From contig BTQL01000004.1 of assembly GCA_036985855.1 (NCBI GenBank), forward strand, positions 6,372 to 70,371: a stretch of 64,000 nt of DNA, read 5' to 3'. How positions within the stretch are numbered: the first letter of the stretch is position 1; each line of letters starts with the position of its first letter. Made by a program: the position numbers and the translations under genes. This stretch comes from Acidimicrobiia bacterium (lineage in GTDB: Bacteria > Actinomycetota > Acidimicrobiia > Spongiisociales > UBA5794). Below are positions 1 to 64,000 of this stretch, in pieces. A model generated the notes under the pieces. It was given only the letters and a program-made list of their open reading frames with translations. It made no database searches and had not been told where the DNA came from.

Positions 1-1
1 C

Positions 2-418
2 ATGCGCTTCTCTGATGGCATGATGGAGTACGTCAAGGGTGGCTCCGACGAGTTTGCTACCGAGCGCCATGCACTCGGCCAGGCGCTCGAGCAGGCGCAA
101 AACCATGTGGGGGCCCTGGTCGAATACTCGATGAAATCGATGCAGAACCCAACAGATATCTACAAGACGGGTCTGCACGCGAATGCCTTGCTCGAGAGCC
201 TCTCTGAGGTCACGATTGCGTGGTTGCTGCTCGAGCACGCCGAGGTCGCCAACGTGGCTCTGGCCGATGCAACGGGTGACGATGTCGGCTTCTACGAAGG
301 CAAGATCGCCTCGGCGCGGTTCTTCGTCAACGACGCTCTCCCGAGGGTCGCCGTGCGTACTGCTGCGGCCCAGGCAGAAGATGGCTGGCTCATGGAGATG
401 TCCGATGCTGCCTTTTGA
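2..418 (+). CDS. Acyl-CoA dehydrogenase, C-terminal fragment (5' end lies outside the window)
   Basis: The ORF runs in from the window edge. Its C-terminal region resembles the C-terminal helical domain of the long acyl-CoA dehydrogenase at 26758..28530 (FYEGKIASARFF vs AAKVATARFYAV), so this is a paralogue. Confidence 0.55.
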   Translation: MRFSDGMMEYVKGGSDEFATERHALGQALEQAQNHVGALVEYSMKSMQNPTDIYKTGLHANALLESLSEVTIAWLLLEHAEVANVALADATGDDVGFYEGKIASARFFVNDALPRVAVRTAAAQAEDGWLMEMSDAAF

Positions 419-473
419 CATGTGTCGGGTGTGAACTCGCCTGGATCTGAGTGCGTCGAGCTACGCTGGTTTC

Positions 474-974
474 ATGACTGATCGATATGAATCCATCCTG
501 TCGTTGCGTGCTATCAGGCAGTTCGCGCAGCGATCGATCGAATCGACGGACGTCGATGCAGTCCTCGAAGCTGCCAGGTGGACGGGGTCGTCCAAGAACC
601 TGCAGAACTGGTCCTTCATCCTGGTTGACGATCCGCAACAAAAGGAGCGACTCTGTGACGCTGGCGATTTCATGGACCCAGTACGCAACGCACCGGCTGC
701 GATCTGTCTGGTGCAAGAGCCTGAGGGTTACGAGTTCGATACGGGTCGTCTAGCGCAGAACATTATGCTTGCTGCCGATGCGCTTGGTTTGGCTAGCTGT
801 CCCGTGACATTGCACCGCGACGAGATTGCGGCTTCGGTGCTCGAGCTACCTGCCGGTAGAAGGTGTAGGTACGCGATAGCGATCGGGTATCCGGCCCCTG
901 GTGCAGGTCCTGGGCGAATGGGTGGTCGAAAACCGCTCGGTGAGCTTGCGCATCACGACAGCTACGGCGGCTGA
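474..974 (+). CDS. Nitroreductase-family (NADH/FMN) oxidoreductase
   Basis: 166 aa. The 'LSLRAIRQF...VLEAARWTGSSKNLQNWSFILV' region is typical of the nitroreductase fold. Basis is remembered family signatures only. Confidence 0.65.
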   Translation: MTDRYESILSLRAIRQFAQRSIESTDVDAVLEAARWTGSSKNLQNWSFILVDDPQQKERLCDAGDFMDPVRNAPAAICLVQEPEGYEFDTGRLAQNIMLAADALGLASCPVTLHRDEIAASVLELPAGRRCRYAIAIGYPAPGAGPGRMGGRKPLGELAHHDSYGG

Positions 975-977
975 TCG

Positions 978-1232
978 ATGCTTCCGACGCTCATGTTTCT
1001 TGGTTTCGTCTTCGGATACATCTACGGCGTCACTCGGCGCGTGAACGTCACGATTGCGGGTGCCATCCTCGCAGTACTCGGTTTGTGGTTGCTGGTGTTC
1101 ACCGTCGGTGAGATCGACTTCACGATCGCGATATTCATCGTCACCGGGCTGTTGGCTGTCATCAACTATCTGGTTGGAGGACTCCTTGGTTGGGGCATCG
1201 AACGCCTCGTTCGTGTCTTCTTCCGGCGATGA
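978..1232 (+). CDS. Small hydrophobic membrane protein, function unknown
   Basis: 84 aa with two predicted TM helices. It starts 4 nt after the nitroreductase stop. Confidence 0.35.
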   Translation: MLPTLMFLGFVFGYIYGVTRRVNVTIAGAILAVLGLWLLVFTVGEIDFTIAIFIVTGLLAVINYLVGGLLGWGIERLVRVFFRR

Positions 1233-1253
1233 ACACCTCGTTGTCGTTCTGAT

Positions 1254-2555
1254 ATGGCGCAGATAGCGATATTCGACTCAGGGATCGGTGGCACCACGGT
1301 GCTCGACCGCGTACGTGAACACGCTCCCTGGTCCGACCTCATCTACATTGCTGACCACGCGTTCGGACCATACGGAGAGCGTACGCTCGATGAGGTCAGG
1401 GCCAGGACGAAGTTGCTTGCTCGATATCTCGAGTCTGTCGGTGTCAGGGAGATCGTGATCGCCTGCAACTCGGCATCCGCAGCGGCGTTGCACCATCTAA
1501 GGGAAGTGTTGCCAGACGTCGCATTCGTTGGCATGGAGCCGGCTGTCAAACCCGCATCTGAGCTGACACGCAGCGGCATCGTGGGCATACTCGCCACAGA
1601 GGCCACGTTCCAAGGAGAGCTGTTTCGTAGTCTCATCGGACGTCACGCATCTGACATCGTGGTTGTTGAACAGGCGTGTCCTGGCCTGGCCGCGGTCGTT
1701 GAACAGGGCGCACCTGCCGCGGCACTTCTCGATGAGTTCCTTTCTCCCGTTGTGGATGCGGGCGCAGACGTCATCGTGCTCGGCTGCACGCACTACCCGC
1801 TCATTCGATCCGATATCGAGCAGCGCCTACCGAAGGGGACGATTGTCGTCGATCCGTCCGACGCAGTCGCGAAGCGGGTCGTGGCTGTTGCTCACGACTG
1901 CGAAGTCGATCTCGAGGGGACGGCGTCGACGGTGTATTGGACTACAGGACTCGAAACGGAACGTGACGACGGACGACAGTGGATGACGATCGATATCCCG
2001 GGATCAGCGATGGCTGCGGTCAGGGTCCGCGAGACAACGCTGAGCGCCGTCCATGGCGATATCACGACGATGCCGGTTGATGCTGTGGTGAATGCCGCGA
2101 ACAATCATCTCGCGCATGGCGGAGGAATCGCTCTTGCGATCTCGCTGGCCGGCGGTCCGACGATCGATGCGGAATCAGCGGACTGGATCACAACCAATGG
2201 GCCGCTCGGTACTGGCTTGGCAGCCCTTACGTCGGCGGGCAACATGCCGTCGTCGTACGTAATCCATGTTGCCGGCCCTATCTACGCGACCGGCCAGGAG
2301 AACGAACAGCTGCTCGCCGCTGCCGTTAGGGCGGCGCTCGACACCGCGACCGAGATCGAGGCGACTTCCATCGCGGTTCCGGCGATCTCAGCCGGGATAT
2401 ATGGTTATCCACCGGATGAAGCGTCGGCCGTTATCGTCGAAGCCGTTGGCAAGTTCATCGCCGGTGCAGACACAACGTTGGCGTCGGTTCGTCTGGTCGG
2501 ATTCGAAACCGTCATGACCGAACGATTCGCTTCTGCGATATCCTCAGGCGCATGA
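1254..2555 (+). CDS. murI: Glutamate racemase fused to a C-terminal macro (ADP-ribose-binding/hydrolase) domain
   Basis: The N-terminal ~245 aa carry MurI motifs (IFDSGIGGTTV, ACNSASA, GCTHYP). The C-terminal ~185 aa carry macro-domain motifs (GDITTMPVDAVVNAANNHLAHGGGIALAI, SYVIHVAGP, SIAVPAISAGIYGYP). Both domains sit in one continuous frame. Confidence 0.85.
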   Translation: MAQIAIFDSGIGGTTVLDRVREHAPWSDLIYIADHAFGPYGERTLDEVRARTKLLARYLESVGVREIVIACNSASAAALHHLREVLPDVAFVGMEPAVKPASELTRSGIVGILATEATFQGELFRSLIGRHASDIVVVEQACPGLAAVVEQGAPAAALLDEFLSPVVDAGADVIVLGCTHYPLIRSDIEQRLPKGTIVVDPSDAVAKRVVAVAHDCEVDLEGTASTVYWTTGLETERDDGRQWMTIDIPGSAMAAVRVRETTLSAVHGDITTMPVDAVVNAANNHLAHGGGIALAISLAGGPTIDAESADWITTNGPLGTGLAALTSAGNMPSSYVIHVAGPIYATGQENEQLLAAAVRAALDTATEIEATSIAVPAISAGIYGYPPDEASAVIVEAVGKFIAGADTTLASVRLVGFETVMTERFASAISSGA

Positions 2556-3370
2556 CACGACCCACAGTTGGCATCCTCGGTGCGGGTTCCATGGGCGAGA
2601 TATTCGCCCACGGTCTCTTGCGTGCCGGCTGGGAGCCGCAAGACCTCGCCCTTGCCGTTCGAAGGCCTGAGCGCGTACGAGATCTCGAGCACAGCACGGG
2701 AGTCAACACGACCCTCTCTCTCGCTGAGGCGGCAGAGGGCAGGGATGTCCTCGTCATCTCGGTCAAACCGAAGGATGTGCATACTGTGCTCGGCGCGATC
2801 TCTGACCTCGTGACCACCGATCAAGTGGTCGTTTCGATCGTTGCGGGTGTTCCTGTGTCCGTATTCGAAGACGCGTTGCCAGGGCTTCCGATTGTACGAG
2901 CGATGCCCAACACGCCGTCGGCGGTTGACCTCGGAATGACTGCATACACCGTTGGAGAAGCGGCCAGCGTTGAGCATGTGGATCGAGCCGAAGTTGTCCT
3001 TGCAGCGGTCGGCGAGACGCTGCAGGTGTCTGAGGATCTGCTCGATGCGGTGACCGCGGTTTCAGGTACTGGACCTGCGTACGTCTTTCTGATGGCAGAG
3101 GCGCTGATCGAGGCAGCGATCAGGGAAGGACTGCCTCATCATGCAGCGGAGAAGATCGTGCATCAGACGGTTCGTGGTGCCGGTGAACTTCTTGCGGCAT
3201 CGGACAAGTCGGCATTCCGGCTCCGCGGCGAAGTGACTTCTCCCGGTGGCACTACGGCCGCGGCAATGCACATCCTCGAGGATGGCGGTTTCAGAGCTCT
3301 CGTGGAGAACGCCGTCCGAGCGGCAGCGGATCGATCGAGAGAACTGGGCGAGAAGGCGTCGGACAGATGA
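2552..3370 (+). CDS. proC: Pyrroline-5-carboxylate reductase
   Basis: N-terminal Rossmann motif (VGILGAGSMG) and the C-terminal P5CR dimerisation signature (SPGGTTAAAMHILEDGGF). Its start overlaps the murI stop by 4 nt. Confidence 0.9.
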   Translation: MTRPTVGILGAGSMGEIFAHGLLRAGWEPQDLALAVRRPERVRDLEHSTGVNTTLSLAEAAEGRDVLVISVKPKDVHTVLGAISDLVTTDQVVVSIVAGVPVSVFEDALPGLPIVRAMPNTPSAVDLGMTAYTVGEAASVEHVDRAEVVLAAVGETLQVSEDLLDAVTAVSGTGPAYVFLMAEALIEAAIREGLPHHAAEKIVHQTVRGAGELLAASDKSAFRLRGEVTSPGGTTAAAMHILEDGGFRALVENAVRAAADRSRELGEKASDR

Positions 3371-4272
3371 TTCGCTCAGCCGTACTGGCTGTGACTGAAC
3401 GATCGGTAACCAGAAGGATGATCACCGATACCTCGGCCGGTCGGGCCGTGGCGAAGCGATTCGTCGCAGGCGACACCCTTGCATCCGCGATCGAGGTAGC
3501 CAAGCAACTCAACACCAAGGGAATGCGTGTGTCCCTTGACCATCTCGGTGAGCACGTTGCTGAGATAGAGGAAGCGATAGCGGCCAGGGATTCCTATCTC
3601 GCATGCCTCAGCCAGATCTCGGAGCACAACCTCGACGCGAATATCTCGATCAAGCTCACTCAGCTCGGTATGGGACTCGACAACGATGCGGCGGCTCACC
3701 ACCTCGACGAGATCGCGTCTGCAGCTCTCGTGGCCGGAACGACGGTGACGGTCGACATGGAGGAGTCTGAGCACACCCGGACGACAGTGGACCTATACGC
3801 CACTGCACAACATACGCACGGGAATCTGGGAATCGCCGTCCAGTCGTATCTCAGACGCACCGCACATGATCTTGACAGCATCATCCCGCTCGGTGGTCAT
3901 ATCCGCCTCTGCAAGGGTGCATACGCTGAGCCGTCAGAAGTCGCCTACCAGTCCCGCGATGAGGTCGATGCCTCCTTCGACCGTCTTGGAGCCCTGCTCA
4001 TGGAGTCACCGGGCGTGGAACCTGCGATTGCGAGCCACGATGACGCTCGGCTCGAGAAGATCCTTGCCGCGGCAGAGCATCGGGATGAGCGATGGGAGTT
4101 TCAGATGCTCTATGGCGTACGGAGAGATCGTCAGGCCGAGTTGGTGGCCATGGGACACCAGATGCGCGTGTACGTGCCGTACGGAGAGGCGTGGTACCCG
4201 TACCTGACGCGTCGGATGGCCGAACGTCCCGCGAATCTGTTCTTCTTCATGCGGGCGCTGCTCGGGAAATAA
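3367..4272 (+). CDS. Proline dehydrogenase (monofunctional PRODH, PutA-like catalytic domain)
   Basis: The C-terminal 'YVPYGEAWYPYLTRRMAERPANLFFFMRALL' signature is typical of bacterial PRODH. There is a 4-nt overlap with proC. Confidence 0.85.
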   Translation: MIRSAVLAVTERSVTRRMITDTSAGRAVAKRFVAGDTLASAIEVAKQLNTKGMRVSLDHLGEHVAEIEEAIAARDSYLACLSQISEHNLDANISIKLTQLGMGLDNDAAAHHLDEIASAALVAGTTVTVDMEESEHTRTTVDLYATAQHTHGNLGIAVQSYLRRTAHDLDSIIPLGGHIRLCKGAYAEPSEVAYQSRDEVDASFDRLGALLMESPGVEPAIASHDDARLEKILAAAEHRDERWEFQMLYGVRRDRQAELVAMGHQMRVYVPYGEAWYPYLTRRMAERPANLFFFMRALLGK

Positions 4273-4278
4273 ACATCT

Positions 4279-4312
4279 GCATATATGAGCGTATGGTCAT
4301 ATAATAGAGCAG
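4279..4312 (+). promoter_or_regulatory. arsR promoter with a consensus -10 box (TATAAT) 7 nt before the ATG, overlapped by an imperfect inverted repeat (CATATATGA-n8-TCATATAAT)
   Basis: The perfect TATAAT lies at about 4300..4305 and the arsR ATG at 4313, so the mRNA would be leaderless. The inverted repeat is a candidate ArsR/SmtB operator. Confidence 0.45.
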
Positions 4313-4666
4313 ATGGGAACACCGCAACATCAGCACTCCCCGCCGGTCTCTGGCGATCGCCTGCTTGATGAAGCCTCAGCTTCCGATCTCGCTGAGCGTT
4401 TCAAGCTGCTGTCCGACCCACACCGCCTACGAATCATCTACGCGCTTGTTGAGGGTGGAGAGATGTGTGTCGGCGCGATCGCAGCGTTGGTTGGTTCCTC
4501 CGAATCGGCCACGAGTCATCAGCTCCGTAACTTGCGATTGGCCGGGTTCGTGCGGTCCAGACGGCATGGACGCGAGGTCTTCTACTCGGTCGCGGACTCG
4601 CACATTCGCGTTCTTCTCGACGTAGCCGTCGAGCACTACTTGCACGGCCACGAGGATCGCCCGTGA
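4313..4666 (+). CDS. ArsR/SmtB-family metalloregulator
   Basis: Helix-turn-helix with the 'HRLRIIYAL...ELCVGAIAALVGSSESATSHQLRNLRLAGFV' motif. The stop overlaps the downstream CDF transporter start. Confidence 0.85.
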   Translation: MGTPQHQHSPPVSGDRLLDEASASDLAERFKLLSDPHRLRIIYALVEGGEMCVGAIAALVGSSESATSHQLRNLRLAGFVRSRRHGREVFYSVADSHIRVLLDVAVEHYLHGHEDRP

Positions 4667-5565
4667 GCAGTGGTTACGATCACGGAAGCTCTGCAAGCGT
4701 TCGGTACACGAAACCGCTTGCGATTGCATTCGGGCTCGTAGCAAGTTTCGCGATCGTGGAGTTCATAGCCGGTATATCGAGCGGCTCGCTTGCACTTACC
4801 GCCGACGCCGGCCACATGGCGACTGATGCGATTGGCCTTGGTATGGCTCTTGCCGCTGCGGTGGTTTCGAAGCGGGTGAAGCCGAGCTCTACCCAAACAT
4901 ATGGTCTGTATCGCGTTGAGATTCTTGCAGCCCTGGCCAACGCAGTTCTTCTCGCCGGCGTGGCGACCTATGTGATCGTCGTGGCGATCATCAGGCTTCG
5001 CGAGCCGGTTGAAGTTCAAACGGCGCTCATGCTCGTTGTCGCGGTGGGTGGTCTGCTCGTCAATCTCGTCAGCTTCCGCCTTCTCAGGCAGGGTGCCGAC
5101 GAGTCCCTCAACGTCGAAGGAGCGTTCCTCGAGGTACTCGGGGACCTTCTCGCGTCTGTGGGTGTGATCGTCGCCGGTGCGGTGATCCTGATAACCGGCT
5201 GGTATGTGGTCGATGCGATTGTCGGAATTGCGATAGGCCTCTTCATTCTGCCAAGGGCGCTCTCCCTTGGGCGGCGTGCGATACGGATCCTCATGGAGGT
5301 CGCCCCTGAAGGAATCGACGTGGAGTCGATGCGAGAAAAGCTGCTTGCGTTGCCCGACGTGGTTGAGGTGCACGATCTGCACGTGTGGACACTGACATCT
5401 GAAATGCACACAGCGACGGCCCATCTTGTCATCAGCGACGGAGTCGATGGCCATCCCACACTTGATGCTGCTCGCGCTGCACTCTCGACGGAATTCGGCA
5501 TCGACCACGCGACCCTCCAGATCGAACCGGAGTCTCACACTGGTTGCCACGAGGTGGCCTGGTAG
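4663..5565 (+). CDS. Cation-diffusion-facilitator (CzcD-like) metal efflux transporter
   Basis: 300 aa with six TM helices, a CDF C-terminal cytoplasmic domain and His-rich N- and C-termini. It is coupled to arsR. Confidence 0.85.
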   Translation: MSSGYDHGSSASVRYTKPLAIAFGLVASFAIVEFIAGISSGSLALTADAGHMATDAIGLGMALAAAVVSKRVKPSSTQTYGLYRVEILAALANAVLLAGVATYVIVVAIIRLREPVEVQTALMLVVAVGGLLVNLVSFRLLRQGADESLNVEGAFLEVLGDLLASVGVIVAGAVILITGWYVVDAIVGIAIGLFILPRALSLGRRAIRILMEVAPEGIDVESMREKLLALPDVVEVHDLHVWTLTSEMHTATAHLVISDGVDGHPTLDAARAALSTEFGIDHATLQIEPESHTGCHEVAW

Positions 5566-5619
5566 TCGTTCCCGTCATGCCCAGAACTCGTCGACCAGGT
5601 TCCTCTCGTTCGGTTTGTC

Positions 5620-7845
5620 ATGTCGAGCGAGGGCCCACCAGCGCTCCGCCGTTTACAATCGGTCGAGACCCGCGGAGGAGACCAGGTGACGGCAACGGAT
5701 ACGAAGACCGACGACGTGGCTGCCAGAACGTTCGCTGTATCGAAGATCCTGGCAGTGTTCGCCGTTCTCTCCGTTGCCGGCACCCTGGCGCTGTGGTGGC
5801 TTGGCACTCTCCCGGCGGAGCCGTACTTCGAGGTCGGTAGGGAGGTCTTTGGGAACATACCTGCTCTCGTCGTGGCAGTGTTCTACATCCTGGTCGCAGC
5901 GTTCCTCGGCATCTCGATCGGCCTGTTCGCGATGCGAGCCAGGAACTGGGAGCGCGGTAGCTGGGAGCAGCGCTCTGGCGACTTCAAGAGGCGACTGCAC
6001 CGGTTCCGCGAAGGTGTTTCGATGAAGACCGTCATGGAGGACCCGGCGGCCGGAATCATGCACTCACTGATGTACTACGGGTTCATCGTCCTGTTCATCG
6101 GAACGGTCATCCTCGAGATCGACCACGTGGCACCCGTGTCCCTCAAGTTCCTGCAAGGCGCGTTGTATCAGTGGTACTCGCTCATTCTCGACCTCGCCGC
6201 CCTCTCGTTCCTCACCGGTGTGGCGTGGGCAGCGGTACGACGATACGGTGTCAAGCCGTGGCGCATACGAACCAAGACGCGGCCCGAAGATGCGTGGATC
6301 CTCATCATGCTTGCAACGATCGGTGTGTCCGGCCTACTTACCGAGGCCGCCCGGATCGCCTGGATCGGAAGACCTACGTTCGAGCAGTGGTCGTTCGTCG
6401 GATTCCCGCTTTCGAGCCTGATATCGACTACTTCCGCCGGCGGCATCCATCAGATCCTGTGGATCACCCACGCGGTGGCATTCCTCGTGTTTCTCGTGAT
6501 GTTGCCGACCACGAAGCTGCGTCACATGGTCACCACTCCCGCGAACCTTGCGCTGCAGCCACGAGAACGGCCAAAGGGTGCAATGCGCGAGATGCCGAAC
6601 CTCATGGAAGCAACAGACATCGAGACCGTTGGCGCCTCCACCGTCGCCGAATTCACGTGGAAACAGCTACTCGACACGGACGCATGCACGATCTGTGGCA
6701 GATGCACCTCTGTGTGTCCGGCCAACCAGACCGGGAAGCTGCTCGATCCACGCGAGATCGTGCTCAAGCTCGGAACGGTCGCTGCTCTGTCTGGGGAGCC
6801 AGCGATCTCTCCGCCGGTCGGAATCGACCCTGCGATCACCGTCACCTCAGACAACGTGTTCGAGCTCATAACCGCGGAGGAACTTTGGTCATGCACGACA
6901 TGTAGGGCCTGTGACGAGGCATGTCCGGCCGGCATCGAGATCGTCGACAAGATCCTCGACATGCGCCGGTACCTCTCACTCATGGAGGCTGACTTCCCTT
7001 CGGAACTCGGCAAGGTGTACGTGTCGATGGAGAACTCGTCGAATCCATACGGCATGGACCAGAGCACGAGAGGCAATTGGACGGACCAACTTGATTTCGA
7101 GGTGAAACGGCTCGGTGAACCGGGTGTCACCGCTGAGTACCTGATGTGGGTCGGGTGCGCGGGCAGCTTCGACGACCGGAACCGCGCCACCACGCTTGCA
7201 ACGGCGCGCCTCCTGCACAAGGCAGATGTCGACTTCGCCATTCTCGGTCCCAAGGAGCTCTGTAATGGCGACCCAGCGAGGCGCACAGGGAACGAATACG
7301 TGTTCCAGGGTCTTGCTCTGGCGAATATCGAGACGCTCAACGACCTCGGTATCGACAAGATCATCACGCAGTGCCCTCACTGCTTCAACACACTTGGAAA
7401 CGAGTACCCGCAGTTCGGCGGCGACTATTCGGTCATTCACCACTCAGAACTCCTGAGCCAACTTGTCGAGGACGGTCGCCTCACTCCAAGATCGACAGGG
7501 GAATCCATCGTGTTCCATGACCCCTGCTACCTCGGCAGACACAATGACACCTTCCTTGCGCCCCGAACGATCGTGGATGCCGCAGGGATCAGGGTGGAGA
7601 TGCCTCGCAATGGCACAAACTCATTCTGTTGCGGCGCAGGCGGTGGGAAGTTCTGGTTCGAGGAGCGCAGTGGCACGAAGATCAACATCGATAGGACACA
7701 GGAGGCCCTTGCCACGGAGGCAGACATCATTGCCACCGGATGTCCCTTCTGTTACGTCATGCTGGACGACGGTGTCAAAGAGATCGGCGCACATGAGACG
7801 GTGGTCGTCGAGGACATCGCCATGCTGCTCGACAAGCGCACCTAG
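5620..7845 (+). CDS. Membrane-bound heterodisulfide-reductase-like Fe-S oxidoreductase (NarI-like TM domain + 2x[4Fe-4S] + 2xCCG domains; Rv0338c-like)
   Basis: N-terminal multi-TM region, then the ferredoxin motifs CTICGRCTSVCP and CTTCRACDEACP, then two cysteine-rich CCG domains (CPHCFNT; CCGAGGG..GCPFC). Confidence 0.8.
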   Translation: MSSEGPPALRRLQSVETRGGDQVTATDTKTDDVAARTFAVSKILAVFAVLSVAGTLALWWLGTLPAEPYFEVGREVFGNIPALVVAVFYILVAAFLGISIGLFAMRARNWERGSWEQRSGDFKRRLHRFREGVSMKTVMEDPAAGIMHSLMYYGFIVLFIGTVILEIDHVAPVSLKFLQGALYQWYSLILDLAALSFLTGVAWAAVRRYGVKPWRIRTKTRPEDAWILIMLATIGVSGLLTEAARIAWIGRPTFEQWSFVGFPLSSLISTTSAGGIHQILWITHAVAFLVFLVMLPTTKLRHMVTTPANLALQPRERPKGAMREMPNLMEATDIETVGASTVAEFTWKQLLDTDACTICGRCTSVCPANQTGKLLDPREIVLKLGTVAALSGEPAISPPVGIDPAITVTSDNVFELITAEELWSCTTCRACDEACPAGIEIVDKILDMRRYLSLMEADFPSELGKVYVSMENSSNPYGMDQSTRGNWTDQLDFEVKRLGEPGVTAEYLMWVGCAGSFDDRNRATTLATARLLHKADVDFAILGPKELCNGDPARRTGNEYVFQGLALANIETLNDLGIDKIITQCPHCFNTLGNEYPQFGGDYSVIHHSELLSQLVEDGRLTPRSTGESIVFHDPCYLGRHNDTFLAPRTIVDAAGIRVEMPRNGTNSFCCGAGGGKFWFEERSGTKINIDRTQEALATEADIIATGCPFCYVMLDDGVKEIGAHETVVVEDIAMLLDKRT

Positions 7846-8079
7846 GAGGGCCCACCATCGGGTCTGTAGAGGTCATCCTCCTGATCCTGGAGGGGATCAT
7901 GACGGCCCGATCCTCGCTGAACGATTCGGATTCCCCGGACTCATCGGCCTCATCTTCCCTGGCATTTTCGCTGCGGGCACCCTGAGCCTGGTCGAAGAGG
8001 TTGAAACCATCGTCTCTGAGGAATGCAACGATGTGACCGCCTGATGGCTGGGAGCCGGGGCCCGTTAGGGTCTGCTCCT

Positions 8080-8904
8080 ATGAAGATCGGATATCAGGGA
8101 GAGCCGCACAGTTATAGCTATCGCGCAGCGACCGAGCTGTTTCCCGACGACGAGTATGTCGGCCATCGAGGTTTCGCGGCCGCCTTCGATGCGCTCGAAG
8201 GCGGTGATGTCAACCGGCTCGTAGTGCCCGTTGAGAACTCGACGACGGGCTCAGTGCTTCCGGTCCTCGATCGTCTCCCCGGTGACGCAAGCCATGTTCG
8301 ATTCTCGATCCTTGCCGAACATCTCGTCGAGGTACGCCACACGCTGCACGGAATTCCCGGCGCCTCCATCGATGACGTGCGTGAGGTGCGTTCGCATCCT
8401 CAGGCCCTTGCGCAAGCGGAGCAGGTCCTCCTCGACCTCGGTGTCGAGCCGGTGCCGACGTACGACACAGCGGGAGCTGTGCGCCAGGTCGCCGAAGAAG
8501 GCGACCCATCGGTCGCTGCTCTTGCTCCGCCGCGCGCGGGCGCGGCTTATGGCCTCGAGGTTCTTCTTGAACACGTGCTCGACAAGGACCACAACACGAC
8601 GCGTTTCGTGGTTCTCGCGGTCGGGGATCCGGTGGTCAACGAGAATGATGACAAGACAACGATCGTCGTGACCGGTTCGCATACACCTGGATCTCTCGCC
8701 CTCGTGCTGACCGAACTTGGACTCCGTGGTGCGAACCTCACTCGTATCGAATCACGACCCTCCGGAGTTGCGTGGAACTACCGGTTCTTCATCGATCTCG
8801 TGCACGCTCCCGGACCTGCCGGTCTGGCACACGTCCTCGATCCTCCACCAGCGAATGCGGCTGAGGTTCTGAACCTTGGGTCATACAAGGCGGAGGTCAA
8901 GTAG
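8080..8904 (+). CDS. pheA: Prephenate dehydratase
   Basis: PDT catalytic domain (KIGYQGEPHSYSY...VENSTTGSV) plus a C-terminal ACT domain (ESRPS). The track ORF begins at 8023; MKIGY at 8080 is the more plausible start. Confidence 0.85.
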   Translation: MKIGYQGEPHSYSYRAATELFPDDEYVGHRGFAAAFDALEGGDVNRLVVPVENSTTGSVLPVLDRLPGDASHVRFSILAEHLVEVRHTLHGIPGASIDDVREVRSHPQALAQAEQVLLDLGVEPVPTYDTAGAVRQVAEEGDPSVAALAPPRAGAAYGLEVLLEHVLDKDHNTTRFVVLAVGDPVVNENDDKTTIVVTGSHTPGSLALVLTELGLRGANLTRIESRPSGVAWNYRFFIDLVHAPGPAGLAHVLDPPPANAAEVLNLGSYKAEVK

Positions 8905-8954
8905 GTCGGTCGTCGTCAGTAGTTGACTGCTACCGTTGCGTCTCAGGAGGCAAC

Positions 8955-9833
8955 GTGGCGACGAGCACGGCCAGTTTCGGTACCGGCAAGCGTGAAGGGC
9001 ACGATTCGTCCGGCTATTACGGCCGGCGGATGCATGCAGCCGGTCGCGATCGCGAGGTCGGCGAACTGGTCGATCCTCCCGCATCTGTGGTTGATCACCT
9101 GTTCCACGGGTCATCCGAGTCGATGCACCAGATTCCGGACAACTGCGTGGCGCTGATGGTGACTTCACCTCCGTACAACGTCGGCAAGGACTATGACGAG
9201 GACCTGGACATCGACGAGTACCTTCAGCTCCTCAACGGGGTGTTCACTGAAACGTTCCGGGTGCTTGAACCCGGCGGGCGGGTTGCCGTGAACGTTGCGA
9301 ACCTCGGCCGGAAGCCATACATCCCACTCAATCAGTACGTGTCGGCGCTTCTGACAGAGATCGGATTCGATCTGCGGGGCGAGATCATCTGGCAGAAGGC
9401 GAAATCTGCTGGAGGGTCATGTGCGTGGGGATCGTGGCAGTCCGCAAAGAACCCGACCCTGCGCGACATCCACGAATACGTCATCGTTGCTTCGAAAGGT
9501 TCGTACGCGCGGGTCAGGAGAGGTGAGGACACGATCTCAAAGGACGAGTTTCTCGACGCCACAGTTTCGATCTGGAACATTCTCCCGGAATCTGCACGGA
9601 GAGTTGGTCATCCGGCCCCGTTCCCCGTCGAACTTCCACGCAGGCTGATCGAGCTGTACACCTTTGAAGCTGACCTGGTGCTTGATCCCTTCCTCGGTTC
9701 GGGAACGACAGCCGTCGCGGCCGTGGAGTCCAGGAGGCACTACGTCGGTTATGAGCTCGATGCCGGATACATCGACATTGCCGAACGCAGGATCCACGAA
9801 GGGCGAACGGGGACTCGCTCGGTCCATCTCTGA
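8955..9833 (+). CDS. Beta-class DNA methyltransferase (N4-cytosine or N6-adenine), solitary
   Basis: Motif IV SPPY (MVTSPPYNVGKDY) precedes motif I (DPFLGSGTT), which is the beta-class order. No restriction endonuclease gene is adjacent. The true start is probably internal (MHAAG.. or MHQIP..). Confidence 0.8.
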   Translation: MATSTASFGTGKREGHDSSGYYGRRMHAAGRDREVGELVDPPASVVDHLFHGSSESMHQIPDNCVALMVTSPPYNVGKDYDEDLDIDEYLQLLNGVFTETFRVLEPGGRVAVNVANLGRKPYIPLNQYVSALLTEIGFDLRGEIIWQKAKSAGGSCAWGSWQSAKNPTLRDIHEYVIVASKGSYARVRRGEDTISKDEFLDATVSIWNILPESARRVGHPAPFPVELPRRLIELYTFEADLVLDPFLGSGTTAVAAVESRRHYVGYELDAGYIDIAERRIHEGRTGTRSVHL

Positions 9834-9834
9834 C

Positions 9835-10476
9835 ATGGCCCCGATCGAACGCGCCCTGTTGCGGACGGTGCCATGGCTGCTCGGCGGTCTCGTCCTGTCG
9901 ATACCCCTCCTCCTCGTGGACGTGGCAGGCGATCCGCTCGTCACTTTCACAGTGCAGCTCACCGTGCTCGTTGGATTCGGCTTGGTTCTCTCCCACGTCC
10001 TGGTGCGGCTTGGCACGGCTGAGTGGTTCATCGGAGTCTCGTGGAGCACTTTCGTGAGGCTGATCTCGAGTGGCATCGGGTTGGTCGTACTCGTGACGGG
10101 GACGGTTGGCCTCGTGACCCTCGCCTCCTCCGCTGCCCTCCGGTACGATCCGTCCGCACAGTTCCTGCAGCTGATCTCAGCTCTTGACATCGCGTGGGTA
10201 GGGGCAGCGATCACGATTGGGGCCTACCGCGCGTGGGGTCGAGCTTGGGCGGTGGTCGGCGGAGCGGCGGTAGGCGTTGTCTGCATTTGGTCGATCTGGA
10301 ACTATCTCGACCATGTTGGATTTGGTCAGAACGGTGAGTGGATCGTGTCGGCGCCGGACCTCACGCGCTTCGTGCTTCCGTATGACACGGTCGCTGCTGT
10401 CGCGGCCGTTTCGGTGTTCCTGATCGGTGTGCGCGCGAGAGCTCAGGCCACAGAGCAGCCAAGCCCCCAGTCGTAG
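9835..10476 (+). CDS. Integral membrane protein, function unknown
   Basis: About 6 TM helices. Its ATG overlaps the methyltransferase stop (TGACATGG). The track ORF is extended upstream to 9664. Confidence 0.45.
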   Translation: MAPIERALLRTVPWLLGGLVLSIPLLLVDVAGDPLVTFTVQLTVLVGFGLVLSHVLVRLGTAEWFIGVSWSTFVRLISSGIGLVVLVTGTVGLVTLASSAALRYDPSAQFLQLISALDIAWVGAAITIGAYRAWGRAWAVVGGAAVGVVCIWSIWNYLDHVGFGQNGEWIVSAPDLTRFVLPYDTVAAVAAVSVFLIGVRARAQATEQPSPQS

Positions 10477-11183
10477 GGCGTGAACACGACCTTCGGCTTG
10501 TGAGTCGTCACATGAGCAGCGTCATCGGTGTCGAACCATTGGCTGATTGCTGCAGCGAGCTCGGGAACCCTTGCCGGTCGTAAAGTCGGCATCTTGTGTG
10601 GGCGTACGAAGTCCCCGCCGTACCACTTCAGAACCCTTGTGAGGTGAAGGGTGTTGTTTGACTTTTCGAGCCTGCCTCCGCCGTTGGAAAGAAAGAACCG
10701 CATCTGGTCGTCGAGCTGCTCATCAAGGCGAGGTCCGTCGAACGGTTCGCTACGAAGGGTCGGACAAGACACGGAACCGCACACGAGTGCTCCGTGGATT
10801 CGGGGATCACCGAACCTGCGGATCTTGCCGTGTTCGATGTCATCGAGGGACATAGTCTCACCTGCCACGGTTGCCCATGGTGCGGAGAACGCCCCCGAAA
10901 CTCGTAACACAGAGTCGTAGTCGTGTGAGTACGCCTGGCCTGCCCGGTGGAGCGCCCCCGCGTTGTAGAGGTTGATCCAGTAAGCGAGAGACTCTCGTGG
11001 ATTGAGAGTGTCGGGGTCGATCGCAGCGAGCGCGTCTCGGTAGTCAGCCAGGTGTGTGCCTGCGTCGGCAAGCGACCGCACACCATGTTTCCGCATCTGG
11101 CCGAGGATTTCGGCGAGTGGTGCGTGATCTAGTTCATCGTGACCACTTGGTCGAGGTCGCCTCAACCGACGAGCGTACAGCAT
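10443..11183 (-). CDS. DUF547-domain protein
   Basis: Conserved block 'YWINLYNAGALHRAGQAYSHDYD...VCGSVSCPTLRSEPF'. The track ORF runs to 11489, but the N-terminal 100 aa are low-complexity; start probably M at about 11183. Confidence 0.55.
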   Translation of the reverse strand: MLYARRLRRPRPSGHDELDHAPLAEILGQMRKHGVRSLADAGTHLADYRDALAAIDPDTLNPRESLAYWINLYNAGALHRAGQAYSHDYDSVLRVSGAFSAPWATVAGETMSLDDIEHGKIRRFGDPRIHGALVCGSVSCPTLRSEPFDGPRLDEQLDDQMRFFLSNGGGRLEKSNNTLHLTRVLKWYGGDFVRPHKMPTLRPARVPELAAAISQWFDTDDAAHVTTHKPKVVFTPYDWGLGCSVA

Positions 11184-11274
11184 GTTCCATGCCGCGTGGA
11201 GAGGGTTCGGTCCGATGCTCACGGAGTGGAAACTCCCGGACCCGTGGGAGTGTTCCGGGAAAATGAGACCTACG

Positions 11275-12687
11275 TCAGCCGGACGCCGATTCGGGTATGG
11301 GCTCGGATGTTTCGGCGGAGCCTTCTTCTGGTGTCTTGAGCAAGCGAAGGATCGTGAATCCGACCACTCCCGCGACGAAGGATCCGAGGAAGATCCCCAA
11401 TTTGGCCTCGTCTGCGAGCAATACCTGGTTGAAGGCCAACTCGGTAACGAACAGGGACACCGTGAATCCGATGCCTGCCAGTGCGCCAAGCCCGACGATG
11501 GTCTTCATATTGGTACGCCTTGGCAACACACCAAGATTGAGTTTCAGCCCAAGCCATGTGGCCGCCGTCACACCCACGGGTTTGCCGACCATCAGACCAA
11601 CCGCAACACCGAGCGCGATCGGACTCGTGAGCTGTTCGCCGAGCCCTGTTCCTGTTCCGACGAATCGCACGCCAGCATTCGCTAGTGCGAACAGCGGAAC
11701 GATCACAAATGACGACCAGGGGTGGAGTGCGCGTTCAAGGCGGTTCAGCGGTGGCACCGAGGCCTTCGCCACCTCAGCCAGTTCGAGGGCATCATGGTCG
11801 AGACGCTCCACAGCGTGTCGTGCTGCTCGGTTGATGTCCCACCGTTCGAGAACGAGCACTGCTTTCTGCCTGAACTGCTCATCGGAGTACTTGGCATACA
11901 CGGGCGTCATGAGGCCAAGGACGACACCGGCGATTGTCGCGTGGACGCCTGATTCGAGAAACCCGTACCAGATGGCGAACGCCACAGGAACGTAGAACAA
12001 CATGCTCGAGACGCCGACCTTCTTCGCGAAGTGCATTGCGAGAAGCAGCACTGCGGCGAATGCCAGGTAGCCGAGATGGAGCTCGTCTGTGTAGAACACA
12101 GCGATCACAACGATGGCTCCAATATCGTCGACGATGGCCAGAGCAAGCAGGAACAGCTTCGCTCCGACCGATACTCGTGATCCGAGCAGGGCCACCACAC
12201 CAACGGAGAAGGCGATGTCGGTTGCCATCGGGATCCCCCAACCTCGCAGTGCCTCAGGGTTGCCGATTGGTGCAACGAAGGCGATGAAGATCAGGGCGGG
12301 TACGACCATGCCTCCGAGAGCGGCCAGAGCAGGGAGCGAGGCTTTCTTCACTGAGTTCAGCTCGCCGACCACGAGCTCCCGTTTGATCTCCAGACCGACG
12401 ACAAAGAAGAAGACGACCATCAGCCCATCGTTGATGAGGTTCTTCAGCGTCTCGTCGATCTCAATGATTCCTGCGGAGAATTCGATGGGCGTATTGAACA
12501 ACTCGAAGTACGCGTTGCTCCATGCCGAATTGGCCCAGATGATCGCGATCATCGCGGCGATCAACAGGACGATGCCACCGGCCGCTTCAACGCGTGTGAA
12601 CTCGATTACCGGGCGGATGAACCTGTGAGGCACGATTCGGTTGGATGAGAGCCATGTTTCATGGATGGGTTCATGAGGATTCGCCAT
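11275..12687 (-). CDS. nhaA: Na+/H+ antiporter NhaA
   Basis: 470 aa, 11-12 TM helices, NhaA signature 'GIPMATDIAFSVGVVALLG' and 'LAIVDDIGAIVVIAVFY'. Confidence 0.9.
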   Translation of the reverse strand: MANPHEPIHETWLSSNRIVPHRFIRPVIEFTRVEAAGGIVLLIAAMIAIIWANSAWSNAYFELFNTPIEFSAGIIEIDETLKNLINDGLMVVFFFVVGLEIKRELVVGELNSVKKASLPALAALGGMVVPALIFIAFVAPIGNPEALRGWGIPMATDIAFSVGVVALLGSRVSVGAKLFLLALAIVDDIGAIVVIAVFYTDELHLGYLAFAAVLLLAMHFAKKVGVSSMLFYVPVAFAIWYGFLESGVHATIAGVVLGLMTPVYAKYSDEQFRQKAVLVLERWDINRAARHAVERLDHDALELAEVAKASVPPLNRLERALHPWSSFVIVPLFALANAGVRFVGTGTGLGEQLTSPIALGVAVGLMVGKPVGVTAATWLGLKLNLGVLPRRTNMKTIVGLGALAGIGFTVSLFVTELAFNQVLLADEAKLGIFLGSFVAGVVGFTILRLLKTPEEGSAETSEPIPESASG

Positions 12688-12815
12688 GAAACCGCAAGCC
12701 TAGGAGACCGTTGATCAATACATGTTGGCCATCTCGACGGCACTCGCGATCATGGGCGACGACACCGGTCATGTGACGCGGCCGGTTACCATCGCCGCCA
12801 TCCGGAGGTGCTTTC

Positions 12816-13748
12816 GTGGGCGTGGACATTCTGAGAATCGTCGCTGGCCTCGTTGTCCTCATTCTCGCTGCCGATCGTCTCGTTCTCTCCGCCGTGCGCA
12901 TCGCCAAGGTCTACAACGTGTCTGTCGTCGTCATAGGCGCGGTGATTGTCGGGTTCGGAACGTCTGTGCCCGAGTTCGTGGTATCGGCAATCGCAGCGTC
13001 GGATGGGCGGACCGGGCTAGCCATGAGCAACGTGGTCGCCTCGAATACGGTCAACGTGACCCTCGTGCTCGGCGCATCGGCGCTGGTCGCGATGTTGGTG
13101 ACCAAACAAACCGTGGTGAGACGCGAAGGCCTCTTGATGCTTGGATCTGTCGTTGCGCTTGCAGCTGTTCTGGCGGATGGGTACGTCGGGGTTGGCGAGG
13201 GTCTTCTGCTGGCGACAGGAATGCTGGTGGCGATCTGGCTGCTCGTATTGTGGGCGAAGAACGGAACCGACAACTCTGGAGATGACCTCACCGACATCGT
13301 CGCGGATCCTGACAGGGTATGGATCGAGATTATCTACGGCATCGTGGCTCTTGTGGCGACCGTCGTCGCCGGCCAGCAATTGCTCGTTGGTGTCGTCTCC
13401 ATCGGGGAGACGATGGGCCTCTCCGTCGTGTTCATGGGCTTGATAACGGGTGTCGGCACAAGCCTTCCCGAGCTATCGGCTGCCCTTGCGGGAGCCAGAC
13501 GAGGTGCATCGGATCTTGTACTCGGCAACGTCCTCGGTTCCAACGTCTTCAATTCGCTCGGTGTGGCCGGGCTAGCGGCGATCATCGGTCCAGGCGTGGT
13601 TGATGGAGTACCAACGGTGCTGCTCGGATTGATGCTCCTGGCTGCTGTTTTCGCCGGTGTATTTGCGTATACATCCCAGCGAATCAACCGAATTGAAGGA
13701 TCCATCCTCATCGGTACATTCCTCATCTACGCGTACCTTTCGCTGTGA
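12816..13748 (+). CDS. CaCA-family Ca2+/Na+ (cation) antiporter
   Basis: Two internally repeated alpha-repeat regions (GTSVPEF.. / GTSLPEL..), the YrbG/NCX-type signature. It is divergent from nhaA. Confidence 0.85.
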   Translation: MGVDILRIVAGLVVLILAADRLVLSAVRIAKVYNVSVVVIGAVIVGFGTSVPEFVVSAIAASDGRTGLAMSNVVASNTVNVTLVLGASALVAMLVTKQTVVRREGLLMLGSVVALAAVLADGYVGVGEGLLLATGMLVAIWLLVLWAKNGTDNSGDDLTDIVADPDRVWIEIIYGIVALVATVVAGQQLLVGVVSIGETMGLSVVFMGLITGVGTSLPELSAALAGARRGASDLVLGNVLGSNVFNSLGVAGLAAIIGPGVVDGVPTVLLGLMLLAAVFAGVFAYTSQRINRIEGSILIGTFLIYAYLSL

Positions 13749-15490
13749 CGCCGTCAAACGAATCCGTGGTCGCGGCTCTTCGCCTGCTCGTTGCATACAC
13801 GAAGCTCGAAGATGGCCAGAGTCAATCGTTTCGAACTCGCGCGTATGAGAAGGCAATCGACGCCATCGCAGCAACATCGGAGCCCGTCGGGGAGATGTCT
13901 GTATCCGAGCTGACCAAGATCGATGGTGTCGGTGACAGTACGGCCCGCAAGATCGTGGAGTTCGCATCGAACGGGAGCATCGCCAAGGTAGAGCGGCTCA
14001 AGAAGCAGTTCCCTCCGACAATGCTCGACCTCATGCGCATTCCGGGCCTCGGCCCCAAGACCGTGCTTCTCCTCCAGAACAGCCTGGGGGTCGTGGACGT
14101 CCCTGCCCTCACCGAGGCGATCGAGAGACAACAGCTTCGGACGCTCCCTGGACTGGGGCCGAAGTCTGAAGCGAAGATCGCGCAGGCGATATCGCTCCTT
14201 GGCATCCACTCGGACGAGACCAGAACACCGATTGCTGAAGCCATGGATATCGCACGACGAGTCGTCGCGGAGCTCAAGGACGTCGAGGGTGTGCATACGG
14301 TGGACTACGCGGGCAGTCTGCGCAGGCTGACAGAAACCATCGGTGACGTCGATATCCTCGTCACAGCCGGAGCCGAATCGCCCGTGGTGGAACGATTTCT
14401 GGCGCTCCCTGGTGTTACAGCGGTCCTCGGATCTGGCTCGACGAAGGCTTCGGTGGTGATCGATGACCGAATGCAGGTCGATCTTCGCGTCGTACCCGAA
14501 GCTGCCTTCGGTGCTGCCCTTCTGTACTTCACCGGTTCGAAGGCCCATAACATCGCGTTGCGCCAACGTGCGCTCAACAGGGGTCTCACCCTCAATGAAT
14601 ATTCGCTCTCTGAGGTCGGAAGCGCAGCCGTGGTGGCCGCGTCGACCGAGGCCGATATCTACCACAGACTCGACCTTGCCTGGATCACTCCCGAGCTGAG
14701 GGAAGACACAGGCGAGATAGCTGCTGCTGATTCCGGTTCGCTTCCCATGCCGATAGCGGTTGGCGACCTGCGCGGTGATCTCCATGTTCACACTGACTGG
14801 TCCGGTGACGGTCGAAGCACCATCTCAGAGATGCTTGACACCGCCGTCTCGCGAGGTCTCGAATACGTCTCCATAACCGATCACGCAGAGAACCTCGCCA
14901 TGAACGGTCTTTCAAGGAAGCGCATGCTCGAGCAGCGCGCGGTGATCGAAGAGATGCGAGCGCACTATCCGGGCCTGACGATCCTGCACGGGGCGGAGTT
15001 GAATATCGGTGCAGATGGTTCAATCGACTATGACAGCGAGTTCCTTGCACGGTTCGATTTCGGTGTTGCGTCGATCCATTCTCACTTCGATCTCTCGCCG
15101 CAAGACCAGACAGATCGTCTGATCGCGGCGATACGTAATCCTGCCGTCAACGTGATCGGTCATCCAAGTGGTCGAATGATCGGCCGGAGACCAGGGGTCC
15201 CCTTCGATGGCGATGCGGTCTTCGAAGCGGCGGCTGGTTCAGGTACCGCGCTGGAGATCAACAGCCATCTCCACCGCCTCGACCTGCAAGCGTCTCACCT
15301 ACGTCGGGCCGTTGAGACCTCGGAAGTGATGTTCGCGATATCGACCGATGCGCACCACGCGTCGGCATACAGCAACGTGAAATGGGGTGCGGCCCTGGCC
15401 CGAAAGGGATGGGTTCCTCTGGGAAGGGTTGTCAACGCGCTCGAAACACAGACCTTTCTCGATTGGGTTGACAGAAAGCGGAACTCATGA
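13745..15490 (+). CDS. polX: Family X DNA polymerase with C-terminal PHP phosphoesterase domain (PolX)
   Basis: HhH motifs (LPGLGPKT), a Pol-beta-like nucleotidyltransferase core, and a PHP domain (HVHTDWSGDG...ITDH). The start is GTG and overlaps the upstream stop. Confidence 0.85.
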   Translation: MTPSNESVVAALRLLVAYTKLEDGQSQSFRTRAYEKAIDAIAATSEPVGEMSVSELTKIDGVGDSTARKIVEFASNGSIAKVERLKKQFPPTMLDLMRIPGLGPKTVLLLQNSLGVVDVPALTEAIERQQLRTLPGLGPKSEAKIAQAISLLGIHSDETRTPIAEAMDIARRVVAELKDVEGVHTVDYAGSLRRLTETIGDVDILVTAGAESPVVERFLALPGVTAVLGSGSTKASVVIDDRMQVDLRVVPEAAFGAALLYFTGSKAHNIALRQRALNRGLTLNEYSLSEVGSAAVVAASTEADIYHRLDLAWITPELREDTGEIAAADSGSLPMPIAVGDLRGDLHVHTDWSGDGRSTISEMLDTAVSRGLEYVSITDHAENLAMNGLSRKRMLEQRAVIEEMRAHYPGLTILHGAELNIGADGSIDYDSEFLARFDFGVASIHSHFDLSPQDQTDRLIAAIRNPAVNVIGHPSGRMIGRRPGVPFDGDAVFEAAAGSGTALEINSHLHRLDLQASHLRRAVETSEVMFAISTDAHHASAYSNVKWGAALARKGWVPLGRVVNALETQTFLDWVDRKRNS

Positions 15491-15515
15491 CGTCGCTGTT
15501 CCGTTGTAACCGCTG

Positions 15516-17063
15516 ATGCGGAAGGACACGATGGATTTCAGTGCGCGCCGTCGCTCGGCATGGTCGGGTACTGCTGGCGTTGCGGTGGCGCTCGGAGCTA
15601 CGGAACTCTTCGCAGGTCTCTCGAGCACTATTCCCTCTGCGATCTCGTCGATTGGCGCGGTGGTCGTTGAAATCTCCCCCGGATGGCTCGAGTCTTTCGC
15701 CATTGCAACGTTCGGTACCGCGGACAAGGCTGCGCTCGGCATCGGGATCTTCGTGACGGCGCTGATCGTCGGATGGTTCCTCGGCCGGGCGTCGACAAAC
15801 ACCCCCGTTCCGATCACCCTCGGGTTCCTTGGTTTTGCCGTGCTTGGCATTGCCGCAGAGCTCGCCGAGGTCGGCGCTGAAGCAGTTGTGGTGGTTTTGA
15901 CCACTCTCATATCTGCAACTGCAGGAGTACTCACCTGGTACGGCTTCAAGGAATGGACCGCAGCGCGAGACCACGAGATCACCGACACTGATGTCCCGAG
16001 CATCCAACGTCGCAGGCTGTTGCTTGCTGTTGGAGCAGCTGCCGTGGTGTCGACCGTGGCTGTCGGCATCGGGAGATCGATGATCAGATCGAGAGCAGAG
16101 GCCCAGATCGCGGCGCTCGAACTTCCGGAGCCCAAAGAGGTAGCGCTCGATCCTACGGAAGCGAACGACTTCGACCTTTCCGGCGTCCTGCCGATCGTCG
16201 TTCCGAGCTCGATCTTCTATCGGATCGATACTGCGCTCGTTGTACCGACCGTTGACCCCGATGATTGGACCCTCACGGTCCACGGCATGGTCGACAACGA
16301 GGTTGTGCTCTCGTACGGCGATCTGCTCGGCATGCCCCTGGTCGAGCGATACACGACGCTCTCGTGCGTGTCCAACGAGGTAGGGGACAGGCTGGTAGGC
16401 AATGCGCTTTGGACGGGAGTCCTCCTTACCGACATTCTCGAACAGGCAGGGGTCCAAGATGGAGCAGATCAACTCGTGGGACGATCCGTGGACGGGTGGA
16501 CCGCGGGGTTCCCGACCGAGCTCGCCTTCGACGGCCGTGATGCCCTGGTCGCCGTTGGCATGAACCGTGAGGTGCTACCGGCGAATCACGGCTTTCCTGC
16601 AAGGCTTGTCGTGCCCGGTCTCTACGGATATGTTTCTGCGACGAAGTGGCTCTCTGAGATCGAGCTGACAACGTGGGATGCGTTCGACGGATTCTGGATT
16701 CCGCGTGGCTGGTCGAAGGTGGGTCCGATCAAGACACAGTCGCGAATTGACCGCCCGAAGAATCGTTCGAAGATCGACGCCGGCAGATACACATTCGGAG
16801 GGGTCGCATGGGCTCCAACCCGCGGTATCGAACGCGTCGAAGTACAGATAGATGGGCGTCCATGGGAAGTTGCCGAGCTCACCGTGCCTCTATCGACCGA
16901 TAGCTGGGTTCAGTGGGCCTTCGAGGCAGACATCGAGCAGGGCGACCACACCGTTGCGGTGCGAGCGACGGATGGCAGCGGCGCGACCCAGCCAGAAGGA
17001 CCGGTCGCACCGAGGCCGAACGGAGCCGAGGGCTGGCACGCGATTCGATTCGTCAGCGCTTGA
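15516..17063 (+). CDS. Membrane-anchored molybdopterin-dependent oxidoreductase (sulfite-oxidase family)
   Basis: N-terminal TM helices, then an Oxidored_molyb core (YTTLSCVSNEVGDRLVGNALWTGVLL) and a C-terminal Ig-like dimerisation domain. Confidence 0.75.
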   Translation: MRKDTMDFSARRRSAWSGTAGVAVALGATELFAGLSSTIPSAISSIGAVVVEISPGWLESFAIATFGTADKAALGIGIFVTALIVGWFLGRASTNTPVPITLGFLGFAVLGIAAELAEVGAEAVVVVLTTLISATAGVLTWYGFKEWTAARDHEITDTDVPSIQRRRLLLAVGAAAVVSTVAVGIGRSMIRSRAEAQIAALELPEPKEVALDPTEANDFDLSGVLPIVVPSSIFYRIDTALVVPTVDPDDWTLTVHGMVDNEVVLSYGDLLGMPLVERYTTLSCVSNEVGDRLVGNALWTGVLLTDILEQAGVQDGADQLVGRSVDGWTAGFPTELAFDGRDALVAVGMNREVLPANHGFPARLVVPGLYGYVSATKWLSEIELTTWDAFDGFWIPRGWSKVGPIKTQSRIDRPKNRSKIDAGRYTFGGVAWAPTRGIERVEVQIDGRPWEVAELTVPLSTDSWVQWAFEADIEQGDHTVAVRATDGSGATQPEGPVAPRPNGAEGWHAIRFVSA

Positions 17064-17121
17064 CCCCCGACCGAATCGTCCCCGACGCTAGATCGTACGC
17101 TCGCTGAGTTCGCGTGCGGTC

Positions 17122-19686
17122 TCAGGGAACGAGCACCAGCGTTGCTTCTGCGTCGGCCTCGATGTCGTCCTTGGCCCATAACATCGGGACGGTCTCGCCT
17201 TTCAGCCAAAGCGGGGCCATGTCGATGTAGTGCTTGTTGTCGATATGACCTGACTGGCCCGTCGTATGGATTGCGCGTGATTGTGTCAGGTCGCCAAGGT
17301 CCACAAGCATGCGCATCGAAGGGAGCCAGTTGACGTCGTATCCCTCGGTGGCGTCCCATCCAACCGCATTCACCACAGATGTTGCTCCGCTTGCGGGGAA
17401 TGGACCGCGGTTGAAGCGATCTTCGATGATGCCGATCCCTGACTTCCCGAGAGTTTGGTTGACGAAGATCATGCGGTGCAGCTCGCCCCACGTCCAGCCC
17501 CCGACGTCTGACCCCATTCGGTCACGTGCTTCGCTGACTCCTGCGAAGAATGCGGCGACGATCATGTCATCTCTCGTCTCGACATCGGATGTGTTCACGT
17601 CGTCCCAGAACTCGTCCTCGGGATTGTCGACGAGGCTGTACATCACCTCGAACCAACGTGAACCGCCACTCGGGGCGATGTCTTCGGGTAGCTCGTCGTT
17701 GAACGTCAGATCGAGAAGGTTGCGCCAGGTCGTATTCCATACGGCGGCACCGGTGCTCTCCGCGAAGTTCTGGAGATCCCAGTCGAGTAGCTCGTTGAGC
17801 GCCTCGCTCTCGACATCCTCTAGATTGATTTCGCTCGCCTTCATCGCGGCCTCGAGGAACGGGATGATGCGTTGGGCGTTGAGGTCGTAGCTGTCGAATT
17901 GGATTGTTGCGTTCCCCTCGGTCCCGATACCAAAGTTCGACGTCACGAGATCAACGATCCTCCGTGCCCTGTAACCGTAGGACCAGTCCTTGGTGATCAG
18001 GTATGGATAGCTGCCATCGATCACTGCGTTGTTCGCGGTAACGATGTACCCAGACGGTGGGTTGAAGACATACGGGAGCTCTCCATACGGGATGAAACCC
18101 GTCCACTCGTACTCCCCCGACCATCCCGGAACCGGCAATGTTCCATCGCCTTTGGACCGGATAGGTATATTGCCGGGCATCTGATAGCCGATGTTGCCTT
18201 TGGTGTCCGCATATAGGAGGTTCTGTGAGGGAACTGCGAACAGCAACGCCGCTTCGCGGAACTCTTCGAAGTTGCTAGCAGTATTGATGCCGAGGATCGG
18301 GCCGGCGATCGAAGGAACCTCGTCGAGGGCTGTCCAGCGCATCGCGACCTCGAACTGTTCCGGTTTGGCTAGTCCGGTATCAGCGAAGTCATCGAGAGGT
18401 TCGTAGATGCCCGAGAGGATCGGTCCGTGGATAGTTGATCGCACCTCGATCTGAACGTCATCACCTCCCGCGACAGTGAGTGTTTCCGTACGGACGTCCA
18501 TATCGAGCCACTCGCCCCTGTATTCGTATTGGTTCGGATTCTCAGGGTTGATCTTCTCGATGTAGAGGTCCTGAACATCTGGACCGACGTTGGTGAAACC
18601 CCAAGCGATATCCGCGTTGTGTCCGATGATGACTCCGGGTACACCAGCGAAGGAGAACCCCGCAACGTCGTATGGGCAATCATCCGATACAGAATTGCAG
18701 TGCAGCCCTACTTGGTACCAGATCGAGGGCATCTGAGCCGAGAGGTGAGGATCGTTCATGAGGAGCGGACTCCCGGTGTCAGTGAACTTCCCTGCTATCG
18801 CCCATGAGTTCGAACCGATTCCGGATTCTAGATCTCCGCCGGCAATCCGAGAGAGAGCATCAATCGCATATGCTGCGGACCGAAGTGGAGTCTGAAGTGC
18901 CTCTGATGTGAGCACGGTCGCCCCGACTCCGCTCGCTGATGTCGAGCCCGAGTCCACGATATATGGATTTCGGTCGCCTGGGTATTCGGGATAGAGCTGG
19001 TCGACGCGCTCTGAGGACATCACCCCGAGGGCGAGTGCCCTTCCGATTTCGGCGCCGTGATTTCCGCTGAGATCCCACGACATCACCTTTCCCCACGCAA
19101 GTGATTGGGCGGGTGTCCATGGCTCGGGTGTGTAGTTGCGATTGGTGAGCTCGAGGATCGAGTACTCGAAAGACAGATCCGCCGGCGATTGTGTGGCGAG
19201 GTACGCGTTGACGCCGGCGGCGTAGGACTCGAGCAGCGACTTCAGCTCCGGCGTTTCGGAGGCGAATTGAGCCTCGGCCTGCCGACCCCAGCCCATCGTC
19301 CGCAGAAAGGCGTCGGTCTCGATCGAGTCTTCGCCGAACATCTCAGACAAAGTGCCATATGAGATGTGGCGCCAGAAGTCCATCTGATAAAAGCGATCCT
19401 GGGCGTGGACATAACCCTGGGCCATCATGAGGTCCTCGGCCGAATCTGCGTAGATGTGCGGAATGCCCAGCGAGTCGCGGATCACCGTAACCGACCCGGA
19501 CAGACCTTCGATCTGAATCGTCCCATCCACCTGTGGAAAGGCGCGGTGAACCGAGACCTGAGCGAATGCAATCGCAAGAACGACGAAGGCAACGAGCAGG
19601 CCAAGGAACGTCCATAGGAGTTTCTTGAAGACTCCTTTCTTCTTCGACTCGTCCCGATTCGGTAGCGTCGATTGCGAATCGCCCAT
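17122..19686 (-). CDS. Penicillin-acylase-family Ntn hydrolase (penicillin amidase / AHL-acylase-like) with N-terminal signal anchor
   Basis: Ntn autoprocessing site G|SNSWAIAG and pac-family motifs throughout. A hydrophobic anchor follows M at 19686. The track ORF extends to 19875. Confidence 0.85.
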   Translation of the reverse strand: MGDSQSTLPNRDESKKKGVFKKLLWTFLGLLVAFVVLAIAFAQVSVHRAFPQVDGTIQIEGLSGSVTVIRDSLGIPHIYADSAEDLMMAQGYVHAQDRFYQMDFWRHISYGTLSEMFGEDSIETDAFLRTMGWGRQAEAQFASETPELKSLLESYAAGVNAYLATQSPADLSFEYSILELTNRNYTPEPWTPAQSLAWGKVMSWDLSGNHGAEIGRALALGVMSSERVDQLYPEYPGDRNPYIVDSGSTSASGVGATVLTSEALQTPLRSAAYAIDALSRIAGGDLESGIGSNSWAIAGKFTDTGSPLLMNDPHLSAQMPSIWYQVGLHCNSVSDDCPYDVAGFSFAGVPGVIIGHNADIAWGFTNVGPDVQDLYIEKINPENPNQYEYRGEWLDMDVRTETLTVAGGDDVQIEVRSTIHGPILSGIYEPLDDFADTGLAKPEQFEVAMRWTALDEVPSIAGPILGINTASNFEEFREAALLFAVPSQNLLYADTKGNIGYQMPGNIPIRSKGDGTLPVPGWSGEYEWTGFIPYGELPYVFNPPSGYIVTANNAVIDGSYPYLITKDWSYGYRARRIVDLVTSNFGIGTEGNATIQFDSYDLNAQRIIPFLEAAMKASEINLEDVESEALNELLDWDLQNFAESTGAAVWNTTWRNLLDLTFNDELPEDIAPSGGSRWFEVMYSLVDNPEDEFWDDVNTSDVETRDDMIVAAFFAGVSEARDRMGSDVGGWTWGELHRMIFVNQTLGKSGIGIIEDRFNRGPFPASGATSVVNAVGWDATEGYDVNWLPSMRMLVDLGDLTQSRAIHTTGQSGHIDNKHYIDMAPLWLKGETVPMLWAKDDIEADAEATLVLVP

Positions 19687-19738
19687 GAGGCGGCATCGTA
19701 CCGGTCGCGGTGAAACCGTGTCGCCGTATGCTTGGCGC

Positions 19739-20227
19739 ATGGATTCTGAACCCAAAGCAATCGCATCGAAAACGGTCACGCCTGAGGTCGTGACCGAGTC
19801 AACACAGACCGAGGATCGCGAAGATTCGCGGCCACACGTTTCTGAGCCATCGAAACTGATCCGCATTGCTTCCATGACGAGGGCGATGCTCGATGAGGTG
19901 AGAGAGGCTCCTCTCGACGAAGCGGGTAGGCAGCGATTGGTTGCTATCTACGACCAGTCCATCGACGAGCTGCGCGACGTTCTTTCGGACGATCTCGTCG
20001 AGGAGCTCGACGCCGTGTTCATTCCGATCACTGAGTTGCCCTCAGAGGCTGAGCTTCGTATCGCCCAGGCTCAGCTCGTCGGATGGCTCGAAGGCCTCTT
20101 CCACGGGATTCAAGCTTCGTTGATAAGCCAGCAGATGGCTGCGTCATCCCAGCTCGAGCGTATGCGCCAACAAAAGGCGCTTGAGGGCGGCGATGCGGAC
20201 GATCGCGGGAACGGCCTCTATCTCTAG
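19739..20227 (+). CDS. Bacterial proteasome activator (Bpa/PafE)-like protein
   Basis: About 160 aa, acidic N-terminus, helical core 'IRIASMTRAMLDEVREAPLDEAGRQRLVAIYDQSIDEL', C-terminus '...GNGLYL' resembling the Bpa GQYL HbYX-type tail. The start is uncertain (track 19625). Confidence 0.55.
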   Translation: MDSEPKAIASKTVTPEVVTESTQTEDREDSRPHVSEPSKLIRIASMTRAMLDEVREAPLDEAGRQRLVAIYDQSIDELRDVLSDDLVEELDAVFIPITELPSEAELRIAQAQLVGWLEGLFHGIQASLISQQMAASSQLERMRQQKALEGGDADDRGNGLYL

Positions 20228-20353
20228 AGTGCACCGTTCGCAGTGCGGTGTTCATAGTCAGAATCCGTGTGAAGACCGTCCTGCCGTCCCTTGGAGGGCC
20301 GTAGGCGCCATGGGGGTGGACCTCGGTCGATTCCAATCCTCTAGTGTGAAGCC

Positions 20354-21208
20354 ATGACGCTCTACACACTGCATACTCCTCCACCGATGAAGAGTCCCAT
20401 TCTTGTTTTCGGTCTTGCGGGATGGGGAGATGCCGCTTCGGCTGCGAGTGATGCCGCCGATTGGCTCGCGGAAGACGGACAACCGATCGTCACTTTCGAT
20501 CCTGACTCGGTTTTCGATTATCGGTCCAACCGCCCGATCCTCAGATTCAGCGCAGGGGAAGCTCAGTCGCTCGCTTGGCCTCGTATGGAGATCGTACATG
20601 TGCGGCCCTCCGGGAGGGATGTACTTGTCATGGTTGGCAACGAGCCTGATTACGCGTGGGCTCGTATCAGCGACGCGCTGGGGGATCTTGTGCAGCACCT
20701 CGACGTCGCTCATCTCGTGACACTCGGATCTGTTCCGACGCCTGTTCGGCACGGACTGGACACCGCTGTGTTTTGCACGACGTCAGACCCCAGGTTGCTC
20801 TTGCCGGGCGACGAGATGCTCATGGATGAGATCATCGTGCCTGCGGCAGCCGGGACCGTGTTCCGCTCAGCCGTACAGGATGTCGGCGTCGAGGCGATCG
20901 GGTACTGGGCACAGGTTCCGCAGTATGTCGGAAGACCGTATCACCCTGCGGTCCTGGGTTTGTTGGGAAAGGTATCTGCCCAGATCGGTGCAGAGTTCGA
21001 CGTTGCCGAAATGGAGGAGGAGGCACGAGTGCAGATCGATCGTCTTGATGAGATCATCTCGCAGCGGTCGGCGGCTGCTGAGTTCATCGAAGGACTCGAG
21101 GACCGTGTTGGCACGACGTCGAAGGTCCCGGACGATCTACCGACTGCCGACGAGATTGCTGATGAGGTACTCAAGTTCCTTCAGAATCCGGACGCCGAAG
21201 AAAACTGA
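20354..21208 (+). CDS. PAC2-family (proteasome assembly chaperone 2-like) protein
   Basis: The N-terminal 'ILVFGLAGWGDAASAA' and overall layout match actinobacterial PAC2 proteins. The alternative start MKSP at about 20387 is plausible. Confidence 0.7.
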   Translation: MTLYTLHTPPPMKSPILVFGLAGWGDAASAASDAADWLAEDGQPIVTFDPDSVFDYRSNRPILRFSAGEAQSLAWPRMEIVHVRPSGRDVLVMVGNEPDYAWARISDALGDLVQHLDVAHLVTLGSVPTPVRHGLDTAVFCTTSDPRLLLPGDEMLMDEIIVPAAAGTVFRSAVQDVGVEAIGYWAQVPQYVGRPYHPAVLGLLGKVSAQIGAEFDVAEMEEEARVQIDRLDEIISQRSAAAEFIEGLEDRVGTTSKVPDDLPTADEIADEVLKFLQNPDAEEN

Positions 21209-21271
21209 TTCCGTCGGTTCCCAGATCGCTCGGCCAGGCGACCTCGATGGCGTGCGCGAGTGTTCGTAGCT

Positions 21272-21871
21272 CTAGCTTCCCAGGATCCCTACGAAGAGAG
21301 TCATGACGGCGAGAACTGCCGTGACGGCGATCATCGCCCAAACGGACCAGGTCAAGCCTTTGACCGAGCTGATCTGATCGCGCAGAGCAGCGGTTAGGGC
21401 AGCAAGTTCAGCGTCCGAGGCGCTCGCGACAGGTGCGGGTTTCGCCGTAGTACTTTCGACGACAGCCGTGGCGTTTTCGACGGACTTCGTGGGCTTTCCC
21501 TTGTCCTTCTTTGGTTCTTCCGGCATGACGAACGCGTCGATTTCGTCTTGAATCGAATCGTCCAGTGACCCATCGGGGCCGGCCAGAGGCATGAACGAGA
21601 CGGTTTCTCCGTCGGTCGGATGCCCGAGATAGAGGGTGGTTGGTCCGGTGATGACTGTCGTCTGGATCCGCTGGCCGTCAGAGAAGATGCCATTGCGGCT
21701 GCCGGCGTCCTCGACCTTCCAAACGGTTCCATCGAAGGAGGCCACAGCGTGTTTTCGGGATATCCCGGGTCGAACGATTCGTATGGTTGAGGCAGCGTCT
21801 GAGCCGATGAGGGCAGTGGCGTCATCGTCGACGGTCGTTTCGCTTCCTTGGTAGATGATTTTCAGTGGCAC
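21272..21871 (-). CDS. FHA-domain protein with C-terminal transmembrane anchor
   Basis: FHA core 'IVRPGISRKHAVASFDGTVWKVEDAGSRNGIFSDGQRI', then a Pro/Ala-rich linker and a C-terminal TM helix. Confidence 0.75.
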   Translation of the reverse strand: MPLKIIYQGSETTVDDDATALIGSDAASTIRIVRPGISRKHAVASFDGTVWKVEDAGSRNGIFSDGQRIQTTVITGPTTLYLGHPTDGETVSFMPLAGPDGSLDDSIQDEIDAFVMPEEPKKDKGKPTKSVENATAVVESTTAKPAPVASASDAELAALTAALRDQISSVKGLTWSVWAMIAVTAVLAVMTLFVGILGS

Positions 21872-21999
21872 GTCGCCCCCCGGGTGACTTCGATGCAGGT
21901 CACATGAGCGTAGCCCACCTGTGTTTCTGGAACGAACATCTTCGGGACGGGCAGCGGCACTAGCCTGATGACTACAGATTCCGAGGAGGAGGTCCGCCC

Positions 22000-22668
22000 A
22001 TGAAGGTCGGCGATGTCATGAGTACCGAGGTCATCACGATCGATGCAGATGCTCCGCTAAAGGAGGCTGCGACCGCAATGGTGCATTCCGGTGTGAGCGG
22101 ACTTCCCGTCGTCGATGACGACCGCAAGGTCGTCGGAATCATCACTGAGGCTGACTTCGTGACAGCTGAGGCCAATCGGTCCTGGGGCCGTCAGAGGCGT
22201 CGCTTGCTCGCTAATTTTCTTGGTGAGACCACTCCACCGAACGCCAAGACGGTGTCAGACGTGATGACCGCTGATCCGCATACGATCGATAGTGGGTCAT
22301 CTGTCACAGAAGCCGCGCGAGCGATGACGGATCTGCGGGTGAAGAGACTTCCCGTCATCTTTCCTGACGGAATTCTCTGCGGAATCATCTCCCGCGCCGA
22401 TGTCATGGCTATCTTTGCACGGCCTGACGAAGCGCTTGCGGACGAGATCGTCAGCAGTGTCGTGGTGGACGTGCTGCAACTGCTACCAGGGGAAGTGACG
22501 GTAAAGGTCAAGGAGGGTGTCGCTGAGATCTCCGGCCACGTGTCGACGCGGATGGACGGCCGGATGCTCGAGGAACTGGCCTCCCGGGTCGAGGGCATTG
22601 TGGCCGTCGACTCGACGGTGACCTGGACCCACGGAGAACCAGAACCTGGATCTGTTCCCGGAATCTGA
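22000..22668 (+). CDS. CBS-pair protein with C-terminal BON domain
   Basis: Two CBS motifs (VMSTEVITIDADAPL...; VMTADPHTIDSGSSV...) and a BON-like C-terminus (VTVKVKEGVAEISGHVST...VEGIVAVDSTVTW). Confidence 0.75.
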   Translation: MKVGDVMSTEVITIDADAPLKEAATAMVHSGVSGLPVVDDDRKVVGIITEADFVTAEANRSWGRQRRRLLANFLGETTPPNAKTVSDVMTADPHTIDSGSSVTEAARAMTDLRVKRLPVIFPDGILCGIISRADVMAIFARPDEALADEIVSSVVVDVLQLLPGEVTVKVKEGVAEISGHVSTRMDGRMLEELASRVEGIVAVDSTVTWTHGEPEPGSVPGI

Positions 22669-22827
22669 CTTTTCCAGAGTACGGACCAACGAATCACGAC
22701 GAGAACCATCGCCAATTTGGTGCACGTCGCCTGTTCTCGCACAAAACGGGAATTCACACACCGCCGTAGTCGTTATAAGGTTCACGGAGAGAAAAGGGAT
22801 GGCACATTGCTTACGTTGAGCGATCTG

Positions 22828-23088
22828 ATGTGGGAACCAGACGCCGGCTGGAGAAAAGCTGCTGCATGCAGCGGTGTCGAGAGCGACACTTTCTTTCCAG
22901 CGTCTGACGAAGAATCCGCGGCCAAGGCCGCAAAGGCGATCTGCGCCGAATGTCCTGTGCGTGACGCATGTTTGCAGTATGCGTTGGCAACAAACCAAGC
23001 GGCCGGTGTCTGGGGCGGCCTCGATTCAGGAGAACGGCGGCGAATGCGTCGCAGGCTGCGTGACCGCGAACGCCGCAAGGCGTCCTGA
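22828..23088 (+). CDS. WhiB-family Fe-S transcription factor
   Basis: Four Cys (C..C..C......C) and the 'GVWGG' turn typical of WhiB. The track ORF starts at 22717; MWEP at 22828, or TTG at 22816, is more consistent with a WhiB of about 85 aa. Confidence 0.85.
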   Translation: MWEPDAGWRKAAACSGVESDTFFPASDEESAAKAAKAICAECPVRDACLQYALATNQAAGVWGGLDSGERRRMRRRLRDRERRKAS

Positions 23089-23094
23089 CGGGTT

Positions 23095-23961
23095 TCAGGA
23101 AGAAACGCGGTCCTTTGTAGGTCTGGTCTGTTTGTTGTGCGCTCTCAGCTCCTGTGTCAGCGACTTTGTCGCCAACACGATGAAGAACAGGACGATGGGG
23201 ATCAACGCCATCGTCGCTGAGCCAGACGTGCCCAGGTGGTAGCTGATGATGAGCCCACCCAGCACAGAGAGGATGCCGATCGCTCCCGCTGTCAGCATCA
23301 TGGTCGGTACCCTGCGCACGAGAAGTGCTGCGGTTGCCGGAGGGCCGACCATCAGCCCGAACACGAGCAGTGTGCCGACCGTCTGGAATGAGCCCACGAT
23401 CGAAAGCGTGATCAGCACGAGCAGGATGGCGTGGGTCACTCGCGGCTTGAGCCCGAACAATTCGGCTTTCAGGTCGTTGAACGCAAGCACAAGCAACCGT
23501 CGGTATAACAGCGTCGTTCCACCAATGGTTGCCACAGCAACGACAGCGAGAACAGCGATGTCGGAACTGGACACGCCCAGAGCGTTGCCGAAGAGGATCG
23601 CGTTGAGGGTTCCGCTCGCTCCCTCCGTCGTCGAGATCAGGATCACGCCGAGGGCGAGCATTCCTGCGAACAGCAAGCCGATGCCTGTGTCTTCTGAGAA
23701 CTCGGTCTGGCGGTGTACGAAGTTGATGCCCGCAACCATCACAAGAGCGGCGGCAATGGCGCCGATGAGCACATTGAAATCGAACAACACGGCAAGAGCG
23801 ATTCCCGGAATCACACCATGAATCAATGCATCACCAAGGAACGTCATCCCACGGATCACCACCCAGGTACCGACCACAGCAAACACAATCGCCGCGAGCG
23901 ATCCCGCGATCAGTGCCCTTTGCTGAAACGCGAGCGAAAAAGGTTCGAGCAACCAATCCAT
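23095..23961 (-). CDS. ABC-3 family metal (Zn/Mn) transporter permease
   Basis: 288 aa with 8-9 TM helices and the ZnuB/MntB-like 'GDALIHGVIPGIALA' motif. No cognate ATPase or substrate-binding protein gene is adjacent. Confidence 0.8.
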   Translation of the reverse strand: MDWLLEPFSLAFQQRALIAGSLAAIVFAVVGTWVVIRGMTFLGDALIHGVIPGIALAVLFDFNVLIGAIAAALVMVAGINFVHRQTEFSEDTGIGLLFAGMLALGVILISTTEGASGTLNAILFGNALGVSSSDIAVLAVVAVATIGGTTLLYRRLLVLAFNDLKAELFGLKPRVTHAILLVLITLSIVGSFQTVGTLLVFGLMVGPPATAALLVRRVPTMMLTAGAIGILSVLGGLIISYHLGTSGSATMALIPIVLFFIVLATKSLTQELRAHNKQTRPTKDRVSS

Positions 23962-24080
23962 TGAGGGCCACGGTAGCGACTCATGTCGAGCCAGTCGTCG
24001 ATCATCGTGAGCCCTGTGTTCTCAACTGCCGAAACGTACATCGACGGTCCACGCAGCGGCGCTCGTAGCCTGCAGCGGGA

Positions 24081-24590
24081 CTATTTCTCGGTGATCGTCA
24101 CCGAGTTGATCGTAACCGGATCGTGCGGGCGGTCCTGTGCTCCGGCCTGAGCCCCCGCGATTGCGTCCACGACATCGAGGCCTTCGGTCACCTCGCCGAA
24201 GATCGTGTACTGGTTCGGCAGTCCGTAGTCGGCGTGCATGATGAAGAACTGCGAACCGTTGGTGTTCGGACCTGAGTTCGCCATTGCGAGCGTTCCGCGG
24301 TCGTAGGACGTCTTGGAGTGAGCCTCGTCGCGGAATCTGTATCCGGGACCGCCCCGGCCCGTGCCGGTCGGGTCGCCGCCCTGAACCATGAAACCCGGGA
24401 TGACACGGTGGAAGATGACGTCGTCGTAGAAGCCGTCGTTTCCGAGAAACATGAAATTGTTGACGGTCTGAGGTGCATCAGCGGCGTATAACTCCACCGA
24501 GATGTCACCTGCACTCGTGTGAAGCACCGCTTCGTACGACTTGGAGAGATCGATCGTCATCTCCGGTGCTGCTTCGTATTGTTTGCTCAT
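24081..24590 (-). CDS. Cyclophilin-type peptidyl-prolyl cis-trans isomerase
   Basis: 'FHRVIPGFMVQGGDP...GTLAMANSGPNTNGSQFFI' signatures. The track ORF extends to 24824; M at 24590 gives a typical cyclophilin of about 169 aa. Confidence 0.85.
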   Translation of the reverse strand: MSKQYEAAPEMTIDLSKSYEAVLHTSAGDISVELYAADAPQTVNNFMFLGNDGFYDDVIFHRVIPGFMVQGGDPTGTGRGGPGYRFRDEAHSKTSYDRGTLAMANSGPNTNGSQFFIMHADYGLPNQYTIFGEVTEGLDVVDAIAGAQAGAQDRPHDPVTINSVTITEK

Positions 24591-24646
24591 GCTTGCTCCT
24601 GTCCGAGTTCTCGGATTCCGCCAGGAGAGTATCGATCGACTCTCTC

Positions 24647-25882
24647 CTAGAACCCGCGGCGCTTTCGTTTCTTGATCGACTTTGCCTTGAAGGGTGCTTC
24701 TTCGGGTGGCGGCTCCCAGGAGGCGAGATCGGCCAAACGTTCGTCGTTTGAGAACATCTTGACAATAGGAACGTTGAGGTCCGCTCTCCGTTGGATGCCG
24801 AGCACCTCGTTCACCTGGTCCCACTCGACGAGAGTCACGACGAGACCTTCTTCGCCTGCACGGGCAGTCCGCCCGCTGCGGTGGAGGTACGTCTTTGGGT
24901 CGTCTGGTGGGTCGAAGTGAACGACAACGTCGATCCCATCGATGTGAAGTCCGCGTGCAGCAACGTTCGTTGCAACGAGCACTTTCACTTTTCCGTCAGT
25001 GAACCGGCTCAAGGACTGTTCCCGCTTTCGCTGAGGAAGGTCGCCGTGGATCGGTGCAGCGGCGACGTCGAGCTCGCGAAGGTCTCTCGAGAGACGGTCA
25101 GCCCCGGCCTTGGTCCTGGTGAACGCCAGGACGCGATCATTGTGCTTTGAGAGCTCCTTCACGACCTTGGCTTTGTCCATGTAGTGGACCTTGAGGAACC
25201 GATGTTCCATGCTCTCGACCGTCTCAGTGGGCGACTCGACCCTGTGGTCCACGGGATCACTCATGTACCGGTCGATGAGTTCCCGAACCTGGTGGTCGAG
25301 TGTTGCGGAAAAGAGGAAGGTCTGGCGATCATCGGGCAGATGGCTCATGATCGCTCGTACCTGAGGCATGAACCCCATGTCGGCCATCTGATCGGCTTCG
25401 TCGATCGTCACAATGCTGATGTCCTGTGGATCGAACGCCTTGCGTTCAATCAGGTCGATCAGTCGCCCAGGTGTCGCGATGGCAACGGACGCCCCGCGGT
25501 TCAGGGCCTCGGTTTGTGGTCCCATCGGCGCTCCGCCGTATACGGACACGGCAGTGAGCCCGCGCAGTTCGAGGAACGGTGTGAGTGCGCGGGTGACCTG
25601 GACTGCGAGCTCACGTGTCGGGACGAGGACGAGTCCTTGGGGTCGCTTTGGTCTCCCCTTGGTGACGTGCATGATCATCGGCAAGCCGAAGGCGAGGGTT
25701 TTGCCAGAACCGGTCTCCGCTTTGCCAGTGATGTCCTTGCCCGCTATCGCGTCTGACATCGTCATCTTCTGGATCGGAAACGGAGATGTGATGCCTTGTG
25801 TCTTGAGTTCAGAAACGAGGTCTTCGTCGACGCCAAGGTCGGTAAAGGTTGTCGCGTTTTCAGTGGATTGGTCTGTAGTCAT
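24647..25882 (-). CDS. DEAD-box ATP-dependent RNA helicase
   Basis: Q-motif, Walker A (AETGSGKT), PTRELA, DEAD, SAT and HRSGRTARAG motifs. Confidence 0.9.
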   Translation of the reverse strand: MTTDQSTENATTFTDLGVDEDLVSELKTQGITSPFPIQKMTMSDAIAGKDITGKAETGSGKTLAFGLPMIMHVTKGRPKRPQGLVLVPTRELAVQVTRALTPFLELRGLTAVSVYGGAPMGPQTEALNRGASVAIATPGRLIDLIERKAFDPQDISIVTIDEADQMADMGFMPQVRAIMSHLPDDRQTFLFSATLDHQVRELIDRYMSDPVDHRVESPTETVESMEHRFLKVHYMDKAKVVKELSKHNDRVLAFTRTKAGADRLSRDLRELDVAAAPIHGDLPQRKREQSLSRFTDGKVKVLVATNVAARGLHIDGIDVVVHFDPPDDPKTYLHRSGRTARAGEEGLVVTLVEWDQVNEVLGIQRRADLNVPIVKMFSNDERLADLASWEPPPEEAPFKAKSIKKRKRRGF

Positions 25883-25978
25883 TCCCTAGGGCGAGGTAGA
25901 CGAGGTGAGCCCCTGTAGTGAAGGTAGCTGCCCTGGATCGATAGTCCGTGCGTTTGTCGCACGCGATGGACCATACGG

Positions 25979-26761
25979 TCAGCGCCTTCGGGCTGCCCGC
26001 TTGCTCTGGCCCCGCCCGATGGCATAGCTGACAGCAGCGAGAACAATGGCTCCGGAAGCTGCGGTCGTTCTCTTCATCACTTTCTTGCGCGTTCGAGAGA
26101 ACTCGACGATCGGCCACCCGCGACGGAATGCGATCGTTTCGAGCGCGCGATCCGGATTGACGGCAACGGGGTGACCCACGACTTCAAGCATCGGCAGGTC
26201 ACCCGAGGAATCCGTATAGGCATATGAGCGAGACAGGTCGTAGCCCCGACGGTCGGCGACGTTTCTGATCGCTTCCGCTTTGCCCTCGCCGTAGCAGAAC
26301 GGGGCGGCGAGTCTCCCTGTGTACACATCGTCTACGATCTCAGAAACAGTGCCGATTTCGCCGGTCATCTCCATGGCATTGGCGAACTTCTCAACGATCT
26401 CAACCGGCGACGCAGACACGATGTACGTGTCCCTACCCGCATCGGTGTGCAGGTCGACAAGGCCTCGTGCCTCTCTCTTGACGTCGCTGAGTAGCTTCGG
26501 TATGACCTCGTCGGCGAGGTCGGTGAACATCGATACCGGTACATCCTTGATGGCCTCGAGGATCCTGCTCTTGACCGCCTCGGTCTTGTCGTCAGATGCA
26601 CCCGACAGCTTGAACGTCACAGCTGATGCTGCATCCTTGAGCAGCTGGGCTGTTGGCACCATGCCATTGCGGTATGCAACCCAGCCAAACGTGAAAACAG
26701 AGGAACCCCCGATGATCGTCCGGTCGAGGTCAAAAAAGGCTGCGGCGCCCTTTTCGGTCAT
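25979..26761 (-). CDS. HAD-IB family phosphatase (SerB-like) with C-terminal TM segment
   Basis: DxDxT motif (FFDLDRTII), a HAD-IB cap and a C-terminal hydrophobic helix. The start overlaps the acyl-CoA dehydrogenase stop. Confidence 0.7.
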   Translation of the reverse strand: MTEKGAAAFFDLDRTIIGGSSVFTFGWVAYRNGMVPTAQLLKDAASAVTFKLSGASDDKTEAVKSRILEAIKDVPVSMFTDLADEVIPKLLSDVKREARGLVDLHTDAGRDTYIVSASPVEIVEKFANAMEMTGEIGTVSEIVDDVYTGRLAAPFCYGEGKAEAIRNVADRRGYDLSRSYAYTDSSGDLPMLEVVGHPVAVNPDRALETIAFRRGWPIVEFSRTRKKVMKRTTAASGAIVLAAVSYAIGRGQSKRAARRR

Positions 26762-28530
26762 GCCGAAGTGCCGATGTATTCACCGTCGACAGCGAACAAC
26801 AGACCGGGACCGTCTGTGGCGGCTGCAAGCAGGCCGTGCACCTTCGGGAGCAGGTTGACTGCATAGAATCTCGCTGTTGCGACCTTGGCAGCCATCCATG
26901 GATCCGAGTCGGCATCGGGCAGCGCAGCCAAGGCCTGACGGGCGAGGTAATAACCACCTGCGAGTGTTCCCAGCATCTCCTGATACGGTGTCGCGCCGGC
27001 CATCCTCGCTTGGACGTCGGCGGACAAGTTGAGCCACTCGGTTGCCGTCCGCACAGACCGGACGGCATCTGCGAGCTGGGATCGCAGGTCCGAAAGTTCC
27101 TGTCCGGCAACACCTAGTGGCCCATCGAGAGCATCGATCTCATCCAGATACCCCGCTATGACAGACCCGCCACCCATCGGAAGCTTTCGCATGACGAGAT
27201 CGAGCGCCTGGATACCGTTCGTTCCCTCGTATATCGGAGTGATCCGCACATCGCGGTAGAACTGCGCAGCTCCGGATTCCTCGATGAAACCCATGCCGCC
27301 AAACACTTGTACGCCGATGGAAGCGATCTCGACGCCGCGGTCCGTACACCAGGACTTTGCAATCGGCGTGAGCAGCGCGAGACGATCTCCACCTGCGGTG
27401 CGCGCAGTCTCGTCCTGTGCGTTATGGAACCGGTCCTCAGCCGCGGCTGCGTCGTACACGAGACAGCGCATAGCTTCCGTGTATGCCTTCATTGTCATGA
27501 GCATCCGCCGAACATCGGCATGATCGATAATGGGTGAGGACTCCTGAGATCCGAGCGCTCTTCCCTGAATCCGTTCCTTTGCGTACGCGGCGGCGTGTTC
27601 ATACGCGCGCTCGGCAACAGACAGACCCTCAAGTCCGACCTCGAGGCGGGCCTGATTCATCATCGTGAACATGTAGTGCATACCTTGGTTCTCTTCGCCG
27701 ACGAGATAGCCGGTTGCTCCGTCGAAGGACATCACACACGTCGGGCTTGCATGGATACCCAGTTTGCGCTCGATCGACACGATCTCAACGGCATTGCGGC
27801 TTCCCGGGGTTCCGTCGTCGTCGAGGATGAACTTGGGGACGACGAACAGTGAGATGCCCTTCGTGCCTGCAGGCGCGTCCGGCGTGCGGGCGAGGACGAG
27901 GTGGATGATGTTGTCCGTGAGATCGTGATCACCCCATGTGATGAAGATCTTCGTGCCACTGATCGCATAGCTGCCGTTGTCGTTCTGCACGGCCTTGGTC
28001 CGGACCGCACCAACATCCGACCCGGCTGCTGACTCGGTGAGCACCATCGTTCCCGTCCAGTCGCACGAGATCAGCTTTGCGAGGTACTGATCGCGCAGTT
28101 CGTCACTTCCGTGGCGCGTCAGCAAGGTGATCCCACTGCCGGTGAGCATCGGATTGAGCGAGAAGGCGAGATTCGCCGACGTCATCATCTCAGAGACGGC
28201 TAGACCGACGGCCTTGGGAAATCCGTGGCCTCCGTACTCCTGGGATCCTGTAACGGCCGTCCAACCAGCGTCGACGAGCTTGCGCCACACCGGCTTGAAC
28301 TCCTCGGGGGTGACCACATTGCCATCCTCGAGGATGGCGCCCGTCTGATCACCGATCTCATTCGTCGGAGCGAATACCTCGGAGAAGAAACGAGCAGACT
28401 CTTCCAACACACCTTCGATCGTGTCAGGCTCGACATGTTCGAAACCTGGCAACGCAATGATCGATCGGATGTCCGAAATGGTGTCGAGCGTGAAGGTGAT
28501 GTCTCTTATGGGGGGTGTGTAGGTGGCCAT
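26758..28530 (-). CDS. Long-chain-type acyl-CoA dehydrogenase (about 590 aa, with C-terminal extension domain)
   Basis: Acyl-CoA dehydrogenase N-terminal, middle and C-terminal domains plus an extra helical C-terminal domain. The track ORF extends to 28689; the hydrophilic MATYTPP start is at 28530. Confidence 0.85.
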   Translation of the reverse strand: MATYTPPIRDITFTLDTISDIRSIIALPGFEHVEPDTIEGVLEESARFFSEVFAPTNEIGDQTGAILEDGNVVTPEEFKPVWRKLVDAGWTAVTGSQEYGGHGFPKAVGLAVSEMMTSANLAFSLNPMLTGSGITLLTRHGSDELRDQYLAKLISCDWTGTMVLTESAAGSDVGAVRTKAVQNDNGSYAISGTKIFITWGDHDLTDNIIHLVLARTPDAPAGTKGISLFVVPKFILDDDGTPGSRNAVEIVSIERKLGIHASPTCVMSFDGATGYLVGEENQGMHYMFTMMNQARLEVGLEGLSVAERAYEHAAAYAKERIQGRALGSQESSPIIDHADVRRMLMTMKAYTEAMRCLVYDAAAAEDRFHNAQDETARTAGGDRLALLTPIAKSWCTDRGVEIASIGVQVFGGMGFIEESGAAQFYRDVRITPIYEGTNGIQALDLVMRKLPMGGGSVIAGYLDEIDALDGPLGVAGQELSDLRSQLADAVRSVRTATEWLNLSADVQARMAGATPYQEMLGTLAGGYYLARQALAALPDADSDPWMAAKVATARFYAVNLLPKVHGLLAAATDGPGLLFAVDGEYIGTSA

Positions 28531-28660
28531 AACGAAAGCGTAGACCGTAGTCGGTGGATGGTAGCCAGTGGGACCTGCACTCCCGATCTTGCCGCGCAGG
28601 CCTACGGTTGTCTTCCCCCGGAGTACCCTCTCGTGAACCATCCGACTCTGGAGTGATCCA

Positions 28661-29158
28661 ATGCGTGTACGCCACATCACGGTTCTCATGGTCGCTATCG
28701 GGCTGCTTGCGGCCGCGTGTGGAGGCGGTGCCGCGGAGGAATTCGTCGTCCAGGATGGCGATCTGGTCGAGGTCCACTACATCGGAACCCTCGACGATGG
28801 TTCACAGTTCGACTCGTCGCGAGACCGTGGAGTGCCCCTTACCTTCACCGTTGGTGCGGAAGCTGTCATCTCAGGATTCGATGAGGCGGTACGTGGAGGA
28901 AAGGTCGGCGACGTACGAACCGTTCGAATCGAACCCGGGGAGGCGTACGGTGAGTGGAGCGAGGACAACGTCATCGAGGTTCCGTTCAACCCTGAGCAGG
29001 GTGATGTGAAGGTCGGCGACCAGGTCTTTCTCACGAACTCTCAGCGCGCGATCGTGCTCGAGGTGACCGAGCAGACGGTCACGCTCGACGCCAATCACCA
29101 GCTCGCGGGTAAGGCGCTCACTTTCGAGATCGAGATCCTCGCGATCACCCGTGGTTAG
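28661..29158 (+). CDS. FKBP-type peptidyl-prolyl isomerase lipoprotein
   Basis: Lipobox LLAAAC, FKBP core 'VEVHYIGTLDDGSQFDSS...PLTFTVGAEAVISGFDEAV'. Confidence 0.8.
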   Translation: MRVRHITVLMVAIGLLAAACGGGAAEEFVVQDGDLVEVHYIGTLDDGSQFDSSRDRGVPLTFTVGAEAVISGFDEAVRGGKVGDVRTVRIEPGEAYGEWSEDNVIEVPFNPEQGDVKVGDQVFLTNSQRAIVLEVTEQTVTLDANHQLAGKALTFEIEILAITRG

Positions 29159-30941
29159 ACCCGCCGAGGGCACCCTCCCAGATCGCACGGAACGTCGCTG
29201 AAGTCTGGCTGAGATCCTTGGCCTTTCCGACGGCGACAATGCGTCCTCTGTCCATCACTATGACGCGGTTTGCTTGGGCCAGGGCAGCGTGACGATGTGA
29301 TACAACGAGCGCTGCAACGTCGACCCTGGCCTCAAAGAGGCGTCGCCACAGTGTCCGCTCTGTCTCGACATCGAGCGCAGATGACACATCGTCGAGTACA
29401 AGGAGTTGTGGACCGCGGGTGAGCATTCGGACCGCAGCAGACCGTTGGACCTGTCCGCCGGACAGTCGAACTCCCCGCGGGCCGATAAACGTTTCGAGAC
29501 CCTCGGGCATCTGCTCGATATCGCGTCGCATCGTGGCGATCCGAATCGACTCATCGAGCTGGCCGTCGGCGAGGTCTGCACCGAGCACGAGGTTGTCCAC
29601 CAGCGACATCGAGAAAAGCCTCGGCACCTGTGGCGTGTACGCCACGCGCGGAGGGACGAGCCATGTCGAGGGATCGGCAACCGTCTCACCGTTCCAGTAG
29701 ATCGTGCCTGCGTCCGCAGGAAGAAGACCCAGAACAGTTCGCATCAGTGTCGTCTTGCCCGATCCGATGCGACCGGTCACGACAACGAACTCTCCTGCAG
29801 CGATGTCAAAATCGATGTCTTCTATGCCATTCGTCGAATCCTGGTAGTGGAACGAAAGAGAACGTACAGAGAGAGACTCGAAGGAATCCACCTCAATCGG
29901 TCGGGGAATCGGTGTTGGCGCGTTCTGGTCGAGGCCCAGGTTGGTCCGACGGATCAGTCTGTCCCACGGGTCACCCGACAGTGCCGCCGTGAGTCGTTCC
30001 ATACTGACGCTGCCCTGTTTCGCTCTAGCAATGAACACCCCGTAGAAATAGGCCGAATCGGTCACCACACCGAGTAAGTAGACGAACAGAGCGAACTCAC
30101 CAAGTGACATGCCTGCGGACCCGGTTGCGTTGAGTCTTCCTGCTGCGAGCAGAAGAATGAGGCCTGTGCCGAGGTTTACCGTGTTGCGGAACACAGCCTC
30201 GAGAACCGATGTGAGCGTCCGGTCACGCACCATCATCGTCTTGCGCAGGTCGTTGAGTTCCACGAAGTGGCCGAGCATGTGGGATTCGGCGCCGGCGACC
30301 TTTACAGACTGTGTCGCCGCAAAGGTCTCTCCGAGGAAGCCCGTGATCGCCTCGGTCGTTTCGCGAGCGCGTCTCCGGTACCGACGAACGAGACCTCCGG
30401 TGCGGTTCGACACGACACCGACAACGATCACGGGTACCGCGATCACGAGTGTTGTCGTAGGGTCGATCGTCCACATGATCGCGAACGAAATGGATCCGGC
30501 GGCAAGCGAACCGGCGAAATCGACGAACAGATCGAACGGCTCGATCACGTGTTCGATGTCGTCCCTGAACCTGCTGACGACCTCACCGGGTGTTTCGGAG
30601 AGACCGATGGCGCCGGGCAATTCGTAGATACGGACCAGCAGGTTTCGTCGCATCGCAGCGGCCGCTCTGAACAGCAGTGATGCGTGATTCCGCATAGCCA
30701 GGACGATGAAGATCGAGCGCATCGCTGCGTATCCGAACACTGCGGCCACGAGCAGCGTGACCGTTGTGACGGGGATGCCCTCGACGAGTGCGTCGAAATA
30801 GCGAGCTGTAACGAGCCCGATGAGTATGGGCATCGTCCAGATGCCCATCCACAGGAACAATGCGAAACCGTATCGGATCGGTTGTCTCCGCATCATCCCG
30901 AGCAGGACACGTCCGAAAGCAGGTGTCGGTTGGGTCGTCAT
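29145..30941 (-). CDS. ABC exporter, fused permease + ATPase (heterodimer partner B)
   Basis: Six-TM domain, then Walker A (GRIGSGKTT), ABC signature (LSGGQ) and Walker B. Confidence 0.85.
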   Translation of the reverse strand: MTTQPTPAFGRVLLGMMRRQPIRYGFALFLWMGIWTMPILIGLVTARYFDALVEGIPVTTVTLLVAAVFGYAAMRSIFIVLAMRNHASLLFRAAAAMRRNLLVRIYELPGAIGLSETPGEVVSRFRDDIEHVIEPFDLFVDFAGSLAAGSISFAIMWTIDPTTTLVIAVPVIVVGVVSNRTGGLVRRYRRRARETTEAITGFLGETFAATQSVKVAGAESHMLGHFVELNDLRKTMMVRDRTLTSVLEAVFRNTVNLGTGLILLLAAGRLNATGSAGMSLGEFALFVYLLGVVTDSAYFYGVFIARAKQGSVSMERLTAALSGDPWDRLIRRTNLGLDQNAPTPIPRPIEVDSFESLSVRSLSFHYQDSTNGIEDIDFDIAAGEFVVVTGRIGSGKTTLMRTVLGLLPADAGTIYWNGETVADPSTWLVPPRVAYTPQVPRLFSMSLVDNLVLGADLADGQLDESIRIATMRRDIEQMPEGLETFIGPRGVRLSGGQVQRSAAVRMLTRGPQLLVLDDVSSALDVETERTLWRRLFEARVDVAALVVSHRHAALAQANRVIVMDRGRIVAVGKAKDLSQTSATFRAIWEGALGGSNHG

Positions 30942-32746
30942 GCGAGCGCCTCCTCCATGCCCGCCACGAGCAGCCGTGAGAACGTCGAATCCGGGTCGTT
31001 CTCGAGACGGCTCCGCTCTCCCTGTTCGATGACCTTGCCGTCCTCGAGTATCACGATTTCGTCTGCCCGCGCGACCGTCGCGAGCCTATGTGCGATGAGG
31101 ATCGCCGTTCGATTCTCGAGGAGGTGTTCGACCGCTCGATCGATGAGGGCTTCCGTGGCCGGATCAAGCCTCGAGGATGCCTCGTCGAGCACCACGACCC
31201 CTGGGTCGCGCAGGAACACCCTGGTGAACGCAAGAAGCTGTGCCTGACCCGCCGAGAGACCGCTGCTCCCCGACTCGAGCATCGTGTCGAGGCCTGCGGG
31301 AAGGGAATCGAGCCATTCGTCGAGCTCGAGCCTGTGAATGACGTCGCTCAGCTTTTCATCGCTGACAGACCGATCGAAGAACGTCAAGTTGTCGCGTACT
31401 GTTGCACGGAAGAGCTGCACATCTTGGGTGACCATTGCCACTCGATGGCGTAGGTCAGCCATGTTGATGTCCCAGGTCGCAGTCTCGCCGAGGAGCACGG
31501 CACCAGCCTGTGGTTCGTACATCCGGGTGAGCAGTCGAGCGATCGTCGACTTTCCGGATCCGGTGCGCCCGAGCAATCCGACGATACGGCCGGGTGCTAC
31601 ATCGAATGACACATCGTCGAGGATCGTTTCGTTCCCTGCCTCATCGTCGTATCTGAAGGTGACCCGGTCGAACCTCACACGGAGCGGCCCATCTGGGAGC
31701 TCGTGTTCTCTTCGCTGGATCAGGGAGGATTCACGGGCGAGAAGCTCTTCGACTCGCTCGATCGACGCACCGGCCTTCTGCAGATCGATGAGCTCTTCGC
31801 GGATCTGCTCGATTGGCCTATGTGCCATCTCGACATACTGGAATAGGAGGTAGACCGACCCAAGGGTCAGCGTACCGATCCCGAAGAGCCATGCACCGGT
31901 GATCAACACAACAGCGAGCGACACGAAGTACAGCGCCATCGATGCGCTCCACATCACGGCCCAGCCGGTCCATCCTCGGACGATCTGGGGCAGCCACTTA
32001 CGCTGAATGGCGTCGAATCGAGACAACATGAATCCTGTGGCACCGTTGGCCTCGATGTCTTCGGTGCCATCCATCTGCTCTCCGATGAACCCGTACATCT
32101 CAGCACTGGTCGCTCGGATTGTCTTGTGCCAAGGCACGGTGATTCCGTGCAGCCTAAAGAGACCGAGGAACGTGAGGGAAGTGAACACCGTGATGGAGAG
32201 CCCGATGATCCATGACTCCCTCCAAAGAAGGGCCATGATGCCCACCAGCAGCACACCGTTTCCAACGACCTTGATCATCATCGAAGAGAAGAAGTTCGAC
32301 AAAGCCGTTATGTCACCATCGATCCGCTCGATGAGTTCACCAGGACTCGAGCTCTTGTGGAACCCCATGTCGAGGTGGAGCACATGATCTGTGAGGTCTG
32401 CGCGCAATTGATTCGTGGCCGACCACCCGATCTGTTCAGCGAGATAGGTCGACCAGACAGCGAGCAACTGATGCACGATGGCGATCCCCATGAACATGAG
32501 TGCGATGGGGATGAGAGCTGACGTCGGTTCCCCTGATGTCGCTCGATCGATGAACAGCGCTATCAGCTGCGGGTTGACAAGCTGCAGTGCGATCGTCGCG
32601 AGCAGGATGAGACCGAGCAGCATCGCCTTTGAGCGGTGCGGCCGGAGGTATCCGGTGAAGAGTCTGAAGTATGCGCGTACGGGGATCATGGGTGGTCCTT
32701 GAAGGATCGAGGGCGAGCCAGGGGTCACGAACGGCCAAGCCGTCAC
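30938..32746 (-). CDS. ABC exporter, fused permease + ATPase (heterodimer partner A)
   Basis: Same architecture (GRTGSGKST, LSAGQAQ). There is a 4-nt overlap with the downstream partner. Confidence 0.85.
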   Translation of the reverse strand: MTAWPFVTPGSPSILQGPPMIPVRAYFRLFTGYLRPHRSKAMLLGLILLATIALQLVNPQLIALFIDRATSGEPTSALIPIALMFMGIAIVHQLLAVWSTYLAEQIGWSATNQLRADLTDHVLHLDMGFHKSSSPGELIERIDGDITALSNFFSSMMIKVVGNGVLLVGIMALLWRESWIIGLSITVFTSLTFLGLFRLHGITVPWHKTIRATSAEMYGFIGEQMDGTEDIEANGATGFMLSRFDAIQRKWLPQIVRGWTGWAVMWSASMALYFVSLAVVLITGAWLFGIGTLTLGSVYLLFQYVEMAHRPIEQIREELIDLQKAGASIERVEELLARESSLIQRREHELPDGPLRVRFDRVTFRYDDEAGNETILDDVSFDVAPGRIVGLLGRTGSGKSTIARLLTRMYEPQAGAVLLGETATWDINMADLRHRVAMVTQDVQLFRATVRDNLTFFDRSVSDEKLSDVIHRLELDEWLDSLPAGLDTMLESGSSGLSAGQAQLLAFTRVFLRDPGVVVLDEASSRLDPATEALIDRAVEHLLENRTAILIAHRLATVARADEIVILEDGKVIEQGERSRLENDPDSTFSRLLVAGMEEALA

Positions 32747-32963
32747 CTTGGTGGGTCTCGAGAGTGGGGAGAAGGCTGGTGTTACAGAGCTCTCTGGCGC
32801 GCGAGAGCCGGTGATGATGGATTTGGCACTTGCTGCCTTCTCATCGACCCTCCTTGATCGCTAACCCGGTCCCCAAAGACCGGTTGGCGCCATGCTCGCG
32901 GAGGGTCAACCAGATGTCAAGCTTGGACACGCATCAGCTGTCGGGGAAGAGGCAGTCGCGGCG

Positions 32964-33776
32964 TTAGGAGAGCAGGTGTACGACGATCAGCGAGCCGATC
33001 ATCGCGACGGAGTTCGTGCCGATGTGGGCGAGCACCGCGGCATAGGTGCTGTTCGCGTAGAGGCGGATCCAGAGGAACCCGAGACCAGCGATGAATGTTC
33101 CGGCAATGGCTCCAGTGAGGGCGATCACGAGGCCGATTGCACCCATGAAGAGGTCACCACCAGGATTCGTGTCGAGCGTGTCCAGCGTTGGGAGAATGTG
33201 CCAGAGACCGAACAGTACCGAGGTCATGAGCCCGGCGATCAGGGGTGATCGGCGCCGTATGAGCATCCCGAATACGATGCCCCTGAATAGCACCTCTTCA
33301 TAGAGTGCGGTCGCGAGCGGAACGCGAACGAACGCTTGGAACAGAACCCAGCCGACCGAGTTATCGATGATACGGTCGTCTCTGAACAGTTCACGTGTGG
33401 CCGGAATAGCGATACCAATCGCGACTCCAACCGCGATGATTCCGATCACGATGGTGCCAACCGAGACGCCCTGTTTCGCGCGGTCGGTCCGCAGGCCCAT
33501 CGTCGTCCATGTGGTCCCTGCCCTGCGCGCAACGAGGAGAGCTACGCCGAGGATCCCCAGGTTGAATGGAATGTGCCAAACATCGTCGAGGATCTCGTTG
33601 GTGACGATGTTTGCGTATCCGGCAAGTGCAAGGATTGCGAGAAGATGGAAGATGTGCGTGTCATGCGGCCGGGGCGGCTTGTTGAGCCAGAAGGATGGAC
33701 GCCACATCTGCTCCCAGTCGGCCAGTGGCCAGGACCAAGCCTGTTCGTGTCCGGTCGCTCTGAGATCCTTGCCCAT
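32964..33776 (-). CDS. CPBP-family (CAAX/Abi) intramembrane metalloprotease
   Basis: Motifs EEVLFRG.. and FGLWH. The track ORF N-terminus (to 33899) is a translation of repeat copy 1; the real start is M at about 33776. Confidence 0.75.
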   Translation of the reverse strand: MGKDLRATGHEQAWSWPLADWEQMWRPSFWLNKPPRPHDTHIFHLLAILALAGYANIVTNEILDDVWHIPFNLGILGVALLVARRAGTTWTTMGLRTDRAKQGVSVGTIVIGIIAVGVAIGIAIPATRELFRDDRIIDNSVGWVLFQAFVRVPLATALYEEVLFRGIVFGMLIRRRSPLIAGLMTSVLFGLWHILPTLDTLDTNPGGDLFMGAIGLVIALTGAIAGTFIAGLGFLWIRLYANSTYAAVLAHIGTNSVAMIGSLIVVHLLS

Positions 33777-33818
33777 TCGACCAGAGTACCGAACACGGAG
33801 CCCACACCGAGACTTGTG

Positions 33819-33868
33819 TACCCAGGGTTCGAGACCGCAGTGAGTCCGGTCTACAGCCCAGAGAACGG
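33819..33868 (-). repeat. Structured interspersed repeat, copy 1 (forms a near-perfect 50-bp inverted repeat with copy 2)
   Basis: Reverse complement = CCGTTCTCTGGGCTGTAGACCGGACTCACTGCGGTCTCGAACCCTGGGTAC. It matches copy 2 at 49 of 50 positions. Internal hairpin AGACCG-n9-CGGTCT. Confidence 0.85.
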
Positions 33869-33930
33869 ATGAGTCGTTGTTCCGTGGTGCCATCGGCACG
33901 GGCCTATGGTTTGGGGTCTACGCTTAACCC

Positions 33931-34509
33931 GTGCCCATCTTGCATGGATTCAAGCAGACGGTGCTCGACCTCGGTCGGGGCGAAGCCAAGACCAAGGCGC
34001 GTCCACTCACTGTTGACGACGAGACACTCGACCGGTCCGCGGCTGGTCTTGATCGCAGAGATTCCGAACGTGCGGTCCTGTTCTGGTTGCTGTCTGACCG
34101 AGCTCTATTCTATGTCGTTGGCTGTGATCCGGTCGATCACACGTACCGAATCCCATACGAGGCGTTCGCAGAAATCAGCCTCGATTATGACGAGAACGAG
34201 GAGTTCCTGCCCTGGTACACGCGGATTTCGATCTCCCCGATCGGTGCCGGGGCGATCACCCGACTTGAGCCAGGAGCGATTCCGGGACAGCCACTCGGCG
34301 TCCTGCCGCCCGTGCCCGTAGACGGTGCTGAGAGGGCCCGTTTGGCCCGAGGTGAGGCCGTACCGCTCGCTGGCTTCGGAACTTGTCCCAAGCGATTCCG
34401 AAGCGCTCTGGAACGGCGGATGGAATTGGCAGGTGTTCCACTTTCGGTCACCGGTGCCGAAGCGGCCGAGCGCAAGAGTCGTGCTGTGAGACGCAAGGTC
34501 TCCGGCTAG
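33931..34509 (+). CDS. Hypothetical protein (192 aa), no recognisable domain
   Basis: It is the only ORF between inverted repeat copies 1 and 2. Coding-like GC3 bias. No motif recognised. Confidence 0.4.
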   Translation: MPILHGFKQTVLDLGRGEAKTKARPLTVDDETLDRSAAGLDRRDSERAVLFWLLSDRALFYVVGCDPVDHTYRIPYEAFAEISLDYDENEEFLPWYTRISISPIGAGAITRLEPGAIPGQPLGVLPPVPVDGAERARLARGEAVPLAGFGTCPKRFRSALERRMELAGVPLSVTGAEAAERKSRAVRRKVSG

Positions 34510-34535
34510 GGGAGCGTTGCGCCCTGCGCGCGAAT

Positions 34536-34585
34536 CCATTCTCTGGGCTGTAGACCGGACTCACTGCGGTCTCGAACCCTGGGTA
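34536..34585 (+). repeat. Structured interspersed repeat, copy 2
   Basis: CCATTCTCTGGGCTGTAGACCGGACTCACTGCGGTCTCGAACCCTGGGTAC. It lies 27 nt after the 33931..34509 stop and 17 nt after the stop of the minus-strand gene 34602..35246. Confidence 0.85.
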
Positions 34586-34601
34586 CGCGGTCGTGGATCG
34601 A

Positions 34602-35246
34602 CTACTCGAGCTTTTCGATGTTGTGGCTACCGCAATCCCGGCACCGCATGGGAGCGTGCTCTTCGGCGGTACCGACCCGCAGACTTGTGCCGCAGGCCTT
34701 GCAGAAGTTCGCGTTGCGGTAGTGAGTGGTACCGCACGATGGGCAATCTGCCCAGTCGGTGGTCGTTGCGTCGATGCCACGATCGTCCGATTCGGGCGCG
34801 TCGCCCGGAGGAGGAGGTGTGTACGACCAGAAGCTCTCTTCGTTGTCCACGGTCGCCGGTGCGAAGGGCGGATCCGGTTCGGTTTCTGGTGAGATCGATC
34901 TTGCATGGGTGGTCTCGGGTATGGCGCGTCCATGCGGATCGAGCGTGAAGAGAGCAATGCCCTGGGTTTCGGCGATCGAGAGCGCTCCTGGCGAGAATCC
35001 GGATGGCGAGAAAAGCAGGAGTTTCTTGCCGGCTTCCGCTGCGCGCAACAAGGCGAGTACCGAAGACTGCTCCACTGGTCCGTCGCTGGACCTGACTCGA
35101 ACGAACGCCTTCTCTGTGTGGAGTTCAACGGATCCGTGGGCAGGCTCCGTGATGTCCACCGGCGGATCCCCCGCGTGGTCGAGCCACAGGAATGTCGCTT
35201 GATAGGCCTCGTCGAGTGATAGCTGACTGTGTTTCGGGATGCCCAT
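34602..35246 (-). CDS. Restriction-endonuclease-fold (Mrr-cat/PD-(D/E)xK-like) protein with C-terminal double zinc ribbon
   Basis: The N-terminal ~110 aa follow the Mrr_cat pattern (GDPPVD...VELHTEKAFVRVRSSDGPVEQSSV..LLLFSPSGFSPGALSIAE). A Pro-rich linker follows, then CPSCG..CKACG and CRDCG cysteine pairs. Confidence 0.55.
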   Translation of the reverse strand: MGIPKHSQLSLDEAYQATFLWLDHAGDPPVDITEPAHGSVELHTEKAFVRVRSSDGPVEQSSVLALLRAAEAGKKLLLFSPSGFSPGALSIAETQGIALFTLDPHGRAIPETTHARSISPETEPDPPFAPATVDNEESFWSYTPPPPGDAPESDDRGIDATTTDWADCPSCGTTHYRNANFCKACGTSLRVGTAEEHAPMRCRDCGSHNIEKLE

Positions 35247-35259
35247 ACGTGAATGAAGC

Positions 35260-36159
35260 TTACCCGACGGGCCACCCTCGCTCGAAGGCGATCGAGTGGT
35301 GCCAGTCGGCGAGAAGAGTTCGGAGTGCCGCGACGAATGCCAAGGGTTGGTCGAGCGTCAGATGGTGATGAGCCTCGGGTATCTCGATGACAGGCGAGAC
35401 CCGTCCCATGAGCTCGTACATGTATGCGGCTGTGTCGGGTGGTACGACAACAGACTTTTCACCCGTGAACAGAGCGACTCGGCACTTCACGGACGCCAGC
35501 TGATCACGGAGGGTGTCATGCGTCCGCTCGAAGATATTCGGATCGAATTTCCAGGTCCACCCTTCGTCGGTCTCGTGCACCGACATCCGGGCTATGTAGT
35601 CGATGATGTAATCGTTCTCACATGGCTGGCGCGGCACCAGCGCGAAGTGAGACACCGCCTGTTCCAGAGTTGCATATGTGCCGGGCGTTCTGAAAACGTG
35701 ACTTGATCGGCTTTCCTCGGATTCTGGAGCGGGCTGGCTGACGGGCGCATCAACGATGACGGCCCCTTTCAGTCTCCCTCCGAACGTCGCTGCTGTTTGA
35801 ATCGTGACCATGCCCCCGAGGCTGTGTCCGACGACTACTGGGGGTCCTGGGAACTCGGCGTCTTCTGCTACGGCCATGACCTCGCGGGCCCACACCTCGT
35901 GAGAATATGAATCGCGTCTGTCTGAGTCGCCCATGCCAGAGAGGTGGATCGCAACGGCGTGCCACTCGCTCACGAAGAGCGGCGCGATGAACGACCACCA
36001 GTGGGCGTGCGCCGCACCACCGTGCACGAACACGAGTCCGGGATTCTTCCGGTCGCCCCACGACAGATATCGGATGGTGGCGCCCTCAACGATGACTGCC
36101 CGGTCCTCCGGCTCGTGCGAAATCGCAGTATCGAACCACGTCGGAGCCAAGCTACTCAC
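35260..36159 (-). CDS. Alpha/beta-hydrolase fold protein
   Basis: HGG motif (VFVHGGAAHAH) and the nucleophile elbow GHSLGG. It lies 13 nt upstream of the REase-like gene on the same strand. Confidence 0.75.
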   Translation of the reverse strand: MSSLAPTWFDTAISHEPEDRAVIVEGATIRYLSWGDRKNPGLVFVHGGAAHAHWWSFIAPLFVSEWHAVAIHLSGMGDSDRRDSYSHEVWAREVMAVAEDAEFPGPPVVVGHSLGGMVTIQTAATFGGRLKGAVIVDAPVSQPAPESEESRSSHVFRTPGTYATLEQAVSHFALVPRQPCENDYIIDYIARMSVHETDEGWTWKFDPNIFERTHDTLRDQLASVKCRVALFTGEKSVVVPPDTAAYMYELMGRVSPVIEIPEAHHHLTLDQPLAFVAALRTLLADWHHSIAFERGWPVG

Positions 36160-37855
36160 CGGTCCGCACTTCCTCGGACAGCACGAACCATCTCAGATCC
36201 TCGAATGATGCGGTTGCTTCCACAGGCGGTTGCGCGGGCCCCATCTTCGGGTCGATCGACTCGAACAGAGTTCGCGCCTCTTCGAGATACCGGGCGAGCT
36301 CGGTTTCGGGAGCGTGAGCCGGGCAGGCCTCGTACCGCATCGTGCCGTCGCTGTAGTCGACATTGACCAAGGAGAACGGTGGATCACCTCGCCCATCCAC
36401 GTGCACCCACTCGGCGGTGTGTGTGTCGAACTGATACCACGGAAGCAGCTTCCAACCGTGCGTAGCCACGAGGTTGACGGCTTCGGTGATGAAGTCGAAG
36501 ACAGTCTCTGAGATGAAGTAGTTGAAACTGACCCGAACCCAACCGGGCTTGATCCCCTCACAGCCGAGTCCGACTTCGTGGCTGATCTCGGCGGAGTGCT
36601 CGTCGTCGATTCCCAGCAGCGAGTGACCATAGGGACCGGCACACGAACAGCCACCTCTTGACTGGATTCCGAACAGATCATTGAGGACGGCAACGATGAA
36701 GTTGTGATGGAGATACTGTCCCTTGTGCTTGACAACGAACGACACGATCGAGAGGCGATCAGCGTCAGGATTGCCGAGGATTTCGATTGCCGGATTCTGG
36801 CTCCAAGACGAAATCGCTCTCTTGATGAAGCCCTCTTCGAGGACTCGGATACGCGATGGACCCACCGCTTCCTTGAGTTGGAAGACGAGTCCAGCTCGAA
36901 TCGAACCGACAATCGCCGGTGTGCCACCCTCCTCCCGATGCTCGACGTCTGCTATGTACTCGTGCGAATCGATGCGAACGAATGAAACGGTGCCCCCTCC
37001 GGGTACCGCAGGCACCGCATTCCTGAACAGTTCCTTGCGAGCGACGAGCAATCCGGGTGTGCTCGGACCACCGATCAGCTTGTGGATCGAGATGAAGACA
37101 GCGTCCTTGTATGCCTCTGGTGCATCTCGTGGTTGCACGTCCATCGAAACGTATGGAGCCGCTGCTGCGAAGTCCCAGAACGATAATGCTCCATATCGGT
37201 GGAGTAGGGCAGCGATTCCCTCCGTGTCGGACAGGATCCCTGTGACGTTCGATGCCGCCGAGAACGAACCGATCTTCACCGATCGGTCCCGATACTTGAT
37301 GAGTTCTCGTTCGAGTTGCGCTTTGTCGATGAGGCCGTCGCTGTCCTCGCCGATCTTGACGACATCGGCGATCGACTCGCGCCATGGAAGCTCATTCGAG
37401 TGGTGTTCGAACGGTCCGATGAATACGACGGGCCGCTCATCGGGCGGTATCGCGTCGGAGAGCTGGAACTGTGAGTCGAGCGTGTCCGGTATCGATAGGC
37501 CAAGAACACGGATCATCCGGTCGATCGCACCCGTGCAGCCGCTACCAACGAATATGACGGCGTATTCGTCCGAGGCGTTGAGGCAACGCCGAATTATCTC
37601 ACGCGCATCCTCGCGGAACCCGGACGTCTGGAGTCCGGTTCCTGAGGCCTCTGTGTGGGTATTCGCGTAGAGGGGGAGGACGACATCTCTGATGTAGTCC
37701 TCGATGAAAGTCAGCGATCTTCCTGAAGCGGTGTAGTCGGCATAGGTCACACGACGAGGCCCGTACGGTCCGGACACGACATTGTCCCCCCCGATTACAG
37801 ACGCCCGTACGGTTTCGATGATGTCCATGAGTGGAGGGTAGACGGTAGACAGCAA
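36152..37855 (-). CDS. Class-V aminotransferase-fold PLP enzyme (cysteine desulfurase-like) with C-terminal extension
   Basis: PLP-lysine region 'ISIHKLIGGPSTPGLLV' and a NifS/IscS-like fold. At 567 aa it is longer than canonical desulfurases. Confidence 0.75.
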   Translation of the reverse strand: MLSTVYPPLMDIIETVRASVIGGDNVVSGPYGPRRVTYADYTASGRSLTFIEDYIRDVVLPLYANTHTEASGTGLQTSGFREDAREIIRRCLNASDEYAVIFVGSGCTGAIDRMIRVLGLSIPDTLDSQFQLSDAIPPDERPVVFIGPFEHHSNELPWRESIADVVKIGEDSDGLIDKAQLERELIKYRDRSVKIGSFSAASNVTGILSDTEGIAALLHRYGALSFWDFAAAAPYVSMDVQPRDAPEAYKDAVFISIHKLIGGPSTPGLLVARKELFRNAVPAVPGGGTVSFVRIDSHEYIADVEHREEGGTPAIVGSIRAGLVFQLKEAVGPSRIRVLEEGFIKRAISSWSQNPAIEILGNPDADRLSIVSFVVKHKGQYLHHNFIVAVLNDLFGIQSRGGCSCAGPYGHSLLGIDDEHSAEISHEVGLGCEGIKPGWVRVSFNYFISETVFDFITEAVNLVATHGWKLLPWYQFDTHTAEWVHVDGRGDPPFSLVNVDYSDGTMRYEACPAHAPETELARYLEEARTLFESIDPKMGPAQPPVEATASFEDLRWFVLSEEVRTGE

Positions 37856-37885
37856 GCAGTAGACAGCGTGGGAACTCGTTGCCGT

Positions 37886-38467
37886 CTATAGAGCTATCGC
37901 TCCTTCGCTGAGTAGCAGCTCCTTCTTCATTTCGGGGCCGAAGGCGTAGCTGCCTACTGAGCCGTCCGAGCGCACAACGCGGTGACATGGGATGAGAAAC
38001 GGGATCGGGTTCTTGGCGAGTGCCGTACCAACCGCTCGTGTTGCTCCCGGTTTGTGGAGTTCCTCTGCTATCCAGCCATAAGGGCGCACTGTTCCGTTCG
38101 AGATGGTCGCACAGGTTCTGAGTACGGACTGCTGGAAGCTCGAAAGGCCGCGCAAGTCGAATGACAGGCCCATCGACCGGCCGCTTTCCAACGCCTCTTC
38201 GATCTCGGACTTGAGCAGCTTCGGTATCACATCGGCCTCATAGGCAACCCGCCTGTGGTGATCGACGAACTCATCCACGGTCTTGTCAACGAAGAGAGGG
38301 GTCAGTCCCGTGATCCCGGTCCGGCTCCATGCGATCCACACCGGTCCACGGGAGCTATCGACTTTGGCAACGAGATCCCCTGCGTCTGCGCCGACAACCG
38401 TCGCACGTTCGAGATCGGCGGGCGGTGATTCGGCAAGTCCCGCGAGTGCCTGTTCGATGTAGTTCAT
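37886..38467 (-). CDS. ogt: Methylated-DNA-protein-cysteine methyltransferase (Ogt/MGMT)
   Basis: Active-site PCHRVV and a DNA-binding HTH region (RAVGTALAKNPIPFLIPCHRVVRSDGSVGSYAFG). The start overlaps the ECF sigma factor stop (ATGA). Confidence 0.8.
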   Translation of the reverse strand: MNYIEQALAGLAESPPADLERATVVGADAGDLVAKVDSSRGPVWIAWSRTGITGLTPLFVDKTVDEFVDHHRRVAYEADVIPKLLKSEIEEALESGRSMGLSFDLRGLSSFQQSVLRTCATISNGTVRPYGWIAEELHKPGATRAVGTALAKNPIPFLIPCHRVVRSDGSVGSYAFGPEMKKELLLSEGAIAL

Positions 38468-39036
38468 TTCAGTTCCTCTCGTTCCAGAGCGTCTCTCAAC
38501 CTGTCGAGTCCACGCGAAACGTCAGCTTTCACTGTTCCCTCCGGCCGACCGGTGATTTCCGCGATTTCGGCGATTGGCAAGTCAGCCACATGGCGGAGAA
38601 CGACTGCATTGCGCTGCTCAACCGAGAGTCTCGCCAGCCGTCGATTCCACGACGCCGCGTCGATCGGTGTCTCGTCGGACGCAGCATTCGGGCCGCCCGT
38701 ATGCCGGGCAGTCTCGTTCCTGGAATGTCCTGCTCGGTCCCGACACAGATTGAGGGCAATGGTCCAGAGCCACGCCCGAATGCGCAGATCACGGATTCGG
38801 GCGTCGCTGTACCCGTCGAGCGCTCGGTATGCCCGAAGGAATGTGTCTTGTGCGACTTCCTCGGCATCCTCATGTCTGTGAGTCAGTCTCCGTGCGCCCG
38901 AGTAGATCCCCGGCTGGCAGCTGCGCACGAGCATGGTGAATCCAAGGTCGCGGTTCGTGACCAGGACCTGCTTGATCTCCGCGTCGGTTGATGCATCACG
39001 CGCCTTCATAACCAATAGAACCGGTTCGTGTGCCAA
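38464..39036 (-). CDS. ECF-subfamily RNA polymerase sigma-70 factor
   Basis: Sigma-2 (LQDTFLRAYRAL) and sigma-4 (VVLRHVADLPIAEIAEITGRPEGTVKADVSRGL) regions. 190 aa, no extension. Confidence 0.85.
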   Translation of the reverse strand: MAHEPVLLVMKARDASTDAEIKQVLVTNRDLGFTMLVRSCQPGIYSGARRLTHRHEDAEEVAQDTFLRAYRALDGYSDARIRDLRIRAWLWTIALNLCRDRAGHSRNETARHTGGPNAASDETPIDAASWNRRLARLSVEQRNAVVLRHVADLPIAEIAEITGRPEGTVKADVSRGLDRLRDALEREELK

Positions 39037-39046
39037 TCGGTTGCAG

Positions 39047-39442
39047 TCAATCGAGAAGTTCCGATAACAATGCCCTCACCCGCAGATCGATTTCGTCCCT
39101 CACGGATCGCACGATGTCGAGATCCTTGCCGGCAGGATCGGTCAGTTCCCAGTCCTGGTAGCGCGTTCCCGGAAGCACGGGGCAGGCATCCCCACACCCC
39201 ATCGTGATCACGACATCGGATGCACCGACATCGTCGGTCGACAGCACTCTCGGAGATCTACCGGCGATATCGATTCCCCACTCCGCCAGAACATTCACGG
39301 CTGCAGGATTGACTTCATTTCCTGGTTCCGAGCCGGCGGATCGCACCTCGACGCGCCCCATCGCGTGGTGCTCGAGAAGAGCAGCCCCCATCTGCGAGCG
39401 TCCTGCGTTGTGGACACAGACGAAGAGAACTCGGGGTGTCAT
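39047..39442 (-). CDS. arsC: Arsenate reductase, LMW-PTP/thioredoxin-coupled type
   Basis: P-loop CVHNAGRS plus the downstream Cys pair in 'GCGDACP' that is characteristic of ArsC rather than a generic LMW-PTP. Confidence 0.75.
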   Translation of the reverse strand: MTPRVLFVCVHNAGRSQMGAALLEHHAMGRVEVRSAGSEPGNEVNPAAVNVLAEWGIDIAGRSPRVLSTDDVGASDVVITMGCGDACPVLPGTRYQDWELTDPAGKDLDIVRSVRDEIDLRVRALLSELLD

Positions 39443-39501
39443 GATGCCTTTCGGGATTCGCAGCGATTCTACAGCCGGCCAGGAGGGCGTAGGCTCGCCC
39501 G

Positions 39502-40392
39502 ATGACGAACGATCGTGCGACCAGAGGGGTGATGCTCGCCTTGCTCGCAGCGACGCTTTGGGGTGTGACAGGCGCGGTAGCAGCCGGTGTTTTTGAGGTC
39601 GTGTCTCCCGCGAGGGTTGCTCAGACTCGCTCGCTCGTCGCTCTTGCTGTGCTCGTTCCTTATGCAGCGCACCGTGGTGCGTTGCGCCTCGAAGGTGGGC
39701 TCTGGAGATTCGCCCTGCTCGGGGTGAACCTGGCGCTGGTCAACGTGACGTTCTATTGGGCTCTCGATGCGCTCGGTGTCGGGCCCGGGGCAACGATCCA
39801 GTTCCTCGGCCCCATCCTCGTGCTCGGTTGGATGGTTGTTGTTCATCACACCAAGGTCAGGTCACTTGTGTGGGCGGCCGCGGCCTTCGCTGTGTTCGGT
39901 GTTGGCCTCGTGACGAAGGCGTGGACGCTGGAGGCGTCCGACGCACTAGGGATAGCTGCTGGTCTTGCTTCGGCTGTTGCGTTTGCGACGTATCTGCTCT
40001 ACGGCGAGTATCTCGGAAAGACATTTCGACCGGCGCAGATAGCCACGTGGGGTTTCGTTTTCGCATCGTTGATATGGCTGGTCGTGTTGCCCATCTGGAC
40101 TTTCCCCACGGCGATCGGCACGAGGGCGTGGATCGATCTCATCATCATCGGAGTACTCGGAACTGCGGTCCCGTTCATCGCAGGGTTCGCTGCCTTGAGG
40201 CTTGCGCCCTCGGGAATCGTGGGCGTGATAGCTACGGCAGAGCCTGCGATCGGAGCTGTGGCTGCAGCGATCATGCTCGGTCAAGCCCTCGATCCGGTGC
40301 AGTGGGTGGGAGTTGCTGCCGTTGTCGTCGCTGTTGCCGTTGTGCAGCGTTGGGGTCTCACCCGCCTTCACCCGGCCTCACCGATCGCATGA
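39502..40392 (+). CDS. DMT-superfamily (EamA-like) transporter
   Basis: 10 TM helices as two EamA repeats. Confidence 0.8.
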   Translation: MTNDRATRGVMLALLAATLWGVTGAVAAGVFEVVSPARVAQTRSLVALAVLVPYAAHRGALRLEGGLWRFALLGVNLALVNVTFYWALDALGVGPGATIQFLGPILVLGWMVVVHHTKVRSLVWAAAAFAVFGVGLVTKAWTLEASDALGIAAGLASAVAFATYLLYGEYLGKTFRPAQIATWGFVFASLIWLVVLPIWTFPTAIGTRAWIDLIIIGVLGTAVPFIAGFAALRLAPSGIVGVIATAEPAIGAVAAAIMLGQALDPVQWVGVAAVVVAVAVVQRWGLTRLHPASPIA

Positions 40393-40441
40393 TCTTTTCC
40401 GCCCGGGGAAGTAGGGGCCGACCCGCTGGTAGCTTGACGTT

Positions 40442-40894
40442 ATGAGGTTCGCCAAGAGATTGCTCTTCGGAATGTTCGCGCTCGCGACGTCCTGCACGCT
40501 TGCAGCATTCGTGGTCAGAAAGAGGATCCCCGCATTCGGCGATGAGAGCGACGACAGATTCTCCGTTGTCGCGGCCATGGACGGCGCCGTATTCGCAAGT
40601 GAGGCGACGAACCTTGCGGAAGGCAGTGCGACGACCTTCATGGGTGGGATAGAACTCGATCTGATGGATGCCGACGTCGGGCCGGGGGCCTACCTCGTAC
40701 TTCGAGCTGTGATGGGTGGGATCGATGTTGTTGTCCCTTCGGCGTGGCGCGTCGAGGTGATGGGGCGGTCGGTGATGGGTGGAGTTGCAAACCTCACTGC
40801 ACCAGATGTTCTGTCAGACGACGCACCGGTGCTTCTCATCGACGCACTGGCCGTCATGGGAGGTATCGAGATCCACGCCGCGAGCGTCACCTGA
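40442..40894 (+). CDS. Membrane-anchored protein with LiaF-C-like repeat domain (function unknown)
   Basis: N-terminal TM helix, then repeated 'MGGI(D/E)(V/I)' beta-strand-like motifs (MGGIELDL, MGGIDVVV, MGGVANL, MGGIEIHA). Confidence 0.45.
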   Translation: MRFAKRLLFGMFALATSCTLAAFVVRKRIPAFGDESDDRFSVVAAMDGAVFASEATNLAEGSATTFMGGIELDLMDADVGPGAYLVLRAVMGGIDVVVPSAWRVEVMGRSVMGGVANLTAPDVLSDDAPVLLIDALAVMGGIEIHAASVT

Positions 40895-41457
40895 TGGCCG
40901 TTGATCTTGCATCAACGGTCACCTATCTCAAGGACCATGCAATCGAGCATGGGTTCCATGTACACGACGAACGGCATTTCGTCGAGACATACACGCTGCG
41001 TCAGTCGTGGGAGATCGATGTGCATCCTGCCGAAGCCTGCGCCGGTCCACTGGATCTTCACATCGCGCTGGACGTGGAACCGCGTTTGCTGCTTCGTTTC
41101 GAGGATGCACTGCAGGCTGCCGATGGCATCCCTGAAGAGGACGGTGACGAGTTTGAAGTCACCTTCCTATTCAATTGGTCTTTGCCACCTCTCCACGAAG
41201 CGCCCGACATCATCGTGCTGTCTGCCGAGTTTGCAGGAATCGGCGGCATCGACTTGCCGATCGAGGTATCTGCTGTAGAGACGATGGGAGCTCTGTCAGA
41301 CAAGGAGGACCGACTGCTCTCGGTCGTTGGTGCGGCAAAACGATCGCTTGCAGACATCGTCTTCAAGCAAGATTCGTTGTGTGATGTTCTCGACCGCGTT
41401 CACGAGGTCAGCATGTACATGGTCGAGCACGCGAATGAATGGCTCGACGAATACTGA
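40894..41457 (+). CDS. Acidic cytoplasmic hypothetical protein, translationally coupled to the upstream gene (TGATG overlap)
   Basis: 187 aa, no recognisable motif. The track ORF starts at 40744; MAVD.. at 40894 overlaps the upstream stop. Confidence 0.45.
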   Translation: MAVDLASTVTYLKDHAIEHGFHVHDERHFVETYTLRQSWEIDVHPAEACAGPLDLHIALDVEPRLLLRFEDALQAADGIPEEDGDEFEVTFLFNWSLPPLHEAPDIIVLSAEFAGIGGIDLPIEVSAVETMGALSDKEDRLLSVVGAAKRSLADIVFKQDSLCDVLDRVHEVSMYMVEHANEWLDEY

Positions 41458-41673
41458 GTCCGCTTGGCGTGCGGGTGAAGCTGGGTCCGTATCAGTCAGC
41501 CGAGCACAGCCGGATTCCAAACCGGTGCAGCCTCGTCAACGATTGTTTCGAATTTGAGACCCATCAGGATCGCTTCGGCACACCCGGCCCGTTCGGCCTC
41601 CGCGGCAGCCTACATCGATGCCAGCCAAGCGATATCTCTGCGGTCCTCGCTCATGGAGAGAAACGACCGAGCC

Positions 41674-44600
41674 TTACTGAGCATCTCTCAGCTCCCTTGG
41701 TTTGCGAGCGATGAAGTATTTCGCCTGCGGGTGGTGGCAGATGATCGCCGATGTCGTCTGCTCGGGTTGGTACTGGAATCCGGTTTCTGGTCCGACATGG
41801 ATTCCGACGCGGTCCGCTCCGAGAAGGTCTGCAACGGTGAGATTGTCCTCAAGATCCGGACAAGCCGGGTATCCCCATGAGTATCGGCCGCCGCGGTAGC
41901 GCTGTCGGAAGAGACCCCTGATAGTCGGGTCGTCCTCGTTCGCGATTCCAAGCTCCTCGCGCACTCGGGCGTGCCAATACTCAGCAAGAGCTTCAGTCAT
42001 CTCGACCCCGAGACCGTGGAGCTTCAGATATTCTTCGTACCGATCCTCCGAAAAGAGCTGAGCAGTTCGCTGGGAAACTGCAGTTCCCATCGTCACGATG
42101 TGGAATGCTGCGACATCAGTGAGGTCTGCGTCGACCGGACGGAAATAGTCTGCGATGCAAAGCCATGGTGGGCCAGGTTGCCTCGGGAATCGGAACCGTA
42201 CAAGTTCCTGTGTCCGAGTCTGGTCTGCCCACACGATGAGCTCGTTGCCGTGGCCGTTCACGGGGAAGTAGCCATACACAACCTGCGGCTGAAGGAGGTC
42301 CTCGGCGCGTGCCGCAGTGATTGCACGCCGCAGCTCAGGAGCGAGACGTTCCTTGAATTGCGCGTCCGTCTCTCCGTGTTCAGGGCGATAATGCCATTGG
42401 TTGCGGAGCAGTGCCGTCGTGTTGAGATACCCGGCGATCTCGTCGAGTTCGATGCCTTTCACGATACGCGATCCGTAGAACGGAGGATCAGGGATCGGTT
42501 TGTCAGCAGATACCTCCGGAGACCGATCGGGTGCGACTCCATGATCCGTTTCCTTACGATCGATCTTTGGAAGTTCGCGCCTCGGGGACTTTGGTTCGTC
42601 GCGTCTACCAGCTATCCACTCCATTGCATCGAGACCGGCAAAGGCATCCTTGCCATAGATCACGGGACCGGGGTGTCGCCGGGCAAGGTCATCTTCAACG
42701 TAGCTTCGCGTCAGCGCGGCACCGCCGAGGAGAACAGGCACGTCATCGTGACCTCTTCGGGAGAGTTCATCGAGGTTGTCCCGCATCACGAGCGTGCTCT
42801 TCACCAGGAGCCCGCTCATTCCGATCGCATCGGCTTCGTGCTTCTCGAGCGCTTCGATCATTTCAGTGATGGACACCTTGATTCCGAGGTTGTGCACCCG
42901 GTATCCGTTGTTCGTGAGGATGATGTCCACGAGGTTCTTTCCGATGTCGTGGACGTCCCCGGATACCGTTGCAATAACGATGCTGCCGCGGTCAGCGGTG
43001 TCGACGTGGTCGAGGTGTGGCTCGAGGTACCGCACCGATGTTTTCATCGTTTGTGCAGAACGCAGGACGAAAGGGAGCTGCATTTCGCCGGCACCGAATA
43101 GCTCGCCGACGGTTTTCATACCCGCAAGGAGTACATCGTTGATGATCGAGAGCGCAGTCGTTTCTTCAAGTGCTTTGTCGAGGTCGTCTTCGAGACCGAT
43201 CGCGTTCCCTGCAACGATTCGCTTCTCCAGACGTTCGATGAGCGTCAGACCCTCGAATGGGTCTTTTGCCTTTTCGGCGTCTGTCACTGTTTCAAATGCC
43301 TCGAGAAGCACTTCAAGGGGGTCGTATCCTTCTGCCCTGCGGTCATAGACCAGGTCGGTGCATGCTTTGAGATGCTCTTCCTCGATCGCTGAAAGGGGTG
43401 TGATCTTGCCCGCGTGGATGATCGCTGCGTCGAGTCCAGCTTCAAGGCATTCGTAGAGGAAGACGGAGTTGAGCACTCGCCTAGCCGCTGGTCTGAGGCC
43501 GAAGGAGATGTTCGACACCCCGAGCACAGTGCTCACGCCTGGGAGTTCCGATTTGATTCGCTTGATCGCCTGGATCGTTTCCATCCCGTCGCGTCTGAGG
43601 TCGTCGTCACCCGTCGAGAGAGGAAACGTGAGGGGATCGAAGATGAGGTCTTCGGCCCTGAGCCCGTAACGCTCGGTCGCGATCCCATAGAGACGATGGG
43701 CAACTTCCATCTTCCACTCGACGTCGCGTGCCTGACCCCGCTCGTCGATGAGGAGACATATCACGGCCGCCCCGTGTTCCTTTGCGAGAGTGAGCACTCT
43801 GTCAAGGCGAGATCCTGTCTCGTCGCCCGATTCGAGGTTGGCCGAGTTGAGGACACACCTTCCTCCGAGTTGCTCGAGCGCTGCTTGCATGACCTCTGGT
43901 TCGGTTGAGTCGATGACAACCGGTGCAGCGACATCTGTCGAGAATCGTTGGGCGATCGGTGTTATGTCTGCAGCACCGTTTCTTCCCACGTAGTCGACAC
44001 ACAGGTCGACCAGGTGCCCCCCCTCTGCGACCTGATTCTCCGCAATGCCGACACACGCGTCGATGTCTCCATCGAGCATCGCCTCCCTGAAGGCCTTTGA
44101 CCCGTTCGCATTGGTCCGTTCGCCGATGATGAGAAACGACGTGTCCTGGTGAAGCGACACCGCTGAGTAGGTCGAGGTGACTGCGGGTATTGCGGAAGGA
44201 TTCCTCTCGGCTGGCGCCCTGTGACCGACTGCATCGATAAGCGTTGCGATGTATTCGGGCGTCGTGCCACAGCAGCCTCCGACGACACTCACACCGTACT
44301 CCTCGACGAATGTGGTGAGATGTTTGGCGACATCCGACGCACCGACGTCATAGTGCATCTCACCGTTGACGACGGACGGCAGGCCAGCGTTCGGTATCAC
44401 CGATATCGGCACCGTCGCGTGGCGTGACAGCACCCGAATCGGTTCGTACATCTCGACGGGTCCGGTCGCGCAGTTGATGCCGATCACATCTGTGCCGAGT
44501 GCTTCGATCGCAGCGAGTGCGGCACCGATCTCGGTGCCCGGCAACATGCGTCCGGTCAACTCGATTGTCACCTGGGTCTGCAGCGGCACGTCGCGTCCCG

Positions 44601-45129
44601 ATGACCGCATGGCGCGGCGGGCACCGTTGATGGCTGCCTTGACAGAGAGGAGGTCGAACTGCGTCTCGATGATGAGCAGGTCTACTCCTCCGTCGATGAG
44701 GCCTGCGGACTCGATCTCGTATTGGCCGCGCAGGTCCGCGTACGCGATTTGGCCGAGAGTCGGAAGCTTCGTCCCAGGGCCGATGGAACCTGCGACGAAT
44801 CGGTCGTCGAATTCGTCTGCGACATGCCTCGCGATCGTGGCACCAGCGGCAGCGAGCTCGTACGCCCTGTCGGCGAGGTCATATTCGCCGAGCGGTACCC
44901 CGAAGGCACCGAAGGTGTTCGTCTCGATGACATCTGAGCCGACGTCCAGGTAGGCGCGGTGCAGGGACTCGATCACGTCAGGACGGGTGATGTTGAGGAT
45001 CTCGTTGCAGCCTTCGAGGTCGGGACCACCGAAATCCTCGTCGGTGAGGTCCTGTGCTTGGAGCCATGTACCTGTTGCGCCGTCGAAGACGACAACACGC
45101 TGTGAAAGGGTGTCGATGTAGTCGGTCAT
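41674..45129 (-). CDS. metH: Cobalamin-dependent methionine synthase
   Basis: 1151 aa with Hcy-binding, pterin-binding, B12-binding (DxHxxG...) and AdoMet activation domains, all collinear. Confidence 0.95.
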   Translation of the reverse strand: MTDYIDTLSQRVVVFDGATGTWLQAQDLTDEDFGGPDLEGCNEILNITRPDVIESLHRAYLDVGSDVIETNTFGAFGVPLGEYDLADRAYELAAAGATIARHVADEFDDRFVAGSIGPGTKLPTLGQIAYADLRGQYEIESAGLIDGGVDLLIIETQFDLLSVKAAINGARRAMRSSGRDVPLQTQVTIELTGRMLPGTEIGAALAAIEALGTDVIGINCATGPVEMYEPIRVLSRHATVPISVIPNAGLPSVVNGEMHYDVGASDVAKHLTTFVEEYGVSVVGGCCGTTPEYIATLIDAVGHRAPAERNPSAIPAVTSTYSAVSLHQDTSFLIIGERTNANGSKAFREAMLDGDIDACVGIAENQVAEGGHLVDLCVDYVGRNGAADITPIAQRFSTDVAAPVVIDSTEPEVMQAALEQLGGRCVLNSANLESGDETGSRLDRVLTLAKEHGAAVICLLIDERGQARDVEWKMEVAHRLYGIATERYGLRAEDLIFDPLTFPLSTGDDDLRRDGMETIQAIKRIKSELPGVSTVLGVSNISFGLRPAARRVLNSVFLYECLEAGLDAAIIHAGKITPLSAIEEEHLKACTDLVYDRRAEGYDPLEVLLEAFETVTDAEKAKDPFEGLTLIERLEKRIVAGNAIGLEDDLDKALEETTALSIINDVLLAGMKTVGELFGAGEMQLPFVLRSAQTMKTSVRYLEPHLDHVDTADRGSIVIATVSGDVHDIGKNLVDIILTNNGYRVHNLGIKVSITEMIEALEKHEADAIGMSGLLVKSTLVMRDNLDELSRRGHDDVPVLLGGAALTRSYVEDDLARRHPGPVIYGKDAFAGLDAMEWIAGRRDEPKSPRRELPKIDRKETDHGVAPDRSPEVSADKPIPDPPFYGSRIVKGIELDEIAGYLNTTALLRNQWHYRPEHGETDAQFKERLAPELRRAITAARAEDLLQPQVVYGYFPVNGHGNELIVWADQTRTQELVRFRFPRQPGPPWLCIADYFRPVDADLTDVAAFHIVTMGTAVSQRTAQLFSEDRYEEYLKLHGLGVEMTEALAEYWHARVREELGIANEDDPTIRGLFRQRYRGGRYSWGYPACPDLEDNLTVADLLGADRVGIHVGPETGFQYQPEQTTSAIICHHPQAKYFIARKPRELRDAQ

Positions 45130-45231
45130 CGAGCACCTCTCGTACAGACACAGGTGCGTTCTGTTGTGGGCACCATCGCGGCTCCTCTCGTCCCGAAACG
45201 CTCACGCGCCTCGAGCGGGTCACCGCTCGTT

Positions 45232-45320
45232 GACATCTCATCGATCAGGCATTGGCACCGAACAGATCGGTTGCCGCGGCTTCACAGGGCCTGTCCCTCC
45301 ACCGCTCTGGATGAGCGCTT
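45232..45320 (-). promoter_or_regulatory. SAM-I (S-box) riboswitch in the metH 5' leader
   Basis: Transcribed strand: CUCAUCCAGAGCGGUGGAGGGACAGGCCCUGUGAAGCCGCGGCAACCGAUCUGUUCGGUGCCAAUGCCUGAUCGAUGAG. It has P1 (CUCAUC/GAUGAG), the GGAGGGA kink-turn, the GGCCC..GCAACC element of P3 and the GGUGCCAAU element of P4. A CGAGCGG-UGAC-CCGCUCG hairpin follows. It lies about 100 nt upstream of the metH ATG. Confidence 0.85.
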
Positions 45321-45353
45321 CGATCAGTGAGCATAGCCGGCTTGTCGGAGGGT

Positions 45354-45719
45354 TTAGGCGTCGCGACGTTTCTTGCGCCGACGCATGTAGCCGCCGAACC
45401 AGCCGAGTAATGCACCAAGCGCGATCGCGATGATGATCACCAGTGACAGCGGAACCCTTCCGCTGAAGAACAGAAACTCCATCTCGGTCTCATCGCTGTT
45501 CTGGACGATGAAGACCGCGGCAATGACGGCGACGATACCTGTGATGATCAGCCCGATCGGGAGACCACCTTCCTTGTATTCCAGGTCGTCTGATCGTTCC
45601 TCGCCGGATTCGTCCGCCACGATGTACCTCCTGGTGGGCCTTCGGCGCACGATATCACACGGTTCGCGAGGCACTAGATTCGTCCCATGAACGAACCCAA
45701 CACAAACCTGAAACGGCAA
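45354..45719 (-). CDS. LapA-like (DUF1049) small membrane protein
   Basis: C-terminal 'GGLPIGLIITGIVAVIAAVFIVQN...RVPLSLVIIIAIALGALLGWFGGYMRRRKKRR' is typical of the DUF1049/LapA fold. The TTG start at 45719 would overlap the divergent gene, so the true start is probably downstream. Confidence 0.45.
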   Translation of the reverse strand: MPFQVCVGFVHGTNLVPREPCDIVRRRPTRRYIVADESGEERSDDLEYKEGGLPIGLIITGIVAVIAAVFIVQNSDETEMEFLFFSGRVPLSLVIIIAIALGALLGWFGGYMRRRKKRRDA

Positions 45720-46892
45720 TCGACCGACAGCTCGACGCGGATGGGCATATCGATCGCTCTCGCCGTTCTATTCGGTATTGCATTGCTCGCGGCGAATCAC
45801 GCGGCATGGCTCACGACCACCATTCTCGACACTGACAGCTTCGTCGCGACATTCGAACCTCTTCCCCAGGACGAGGCGGTATCGCTGGCACTGGCAAACA
45901 AGATCGCCGACGCAGTCATAGAGTCCTACGAGGTATCTGATGTGATCTCAGAGGCTCTTCCGGACGGCATTGCATTCATTGCTGTTCCCCTGACCGACGG
46001 AGTCAGGGATCTGACTGCGGGTATCGCTGCGGAGATCATCCGCTCAGACGCGTTCTCGACTGTATGGACAGCGGCCCTTGCGGCTTCGCACAAGATCGCG
46101 ACGTTATATGTCGGAGCATTCGACGATGGCGTGCTGAAGGCGGAGGACGGTGTTGCTGTGCTCGATCTCACGGCGGTCGGCGCCCAGATTTCCGAGAATC
46201 TTGGCGGCCGTGGATTCGGTCTCCTCGAGGGAGCGGACCGTGAGCTCACGGTCGAGCTGTTCGAGTTGCCTGACTCCGGAATGGTCAAGTTCGTCGTCAA
46301 TTTGATGCACTCGATCAGATGGGTCGTTTTCCTAATCACGATCGGGTTCTTGGCCCTCGCGGTCGCCGTGGCGACGAACAGACGGAGGATTGCGATGTGG
46401 GTCGGCGGCGCGACCGTGCTCGCAATGCTCTTGTCGCTCATCGACATGAGATATCTGAGGGTTGCGCTGACAGGAGACATCGAGGACCCGATTCTGAAGG
46501 CGGGTGCTGAAGCCGCATGGGACATCGTCTTCAGACGGTTCGTATGGCAGTCGTGGGTCGTTCTGCTGTTGGGTGCTGTCGTGGTCTTTGCGGCATGGGC
46601 CATGGGAGATTCCGCTGGTGCGGTGTCCATGCGGGCCGCTGCTGGCGGTACGAATCAGTCGTTTCGGGGTCGTGGTCAGGAATCCCCGGCCATGGTTTTC
46701 GTTGTATCACATCGTCGACTGATCGAGTGGGGCACAGTGGCAGTCGTCATCGGATTTCTGCTGATCGCTCCACCACCCCCGCTCTGGGTTGTTGTCGTGG
46801 GCATCTCGCTGGCGGTCGCGATCATCGCGGGTGTCGAATACATCTCTGCGCGAGTTCCGGAGGAACAGTCAGCCACCGAACGCCCCTCGTAG
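45687..46892 (+). CDS. Integral membrane protein, function unknown
   Basis: 401 aa. An N-terminal TM helix, a soluble region of about 170 aa, then about 6 C-terminal TM helices. Confidence 0.5.
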   Translation: MNEPNTNLKRQSTDSSTRMGISIALAVLFGIALLAANHAAWLTTTILDTDSFVATFEPLPQDEAVSLALANKIADAVIESYEVSDVISEALPDGIAFIAVPLTDGVRDLTAGIAAEIIRSDAFSTVWTAALAASHKIATLYVGAFDDGVLKAEDGVAVLDLTAVGAQISENLGGRGFGLLEGADRELTVELFELPDSGMVKFVVNLMHSIRWVVFLITIGFLALAVAVATNRRRIAMWVGGATVLAMLLSLIDMRYLRVALTGDIEDPILKAGAEAAWDIVFRRFVWQSWVVLLLGAVVVFAAWAMGDSAGAVSMRAAAGGTNQSFRGRGQESPAMVFVVSHRRLIEWGTVAVVIGFLLIAPPPPLWVVVVGISLAVAIIAGVEYISARVPEEQSATERPS

Positions 46893-46907
46893 TCGTACGG
46901 ACATACC

Positions 46908-48701
46908 TCAGCGATCGGTCCGGTACCACTCTTCGATGTTCCAGGTGTGGGATGCCTGAGACGGGTTCATCTTGAACCCTCCGATCTCGTCAGTCCACAC
47001 CGCGCCCGCTGTCAGTCTCTGCACGATCGGCAGTATCACCGCTTGGTCCGCGAGGATCTCCTCTGCTTCTCGCACGAGTGCAACGATCTCGGCTTCGTCG
47101 ACCGTCGTGTTCATCTCCTTGACGATCTCTGCGAATCGTTTCGTATTCTCGTCTCTGACGTCTGATCCCCGGGTGCCCCACCGGTAGAAGTTTCGGCCCT
47201 TCGGCGGCCGGCTGCTCGGATCGAAGACGTCATGAAAGGCGACGAGTCCTGCCAGTCCTGGTGACCCGACCCATGCCCACTGCCCGATGTCCCACGAGCC
47301 TTCGTCGAGCATCTCGCCGAAGAACACAGACGAGTCTTTGAGTTCGAGTTCGAACGGGATGCCTGCTTCGGTCATCATCTCCTTGTACAGACGGGCTAGT
47401 CGTGGCCGCTCATCGGCGTTGCTGGTAGTGGTGAATACAGCCGAACACTCGCGGCCGGTCTCTGCGACAGCGATCTGGTAGAGGGCCCGGGCGGTGTCGG
47501 GATCATACGGGTATCGGCTCCAGGCGTCCGTTGAGATGGAAGGCGTGAATGCGTCGACGTACGATTGCATTGCCGTTCCGTAGCCGGGGTACCAGGAATT
47601 CGCCGCGGCGTCCCGATCGATGGCGTGCATGACCGCCCGACGGAACGCCAGATTATCGTTGCATGAGTCGGGGGATAGGTCGAGCCGACTGTTGGAGAAC
47701 TGGAAGTTGACGTGTTCCCATACGGGTCCAGGGATGACCTCGATGACCGCACCCTCAGCTTCGAGCTTCTTGAGCGGCTCGATGGCCCCCTCGAGCCAGG
47801 GAGGCGGCTGGATGACGTCCACCTCGCGCGCCTTGAACGCGCGGATGATCTGTTCTGTCTCGGGGATGATCCGAAACTCGACGCCGTCGAGGTAGGGGAG
47901 TTGCGTGCCGGTCGCGGGATCTGTCTTCCAGTAGTTCTCGTTGCGGAGGAAGGTGACGGTCTTGTTCTTCTCGAAGGTGTCGAGGACGAAAGGTCCGCCG
48001 GATGGCCACGTCGTCGTGTTCCAGTCCTCGGCAAAGTTGCTGCCTTCGACAGCATGTTTCGGGATCAGCCATTGGAAGAGTGCCTCATGTTTCATCGTCG
48101 GACGTCGGAGGGTCAGCGAGAACGTCCTGTCGCCGACCTCAGAGGCGATGATCGCTGCGTCCGTGTAGGTTCCCCGTCCTGATGAAGACTCGGCCTCAAT
48201 GGCGAGGGCCGTATCCACTGTGAACTGGAAGTCGTCTCCGGAGATCGGTGTTCCGTCCGACCACACGGCCTCGTTCCGGATGCGATAGGTCACGGTCATC
48301 GTACGGTTGCGGTTCACCACGATCCCGCCGTTGGCGACGGTTGGGAGCTCAGTGACGACTTCGGGGGTCCGCTCGAGTGTGTACCCGTCGATGTCCCATG
48401 CACCGGTGAGCCAGGCCTGACCGATGATCGAAACGATGAAGTTGTCGCCACCCGGTGCGAACGGATTCAGCGTTGGCGGAAACTGGTCGTCAGCGATGAT
48501 CACCGTCCCGCCATAACCGGGCCCGGATGGCGCACGGGTGGTGGTCGTCGTTGACGACGAAGTCGTGGTCGTTGGAGGTGCCTTCACCGTCGTGGAGGTC
48601 GTTGTCAATGTCTCGGGAGGCGCGACTGCGTCGTCGACAGAGCCAGTGCATGCTGCCACCAGAAAGGCCAGGGCTACGCCACCTACGAGCATTCGCCTCA
48701 T
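46908..48701 (-). CDS. ABC transporter substrate-binding lipoprotein, family 5 (peptide/nickel, DppA/OppA-like)
   Basis: Lipobox LVAAC, a Thr/Ser-rich linker and an SBP_bac_5 fold. No permease or ATPase genes are adjacent. Confidence 0.85.
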   Translation of the reverse strand: MRRMLVGGVALAFLVAACTGSVDDAVAPPETLTTTSTTVKAPPTTTTSSSTTTTTRAPSGPGYGGTVIIADDQFPPTLNPFAPGGDNFIVSIIGQAWLTGAWDIDGYTLERTPEVVTELPTVANGGIVVNRNRTMTVTYRIRNEAVWSDGTPISGDDFQFTVDTALAIEAESSSGRGTYTDAAIIASEVGDRTFSLTLRRPTMKHEALFQWLIPKHAVEGSNFAEDWNTTTWPSGGPFVLDTFEKNKTVTFLRNENYWKTDPATGTQLPYLDGVEFRIIPETEQIIRAFKAREVDVIQPPPWLEGAIEPLKKLEAEGAVIEVIPGPVWEHVNFQFSNSRLDLSPDSCNDNLAFRRAVMHAIDRDAAANSWYPGYGTAMQSYVDAFTPSISTDAWSRYPYDPDTARALYQIAVAETGRECSAVFTTTSNADERPRLARLYKEMMTEAGIPFELELKDSSVFFGEMLDEGSWDIGQWAWVGSPGLAGLVAFHDVFDPSSRPPKGRNFYRWGTRGSDVRDENTKRFAEIVKEMNTTVDEAEIVALVREAEEILADQAVILPIVQRLTAGAVWTDEIGGFKMNPSQASHTWNIEEWYRTDR

Positions 48702-48790
48702 GTACCGAGGATATCATCTCGGCCATCAGACACCAGGTGCCAGACACTTCGAAACGGGCATCTAGTAATAGTGAGGTCGTTCGTTCGCGC

Positions 48791-48846
48791 CCGTTCTGTG
48801 GGCCGTGGACCGCACTCACTCCGGTCCAGAACCCTGGGTTGAGTAC
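48791..48846 (+). repeat. Structured interspersed repeat, copy 3
   Basis: CCGTTCTGTGGGCCGTGGACCGCACTCACTCCGGTCCAGAACCCTGGGTTGAGTAC. The stem carries compensatory changes relative to copy 2 (GGACCG/CGGTCC vs AGACCG/CGGTCT). Confidence 0.8.
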
Positions 48847-48871
48847 CAGGTCTTGCGCCATACTTGGTGGC

Positions 48872-49963
48872 ATGCGGTTTGCCATGGTGATTGCGGTGCT
48901 GGCTCTCGTCGCCGGCGCGTGCACCGGGTCAGGTTCCCAACCCGTCCCCACCTCTGTGCCGGATGCATCTACGACGCTCGGCACGTCGACGACCTCTAGG
49001 CTGTCGGACACGACCTCGACATCCCAGGCTGCAACTACGACGGTTGAACCGTCCGTTGCGACCGACAAGGCGCCTGAGGTGTTCCAATACGCTGTGGTCG
49101 CCGAGAAGGAAGCTCGCAGACTCGCGGTCATTGATCCGAATGGGGCGTGCGCCGACAATGGCAACGGCTGTGATCTGACTCCGGTTCGAACCGTGGATCT
49201 GTCCGAACGACCGCACAACCTCACCAGCATCGGTTCGGTTGTGTACGCGACTCACCCGGACGCACGGTCGATGTCCCGGATTGACATCGTCACCGGCGAT
49301 GTTCTGACGGTAGCGATCGGGCGCGAACCTCACGATGTCAAATATGACCCAATGTCCGGCGCGATGGTCGTGGCGGATGAGGCCGGACGATCTCTCCTCA
49401 CCGTCGATCCGGAAACCTTGGCTGTCATCGACACACTTGATCTTCCGGGCGAACCCCACGATCTCGCCATCGGCGATGGTGTCATCTGGGTCACTCTCAT
49501 GCGTCGCAGCGAACTCGTCAGAGTCACCGGCGATACAGTCGAGTTGTTGCCAGCCGGTGGCTCACCGCACGATCTCATCGTGGATCTGGACGGGTCTATC
49601 TGGTACTCCAACTGGGGCTCGAAACGTCTCAATATCTTCGATCCTGCCTCCGGAGTCACACCGGAGGCGCCCGTCGGCGTTGGTGAGCCCCAGCACTTCG
49701 CCGTTTCCCCCGAAGGGGCGGTCTGGATATCTGACATCGCCGGTGACGCGATTGTTGGGTTCACTTCGGAGCAATCGGTGACGGTAGACGTCGGACCCTC
49801 CCCGCACCACCTGGCGTTCGTGGGCGACACGATCGTGGTCGCAGTCAGCGGCTCCGGTGAAGCCGTGTTCGTGAGAAACGGACAGGTTGTTGCGAGATCG
49901 CAACTCACCCCCGGCCTGCACGGGGTCGCAGTCGTCGAGCTGACGCAGTTCTCTGGGCCCTAG
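48872..49963 (+). CDS. Secreted lipoprotein with predicted beta-propeller (YVTN/NHL-like repeats)
   Basis: Lipobox LVAGAC, a Thr/Ser-rich linker and repeated 'PH(D/H)L..(D/G)' strand motifs. It is bracketed by repeat copies 3 and 4, and its TAG stop lies inside copy 4. Confidence 0.6.
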   Translation: MRFAMVIAVLALVAGACTGSGSQPVPTSVPDASTTLGTSTTSRLSDTTSTSQAATTTVEPSVATDKAPEVFQYAVVAEKEARRLAVIDPNGACADNGNGCDLTPVRTVDLSERPHNLTSIGSVVYATHPDARSMSRIDIVTGDVLTVAIGREPHDVKYDPMSGAMVVADEAGRSLLTVDPETLAVIDTLDLPGEPHDLAIGDGVIWVTLMRRSELVRVTGDTVELLPAGGSPHDLIVDLDGSIWYSNWGSKRLNIFDPASGVTPEAPVGVGEPQHFAVSPEGAVWISDIAGDAIVGFTSEQSVTVDVGPSPHHLAFVGDTIVVAVSGSGEAVFVRNGQVVARSQLTPGLHGVAVVELTQFSGP

Positions 49964-50000
49964 ACCGGACTCAGTGCGGTCCAGAACCCTGGGTTTGCGG
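49946..50000 (+). repeat. Structured interspersed repeat, copy 4
   Basis: GCAGTTCTCTGGGCCCTAGACCGGACTCAGTGCGGTCCAGAACCCTGGGTT. It sits between convergent genes (lipoprotein stop and nrdJ stop). Confidence 0.8.
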
Positions 50001-50004
50001 GTTC

Positions 50005-53000
50005 TTAGCTGCAGCCTTTGGAGTCGCCGCAGTTGAGGCAGCGGTAGCAGGAGCCGTTGCGGATCGTGATGTGACCACAGGTGTCACACAGGGGGGCATC
50101 ACCCATCTTGTCTGCGAGCAGCGCCTGGACCGCTGCTGTTTGGACCTCCTGCGCTGAGTGGGCTGCTTGCGGTGCGACGGCCGCTGGCACCGACGCAACG
50201 GATGTTTGCGGAGCAGGCGTCGATACGCTGTCGGCGAACTTCGCTGCCCTCATCTGTGCCTCGATGTCGCGTTCCATCGCAGCTTCCGTCAGGTCGAGTT
50301 GGAGCCCGGCATCCACAGCGGCTCCCTTCGGAGGCTCGGGCAGATCACCTGTGCGATCTGGTGGAACCTGGGCGAGCTCGTCCCTGTGGAGGTACTCGAC
50401 CCCCAGCGCTCTGAACACGTAGTCGATGATCGAGTTCGCCATCTTGATGTTCGGGTGCCCTTCGACCATGCCCCGTGGCTCGAACGTCTGGAACGTGAAC
50501 GTGTCGACGTACTCCTCGAGCGGAACACCGTATTGGAGCCCCTTGCTCACCGCAATGGCGAAACATCCGAGAATCCCCCGCAGCGTTGCGCCCTCTTTTG
50601 CGAGATCCAGGAAGACCTCGCCAAGCGTGCCGTCCTCATATTCGCCCGTGCGAAGGAAGACCTTGTGACCGCCGATACGTGCTTCCTGAGTGAATCCAAC
50701 CCGTCGTGACGGCAGAAGGAACCGGGGTCTCGGCATCGCTTCGTACGCCTCGGTAGGGGACATACCTGGTCGGTACATCCCGCCAAAGATGTCTACCTCG
50801 CGCTCGATCGCTGCGGTGATCTCATCGGGTTCTTCGTCGGACGTGCCTTCGTCGGACGTCGATGACAACGGCTGGGATGCTTTCGAGCCGTCCCTGTAGA
50901 GCGCCATCGCCTTGAGTCCGAGCTCCCAGGACATCTGGTAGGACTCCTCGATGTCCGCGACCGTTGCCTCGTTCGGCATGTTTATGGTCTTTGAGATCGC
51001 ACCCGAAATGAATGGCTGTGCGGCAGCCATCATCTTGATGTGCCCGATGTGATGGATGTAGCGTTCGCCGTACTTACCGTTCTTGTTGGCCGTATCGAAC
51101 ACCGGGAGGTGCTTGTCCCTCAGCCCGGGAGCACCCTCGATTGTCTGACGCCCGCAGATGACGTTGTTCGCCTCATCGATCTCAGCATCGCTGAAGCCGA
51201 GGGCGGAAAGCATGTTGAACCCGAGACCGTTGTACTCCTCTGCGGTGAAACCGAGACGCTGCATCGTCTCTTCGCCCAATGTCCACTGATTGAATGCGAA
51301 ACCGATCTCGAACACGCCGGGAAGCGTTGCTTCGATCTTGTGAAGGTTCTCATCCGTGAACCCTTTTGCGCGGAGTGTCTCAGCGTTGACGCTTGGTGCC
51401 CCCTCGAGGCTCATCGTGCCCAAGACGTAATCGATGATGGTGCTGATCGCCGTTTCGTCGTACCCGAGGCGCGCAAGTGCCGGAGCAACAGACTGGTTGG
51501 CGATCTTGAAGTAGCCGCCCCCAGCGAGTTTCTTGAACTTCACGAGTGCGAAGTCAGGCTCGACACCTGTGGTATCACAATCCATCAGGAGCCCAATGGT
51601 GCCCGTAGGCGCTAAGCATGTGGACTGTGCGTTGCGGTAGCCGTGCTCTTCGCCGCGCGCTACTGCCGTGTCCCATGCGTCGTGGGCGAAGGCCAACATA
51701 TCCGCGGGGCACACGTCTTGGTCGATACCGACGACGGTGTGGCCAATGGCGTCGTACTCAGACTGGTCGGCGTCGTAGGCAGCCTTCTGGTGGTTTCTCA
51801 TCACACGGAGCATCGAGTCGGAGTTCTCGTGATACAGAGGGAACGGCCCAACGACGGAGGCCATCTCCGCAGAAGCTGCATAGGAGTAACCCGTGAGGAT
51901 CGAAGTCAATGCACCGGCGATAGCGCGACCCTCGTCGGAATCATATGCGATGCCCATCCGCATGAGGATGGAGCCGAGGTTTGCGTACCCGAGGCCGAGC
52001 GTGCGGTAGTCGTAGGAACCCTGGGCAATGGCTTCAGACGGGAAGTGTGCCATCGTCACCGAGATCTCGAGAACGATCGTCCAGAGGCGGATTGCGTACT
52101 TGTAGCTCTCGAGATCGAAATCACCGGTTGCGTCGTCGTAGAACGTGCCGAGGTTCACGGAGGCAAGGTTGCACGCCGTGTTGTCCAAGAAGAGGTATTC
52201 CGAACATGGGTTGGACGCCCTGATCTGACCGCCGGCGGGGGAGGTGTGCCACTCGTTGATGGTGGTGTGGAACTGGACACCTGGATCAGCCGACGCCCAA
52301 GCGGCTTGCGCGATCTGATGCCACAGATCACGTGCCTTGACGGTTTTCATCGGTGCGCCGTCAGTCCGACGCGTGAGATCCCAGTCTTCATCTGCCATTG
52401 CGGCATCGATGAACTCGTTTGTCATGCGGACCGTGTTGTTCGAGTTCTGACCCGAGACCGTGGCATATGCCTCGCCGTTGAAGTCCGAGGAGTAGCCACA
52501 GGCGATAAGGGCTTTGACCTTCTCTTCTTCGACAGCTTTCCAGTTGATGAACGTCTCGATGTCTGGGTGATCGACGTCGAGGATGACCATCTTCGCCGCC
52601 CGACGGGTGGTGCCGCCCGACTTTATTGCTCCTGCCGCGCGGTCGCCGACCTTGAGGAATGACATCAGACCAGACGACTTGCCTCCACCGGAGAGCGGTT
52701 CGCCCTCGGCCCTGAGATTCGAGAAGTTGGTTCCAGTACCTGATCCGAACTTGAAAAGGCGGGCCTCCCTGACCCAGAGATCCATGATGCCGCCAGCGTT
52801 CACCAGGTCGTCATCAACGGACTGGATGAAACACGCGTGGGGTGATGGCCTGCTGTACGAGTCGGGAGATGCGGTGAGCTCCTCGGTCTCGGGATCTACG
52901 AACCAGAACCCTTGCTCTGGTCCTTCTATGCCGTATCGATGATGCAGCCCCGTGTTGAACCACTGGGGGGAGTTCGGTGCCGCCATCTGGTGCAGAAGCA

Positions 53001-53391
53001 TGTAGGCGATCTCGTCCTCGAACACCTGCGCATCATGGGTGGAAGCAAAGTATCCGTTCTCCTCACCCCACCAACGCCACGTGGAGGCAAGGCGGTCGAT
53101 GACCTGGCGGGCCGAGTTCTCGGGTCCGAGTACCGGATCTCCGCTGTCGTCGACGATCGCGGTGCCCTTCTCATCGAACTGGGGTACACCTGCTTTGCGA
53201 AAGTACTTGGACACCATGATGTCCGCCGCCACCTGGGACCAGTCTGCGGGTATCTCAGCATCGGTCATTTCGAAGACGACCGACCCGTCCGGATTCGTGA
53301 TCCTCGAGTCCCGCCTCGACCATTGGACGGTGTCATACGGGTTTACACCCACGGTGGTGAACCGCCGTTCGATGCTGAGTCCTGCTGCCAT
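50005..53391 (-). CDS. nrdJ: Adenosylcobalamin-dependent (class II) ribonucleotide reductase
   Basis: Class II RNR core with a C-terminal Zn-ribbon (CDTCGHITIRNGSCYRCLNCG). The track ORF extends to 53463; MAAGLSIE at 53391 is the likely start. No intein signature seen. Confidence 0.9.
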   Translation of the reverse strand: MAAGLSIERRFTTVGVNPYDTVQWSRRDSRITNPDGSVVFEMTDAEIPADWSQVAADIMVSKYFRKAGVPQFDEKGTAIVDDSGDPVLGPENSARQVIDRLASTWRWWGEENGYFASTHDAQVFEDEIAYMLLHQMAAPNSPQWFNTGLHHRYGIEGPEQGFWFVDPETEELTASPDSYSRPSPHACFIQSVDDDLVNAGGIMDLWVREARLFKFGSGTGTNFSNLRAEGEPLSGGGKSSGLMSFLKVGDRAAGAIKSGGTTRRAAKMVILDVDHPDIETFINWKAVEEEKVKALIACGYSSDFNGEAYATVSGQNSNNTVRMTNEFIDAAMADEDWDLTRRTDGAPMKTVKARDLWHQIAQAAWASADPGVQFHTTINEWHTSPAGGQIRASNPCSEYLFLDNTACNLASVNLGTFYDDATGDFDLESYKYAIRLWTIVLEISVTMAHFPSEAIAQGSYDYRTLGLGYANLGSILMRMGIAYDSDEGRAIAGALTSILTGYSYAASAEMASVVGPFPLYHENSDSMLRVMRNHQKAAYDADQSEYDAIGHTVVGIDQDVCPADMLAFAHDAWDTAVARGEEHGYRNAQSTCLAPTGTIGLLMDCDTTGVEPDFALVKFKKLAGGGYFKIANQSVAPALARLGYDETAISTIIDYVLGTMSLEGAPSVNAETLRAKGFTDENLHKIEATLPGVFEIGFAFNQWTLGEETMQRLGFTAEEYNGLGFNMLSALGFSDAEIDEANNVICGRQTIEGAPGLRDKHLPVFDTANKNGKYGERYIHHIGHIKMMAAAQPFISGAISKTINMPNEATVADIEESYQMSWELGLKAMALYRDGSKASQPLSSTSDEGTSDEEPDEITAAIEREVDIFGGMYRPGMSPTEAYEAMPRPRFLLPSRRVGFTQEARIGGHKVFLRTGEYEDGTLGEVFLDLAKEGATLRGILGCFAIAVSKGLQYGVPLEEYVDTFTFQTFEPRGMVEGHPNIKMANSIIDYVFRALGVEYLHRDELAQVPPDRTGDLPEPPKGAAVDAGLQLDLTEAAMERDIEAQMRAAKFADSVSTPAPQTSVASVPAAVAPQAAHSAQEVQTAAVQALLADKMGDAPLCDTCGHITIRNGSCYRCLNCGDSKGCS

Positions 53392-53449
53392 AGGTTTCCT
53401 TCTCTCGGTCTCGTGCCACGCATCCGGGCGGTATATCCACAGACTTGTC

Positions 53450-53510
53450 CACATGCGCAACATGTTGTGTCCTATATGGCTCCATACCCACTACATGTTG
53501 CGTGGTTGCA
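53450..53510 (-). promoter_or_regulatory. Candidate tandem NrdR boxes upstream of nrdJ
   Basis: A perfect palindrome ACAACATGTTGT at about 53457..53470 and an imperfect second copy CTACATGTTGCG about 33 bp away, in a 280-bp AT-richer leader. Both resemble the remembered NrdR-box consensus (acaCwAtATaTwGtgt). Confidence 0.4.
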
Positions 53511-53674
53511 CGAGTGTAATTACATTTGTGTCACTCGTCAAACACCATCCGAGTCGTCTCGTACTTGTCCGATCCGGGGGAAGATATGTCATTTGTAGCG
53601 GCCCGGTGTGACACATTGCCAACCGAGCAGCAACCCACTTTTCGCGAAGGTGGACACTTTTCGCGCCCTCGCCC

Positions 53675-55111
53675 TCAACCGACGACCGATCCGTCGTCTA
53701 TGTTCGCTCTCTCGCGAAGCGTTGCCCGTACAGCCTCGATGTCTGCCGGACACGTCTTGGACGCCTTCCAGTAGCACCAACCCGTTGGCAGGAAGAACAC
53801 CTGAAACAGAGAGAGGCCGAGGGCAAGATTGAACGGCGGCGGGAGGGTCTTTCGAATCGTGTCGGCCGTGACGGTTGTCAATCCCGTTCCGACCGCACGG
53901 CCGATGCCGTTGATGAAATTTCCGACGCCGAATACGGTGCCGCGGTGTTCAGGGACGTTCACATCCGAGATCAAGGCAAACCAGTTCGGTGAGTCGGCTG
54001 AGGTGAGGGCGAGGGCGATGATCGCCGACAAGAACGCGAGCGCGACCCAAGGGTTCGTGACGATTGCGGCGAGAACCTCAGGGACGAACGTTGCTGTGCT
54101 TGCCCCGTCTGTCACCTCCAGGCCGCGCAACGGTACCCAGAAGAAGACGAGGAAGAACGGAATGGCCCCGAGGATGCCGATGGCAGAAACGTATGCCCTT
54201 CCGGATAGATTCCGCCGCTGCCATCGGTCGCCGATGTGGCCGAAGAGAATCGAGAACAGAGCGCCGACCGTGAACAGAGCGGCGAACAGACCGCCTACTT
54301 GTTGACCGGTGGCTTGTGAGTATCCCTCGGCGATGACTTTCTCCTGGTAGAGCAACGGCACCCACACGAGCGATCCGTAGGCGACCTGTGCGGTCAGCCC
54401 CTGGAGAACGAGCCAGGTGTTCGTTTTGACCGCTCGAAGGTCTTCGATCTGTCCGGCGTCGATCGAGTATTCATACGTCTCGCCCCTGGCGTACATCTCC
54501 TGAAGGTCGGGTTCCTTGTACCCGCGGGGTGCGTCGAAGGTCGTCAGGAATAGGAGCGAGAACAGGAAACCTGCAGCGGCGAGGATGACGAACGGAGCTG
54601 TATGGTTTTGAGCTCCGGCTTGAGACGCGAGCAGGCTTCCGACAAGCGAACCGATCCCCTGGCTGAGCCCCCAGAATGACATCGCGAGTCCGCGTCTCCT
54701 CGGTGCGATGAAGTCGGAGATGACAGAGAACCCGACCGACGCGATCGATCCGAGGCCGATACCAGCGATGATCTGGAGGCCCAACAGTGACCAGTACGAA
54801 GTTGTGAACCCGGACAGGCCAACGGCAGCCGACCAGATGACCGTGCCCCACAGGAGCAGTTTCTTGCGGTCCCTCGAGTCAGCGAGATATCCCCATACGA
54901 CTGCCGTCACCGCGGTCACCAATATCTGTGCCCCTGTGAGGACTCCGATCGCTGTTGTGCTCACATCGAAGGTTTCGCGTAGTCGGGGAACCATCGAGGG
55001 GATGAGGGCGATCGCCGCGTTGTCGAGTGAAGCAAGGATGACGAACACGACGATCGTATAGACGACGTGGGTTGTGCCGCCCCACCAAGCGCGGCTCACG
55101 GTGGTTGTCAT
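53675..55111 (-). CDS. MFS transporter
   Basis: 478 aa with 12-14 TM helices and an MFS motif A-like 'GYLADSRDRKKLLLWG'. Confidence 0.85.
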   Translation of the reverse strand: MTTTVSRAWWGGTTHVVYTIVVFVILASLDNAAIALIPSMVPRLRETFDVSTTAIGVLTGAQILVTAVTAVVWGYLADSRDRKKLLLWGTVIWSAAVGLSGFTTSYWSLLGLQIIAGIGLGSIASVGFSVISDFIAPRRRGLAMSFWGLSQGIGSLVGSLLASQAGAQNHTAPFVILAAAGFLFSLLFLTTFDAPRGYKEPDLQEMYARGETYEYSIDAGQIEDLRAVKTNTWLVLQGLTAQVAYGSLVWVPLLYQEKVIAEGYSQATGQQVGGLFAALFTVGALFSILFGHIGDRWQRRNLSGRAYVSAIGILGAIPFFLVFFWVPLRGLEVTDGASTATFVPEVLAAIVTNPWVALAFLSAIIALALTSADSPNWFALISDVNVPEHRGTVFGVGNFINGIGRAVGTGLTTVTADTIRKTLPPPFNLALGLSLFQVFFLPTGWCYWKASKTCPADIEAVRATLRERANIDDGSVVG

Positions 55112-55138
55112 GTTCGTATCGTGGCAGCGATCCGAACG

Positions 55139-55414
55139 CTAATCGGCGGGCATTTCCTCGATTCCGGCCGGCGGGTTGCCGTCGACGATCGTGTCATCTG
55201 TCACCGGTGGCTGCGGTGGTGCGGACTGCTTGGGACCTTTGCCGAAGGGTGCCCATGCCGCAAGGATGAGCCCAAGGAGGAGTCCAAGCAGGGGCAGAAT
55301 CCAGATCAGGTCAGAATGGAGTGGGATGACGCCGTAGAGAACCAACGTCAACCCACCGAACAGGCCGAACAAGAAACCTGCCACGATGCCAAGAATCGGT
55401 CGACCCTTCATCAT
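55139..55414 (-). CDS. Small membrane protein, unknown
   Basis: 91 aa with two TM helices. Coupled by an ATGA overlap to the upstream secreted protein. Confidence 0.4.
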   Translation of the reverse strand: MMKGRPILGIVAGFLFGLFGGLTLVLYGVIPLHSDLIWILPLLGLLLGLILAAWAPFGKGPKQSAPPQPPVTDDTIVDGNPPAGIEEMPAD

Positions 55415-55959
55415 GTCACCTTCCTCTTCACACCGGCCCCCAGTGTTGCCACACCAAATACCAGCGCGCCGATCGCGCTGATGATTGCGGCGGCCCCGGG
55501 ACTACCTGCGAGTTTCATCGTCACCGCGACAACACATGTCTGCCCGAGTTGCGTGTGCGAAGCTGTGACTTCAAGCTGTACGCCGCGCGGAACGAAACCG
55601 GGGACTTCGTAGGTATAGGCTCCTGAATCGGAGACCTCGACGGTGTCCCCGTCCCAGTCCGCAACTGCCCAATTGAAGCGTGGGAGTCGAACCGACACAG
55701 CCCCGAAGAACGGTACTTCGTTGGGGGGTGCAGGAAGGTTGATGTTGCCCGCCCACTGGACCGTGTCCTTCTCCGGCACGACTACGACTTTGCTCAGTGG
55801 TGTGCTTTCTGTCACCGTCGTGTTGTCCGTGAACGCGGCACTTCCCGTGCACTTGCCCTGGAACACCTCGGCGTTCGCCGGTGCGGCGAGGCCAACCACC
55901 CAGAATGCAGTGATGGTTCCGAGCAGCACAAGACTCGCCGCTTTTCGTCTGTCTCCCAT
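55411..55959 (-). CDS. Secreted/membrane-anchored hypothetical protein
   Basis: Signal peptide (..AAPANA), a domain of about 120 aa, and a C-terminal TM helix. Confidence 0.4.
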   Translation of the reverse strand: MGDRRKAASLVLLGTITAFWVVGLAAPANAEVFQGKCTGSAAFTDNTTVTESTPLSKVVVVPEKDTVQWAGNINLPAPPNEVPFFGAVSVRLPRFNWAVADWDGDTVEVSDSGAYTYEVPGFVPRGVQLEVTASHTQLGQTCVVAVTMKLAGSPGAAAIISAIGALVFGVATLGAGVKRKVT

Positions 55960-56004
55960 GTTTCTGCCTCCCTCTTCGTATCACGATAGACGGTCCTCGG
56001 TCGC

Positions 56005-57846
56005 GTGTCCGGTGATTATCCTCCGCGTATGAGACACCGACCCTCACGGCAGGCGCCGACGTGGGTGCCAGATGTCGACACGATCGACAGCGCAAACCTC
56101 ACAGCCGCCATGATGTCGCGGGGTATCGGTACGTACGATGAGTTCCATCGCTGGTCCGTCGCGGATCCGGACGGTTTTTGGGCGATGGTTGTTGAAGACC
56201 TCGAGATCCGATTCGACGAGGAACCGGCGGCTATCCGCGGAAGTGATGATGCCACAGACCCTGATTGGCTTCCTGGGGCTTCATTGAACATCGTGCGATC
56301 ATGCCTGGACCACGACCCCGGTGCTGCCGCCATCGTGGCCGGTTCCCAGGACGCACTCCGGACGGTCTCGGTAGGCGAACTGACAGAGCGCGTAGCCGCG
56401 TTTGCTGGAGGATTCGATCGGGCCGGGTACACCGAGGGCGATGCAGTGGCAATCGTGATGCCCATGACCGTCGAGGCGGTCGTCGCCTATCTCGGAATCA
56501 TCTCGGCGGGTGGTGTGGTCGTATCGATAGCCGACTCCTTCGTCTCGGACGAGGTCGAAACTCGACTCTCGATTACGTCACCGGTCGCGGTTGTTACCCA
56601 GGATCGAGCCATCCGGCTCGGTCGGGTGCTGCCGATGTACGCCAAATGTGTCGAGGCCGGGGCCCCGCCATGCATTGTCGTCGAAACCGGATCAGGGATG
56701 CCGCTGCGAGACGGGGACATCTGGTGGGACGATTTTGTTGTTCCCGGCTCTGTTTTCGATCCGGTCGCACTGGCTGCATCTGCCCACACGAACATCCTCT
56801 TTTCATCGGGCACGACCGGTGACCCGAAAGCGGTCCCGTGGTCACAGACAACACCCATCAAGGCGGCAATGGATGGTCGGTTTCATCAGGACATTCACAG
56901 TGGTGATGTCGTGGCCTGGCCCACGAATCTTGGATGGATGATGGGGCCGTGGCTCATCTATGCAGCACTCCTCAATGGAGCGACGATCGCGTTGTACGAC
57001 GACGCACCAACGAGCGAAGGTTTCATACGATTCATCCGGAATGCGGGCGTTACAATGCTTGGCATCGTTCCATCGATCGTTGCGGCATGGCGCGGATCCG
57101 GTGTCCTGGCAGAGGGCGACTGGACTGCGGTTCGTGTGGTGTCATCAACCGGTGAGGCATCGAACCCAGATGACTACGACTGGCTCATGCGGGTGGCTGG
57201 TGATGTGCCGCTGATCGAGTATTGCGGTGGCACCGAGATCGGTGGTGGGTATGTGACGGGTACGGTGCTCCAGCCTGCGGTTGCCTCGCGTTTCACCACT
57301 CCTGCTCTCGGACTTGACATGGTCCTGTTCGATGACGAAGGAGAGCCCGCCGACGAGGGAGAGGTATTCCTCGTACCGCCATCGATGGGGCTTTCGACAG
57401 AGCTGTTGACCGGCGATCACCGGATCGTCTACTACGAAGGCCTCCCGGCATACAACCGACCACTACGTCGTCACGGCGACCAGATGGTGAGAGAGGACGG
57501 TGGCCTTTATCGAGCTCTGGGGAGGGTCGACGACGCGATGAACCTTGGAGGCATCAAGGTCTCGTCCGCAGATCTCGAAGAAGCTATCGGTGACCTCGAC
57601 GGTGTGGCCGAAGTTGCTGCGGTGGCTGTCCCTCCGAAAGGCGGGGGTCCCGATCGACTCGTCGTGTTCGCCGTGCCGGATGATGCGCCCGACGTGCACG
57701 CACTGCGCGCAGAGATGCAACAGAGGATCAGTGCCACTCTGAACCCGCTGTTCAAGGTACATGAGGTCGTGTTGATCGATGAGCTCCCCCGCACCGCATC
57801 CCACAAGGTGATGCGTCGTTCACTGAGGGCCGACTACCAGGATTGA
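56005..57846 (+). CDS. Acetyl-CoA-synthetase-family adenylate-forming acyl-CoA ligase (ACS/acetoacetyl-CoA-synthetase-like)
   Basis: ACS-type N-terminal domain (YDEFHRWSVADPDGFW), an AMP-binding core (FSSGTTGDPKAV), and a C-terminal Lys in 'PRTASHKVMRR'. Confidence 0.8.
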   Translation: MSGDYPPRMRHRPSRQAPTWVPDVDTIDSANLTAAMMSRGIGTYDEFHRWSVADPDGFWAMVVEDLEIRFDEEPAAIRGSDDATDPDWLPGASLNIVRSCLDHDPGAAAIVAGSQDALRTVSVGELTERVAAFAGGFDRAGYTEGDAVAIVMPMTVEAVVAYLGIISAGGVVVSIADSFVSDEVETRLSITSPVAVVTQDRAIRLGRVLPMYAKCVEAGAPPCIVVETGSGMPLRDGDIWWDDFVVPGSVFDPVALAASAHTNILFSSGTTGDPKAVPWSQTTPIKAAMDGRFHQDIHSGDVVAWPTNLGWMMGPWLIYAALLNGATIALYDDAPTSEGFIRFIRNAGVTMLGIVPSIVAAWRGSGVLAEGDWTAVRVVSSTGEASNPDDYDWLMRVAGDVPLIEYCGGTEIGGGYVTGTVLQPAVASRFTTPALGLDMVLFDDEGEPADEGEVFLVPPSMGLSTELLTGDHRIVYYEGLPAYNRPLRRHGDQMVREDGGLYRALGRVDDAMNLGGIKVSSADLEEAIGDLDGVAEVAAVAVPPKGGGPDRLVVFAVPDDAPDVHALRAEMQQRISATLNPLFKVHEVVLIDELPRTASHKVMRRSLRADYQD

Positions 57847-57916
57847 CGGTCATGCGGCTGTCTGCGCATCACGCAATCACACGTATCATCCATGCCAGAG
57901 AACGAGGAGGTTCCCG

Positions 57917-58804
57917 ATGGGGGTCGATGCGCCATACGAAGCGCTGAAGGAACGCGTCAGAGGGCTTGACGGCGTTGTGATGGTCATCGGTGATGCCGAG
58001 ACAGGAAAAACGACTCTCGCTCGCATGTTGCTGCGCGATGCGGTCGAGCACGGCCGTACGGTGGTCTATGTCGACGGTGATGTGGCTGCGGCAACGGTGG
58101 GACCGATCGGATGTGTCGGGTTGAAGGTGGTGTCATCTCTCGATGACTGCGAGACGCTCCTCGTTCCCGACGAGCTCCGATTCGTTGGGGCGGTCGAACC
58201 GGATGGAGTCGTCCTGCCACACGTGGTTGCCGTCACTGCGTTGATCGACATCGCCAAGGAGATGGCTGATCTCGTCATCTGTGATACAACCGGCGTGGTC
58301 ACTGGCGTGGTTGGCCAGACGCTGAAGTATCACCTTGTCGAGTTGGCTCAGCCGGCGCTTGTCATAGCGATCAGACGTGGCGCAGAGCTCGATCCGGTCA
58401 TCGGCATGCTGAGACGCTTCCTGTCCACGAGAGTCGCAGAAGTCGACCCTCCGGAGGATATTGTCTCGGGTTCCCCGATCGATCGGCAGGACACCAGAGC
58501 CGAAGCTCTGCACCGAAACCTCGGCGATGATCCACCGCGATGGAGGGTACAAACGACGGTGTTCGCCCCGACACTGCCGGACGGATTCGATGTCAGCCGA
58601 CTGGATGGCATGCTCGTTGGCGTCCAGGACGAACGCGGCCGATGCCTTGGTCTCGGAGTGCTCGAACACGTTGATGGAACCGTGAAGGTGGCAACAAGAT
58701 TCGGCGACGAGATGCGGGGCCTCAGACTCGGGTCGATCAGGGTCGATCTGGAAACGTTCGCAACGAGCCGAGTGAGACTGCGCGAGCTGATATTCGGCGT
58801 CTGA
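57917..58804 (+). CDS. Clp1/Grc3-family P-loop protein (polynucleotide 5'-hydroxyl-kinase-like; SIMIBI-class NTPase)
   Basis: P-loop segment 'VVMVIGDAETGKTTLARMLLRDAVEHGRTVVYVDGDVAAATVGPIG' closely parallels the remembered Clp1 segment '[45 protein letters not shown]'. The Walker-B-like 'LVICDTTGVV' corresponds to the Clp1 'INTxGW' motif. Confidence 0.5.
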   Translation: MGVDAPYEALKERVRGLDGVVMVIGDAETGKTTLARMLLRDAVEHGRTVVYVDGDVAAATVGPIGCVGLKVVSSLDDCETLLVPDELRFVGAVEPDGVVLPHVVAVTALIDIAKEMADLVICDTTGVVTGVVGQTLKYHLVELAQPALVIAIRRGAELDPVIGMLRRFLSTRVAEVDPPEDIVSGSPIDRQDTRAEALHRNLGDDPPRWRVQTTVFAPTLPDGFDVSRLDGMLVGVQDERGRCLGLGVLEHVDGTVKVATRFGDEMRGLRLGSIRVDLETFATSRVRLRELIFGV

Positions 58805-58852
58805 GCTCGCTCCGCTCCGCGGCCTCCTTCAGGTGCACATCGATCCCACGCG

Positions 58853-59116
58853 ATGATGGTCGGGGGCACACCGTGGACAACGAAGGAATGCGATGATTCT
58901 GGAGCTGCGACCGGCAACGGTGAACGATACGTCGCGGCAGTTGTGGCGCATGCCCGTGAGACCTTCGAGCACCGCCGACTTCGCGTGACCATCGCCTGGG
59001 GTAACGAGCGGGCGTTTCGCGTGTGGTCCGGCGTGGGGTTCGTCGAGGTCGTCCGCTTCGTCTCATCGCGCACAGTTATGGGAACGAACGAGTTCGTCGT
59101 GCTCGAGTTCGCGTGA
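58853..59116 (+). pseudogene. Probable GNAT acetyltransferase remnant (internally deleted and frameshifted)
   Basis: A GNAT-like N-terminus, MILELRPATVNDT.., sits in one frame (from about 58893). A GNAT-like C-terminus, RLRVTIAWGNERAFRVWSGVGFVEV, sits in another frame (58853..59116). The central acetyl-CoA-binding motif A is missing. Confidence 0.3.
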
Positions 59117-59179
59117 GCTGCGCGGCGCTTATTGCCGATGACAGGGTGCGGCCCTTGAGATCGAGGTCCCGACGAGGTC

Positions 59180-60373
59180 CTACACACTCTCCAGAAGGAC
59201 AGCCGTTCCGAGTCCAGAGCCCGCGGGCACCGTCGCCCCTCCGAAGTCAAGGTCACGCTGCTTCAGCGCTTTGGCGAGGTGCACCGAGATTCTCAGGCCC
59301 GACATGCCGACGGGATGCCCCAGTGCAACAGATCCTCCGTCGACGTTCAGCCTTTCCCGATCCCAGCCACCCTTCTCCTCGCACGCGAGGAGCTGCACAG
59401 CAAAACCCTCGTTGCATTCGATGAGGTCGAGATCGTCCAGGGTTCTGTCCGCTCCGGAGAGCGCTGCGTTGAGGGCGTCGACACAGGAGTAACCCATGAG
59501 ATTCGGGTCGCACCCGACCATGGCCGTTCCCTCTGTGACGATGCGGGCGAGAGGCTCGAGATTGTGCTTGTTCATCGCGTCGGCGCTCGCGATGATCGCC
59601 GCTGCTGCGCCGTCGTTGATCGTGGCGGCATTTCCCGCAGTGATGACACCACCAGGCTGAACGCTCCGAAGTTCGCCAAGGATCTCAACGGTCGACCCGG
59701 CGCGTGGGTTCTCGTCGACGTCGAAGATCATCGATCCGCGCCTCAAAGGCACCTTGATCGGCACGATCTCATCGGTGAAGCGGCCGTCGGCGATGGCGGC
59801 GAGCGCTCGTTCGTGGGACACGATGGCGTATTCATCCATCTGACGTCTGGAGATGCCGTCGACCTCGGCGTGATGTTCGGCGACATCGATCATGTAGTTG
59901 GCGTCGCCCCACATCCCGGACCCCGCCAGGGTGCACTCGCGTAACGTGTCGAGAAACGCACCGCTTCCGAGCCGGTGCCCCCATCGAGAACCCGGCACCA
60001 TGTGCGGGGCGTTACTCATCGATTCGAGTCCGAGAACCATCACCATGTCGGCCGCACCGATAGCGATCTGATAGGTCGCCTGGATCAGGGCGGCCATCGA
60101 TGAACAGCACTGCATGTTGATCGTGAAGGCTGGCACGCCCTCGGGTACCCCGACGCGCATACCGACGATACGCGCCGGGTTCGATTCGGTCATGTCCTGA
60201 AGAACCATCCCCGCGATGATGAGATCGAGCGCCCCCGCATCGACGTTCACTCGATCGAGCAGCGAGGCGGCCACGTCGGACCCGAACTCGGTCGCCCGCA
60301 GAGGTTTCAGCGAACCTCCGAACTTGCCTATGGGACTCCTCAGACCTTCGATGAGGAACACATCTCTGCCCAC
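59180..60373 (-). CDS. Thiolase (acetyl-CoA C-acetyltransferase)
   Basis: Active-site Cys region (NMQCCSSMAAL), thiolase signatures including 'CNEGFAVQ', and the C-terminal GGATVPAGSG motif. GTG start. Confidence 0.9.
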   Translation of the reverse strand: MGRDVFLIEGLRSPIGKFGGSLKPLRATEFGSDVAASLLDRVNVDAGALDLIIAGMVLQDMTESNPARIVGMRVGVPEGVPAFTINMQCCSSMAALIQATYQIAIGAADMVMVLGLESMSNAPHMVPGSRWGHRLGSGAFLDTLRECTLAGSGMWGDANYMIDVAEHHAEVDGISRRQMDEYAIVSHERALAAIADGRFTDEIVPIKVPLRRGSMIFDVDENPRAGSTVEILGELRSVQPGGVITAGNAATINDGAAAAIIASADAMNKHNLEPLARIVTEGTAMVGCDPNLMGYSCVDALNAALSGADRTLDDLDLIECNEGFAVQLLACEEKGGWDRERLNVDGGSVALGHPVGMSGLRISVHLAKALKQRDLDFGGATVPAGSGLGTAVLLESV

Positions 60374-60409
60374 GGTGCTCTCCCTTGTTGCTTATGCTGT
60401 CGGCGATAT

Positions 60410-60432
60410 TTATAATAACGGACGTTCGTTAG
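60410..60432 (+). promoter_or_regulatory. Imperfect inverted repeat TAACGGAC|GTTCGTTA in the divergent thiolase/mutase promoter region (candidate TetR-family operator)
   Basis: A 16-bp inverted repeat (7 of 8 arm matches) inside an AT-rich 97-bp divergent intergenic region. A TetR regulator is encoded at the downstream end of the cluster. Confidence 0.3.
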
Positions 60433-60470
60433 ATGTACAATCGCGACGGAGACGGAAAGGAGACTCGACC

Positions 60471-62189
60471 GTGTCCGATGACGCAAGCGAGGCTCGATTG
60501 AGAGAGCTCTCAGCGCAATGGCAGGCCGAGTACGAGAAACTCGTTGTGAAGTTTGGCGATGCCGCTCCCAAGCGGGCGACGAATCCGACGACACACTCAG
60601 GTCTCCCTCTCAAGTCGGCCTATTTCCCCCATGACGTCGCAGAGCTCGACCTGGTCGAGGCCCCCGGTGCGTACCCGTTCACACGAGGGAATCTGGCTGC
60701 GCAATACCAGCTGATGCACTGGGCCAACCAGCCGGTCATCGGTTACGGGCTGCCGGAGGACACGAGGGATCGCATGGATTCCCTCGCCGAACAGGGCATG
60801 GTCGGCTACTTCGGCCAGCGGTTCTACAACCTCGTCTACGACCTGGTTTCCCACGAGGGCCTCGACCCGGACCATCCCGCAGCGAGGGGCCGCGTCGGTC
60901 AGGCCGGAATGGGCGTGTACTCGAAGGCCGATATGGCCCGACTGTTCACAGGGATGGATCTGACGAAGATGAACGTCGTCCACATCTCGTATTACCAGGT
61001 GGTACCGGCCCTCGCGCAGTACATCGCCCTTGCCGAGGATCAGGGGCTGACACCCGATCAGCTGCGCGGGAACTCGATGAACTGGTACCACCAGTCCGCT
61101 TATGTCGGCATGAGCGCCTTTCCACCACGCCAGGGCCACCGGCTGGCAGTCGACCTGATCCAATACTGCACCAGGGAAATGCCCAGGTGGAACACCACCA
61201 ACTTCTTCGGATACGGTGCGGAGGAGGCCGGAGGGACCGCGGTCGAAGAGATTGCGTTCATGCTCGCCTACGGCATCGATCTGGTGCGAGCATGCATCGC
61301 GTCTGGGCTCACGGCCGACGAGGTGCTGCCACGCTTCGGTTTCCAGGTCGCCCAGGCGAATGACTTCTTCGAGGAGATCTGCAAGATTCGCGCGCTACGA
61401 CAGATCTGGGCGACAACCATGAAGGAACGATTCGGAGCGGAGAATCTCCGGTCGATGCATGTACGTATCCACACGCACACGTCTGGCGTATCCCTGACGG
61501 CCCAACAGCCTCTCGTGAACCTGATCAGGACGACGCTGCACGCTTTCGGGGCAGCGTTGTCCGGTGTGCAAGCGATGGAGGTGTCCGCCTACGACGAGGC
61601 CTACGCCCTCCCGACGGAGGAGGCGGCAACCCTCGCCCTGCGCGTCCAGCAGGTGATCCAGGAGGAGACCAACATCACGTCGGTTTCCGATCCTCTCGCC
61701 GGGTCCTACTACGTTGAATCGTTGACCAGCCAGCTCGCAGAAGCTGCGCTCGAACTCGTAGAGCAGATCGAGGCACAGGGAGGTTACATAGCCGCTCAGG
61801 AATCTGGTTGGCTTCGGCGACGGATTGAGACGTCCGCAGAACGCTGGCGAGATCTCATCGATTCTGGTGAGCGTTCCGTTGTGGGACTGAACAAGTACCA
61901 GACCGACGGGCCGCCCCCAACGGATCTCTTTGTGGTTGAGTCCGAGGTCGAGCAGATCGCAGTCAAACGCATCAAGGAACTCCGGGCCAACAGGGACAAC
62001 GACCGGTGGGAGAGGGCTATGTGCGAGTACGCAGAGGCCGCGGAGGAGCTGGCCACGAAGGACTATGCCGACATCGACGGCAGTCTCATGGAAGCGGCTA
62101 TCGACGCTGCGCGAGCAGACGCCACGACAGGAGAGATGATGGGTGTCCTCAAGAGCGCCCTGGGATGGACGGCACCACATGAGTATTGA
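60471..62189 (+). CDS. Acyl-CoA mutase catalytic (large) subunit, MCM family, without fused B12 domain (IcmA/HcmA-like)
   Basis: About 572 aa from a GTG start preceded by GGAAAGGAG. The MCM-family substrate-binding TIM barrel carries PFTRG..., a Tyr in '..VIGYGLPEDT..' aligned to the MCM Tyr89 region, and 'HEGLDPDHPAARGRVGQAGMGV' aligned to the MCM '[22 protein letters not shown]'. The track ORF starts at 60216 inside the thiolase gene. Confidence 0.85.
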   Translation: MSDDASEARLRELSAQWQAEYEKLVVKFGDAAPKRATNPTTHSGLPLKSAYFPHDVAELDLVEAPGAYPFTRGNLAAQYQLMHWANQPVIGYGLPEDTRDRMDSLAEQGMVGYFGQRFYNLVYDLVSHEGLDPDHPAARGRVGQAGMGVYSKADMARLFTGMDLTKMNVVHISYYQVVPALAQYIALAEDQGLTPDQLRGNSMNWYHQSAYVGMSAFPPRQGHRLAVDLIQYCTREMPRWNTTNFFGYGAEEAGGTAVEEIAFMLAYGIDLVRACIASGLTADEVLPRFGFQVAQANDFFEEICKIRALRQIWATTMKERFGAENLRSMHVRIHTHTSGVSLTAQQPLVNLIRTTLHAFGAALSGVQAMEVSAYDEAYALPTEEAATLALRVQQVIQEETNITSVSDPLAGSYYVESLTSQLAEAALELVEQIEAQGGYIAAQESGWLRRRIETSAERWRDLIDSGERSVVGLNKYQTDGPPPTDLFVVESEVEQIAVKRIKELRANRDNDRWERAMCEYAEAAEELATKDYADIDGSLMEAAIDAARADATTGEMMGVLKSALGWTAPHEY

Positions 62190-62598
62190 GATCGCACCGG
62201 GCGAGCCCATCCGGGTTCTGCTAGCCAAACCAACACATGACTGCCACGATCGCGGCGTTCGCCTTGTTGCAAAGAAGATGCGAGATGCAGGCTTCGAGGT
62301 CATCTTCATCAACTTCCTCCTACCCGAGGAGGTGGTGCAGGCTGCCGTCGACGAGGACGTCCATGTGGTCGGCGTCTCGACATCCGCAGGAGGCCACCTT
62401 CCCATCTTCGAAGACGTCATCGCCGGACTTGCTTCCCAGGGTCGAGGCGACGCGGTCGTGATCGCTGGTGGTGTGATTCCGCCAGGGGATGAGACGACAC
62501 TGCGGGGTTGGGGTGTCGAGGCGATCTTCGGCCCCGGCACCAACGCGGCCCAGGCGATCGAGATGATCAGGGCGCGGCTCACTCCGGTTTCGCCATGA
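62179..62598 (+). CDS. Acyl-CoA mutase small subunit (cobalamin-binding domain, IcmB/HcmB-like)
   Basis: B12-binding DxHxxG motif (KPTHDCHDRGV) and a Rossmann-like fold. ATG at about 62179 overlaps the large-subunit stop. Confidence 0.85.
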   Translation: MSIEIAPGEPIRVLLAKPTHDCHDRGVRLVAKKMRDAGFEVIFINFLLPEEVVQAAVDEDVHVVGVSTSAGGHLPIFEDVIAGLASQGRGDAVVIAGGVIPPGDETTLRGWGVEAIFGPGTNAAQAIEMIRARLTPVSP

Positions 62599-63506
62599 GG
62601 TCGCCAAGAAAAGTCGCCATCATCGGTGGCGGAGGTGTTATGGGTCACGGCATCGCGCTTGCCTGCCTGCAACACTCCGATGCAGATGTCTCGATCATCT
62701 CCCGCCGAGAAGAATCCGTTGAGCGTGGGCTCGACCTCATTCTCGAAGGTCGGTTTGGGCTTGCCCGAGGCGTTGAAAAGGGTCGCCTCACCGCGGAGCA
62801 GGCCGCGGACGCGAGGTCGCGTCTGTCGGGCACCGTCAACTACGAGGAAGGGCTGTCCGGTGCCGATCTCGTCTTCGAGACCGTGCCGGAGGTCCTCGAC
62901 ATCAAACACGAGGTCCTGCGTGAGGCCGAGCGCTGCGCATCGGACGACGCGGTGCTCGCCACGAACACCTCATCGATCCTGATCGCAGAACTGGCTGCTC
63001 CCCTTGACGACCCGAGCCGGCTCGTTGGCACCCATTGGTTCTATCCCGCGAACATCCTCCCGCTCGTTGAGGTGGCTCGCAGTGCGTTCGTCGATGAGAA
63101 CGCCCTCACCGGTGTTGTCGCATACCTAGGCACGATCGGAAAGCGGCCCGTGGTGGTGAAGGACTCCCCGGGGTTCTTCATGACGCGTTTCATCAACAAC
63201 TTCCTGGCCGAGGCCATCCGGCTGGTGGAACTCGGGATCGCGGGTCCTGCGGAGATCGATGAGATGGTCAAGACGGGGCTCGGCTGGCCCATGGGTGTGT
63301 TTGAACTTCTCGACGCTTCGAGTTTCGAAGCCTTCTACCACGCCCAGGAATACCTCCACGAGACGTGCGGCGAACGGTATGCCGTACCGCCGCTCGCACG
63401 TCAAGCGTTCTCCGCCGGATACCTCGGTTCCAAAGACCTCAAGCCTGGAAGCCGGGGCGGTTGGTACGACTTCCTCGGTGTCGAGAAGACAGAGGGCACA
63501 GCTTGA
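62595..63506 (+). CDS. 3-Hydroxyacyl-CoA dehydrogenase (NAD-binding)
   Basis: N-terminal GxGxxG (VAIIGGGGVMGHGIA) and the 3HCDH C-terminal domain. ATGA overlap with the mutase small subunit. Confidence 0.85.
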   Translation: MRSPRKVAIIGGGGVMGHGIALACLQHSDADVSIISRREESVERGLDLILEGRFGLARGVEKGRLTAEQAADARSRLSGTVNYEEGLSGADLVFETVPEVLDIKHEVLREAERCASDDAVLATNTSSILIAELAAPLDDPSRLVGTHWFYPANILPLVEVARSAFVDENALTGVVAYLGTIGKRPVVVKDSPGFFMTRFINNFLAEAIRLVELGIAGPAEIDEMVKTGLGWPMGVFELLDASSFEAFYHAQEYLHETCGERYAVPPLARQAFSAGYLGSKDLKPGSRGGWYDFLGVEKTEGTA

Positions 63507-64000
63507 CCAAGCCAACTGCGGCCAACCGAAGGGAACAGCTACTCGAAGCGGCTGCTGCCTGCTTTTCCCGGGAGGGATACGATGCAGCATCGATGCGTGC
63601 GATTGCCGACGAGGCGGGGATGCGCACCGCGTCGATCTACTACCACTTCAACGGCAAGGACGACCTGCTCGTGGCAGTCCACGAGGAGGCGCTCAACCGG
63701 ATTCGAGAGGCCACCCGTGGGGCGCTCCGCGACATCGATGATCCATGGGAACGGCTCGAAGCAGCCTCCGCTGCCCACCTGGAGATCCTCCTCACTGGTG
63801 GGACCTTCTTCAAAGCCGTCATGCAGCACGTGCCGCACAAGGTCGAAGGGCGCGAGCTGATCTTCAAACTTCGAGATGACTACGAGAACATCTTCACCGA
63901 CCTCGTTGCGGCCCTGGAGCTCCCGCCGGACACCGAGCGGGAAACGTTTCGTTTGATGCTGCTGGGAGCGATGAACTGGACCTTCACATGGTGGCGTCCC
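63503..64000 (+). CDS. TetR/AcrR-family transcriptional regulator (3' end outside the window)
   Basis: TetR HTH 'REQLLEAAAACFSREGYDAASMRAIADEAGMRTASIYYHFNGKDDLL'. A TTG start overlaps the dehydrogenase stop. The ORF runs off the window end. Confidence 0.7.
   Translation, partial: MTKPTAANRREQLLEAAAACFSREGYDAASMRAIADEAGMRTASIYYHFNGKDDLLVAVHEEALNRIREATRGALRDIDDPWERLEAASAAHLEILLTGGTFFKAVMQHVPHKVEGRELIFKLRDDYENIFTDLVAALELPPDTERETFRLMLLGAMNWTFTWWRP

Follow-up and report, generated by a model that had tools for sequence, protein, structure and literature searches.

The window (the whole stretch of DNA that was analyzed, 64,000 nucleotides long) ends within a seven-gene cassette of ≈6.7 kb, in which an AdoCbl-dependent acyl-CoA mutase of a distinct clade very probably feeds a dehydrogenase and a thiolase. 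The first five genes occupy positions 59180–64000, and the last two, encoding MeaB and an enoyl-CoA hydratase, lie just beyond the window. Judged by its sequence, the mutase is a split-form enzyme that differs from ordinary methylmalonyl-CoA mutase (MCM), as had been proposed in the initial annotation. Its clade appears to be distinct, widespread, sharply bounded and uncharacterized, RcmA having been compared by description only.

Organization of the Cassette

The genes are arranged in the order thiolase (divergent), mutase large subunit, B12-binding small subunit, 3-hydroxyacyl-CoA dehydrogenase (HADH), TetR, MeaB and enoyl-CoA hydratase (Table 1). The initial annotation had listed a split mutase, HADH, a divergent thiolase, TetR and an ACS-like ligase; all of these genes proved to be real, and the thiolase does lie on the opposite strand. 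The genes for the large and small subunits overlap by 11 nt, those for the small subunit and HADH share ATGA, as the overlap described previously would have it, and those for HADH and TetR share TTGA, the TetR start codon, TTG, overlapping the stop codon of HADH.

Table 1. Coordinates of the cassette, its control region and the genes on its left side.
Feature	Position	Strand	Basis
ACS/AACS-like AMP-forming ligase, outside cassette, 605 aa from ATG 56029	56005/56029..57846	+	ACAS_N, AMP-binding, AMP-binding_C
CLP1_P-type P-loop protein, outside cassette, 295 aa	57917..58804	+	PF16575
GNAT acetyltransferase remnant at left junction of cassette	58907..59113	+	tblastn vs L080 GNAT
Thiolase, short-chain acetoacetyl-CoA type, first cassette gene	59180..60373	-	Thiolase_N + Thiolase_C
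Control region between divergent thiolase and mutase	60374..60470		promoter-like sites, RBS
Imperfect palindrome TAACGGACGTTCGTTA, putative TetR operator	60416..60431		sequence-conserved site
AdoCbl acyl-CoA mutase, large catalytic subunit, 572 aa	60471..62189	+	PF01642, TIGR00641
Small B12-binding subunit, 139 aa	62179..62598	+	PF02310, TIGR00640
NAD-dependent HADH, 3HCDH family, 303 aa	62595..63506	+	3HCDH_N + 3HCDH
TetR-family repressor, cut by window end (full ≈190 aa)	63503..64000	+	reading frame; L080 orthologue

The absence of a meaB-type G-protein, stated in the initial annotation, holds only within the window and is an artefact of its edge. The L080 contig, which is collinear with the window at 90% nucleotide identity as far as the window end, continues past base 64000 with the remainder of TetR (190 aa, TetR_N and TetR_C_24), a MeaB of 316 aa (TIGR00750, 313.7 against a cutoff of 240.75) and an enoyl-CoA hydratase. 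The thiolase matched TIGR01930 (371 against a cutoff of 240), and its best PDB matches were clostridial and PhaA-type acetoacetyl-CoA thiolases. HADH belongs to an (S)-specific family and was closest in the PDB to the 3-hydroxybutyryl-CoA dehydrogenases PaaH1 and Hbd.

The control region contains a TATAAT box at 60409–60414 on the + strand and, on the - strand, a promoter-like site consisting of TGTACA, a 16 nt spacer and TATTAT. No match to Rfam or to a cobalamin riboswitch was found in this region. The palindrome TAACGGACGTTCGTTA occurs only here in the 64 kb window, where shuffled sequences lead one to expect 0 sites, and in Acidimicrobiia and several Alphaproteobacteria loci a palindrome of the TAACGnACGnTCGTTA type precedes the mutase start by 30–60 bp. 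TAACGGACGTTCGTTA is a candidate operator to which the TetR of the cassette would bind.

Insertion Site and Neighboring Ligase

The initial annotation had the ACS-like ligase complete a C4 route, but genomic comparison contradicts this: the ligase is no regular companion of the mutase. Its scores fell short of the cutoffs for acetoacetate-CoA ligase (269, cutoff 639) and acetate-CoA ligase (230, cutoff 725), and its neighborhood (RNR-MFS-ligase-(GATase)-CLP1_P) occurs in L083 and L084 without the mutase genes. The cassette is missing from these otherwise syntenic loci; in this lineage it has been inserted into an older Acidimicrobiia neighborhood. At the GNAT gene, the window has a deletion of ≈250 bp relative to L080, and the remnant matches residues 91–159 alone of the 159-aa L080 protein (83% identity). 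The CLP1_P gene (PF16575, 84 bits) also follows the ligase in each of L080, L083 and L084; it goes with the ligase and is not a MeaB. Both this gene and the GNAT remnant, located between the ligase and the thiolase, had gone unmentioned in the initial annotation.

Mutase Subunits and Active Site

The large subunit starts at a GTG (60471), 8 nt past the ribosome binding site GGAAAGGAG, and matched PF01642 (511 bits) and TIGR00641 (466 against a cutoff of 304). The small subunit matched PF02310 and TIGR00640 (131.5 against a cutoff of 57), has the His-on motif DxHxxG in the form DCHDRG, and found its best PDB matches in the B12 domains of MCM and HCM. In a fold search, the large subunit matched MCM, HCM and IcmF at 24–34% identity, while its identity to MCM and HCM alike was 32–34% (321 and 320 bits). 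The AF2 model had a mean pLDDT of 70.6, corresponding to moderate confidence, with the lowest values around the substrate site. An earlier assignment to the IcmAB/HcmAB type, based in part on subunits of about 570 and 140 aa, did not survive this comparison: the split is not diagnostic of any type, the scores for MCM and HCM are equal, the HCM residues are absent, and the regulator is TetR instead of GntR.

Alignment with the reference enzymes showed Val in place of MCM Tyr89, Val in place of HCM Asp117, Met in place of Gln197, Gly in place of His244, and a deletion of Arg207, in agreement with the previous claim that the specificity residues are divergent and the substrate open. In MCM, Gln197 and His244 bind the migrating thioester carbonyl. 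HcmA residues Ile90, Asp117, Gln197, Gln208 and His245 are not kept, and the clade also differs at the positions matching MCM Tyr75, Thr77, Met78, Arg82, Thr85 and Arg87, which are CoA contacts in that enzyme. Near-invariant motifs specific to the clade include WANQPVIGYGLPEDT, FYNLVYDLVSHEG, GNSMNWYHQSAYVGMSAFPP, FGYGxEEAG, PRFGFQ, RIHTHTSG and QAMEVSAYDEA. The predicted substrate-lining residues differ from those of every characterized mutase, with RcmA judged by description. The two strings quoted in the initial annotation, NLVYDLVSHEG and QPVIGYGLPEDT, are indeed present, but the Tyr of VIGYG does not occupy the Tyr89 position, aligning instead with the Phe of MCM “YAGF”.

Distribution and Partner Genes

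Clade members are at least 56% identical to each other and are distributed over more than eight phyla, whereas everything else is at most 41–45% identical (a drop to 38–41%). The hosts are Acidimicrobiia, Alphaproteobacteria, Burkholderiales, Gammaproteobacteria, Acidobacteriota, Myxococcota, Methylomirabilia, Bacillota and a few cultured actinomycetes. In a library of representatives at 50% identity, the clade's own representative (52%) was followed by clade fragments and then by the next full-length relative, at 44%.

Among ≈65 family loci, the small subunit was present in 57, an adjoining thiolase orthologue (64–90% identity) in 50, adjoining HADH in 48, TetR in 44, MeaB in 35 and the hydratase in ≈22, which bears out the tight linkage of the mutase to HADH, thiolase and TetR noted earlier. 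The cassette is kept as a unit across phyla and appears to be transferable. An acid-CoA ligase is absent from most family loci. Acyl-CoA dehydrogenase genes adjoin the mutase in L045, L056 and L035, but are not part of the core cassette in most of the ≈65 loci. A few actinomycete loci add an MBL-fold hydrolase, an AMP ligase, and a biotin carboxylase with a PccB-like carboxyltransferase; the latter pair is found in the Nocardioides and Nocardia clusters.

Proposed Pathway

The gene context suggests that the mutase forms a short 3-hydroxyacyl-CoA and hence that its reaction resembles that of HCM, and the lack of an acyl-CoA dehydrogenase in the core suggests entry at the 3-hydroxyacyl level. 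MeaB would load and protect AdoCbl on the small subunit, and the mutase would catalyze a radical 1,2-shift of the thioester carbonyl, converting a short, branched acyl-CoA that is not amenable to β-oxidation into a 3-hydroxyacyl-CoA. Our best guess is the conversion of 2-hydroxyisobutyryl-CoA, or a 2-hydroxy-2-methylacyl-CoA homologue, to 3-hydroxybutyryl- or 3-hydroxyvaleryl-CoA. The coupled dehydrogenase would then form the 3-oxoacyl-CoA, to be cleaved by the thiolase to acetyl-CoA plus acetyl- or propionyl-CoA, while the hydratase might link or stereo-correct enoyl and 3-hydroxy intermediates. TetR would repress both divergent promoters via TAACGGACGTTCGTTA, probably being released by an acyl-CoA.

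We regard this explanation as a whole, cassette and mechanism together, as evenly balanced between right and wrong, and the HCM-like reaction itself as tentative. The likeness of the thiolase and HADH to C4 enzymes argues for that reaction. However, the loss of HCM Asp117 and Ile90, as well as Gln197 and His244, makes the analogy with HCM or RCM weak, and the actinomycete MBL-fold and carboxylase genes are unexplained by a simple C4 route. Furthermore, RCM pairs Val at this HCM position (117) with (R)-3-hydroxybutyryl-CoA, but the HADH family is (S)-specific.

Alternative Reactions

An alkyl-chain mutase of the ICM/PCM type, interconverting isobutyryl- and butyryl-CoA or pivalyl- and isovaleryl-CoA, is unlikely, as is the route that would follow from it, via an acyl-CoA dehydrogenase encoded elsewhere and then the cassette hydratase, dehydrogenase and thiolase. 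The hydrophobic first shell (Val89, Val at 117, Met at 197, Gly at 244) is consistent with such a reaction, and Kurteva-Yaneva and coworkers are said to have found in 2015 that HcmA D117V gains pivalyl-CoA activity. The hydratase is better accounted for than by an HCM-like reaction, three loci do have adjacent acyl-CoA dehydrogenase genes, and the Nocardioides and Nocardia carboxylase genes recall the leucine/isovalerate route. Nevertheless, most loci have no acyl-CoA dehydrogenase in the core, and the most tightly coupled partner, HADH, would have nothing to do in the breakdown of isovalerate. Phe80 and Gln198, which mark ICM, are missing, polar residues have been gained in the pocket (Asn, Tyr, His and Gln in NWYHQ, and His in HTHT), and the IcmF equivalog gave 166 bits (cutoff 1500).

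We consider it similarly improbable that an MCM-type skeleton accepts a neutral group for the carboxylate, converting 4-hydroxy- or 4-oxoacyl-CoA (4-hydroxyvaleryl- or levulinyl-CoA) to 3-hydroxy-2-methyl- or 2-methyl-3-oxoacyl-CoA, from which dehydrogenase and thiolase would yield acetyl-CoA and propionyl-CoA in a γ-lactone or levulinate route. By our reasoning the mutase reaction is chemically allowed, and both carboxylate binders of MCM are gone (Tyr89 replaced, Arg207 deleted). The actinomycete operons offer a possible lactonase (the MBL-fold hydrolase), an AMP ligase and a carboxylase that could take propionyl-CoA, and hydratase, dehydrogenase and thiolase fit an isoleucine-type lower pathway. 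However, these additional MBL-fold and carboxylase genes occur in only a few actinomycetes, the thiolase and HADH are most like C4 enzymes and show no special likeness to 2-methylacetoacetyl-CoA thiolases, rearrangement from linear to branched is thermodynamically unfavorable, and a literature search on levulinyl-CoA or 4-hydroxyvaleryl-CoA with a mutase turned up no such enzyme.

That the enzyme is a true HcmAB or RcmAB orthologue in an ordinary 2-HIBA pathway is quite improbable, RcmA again being compared by description only. The subunit architecture is shared, MeaB is present, HADH and thiolase neighbor the mutase, an arrangement also seen in ibc cluster 2 of Mycolicibacterium ELW1, and Val at HCM position 117 is common to RCM. 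However, identity to HcmA (4r3u) is 32–33%, not above that to human MCM, the HcmA pocket residues listed above are lost, and the hcl gene and GntR regulator typical of hcm/rcm clusters are missing. Plasmid-borne homologues in PLSDB were all at most 41% identical among the 40 records listed; these included neither pELW1-1 nor the Methylibium PM1 megaplasmid, both of which PLSDB presumably contains. No Kyrpidia or Bacillus protein was among the 240 family matches listed.

An ordinary split MCM is effectively refuted by the residues, for although the Pfam and TIGR “methylmalonyl-CoA mutase” models match, sources annotate the mutase accordingly, and relatives have MeaB adjacent, the equivalog NF006944 scored 409.6 against a cutoff of 876, none of Tyr89, Gln197, Arg207 and His244 is retained, each being replaced or deleted, carboxyltransferase and biotin carboxylase are found with the mutase in just a few loci, all from actinomycetes, and, where the initial annotation had named canonical residues with MeaB and an epimerase as the mark of ordinary methylmalonyl-CoA metabolism, no epimerase was found in any cluster examined, the partners being dehydrogenase and thiolase.

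Comparison with Known Mutases

In the hcm/rcm operons, hcl-meaH is accompanied by a GntR regulator (PMC7176365), whereas the cassette described here has a TetR and neither hcl nor GntR. The first shell of the B. massiliosenegalensis RCM includes V122, that is, Val at the HCM Asp117 position, as in the present clade. For the HCM-like reaction that we tentatively prefer, the same thiolase/mutase/MeaB/HADH logic is documented in the 2-HIBA catabolism of Mycolicibacterium ELW1 (PMC13188929).

Gene Organization of the Mutase Cassette

The gene map of the window was derived from an ORF listing, translation and domain scans. The four plus-strand genes from the mutase large subunit to TetR overlap successively by 11 nt, ATGA and TTGA. 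This map, with its overlaps, bears out the genes listed in the initial annotation, their sizes and the peptide strings cited there. The source of the window is an Acidimicrobiia MAG (100% identity match). Three cobalamin-dependent enzymes, a MetH-type methionine synthase, a class II (B12) ribonucleotide reductase (RNR) and the acyl-CoA mutase, are encoded within 21 kb, and the organism appears to be heavily B12-dependent. No cobalamin riboswitch or any other Rfam RNA was found between 50000 and 64000.

Features of the window around the mutase cassette
Feature	Position	Strand	Remarks
MetH-type methionine synthase	41674-45129	-	Cobalamin-dependent
Class II (B12) RNR	50005-53463	-	Cobalamin-dependent
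MFS transporter	53675-55111	-	Two small ORFs next
AMP-forming ligase, ACS/AACS type	56005/56029-57846	+	Domain scan
CLP1_P-type P-loop protein	57917-58804	+	Domain scan
GNAT acetyltransferase remnant	58907-59113		C-terminal 69 aa left
Thiolase	59180-60373	-	Domain scan
Divergent intergenic region			97 bp, thiolase/mutase large subunit
Palindrome TAACGGACGTTCGTTA	60416-60431		Candidate operator
Mutase large subunit	60471-62189	+	572 aa; GTG start after GGAAAGGAG
B12-binding small subunit	62179-62598	+	139 aa; DCHDRG motif
3-Hydroxyacyl-CoA dehydrogenase (HADH)	62595-63506	+	
TetR	from 63503	+	Continues past window end

The lack of a MeaB gene noted in the initial annotation was an effect of the window edge. 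The contig L080 is collinear with the window from 50736 to 64000 at ~90% nucleotide identity and encodes a large subunit 94% identical to that of the window. In L080, the gene for a 190-aa TetR is followed directly by that for a 316-aa MeaB (TIGR00750, 313.7 against a cutoff of 240.75) and then by that for a 262-aa enoyl-CoA hydratase (ECH). From this collinearity, the MeaB gene in the window's own genome is predicted to start ~70 bp past base 64000. The CLP1_P P-loop protein was rejected as a MeaB substitute, because it travels with the ligase and the true MeaB comes after TetR.

A Distinct Family of Acyl-CoA Mutases

The large subunit matched PF01642 with 511.5 bits over profile positions 1-512 and TIGR00641 with a score of 466.5 (cutoff 303.8). 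The small subunit matched TIGR00640 (131.5, cutoff 57.45), and its DCHDRG sequence, a DxHxxG motif of the His-on, base-off type, aligned with DGHDRG of the MCM B12 domain. Foldseek matches of the large subunit were to MCM, HCM and IcmF, with E values from 1e-31 to 1e-20, and the AF2 model confirmed the fold, with low pLDDT around residues 62-86 and 338-411. Against individual structures, the large subunit scored 321 bits with human MCM, 320 with HCM (4R3U) and 313 with P. shermanii MCM; over the predicted fold, the identity was 32-34% to MCM and HCM and 24-25% to IcmF. The window enzyme can be confidently assigned as an AdoCbl-dependent acyl-CoA mutase of a distinct clade.

The family is sharply bounded. 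Among public proteins and GTDB genomes, identities within it range from 56 to 94% and then drop to 38-41%. The same gap was seen in an exhaustive search of 50%-identity representatives, in which the clade's own cluster representative came out on top at 52%, the next full-length relative at 44% and the rest at ~40% or less, clade-member fragments being set aside. The closest relatives, P0203 (52%) and P0205 (44%), have the GNxMNWY, GYG and HxHT motifs in common with the clade. Plasmid-borne homologues found by tblastn were all ≤41% identical to the window mutase, and neither of the known HCM plasmids, pELW1-1 and the Methylibium PM1 megaplasmid, which would be expected in the plasmid collection, was among the 40 records listed. 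Likewise, there was no Kyrpidia or Bacillus protein among the family matches listed, including those of a search with a Bacillota member as the query.

Family members are found in Acidimicrobiia, many marine Alphaproteobacteria, Burkholderiales, Steroidobacteraceae, Pyrinomonadaceae, Polyangia, Methylomirabilia, Bacillota and a few cultured actinomycetes, with ~70% identity between the Acidimicrobiia and Alphaproteobacteria members, and the clade is frequent in marine and soil metagenomes. Their names in the source databases are all generic (“acyl-CoA mutase large subunit family protein”), and no characterized member was found in the PDB, the named database matches or the literature searched. 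The cultured carriers, Streptomyces colonosanans MUSC 93, Streptomyces sp. NPDC001292, Nocardioides sp. Root140, Nocardia australiensis and Microtetraspora sp. NBRC 16547, make the clade directly testable.

Active-Site Residues

In MCM, Tyr89 and Arg207 bind the carboxylate of the substrate, while Gln197 and His244 bind the carbonyl. We aligned the window family with HcmA, human MCM and outgroup mutases, verifying the HcmA numbering by counting along 4R3U, where Ile90, Asp117, Gln208, Tyr244 and His245 fell as expected. The active-site motifs of the family are near-invariant and family-specific. The MCM residues Tyr89, Arg207, Gln197 and His244 correspond to Val, a deletion, Met and Gly, respectively, invariantly across the family. 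The alignment at Tyr89 and Arg207, which the initial annotation had proposed as a check, thus agrees with its view that the specificity positions are divergent; the Tyr in VIGYG to which it had drawn attention, however, aligns with the Phe of AGF in MCM and not with Tyr89. The strand PYPTMYxxRPW, on which MCM has residues that contact CoA, also differs, reading NLAAQYQLMHW in the window enzyme.

Active-site motifs of the window family and their MCM/HCM counterparts
Window family	MCM/HCM	Change
WANQPVIGYG	WT(I/M)RQ(Y/I)AGF	Tyr89/Ile90 to Val; Arg87 to Gln
FYNLVYDL, six-residue insertion before	S(V/T)(A/D)FD(L/M)	HCM Asp117 to Val
GNSMNWYHQSAYVGMSAFPP	GT(I/V)Q(N/A)DILKE(F/Y)M(V/A)(R/Q)...	Gln197 to Met; Arg207/Gln208 deleted
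FGYG(A/V/I/M)EEAG	SGYH(M/I)xEAG	Tyr243 kept; His244 to Gly
PRFGFQ	PRLSFF	Phe287 to Gln
RIHTHTSG	RxHCQTxG	Gln330 to His
QAMEVSAYDEA	QSLHTNxxDEA	Glu370 kept

Loss of the canonical residues is not peculiar to the window clade. Among its nearest full-length 50%-identity representatives (P0203-P0352), 44 of 120 lack both Gln197 and His244, and only 46 of the 120 retain Arg207. These representatives make up a large pool of mutase-like proteins whose active sites depart from the canonical one. By the former number, the superfamily holds much uncharacterized diversity, of which the window clade is one large, well-defined piece.

Conserved Gene Context

Over about 65 family loci, many of them on incomplete contigs, the large subunit gene is co-located with genes for the small subunit (57 loci), thiolase (50), HADH (48), TetR (44), MeaB (35, adjoining the mutase) and hydratase (about 22). 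The gene order in Acidimicrobiia and Alphaproteobacteria is that of the window. In Burkholderiales, the order is TetR (-), (MeaB), HADH, thiolase, large subunit, small subunit, ECH. A longer arrangement is seen in Streptomyces, Nocardia and Nocardioides, with carboxyltransferase, thiolase, TetR, (AMP ligase), ECH, large subunit, small subunit, HADH, MBL-fold hydrolase, MeaB, biotin carboxylase and AMP ligase. Both the thiolase and the HADH resemble C4 enzymes, the former acetoacetyl-CoA thiolases and the latter PaaH1 and Hbd, which are 3-hydroxybutyryl-CoA dehydrogenases. The core cassette of the family loci contains no acyl-CoA dehydrogenase, and no diagnostic upstream gene (monooxygenase, TPP lyase or specific transporter) was found in the about 65 loci, where the neighbors are variable and uninformative.

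The nearest sister subfamily (P0203) has an NMO(FabK-like)-MeaB-large subunit-small subunit-ECH operon (L085/L086, 5959-10896), and the contig also carries a gene for an aldehyde:ferredoxin oxidoreductase. The core of MeaB, mutase and ECH is thus older than the association with HADH and thiolase.

Other individual loci carry additional genes. In a Sneathiellales MAG (L023, 13967-19203), a second, unrelated mutase set is convergent to the family cassette. It consists of two MM_CoA_mutase-like genes in tandem, whose products of 553 and 578 aa are about 30% identical to the window protein, together with genes for a B12 subunit and a separate TetR; a single MeaB gene seems to be common to both clusters. 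Nocardioides sp. Root140 (L035, 144-1904) has a B12 lower-ligand gene, a fused nitroreductase(BluB-like)/DBI_PRT(CobT-like), a few kb upstream of the mutase cluster, which is flanked by an acyl-CoA dehydrogenase and a PaaK-like ligase. In a Methylomirabilia MAG (L045, 14330-15769), a 479-aa HpaB-family protein, which matches 4-hydroxybutyryl-CoA dehydratase in size, is encoded directly downstream of the mutase-HADH-thiolase genes, and an acyl-CoA dehydrogenase gene comes next; these neighbors possibly hint at a 4-hydroxybutyryl-CoA link in this lineage.

Insertion and Regulation of the Cassette

The initial annotation had included the ACS-like ligase as completing a C4 route. In a tblastn search with the window proteins, the ligase and CLP1_P were found beside the mutase in none of 79 related loci; L080, in which both adjoin the cassette, is outside those 79. 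Ligase orthologues with 63-90% identity occur in two other Acidimicrobiia genomes (L083 and L084) on the same backbone, which reads in order class II RNR, MFS, two small proteins, ligase, (GATase), CLP1_P, a hypothetical gene, GT4, Acetyltransf_6, Asparaginase_II, RsiG, M23 and ThiS, with no mutase genes in it. By this synteny, the ligase is a neighbor unrelated to the pathway and is ruled out as its activating enzyme. Its scores were also far too low for an acetoacetate-CoA ligase (269, cutoff 639) or an acetate-CoA ligase (230, cutoff 725). In L080, the genes from thiolase to hydratase, ~6.7 kb in all, occupy the exact interval between CLP1_P/GNAT and the part of the backbone starting with the hypothetical gene and GT4, a placement which indicates that the mutase cassette was inserted into the Acidimicrobiia backbone at that point. 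The GNAT gene is intact in L080 (159 aa), while the window has a remnant at the left cassette junction with a deletion of ~250 bp.

The ligase belongs to a conserved Acidimicrobiia module (53675-58804 in the window; also in L080, L083 and L084). Its minus strand encodes an MFS transporter together with a pair of small non-Pfam proteins, one of about 90-110 aa and the other of about 182-187 aa. Facing these on the plus strand are the genes for the ACS-like ligase and the CLP1_P-type protein, in some cases with one for a class-I glutamine amidotransferase between them. The module ligase is under the cutoff for every named CoA-ligase equivalog.

A palindrome, TAACGnACGnTCGTTA, is common to the orthologous upstream regions, 30-60 bp before the mutase start. 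It was found only through comparison of these regions; when the intergenic region was searched for exact inverted repeats (seed 6), none came up. The window copy, TAACGGACGTTCGTTA, is the one site in 64 kb (0 expected by chance), abuts a TATAAT box on the plus strand, and lies inside the spacer of a promoter-like minus-strand site for the thiolase. It is the obvious candidate for the operator of the cassette TetR (TetR_C_24 type).

Proposed Reaction

The mutase is coupled in the cassette to a short-chain HADH, a thiolase, MeaB and TetR, and often to a crotonase. The mutase product would be a 3-hydroxyacyl-CoA, or a compound one hydratase step away from it, for which the chemically simplest source would be a 2-hydroxy-2-methylacyl-CoA. 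The same logic is found in the 2-HIBA catabolism of Aquincola, Kyrpidia and Mycolicibacterium ELW1 (PMC7176365, PMC13188929), and by this analogy we infer that an HCM-type reaction on a 2-hydroxy-2-methylacyl-CoA may take place. However, the pocket is otherwise unlike that of HCM or RCM, the HADH belongs to an (S)-specific family, the ligase is missing from most loci, and an MBL-fold hydrolase and a biotin carboxylase are added in the actinomycete clusters. Because these features speak against a simple HCM reading, two rival reactions were kept.

The first is a reaction on the MCM skeleton, from a 4-hydroxy- or 4-oxoacyl-CoA to a 2-methyl-3-hydroxy- or 2-methyl-3-oxoacyl-CoA, with thiolysis yielding propionyl-CoA. 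It would explain the lactonase-like and PCC-like genes, but no levulinyl- or 4-hydroxyvaleryl-CoA mutase was found in a literature search, and we regard it as unlikely. An alkyl mutase like ICM or pivalyl-CoA mutase (PCM) is similarly improbable: the split into 570 + 140 aa is that of IcmAB, and Tyr89 and Arg207 are replaced by hydrophobic residues as in these mutases, but the partners here are a dehydrogenase and a thiolase, and the Phe80 + Gln198 signature is missing. ICM has Phe for Tyr89 and Gln for Arg207, and IcmF has a fused G-domain; the window enzyme carries Val at the former and, at the latter, a deletion or Met. It lacks the G-domain, is 24-25% identical to the IcmF structures, and scored 166.5 with the IcmF equivalog NF045497 (cutoff 1500). 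Ordinary MCM (EC 5.4.99.2) is excluded by the residues and by the equivalog NF006944 (409.6 against a cutoff of 876).

The known acyl-CoA mutase substrates are methylmalonyl-, isobutyryl-, ethylmalonyl-, 2-hydroxyisobutyryl- and pivalyl-CoA. Our tentative reading is that the clade might run an acyl-CoA rearrangement outside this set, with a differently built site that dispenses with the carbonyl-activating Gln197/His244 pair. If so, it would represent an unrecognized, horizontally spread route from a branched or oxygenated short-chain acid to acetyl-CoA in marine and soil bacteria. To our knowledge, few specificities of acyl-CoA mutases have been established so far, and each of them opened up a pathway (propionate, valine/butyrate, the ethylmalonyl-CoA pathway, MTBE/2-HIBA and pivalate) and also provided a tool for synthetic carbon-skeleton chemistry. 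Knowing the substrate would put a name to a catabolic trait that is widespread and depends on B12, and would show the mutase scaffold working without the textbook catalytic residues; if the clade were one more 2-hydroxyisobutyryl-CoA mutase, it would be the third independent lineage for that reaction.

Comparison with Known Mutases

The clade is a new and widespread form of a known kind of enzyme, in a compact, mobile and self-regulated cassette. The best PDB match in sequence and fold is MCM (human MMUT, 2XIJ; P. shermanii MutB, 1REQ), with 321 bits and a TM score of about 0.7, and the barrel with B12 domain, the Glu370 “DEA” motif, Tyr243 and the MeaB/MMAA chaperone are common to both. However, all four of the carboxylate- and carbonyl-binding residues are lost, an epimerase is missing from the gene context, and only a few actinomycete loci of the family also have a carboxylase. 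The statement in the initial annotation that the enzyme is of the Icm/Hcm type and not MCM is therefore upheld in its second half, while the enzyme fits no known HCM or ICM type.

HcmAB of Aquincola tertiaricarbonis (4R3U) and RcmAB resemble the window enzyme in their split subunits of equal sizes, the AdoCbl His-on B12 domain, the MeaB-type chaperone, and a pathway logic in which the product passes to a 3-hydroxyacyl-CoA dehydrogenase and a thiolase. The window enzyme is only 32-33% identical to HcmA, however, and has a remodeled β1 strand (CoA-binding in MCM) and a six-residue insertion before FD(L/M); Gln197, Gln208 and His245 are not kept. The HCM signature of Ile90 and Asp117 is replaced by Val and Val. 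The second Val is also found in the RCM type (Kyrpidia tusciae and Bacillus massiliosenegalensis), as V122 in the B. massiliosenegalensis enzyme, and is said, after Weichler in 2015 and Kurteva-Yaneva in 2015, to accompany (R)-3-hydroxybutyryl-CoA or pivalyl-CoA activity, whereas the window cassette pairs it with an (S)-type HADH. The first shell of B. massiliosenegalensis RcmA consists of I95, V122, V172, H174, Y252 and F296 (PMC11599936); at the four mappable positions of the six (95, 122, 252 and 296), the window enzyme has Val, Val, Tyr and Gln.

The operons differ as well. Those of HCM and RCM contain hcl (2-HIBA-CoA ligase), meaH and a GntR-family regulator (PMC7176365), whereas the window cassette has TetR, HADH and thiolase, and an hcl ligase is lacking in most family loci. 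The ibc cluster 2 of Mycolicibacterium sp. ELW1, which leads from 2-HIBA to acetyl-CoA, resembles the cassette in its thiolase, small and large mutase subunits, MeaB-like protein and 3-hydroxybutyryl-CoA dehydrogenase, but differs in its HCL-type 2-HIBA-CoA ligase, GntR/FadR regulator and cobalamin synthesis genes (PMC13188929). Its mutase is presumably among the plasmid homologues that are ≤41% identical to the window protein.

Follow-up and report, generated by a model that had tools for sequence, protein, structure and literature searches.

The open reading frame at positions 57917–58804 of the window (the whole 64-kb stretch of DNA analysed) is a real gene, and its product is a genuine bacterial member of the Clp1/Grc3 family by both sequence and fold. 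The explanation that we favour, with moderate confidence in it as a whole, is that this bacterial Clp1/Grc3 protein most likely works as an NTP-dependent 5′-OH phosphotransferase and has no functional tie to the acyl-CoA mutase encoded nearby. The significance of the result is small, in that it adds a member to the known bacterial Clp1 family and rules out a new chaperone of B12 mutase. The gene and its parts are as follows:

57904–57910, plus strand: Shine-Dalgarno sequence GAGGAGG, read from the sequence, 6 nt before the ATG
57917–58804, plus strand: gene of the Clp1-like P-loop protein, an open reading frame with an ATG start (295 aa plus stop), recognised by PF16575 and Foldseek
57989–58012, plus strand: Walker A (P-loop) GDAETGKT, residues 25–32, with Lys31 and Thr32; it fits GxxxxGK[ST] and aligns with the P-loop of human Clp1
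58073–58090, plus strand: Walker B region DGDVAA, residues 53–58, opposite human VELDVGQ in the HMM alignment
58283–58297, plus strand: clasp equivalent DTTGV, residues 123–127, aligned with human NTCGW
58484–58498, plus strand: lid-like RQDTR with Arg190 and Arg194, aligned with the lid of human and C. elegans Clp1
58532–58801, plus strand: C-terminal beta-rich domain, residues 206–295, with strands predicted over residues 232–285 (pLDDT 76–87)

The start Met is invariant in the alignment of the protein, for which more than 1040 homologues were found. All the motifs on which the original prediction relied, namely Walker A, the strand-loop that follows it and CDTTGV (residues 122–127), are present in the translation, where the segment VYVDGDVAAATVGPIG occupies residues 50–65.

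Pfam assigns the protein to CLP1_P (PF16575) at E = 1.5e-23; the match scores 84 bits, where the cut-off is 26.6, and spans residues 25–200 and profile positions 1–184 of 188. The other P-loop families in Pfam match the surroundings of Walker A only, each below its own cut-off, and the MeaB family (PF03308), with which a comparison had been proposed, is absent from the list of 16 families matching at E ≤ 10. A profile of the Clp1-like family matches human Clp1 (8hmy_E) with E = 3.8e-23 and C. elegans Clp1 (4ohv) with E = 1.3e-21, in alignments that cover the whole kinase domain and keep Walker A, the catalytic Asp and the lid in register. RecA also came out at the top of PDB sequence searches; this is an artefact of engineered RecA concatemers, over which weak P-loop matches are summed. 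In the structural comparison, carried out with an AlphaFold2 model (pLDDT 81, pTM 0.83), Foldseek ranks 1–23 in the PDB are exclusively Clp1, Grc3 or Nol9 (E 6.6e-16 to 2.5e-8, TMq 0.55–0.70), followed by FtsY and SRP54 at E ≥ 2e-5, while the identity to the solved structures is 11–20%. The TMq to Clp1 (0.68–0.70) is higher than the 0.63 attainable with the P-loop domain alone, which indicates that the C-terminal domain superposes as well; this domain has no match among the Pfam families. These results bear out the prediction that the gene encodes a Clp1/Grc3-type P-loop protein and not an ordinary bacterial kinase.

Eukaryotic and archaeal Clp1 proteins (human CLP1, C. elegans, Pyrococcus horikoshii) are RNA 5′-hydroxyl kinases, with which the protein shares the PF16575 domain and an overall fold that includes the C-terminal beta domain (TMq up to 0.70); its Walker A, catalytic Asp and lid-like Arg residues align with theirs. 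It differs from them in consisting of two domains, the P-loop kinase and a C-terminal beta domain of Clp1 type, without the N-terminal domain of eukaryotic Clp1, in having Ala for the Walker-B Gln and Val for the clasp Trp, in a C-terminal domain that matches no Pfam Clp1 C-terminal family, and in its bacterial host, which is without tRNA-splicing endonuclease or cleavage-factor partners. Grc3 and Nol9, the pre-rRNA 5′-kinases, have the same kinase fold (Foldseek E 7e-12 to 2.5e-8); however, they function only as part of a complex with the Las1 nuclease, of which there is no counterpart here, they carry large N- and C-terminal domains, and the Trp critical for the activity of Grc3 (W364) is absent from our protein. 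With Clp1 of Thermus scotoductus (Ts-Clp1, UniProt E8PQM6), which alone among bacterial Clp1 proteins has been shown to act as a kinase (PMC6777427), it shares the bacterial origin, the short N-terminus, the Clp1_P family and an earlier annotation as GTPase or uncharacterised protein.

Bacterial homologues of Clp1 had been described in the original prediction as rare and functionally unexplored, a view that is outdated. Bacterial Clp1 proteins have been catalogued and the T. scotoductus enzyme is an RNA 5′-kinase (Saito et al., 2019; PMC6777427); according to the same work, bacterial (T. scotoductus) and archaeal Clp1 are RNA/DNA 5′-kinases by experiment. The family comprises 1,963 clusters at 50% identity (E ≤ 1e-3), close relatives of the protein occur in at least 131 GTDB species, and the exact clade is already annotated both at NCBI, where these proteins are named "Clp1/GlmU family protein", and at JGI, which transfers to it a name of the Grc3/Nol9 type ("polynucleotide 5′-kinase involved in rRNA processing"). 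The protein aligns over its full length with members from Egibacteraceae and other Actinomycetota, it has the C-terminal signatures shared by a 295-aa subfamily (WRV..VF.P.LP..FD, LVG..D..G.C.G.G and GLRLGS.R.D), and its clade is nested inside this actinobacterial subfamily in a neighbour-joining tree. The gene is part of a vertically inherited actinobacterial family and is mostly ordinary, one more member of a family that has been catalogued and named.

The residues expected for catalysis and for RNA contact were then read against the motif definitions given in PMC6777427 and PMC5900568 (Walker B [D/E]hhQ, clasp [T/S/L]xGW, lid RxxxxR). Among 80 members of the Acidimicrobiia clade, the Lys-Thr of Walker A is conserved in 79 and the D-x-D in all, with Asp55 lying opposite the catalytic Asp of human VELDVGQ. 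The lid (R190-QDT-R194) aligns with that of human and C. elegans Clp1, although its spacing is one residue shorter than RxxxxR; the protein studied here has both Arg residues, as do 49 of the 80 clade members and every other relative sampled, and it is the second one, present here, that is missing in about 30% of the clade. At the Walker-B Gln position, the residue that in canonical Clp1 touches the first bridging phosphate of the RNA (PMC6777427, PMC5900568), the protein has Ala58 (D55-V-A-A58), and not one of the 80 clade members has Gln (A 41, S 23, V 7, T 5, R 3, I 1), whereas 62 of 84 other actinobacterial relatives do. The clasp (T124-T-G-V127) retains T-x-G and has Val in place of the Trp of Clp1/Grc3; Val occupies position 127 in 71 of the 80 clade members, and Trp is found in none of the bacterial relatives examined. 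In Grc3, W364A nearly abolishes the activity, while the change of Gln to Ala lowers it only 4–5 fold (PMC5900568), so that a protein lacking this Gln may still be an active kinase. The clade has kept the residues for phosphoryl transfer and lost the two that hold RNA in canonical Clp1, and because of this loss the transferred label of an rRNA-processing polynucleotide kinase is unsafe.

In the reaction that we propose, the NTP-Mg complex would be held by Lys31 and Thr32 and a 5′-hydroxyl activated by Asp55, with the lid residues Arg190 and Arg194 stabilising the transition state as the gamma-phosphate passes to the 5′-OH, which homology suggests to be that of an RNA or DNA terminus. We infer both the activity and the acceptor from sequence, and the acceptor is uncertain because the two RNA-contacting residues of canonical Clp1 are missing. 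Kinase activity is suggested by the PF16575 domain, the profile matches (E = 1e-21 to 1e-23), Foldseek ranks 1–23, the conservation of K-T (79/80) and D-x-D (80/80) and the bacterial and archaeal Clp1 precedents. It is also suggested by the surroundings of more distant bacterial relatives, which are Fpg, Clp1, radical SAM and PolX in Methylomirabilota and NUDIX-Clp1-UDG at one other locus. On the other hand, Gln occurs in 0/80 clade members, the clasp Trp has become Val, the second lid Arg is not constant within the clade, and in the Acidimicrobiia clade no RNA- or DNA-repair gene is conserved next to the gene. The idea that bacterial Clp1 genes as a rule lie among DNA-repair genes was discarded, since three further loci of the 355-aa class turned out to be heterogeneous.

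Alternatively, the protein could bind NTP without being a kinase and serve as a nucleotide-dependent switch or scaffold, its C-terminal domain being used for protein or RNA interaction, a role that we consider unlikely yet deserving of some weight. Its model would be Clp1 of Saccharomyces cerevisiae, a subunit of cleavage factor IA, which binds ATP without having kinase activity (PMC3245249). Such a role would agree with the decay of the contact residues specifically in the clade (no Gln, no Trp, both lid Arg in 49/80) and with a mean pairwise identity within the clade of 73% for the C-terminal domain vs 61% for the P-loop domain, figures by which the former is the best-conserved part of the protein. 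However, the yeast protein is a eukaryotic scaffold bound to Pcf11, while the Clp1-like protein keeps the catalytic Asp and both lid Arg, and the near invariance of the P-loop Lys-Thr and of both Asp residues fits an active phosphotransferase.

A different acceptor is suggested by the gene order in the wider actinobacterial family. The protein could be a nucleoside (adenosine) 5′-kinase, or be coupled in some other way to (R)-S-adenosylmethionine hydrolase (DUF62/SAM_HAT). This enzyme cuts damaged SAM to adenosine and methionine, and the Clp1-like kinase would turn adenosine into AMP at its 5′-OH. Of the 48 informative loci from the deeper branches of the family, those flanked on each side by 2 kb or more, 47 have a SAM_HAT gene at most 1.2 kb away, downstream and co-directional in 41 (with smallest gaps of 30–250 nt) and upstream and divergent in 6, so the pairing outlasts a change of orientation; it was also adjacent in 3/3 loci fetched separately, and in 16 loci of the window's own clade it is found 8–10 kb downstream on the same strand. 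One family member with SAM_HAT next to its gene is the Egibacteraceae protein HUH06915.1. The residues would agree with such a substrate, given that across the family the Gln position varies (Q, R, A, S, V) and the clasp never has Trp, and a free nucleoside, having no bridging phosphate, would explain the free variation at the former. As for the hydrolase itself, the papers describing it give adenosine as its product and its physiological role as unsettled, and neither mentions a kinase partner. Still, we consider this coupling unlikely. The pair belongs to a longer conserved series of genes (deacetylase, phosphatase, HTH, Clp1-like, SAM hydrolase, epimerase, acyltransferase), and its adjacency may therefore be inherited synteny and not functional coupling; at some loci the two are separated by unrelated genes, and no SAM_HAT gene is found anywhere in the 64-kb window. 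Moreover, we know of no Clp1-family enzyme that uses a free nucleoside as substrate. Quite unlikely, in our judgement, is the more general proposal that the actinobacterial 295-aa proteins are (R)-SAM hydrolase partners, for example adenosine 5′-kinases converting damaged SAM to AMP and methionine, and not polynucleotide kinases, the Acidimicrobiia clade, which has lost the adjacency and two contact residues, having perhaps another substrate or a non-catalytic role. The near-constant pairing nonetheless offers a concrete candidate partner for a hydrolase of debated role, and with it a possible substrate other than a polynucleotide for a Clp1-type kinase.

The immediate neighbours of the gene in the window are:

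56005–57846, plus strand: AMP-forming acyl-CoA synthetase-like gene (Pfam ACAS_N, AMP-binding, AMP-binding_C), with a 70-nt spacer to the Clp1-like gene
58805–59179, no strand: synteny breakpoint, where similarity to relatives of 82–91% identity stops (tblastx blocks end at 58804–58848)
59180–60373, minus strand: thiolase (Pfam and NCBIfam)
about 60468–62189, plus strand: B12 mutase large subunit (Pfam and NCBIfam)
about 62179–62598, plus strand: B12-binding mutase small subunit (Pfam and NCBIfam)
about 62595–63506, plus strand: 3-hydroxyacyl-CoA dehydrogenase (Pfam and NCBIfam)
about 63503 to the window edge, plus strand: TetR (Pfam and NCBIfam), whose reading frame runs off the window

Upstream of the Clp1-like gene, the order RNR, MFS transporter, secreted protein, acyl-CoA synthetase-like and Clp1-like is a conserved Acidimicrobiia segment. 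The best NCBIfam match of the synthetase-like gene is acetoacetate-CoA ligase, far under the cut-off. Together with a glutamine amidotransferase that occurs in about half of the relatives, its product could form a small-molecule ligase/amidotransferase pathway in which the Clp1-like protein would be a partner, a scheme that we regard as very unlikely. The synthetase-like gene is indeed upstream and co-directional in 59 of the 65 relatives whose upstream sequence extends for 2.5 kb or more, an amidotransferase (glutamine) lies between the two genes in 32 loci, and no terminator is predicted in the 70-nt spacer of the window. However, the genes inserted in the relatives are variable and unrelated (the amidotransferase, a membrane protein of about 360 aa or a metallo-beta-lactamase), the gap is below 200 nt in only 11 of the 59 loci, the sister group has SAM_HAT upstream instead, and the whole 20-kb region is syntenic within the clade, so adjacency alone says little. 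An amidoligase of the CobQ/CTP-synthase style, acting with the synthetase-like gene and the amidotransferase, had been suggested by a weak CbiA match (E = 8e-4) restricted to Walker A; it was rejected as well, since the intervening genes are variable and unrelated. The membrane protein of about 360 aa has a weak, sub-threshold match to ion channels.

Scans for promoters, terminators and inverted repeats around the Clp1-like gene were uninformative. Membership in an anti-phage defence system was discarded, as the PADLOC and NCBIfam matches are confined to the P-loop. Past the Clp1-like gene, the relatives carry VOC-like, GT4, acetyltransferase, asparaginase II, RsiG, M23 and ThiS-like genes, none of which is found within the 64-kb window. 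A conserved 177-aa protein found downstream in the relatives was considered as a 2H phosphoesterase, which would have pointed to an RNA-healing pair; this was dropped, because it has no Pfam or NCBIfam match and its sequence reads as glyoxalase/VOC-like. In the window, the breakpoint region contains an open reading frame of 87 aa (58853–59116) with no Pfam match.

The genes from 59180 to 64000 are a separate acyl-CoA mutase cluster, outside the Clp1-like unit. In 80 GTDB loci, examined for up to 10 kb on either side of the Clp1-like gene, neither the thiolase, nor either mutase subunit, nor the dehydrogenase is found nearby, and the thiolase and the mutase large subunit, the two genes sought in 80 metagenome loci, are near none of them. 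The proposed distribution check thus speaks against a tie to the mutase genes. What had been described as a gene embedded in an acyl-CoA metabolic cluster does have the neighbours reported, but its link to the mutase is coincidental and unconserved, interrupted by the break in synteny, which concerns relatives of up to 92% identity; the Clp1-like gene stands beside the mutase genes only through a local genome rearrangement. Most likely, this genome and those nearest to it have undergone a rearrangement directly behind the stop codon, which would have brought alongside a self-contained cluster of thiolase, mutase, dehydrogenase, TetR and then, by synteny, MeaB. A second assembly (L171) is 100% identical over positions 56275–59435 of the window, and the junction of the Clp1-like gene with the thiolase is therefore not a chimera of this assembly.

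The window itself has no MeaB gene, as had been pointed out, but this is probably a window-edge artefact. An orthologous mutase cluster, L175, has the same gene order and goes on after TetR with MeaB and an enoyl-CoA hydratase. The window breaks off within TetR; from this one orthologous locus, a search of a plasmid collection having given no match, a MeaB gene is predicted just past the window edge. The MeaB of L175 is canonical (GAPGAGKST, VETVGTGQSE, NKAD). These observations bear on the suggestion that the Clp1-like protein replaces MeaB as the G-protein chaperone of the adjacent B12-dependent acyl-CoA mutase. MeaB/ArgK, the G3E GTPase chaperone of methylmalonyl-CoA mutase, is likewise a P-loop NTPase, broadly SIMIBI, and can adjoin acyl-CoA mutase genes; the Clp1-like protein has weak structural matches to FtsY and SRP54, its gene is physically close to the mutase in this genome, with the junction confirmed in a second assembly, and a close relative may share the layout, given that a Clp1-like protein of 96% identity and a mutase of 95% identity both list a longest contig of 23,689 nt. 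This suggestion is nevertheless effectively refuted and keeps hardly any probability, since PF03308 is absent even at E ≤ 10, there is no MeaB in the 50 best Foldseek matches, the 295 aa contain no [NT]KxD guanine-specificity motif (the sole Asn precedes Leu), the linkage to the mutase is not conserved and breaks straight after the stop codon, and L175 has its own MeaB. Finally, a horizontal gain of the mutase block was discarded, as the GC content is uniform, at 0.58–0.63 over 50–64 kb.

The gene under study, which the original prediction had assigned to the Clp1/Grc3-type P-loop proteins, is preceded by a translation signal:
57917-58804, + strand: Clp1-like gene, ATG start, 295 aa
6 nt 5′ of this ATG, + strand: ribosome-binding site GAGGAGG, read from the sequence

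All the motifs cited for this assignment were found in the ORF, and profile and structural comparisons confirm it. PF16575 (CLP1_P) matches the protein well above its cut-off (E = 1.5e-23, 84 bits, cut-off 26.6) over residues 25-200 and 184 of 188 profile positions, whereas PF03308 (MeaB/ArgK) gives no match even at E ≤ 10. The remaining Pfam P-loop families stayed below their cut-offs, with matches confined to 30-40 residues around Walker A, and NCBIfam and PADLOC returned P-loop-local noise only. A profile of 58 family members matched the whole kinase domain of human Clp1 (8hmy_E, E = 3.8e-23) and C. elegans Clp1 (4ohv, E = 1.3e-21). The RecA entries ranking above Clp1 in this PDB search are engineered concatemers summing weak P-loop matches, and were discarded. 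For the AlphaFold2 model (pLDDT 81, pTM 0.83), the best 23 PDB matches found by Foldseek are Clp1, Grc3 or Nol9 (E from 6.6e-16 to 2.5e-8); FtsY and SRP54 rank lower, with E of 2e-5 or more, and MeaB is not among the top 50. The query-normalised TM-scores reach 0.68-0.70, but the P-loop domain accounts for only ~63% of the protein; therefore, the C-terminal beta-rich domain (residues 206-295) also superposes on that of Clp1. The window gene is thus a bona fide Clp1-family member belonging to an annotated actinobacterial subfamily, with an active site that varies in a clade-specific way.

A word-indexed search retrieved at least 1040 homologues, the best 120 of which share 66-96% identity with the window protein and stem from metagenome-assembled genomes of Acidimicrobiia or Actinomycetota; they are already named "Clp1/GlmU family protein" (NCBI) or "polynucleotide 5′-kinase involved in rRNA processing" (JGI). 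An exhaustive profile search yielded 1,963 clusters (50% identity) at E ≤ 1e-3 and 1,330 at E ≤ 1e-10, split into a ~295-aa class matching over the full length and a ~355-aa class matching in the kinase domain only, with members also in Egibacteraceae, Methylomirabilota and Chthonomonadales. In the species-representative genomes (GTDB), 131 stretches carry a relative, of which we retained 80 (55-92% identical, nearly all from genomes labelled Acidimicrobiia). Bacterial homologues had been described as rare and functionally unexplored. The former holds for cultured bacteria, since a survey by Saito et al. (2019; PMC6777427) detected Clp1 in 0.9% of the complete genomes of bacteria and, in UniProt, in 144 bacterial species; the latter does not, as Thermus scotoductus Clp1 phosphorylates 5′-OH RNA and, at higher enzyme concentration, also DNA (PMC6777427). 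One Acidimicrobiia assembly, JAUVPA01, carries two Clp1-like genes on separate contigs (L033 and L060; their products share 65% and 60% identity with the window protein), which are either paralogues or the product of a mixed bin.

Clp1 and Grc3 are characterized by the motifs Walker A (GxxxxGK[S/T]), Walker B ([D/E]hhQ), Clasp ([T/S/L]xGW) and Lid (RxxxxR) (PMC6777427, PMC5900568). The Walker B Gln contacts the first bridging phosphate of the RNA, and its replacement in Grc3 (Q286A) reduces activity 4-5 fold; the clasp is responsible for RNA binding, and Grc3 W364A retains almost no activity (PMC5900568). The four regions of the window protein, all of which align with their human and C. elegans counterparts, are:
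Walker A: GDAETGKT
Walker B region: D53-G-D55-V-A-A, catalytic Asp kept, Ala at the Gln position
Clasp region: T124-T-G-V127, without Trp
Lid: R190-QDT-R194

Within the window's clade (n = 80), K-T is present in 79 members and D-x-D in all 80, which indicates that the phosphoryl-transfer machinery is under selection; both lid arginines are found in 49. None of the 80 has the Walker B Gln (A 41, S 23, V 7, T 5, R 3, I 1), and position 127 is Val in 71. In the 84 other actinobacterial relatives, the Gln position is occupied by Q in 62, R in 21 and L in one, and both lid arginines are always present. The clasp Trp is absent from every bacterial relative examined. Judging from these alignments, the window's clade has lost two residues with which canonical Clp1 holds RNA. 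Mean pairwise identity in the clade is 73% in the C-terminal domain versus 61% in the kinase domain.

The surroundings of the more distant relatives offer some indications of function. In Methylomirabilota (L085-L087, 7152-11949) a 360-aa Clp1-like protein is encoded between an Fpg glycosylase and a radical SAM protein followed by PolX (PHP domain), and a 316-aa member from another lineage (L089, 7567-9556) lies between NUDIX and UDG genes with overlapping stop and start codons. These loci look like DNA-end processing modules; three further loci of the ~355-aa class have heterogeneous neighbours. Overall, this mildly supports a role in nucleic-acid end processing in parts of the family, without a general rule. 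Starting from the family membership, fold and residue conservation established for the window protein, we infer, with evenly balanced confidence, that it may be an NTP-dependent 5′-OH kinase acting on nucleic-acid ends. It seems unlikely that the protein binds nucleotide without kinase activity; the lost RNA-holding residues speak for this reading, the retained K-T and D-x-D against it. The interest of the gene rests mostly on two by-products, namely the altered active site of its clade and a pairing with SAM_HAT (DUF62), the (R)-S-adenosylmethionine hydrolase family.

This pairing emerged from a metagenome scan with non-Acidimicrobiia members, which gave 80 loci (L091-L170) encoding proteins 38-52% identical to the window protein. 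Their common block comprises histone-deacetylase-like, PF15698 phosphatase, sometimes HTH_17, Clp1-like, SAM_HAT, epimerase and acyltransferase genes; Pfam and NCBIfam both confirm the SAM_HAT assignment. Of the 48 loci with 2 kb or more on each side, 47 have SAM_HAT no further than 1.2 kb from the Clp1-like gene (41 downstream in the same direction, 6 upstream and divergent), and the two genes adjoin in all three individually fetched loci (L084, L088, L090). Examples of the pair are:
L114, 7992-9666
L141, 805-2435
L103, 820-2512

A SAM_HAT-adjacent sub-lineage (L114, L120, L128, L130 and 14 further metagenome loci) carries Arg at the Walker B Gln position (DTDVGRTTVGP) and a DTSSL clasp region; hence the Gln position varies family-wide in Actinomycetota, beyond the window's clade. 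In a neighbour-joining tree this clade is nested inside the family, beside the group with the divergent arrangement, and in 16 of its loci SAM_HAT is found 8-10 kb downstream of the Clp1-like gene on the same strand. The hydrolase, whose physiological role is under debate, yields adenosine and methionine (10.1101/2025.08.29.672840; PMC12120602); the literature searched contained no paper linking this family with Clp1 or polynucleotide kinase. The persistence of the pair through a change of orientation hints at functional coupling, and the 5′-OH of adenosine is chemically the same group that Clp1 phosphorylates; but the pairing may be inherited synteny, because conservation extends over the entire block and the two are at times separated by inserted unrelated genes. 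A nucleoside or SAM-hydrolase-linked kinase is a doubtful reading of the window protein, slightly below that of a nucleotide binder.

In the 80 GTDB relatives, the conserved upstream order is class II ribonucleotide reductase (-), MFS transporter (-), secreted 182-aa protein (-), AMP-forming acyl-CoA synthetase-like (+) and Clp1-like (+). Downstream are a 177-aa VOC-like protein (usually -) and then GT4 glycosyltransferase, acetyltransferase, asparaginase II, RsiG, M23 peptidase and ThiS-like genes, all (-). The synthetase-like gene precedes the Clp1-like gene in 59 of 65 loci with at least 2.5 kb of upstream sequence; however, the gap is below 200 nt in 11 loci only, and a class I glutamine amidotransferase (32 loci), a ~360-aa membrane protein or a metallo-beta-lactamase may be encoded between them. 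We read this proximity as conserved chromosomal order, not as a tight operon, and a partnership of the two proteins is improbable.

The acyl-CoA mutase adjacent to the Clp1-like gene has no counterpart in this order. Thiolase, either mutase subunit and 3-hydroxyacyl-CoA dehydrogenase were absent from all 80 GTDB loci (flanks up to 10 kb), as were thiolase and the mutase large subunit around the gene in all 80 metagenome loci. Translated similarity between the window and six relatives (82-91% identity) is unbroken from the reductase through the Clp1-like gene and ends at 58804-58848, right past the stop codon (58804); the genes found beyond this point in the relatives are missing from the entire 64-kb window. 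GC content does not change at the junction. The junction is real, since an independent assembly of 3,161 nt spans it with 100% identity. The mutase thus stands next to the Clp1-like gene as the product of a rearrangement, and the latter has no conserved tie to it. The arrangement may recur in a relative whose Clp1-like protein and mutase are 96% and 95% identical and both list a 23,689-nt longest contig, although this is only suggestive. The 375-bp gap at the breakpoint contains an ORF without any family match, which may be a remnant or spurious:
58853-59116, + strand: 87-aa ORF, called as a gene in the Logan assembly

The mutase had been thought to lack a MeaB gene, and indeed, apart from the Clp1-like gene and two genes for ABC transporters, the window has no genuine P-loop ORF. 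Orthologues of the large subunit are widely conserved, those in Alphaproteobacteria and Streptomyces being 70-73% identical. One orthologous locus, L175 on a 5.25-Mb contig, has thiolase (-) followed on the + strand by mutase large subunit, B12-binding small subunit, 3-hydroxyacyl-CoA dehydrogenase, TetR, MeaB and enoyl-CoA hydratase. This MeaB is canonical (PF03308 match, GAPGAGKST, VETVGTGQSE, NKAD). The window has identical order and orientation as far as TetR, the first five proteins being 68, 71, 66, 72 and 53% identical:
63503-64000, + strand: TetR gene, cut by the window edge
L175 11274-12888, + strand: TetR, MeaB immediately after it, enoyl-CoA hydratase

The apparent lack is therefore most likely a window-edge effect, and by analogy with this single locus a MeaB gene is very probably located just past the right edge. 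With PF03308 undetected, no MeaB among the closest structures and no linkage to the mutase in the GTDB loci, the proposal that the Clp1-like protein replaces MeaB as chaperone can be set aside as extremely improbable.

The large subunit of the mutase (genes for both subunits at 60468-62598, +) is equidistant in the PDB from methylmalonyl-CoA mutase and 2-hydroxyisobutyryl-CoA mutase (E about 1e-95 each). At the positions which we take to determine specificity (MCM Tyr89, MCM Arg207, Gln197 and HcmA Asp117), alignment mapping places Val for Tyr89, no Arg at Arg207, Met for Gln197 and Val at Asp117; these substitutions argue that it is not a methylmalonyl-CoA mutase. It may instead be a mutase of the hydroxybutyryl/hydroxyisobutyryl-CoA type, given the flanking genes for thiolase and 3-hydroxyacyl-CoA dehydrogenase. 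Further features of the window are:
45235-45317, - strand: SAM riboswitch RF00162 (69.8 bits), directly upstream of the 1151-aa ORF
41674-45129, - strand: 1151-aa ORF, putative B12-dependent methionine synthase, read from the sequence
50005-53463, - strand: class II-type ribonucleotide reductase, Pfam assignments taken from its 80%-identical homologue in locus L001

The methionine synthase-like protein, the reductase and the mutase make three apparently B12-dependent enzymes encoded within 21 kb.
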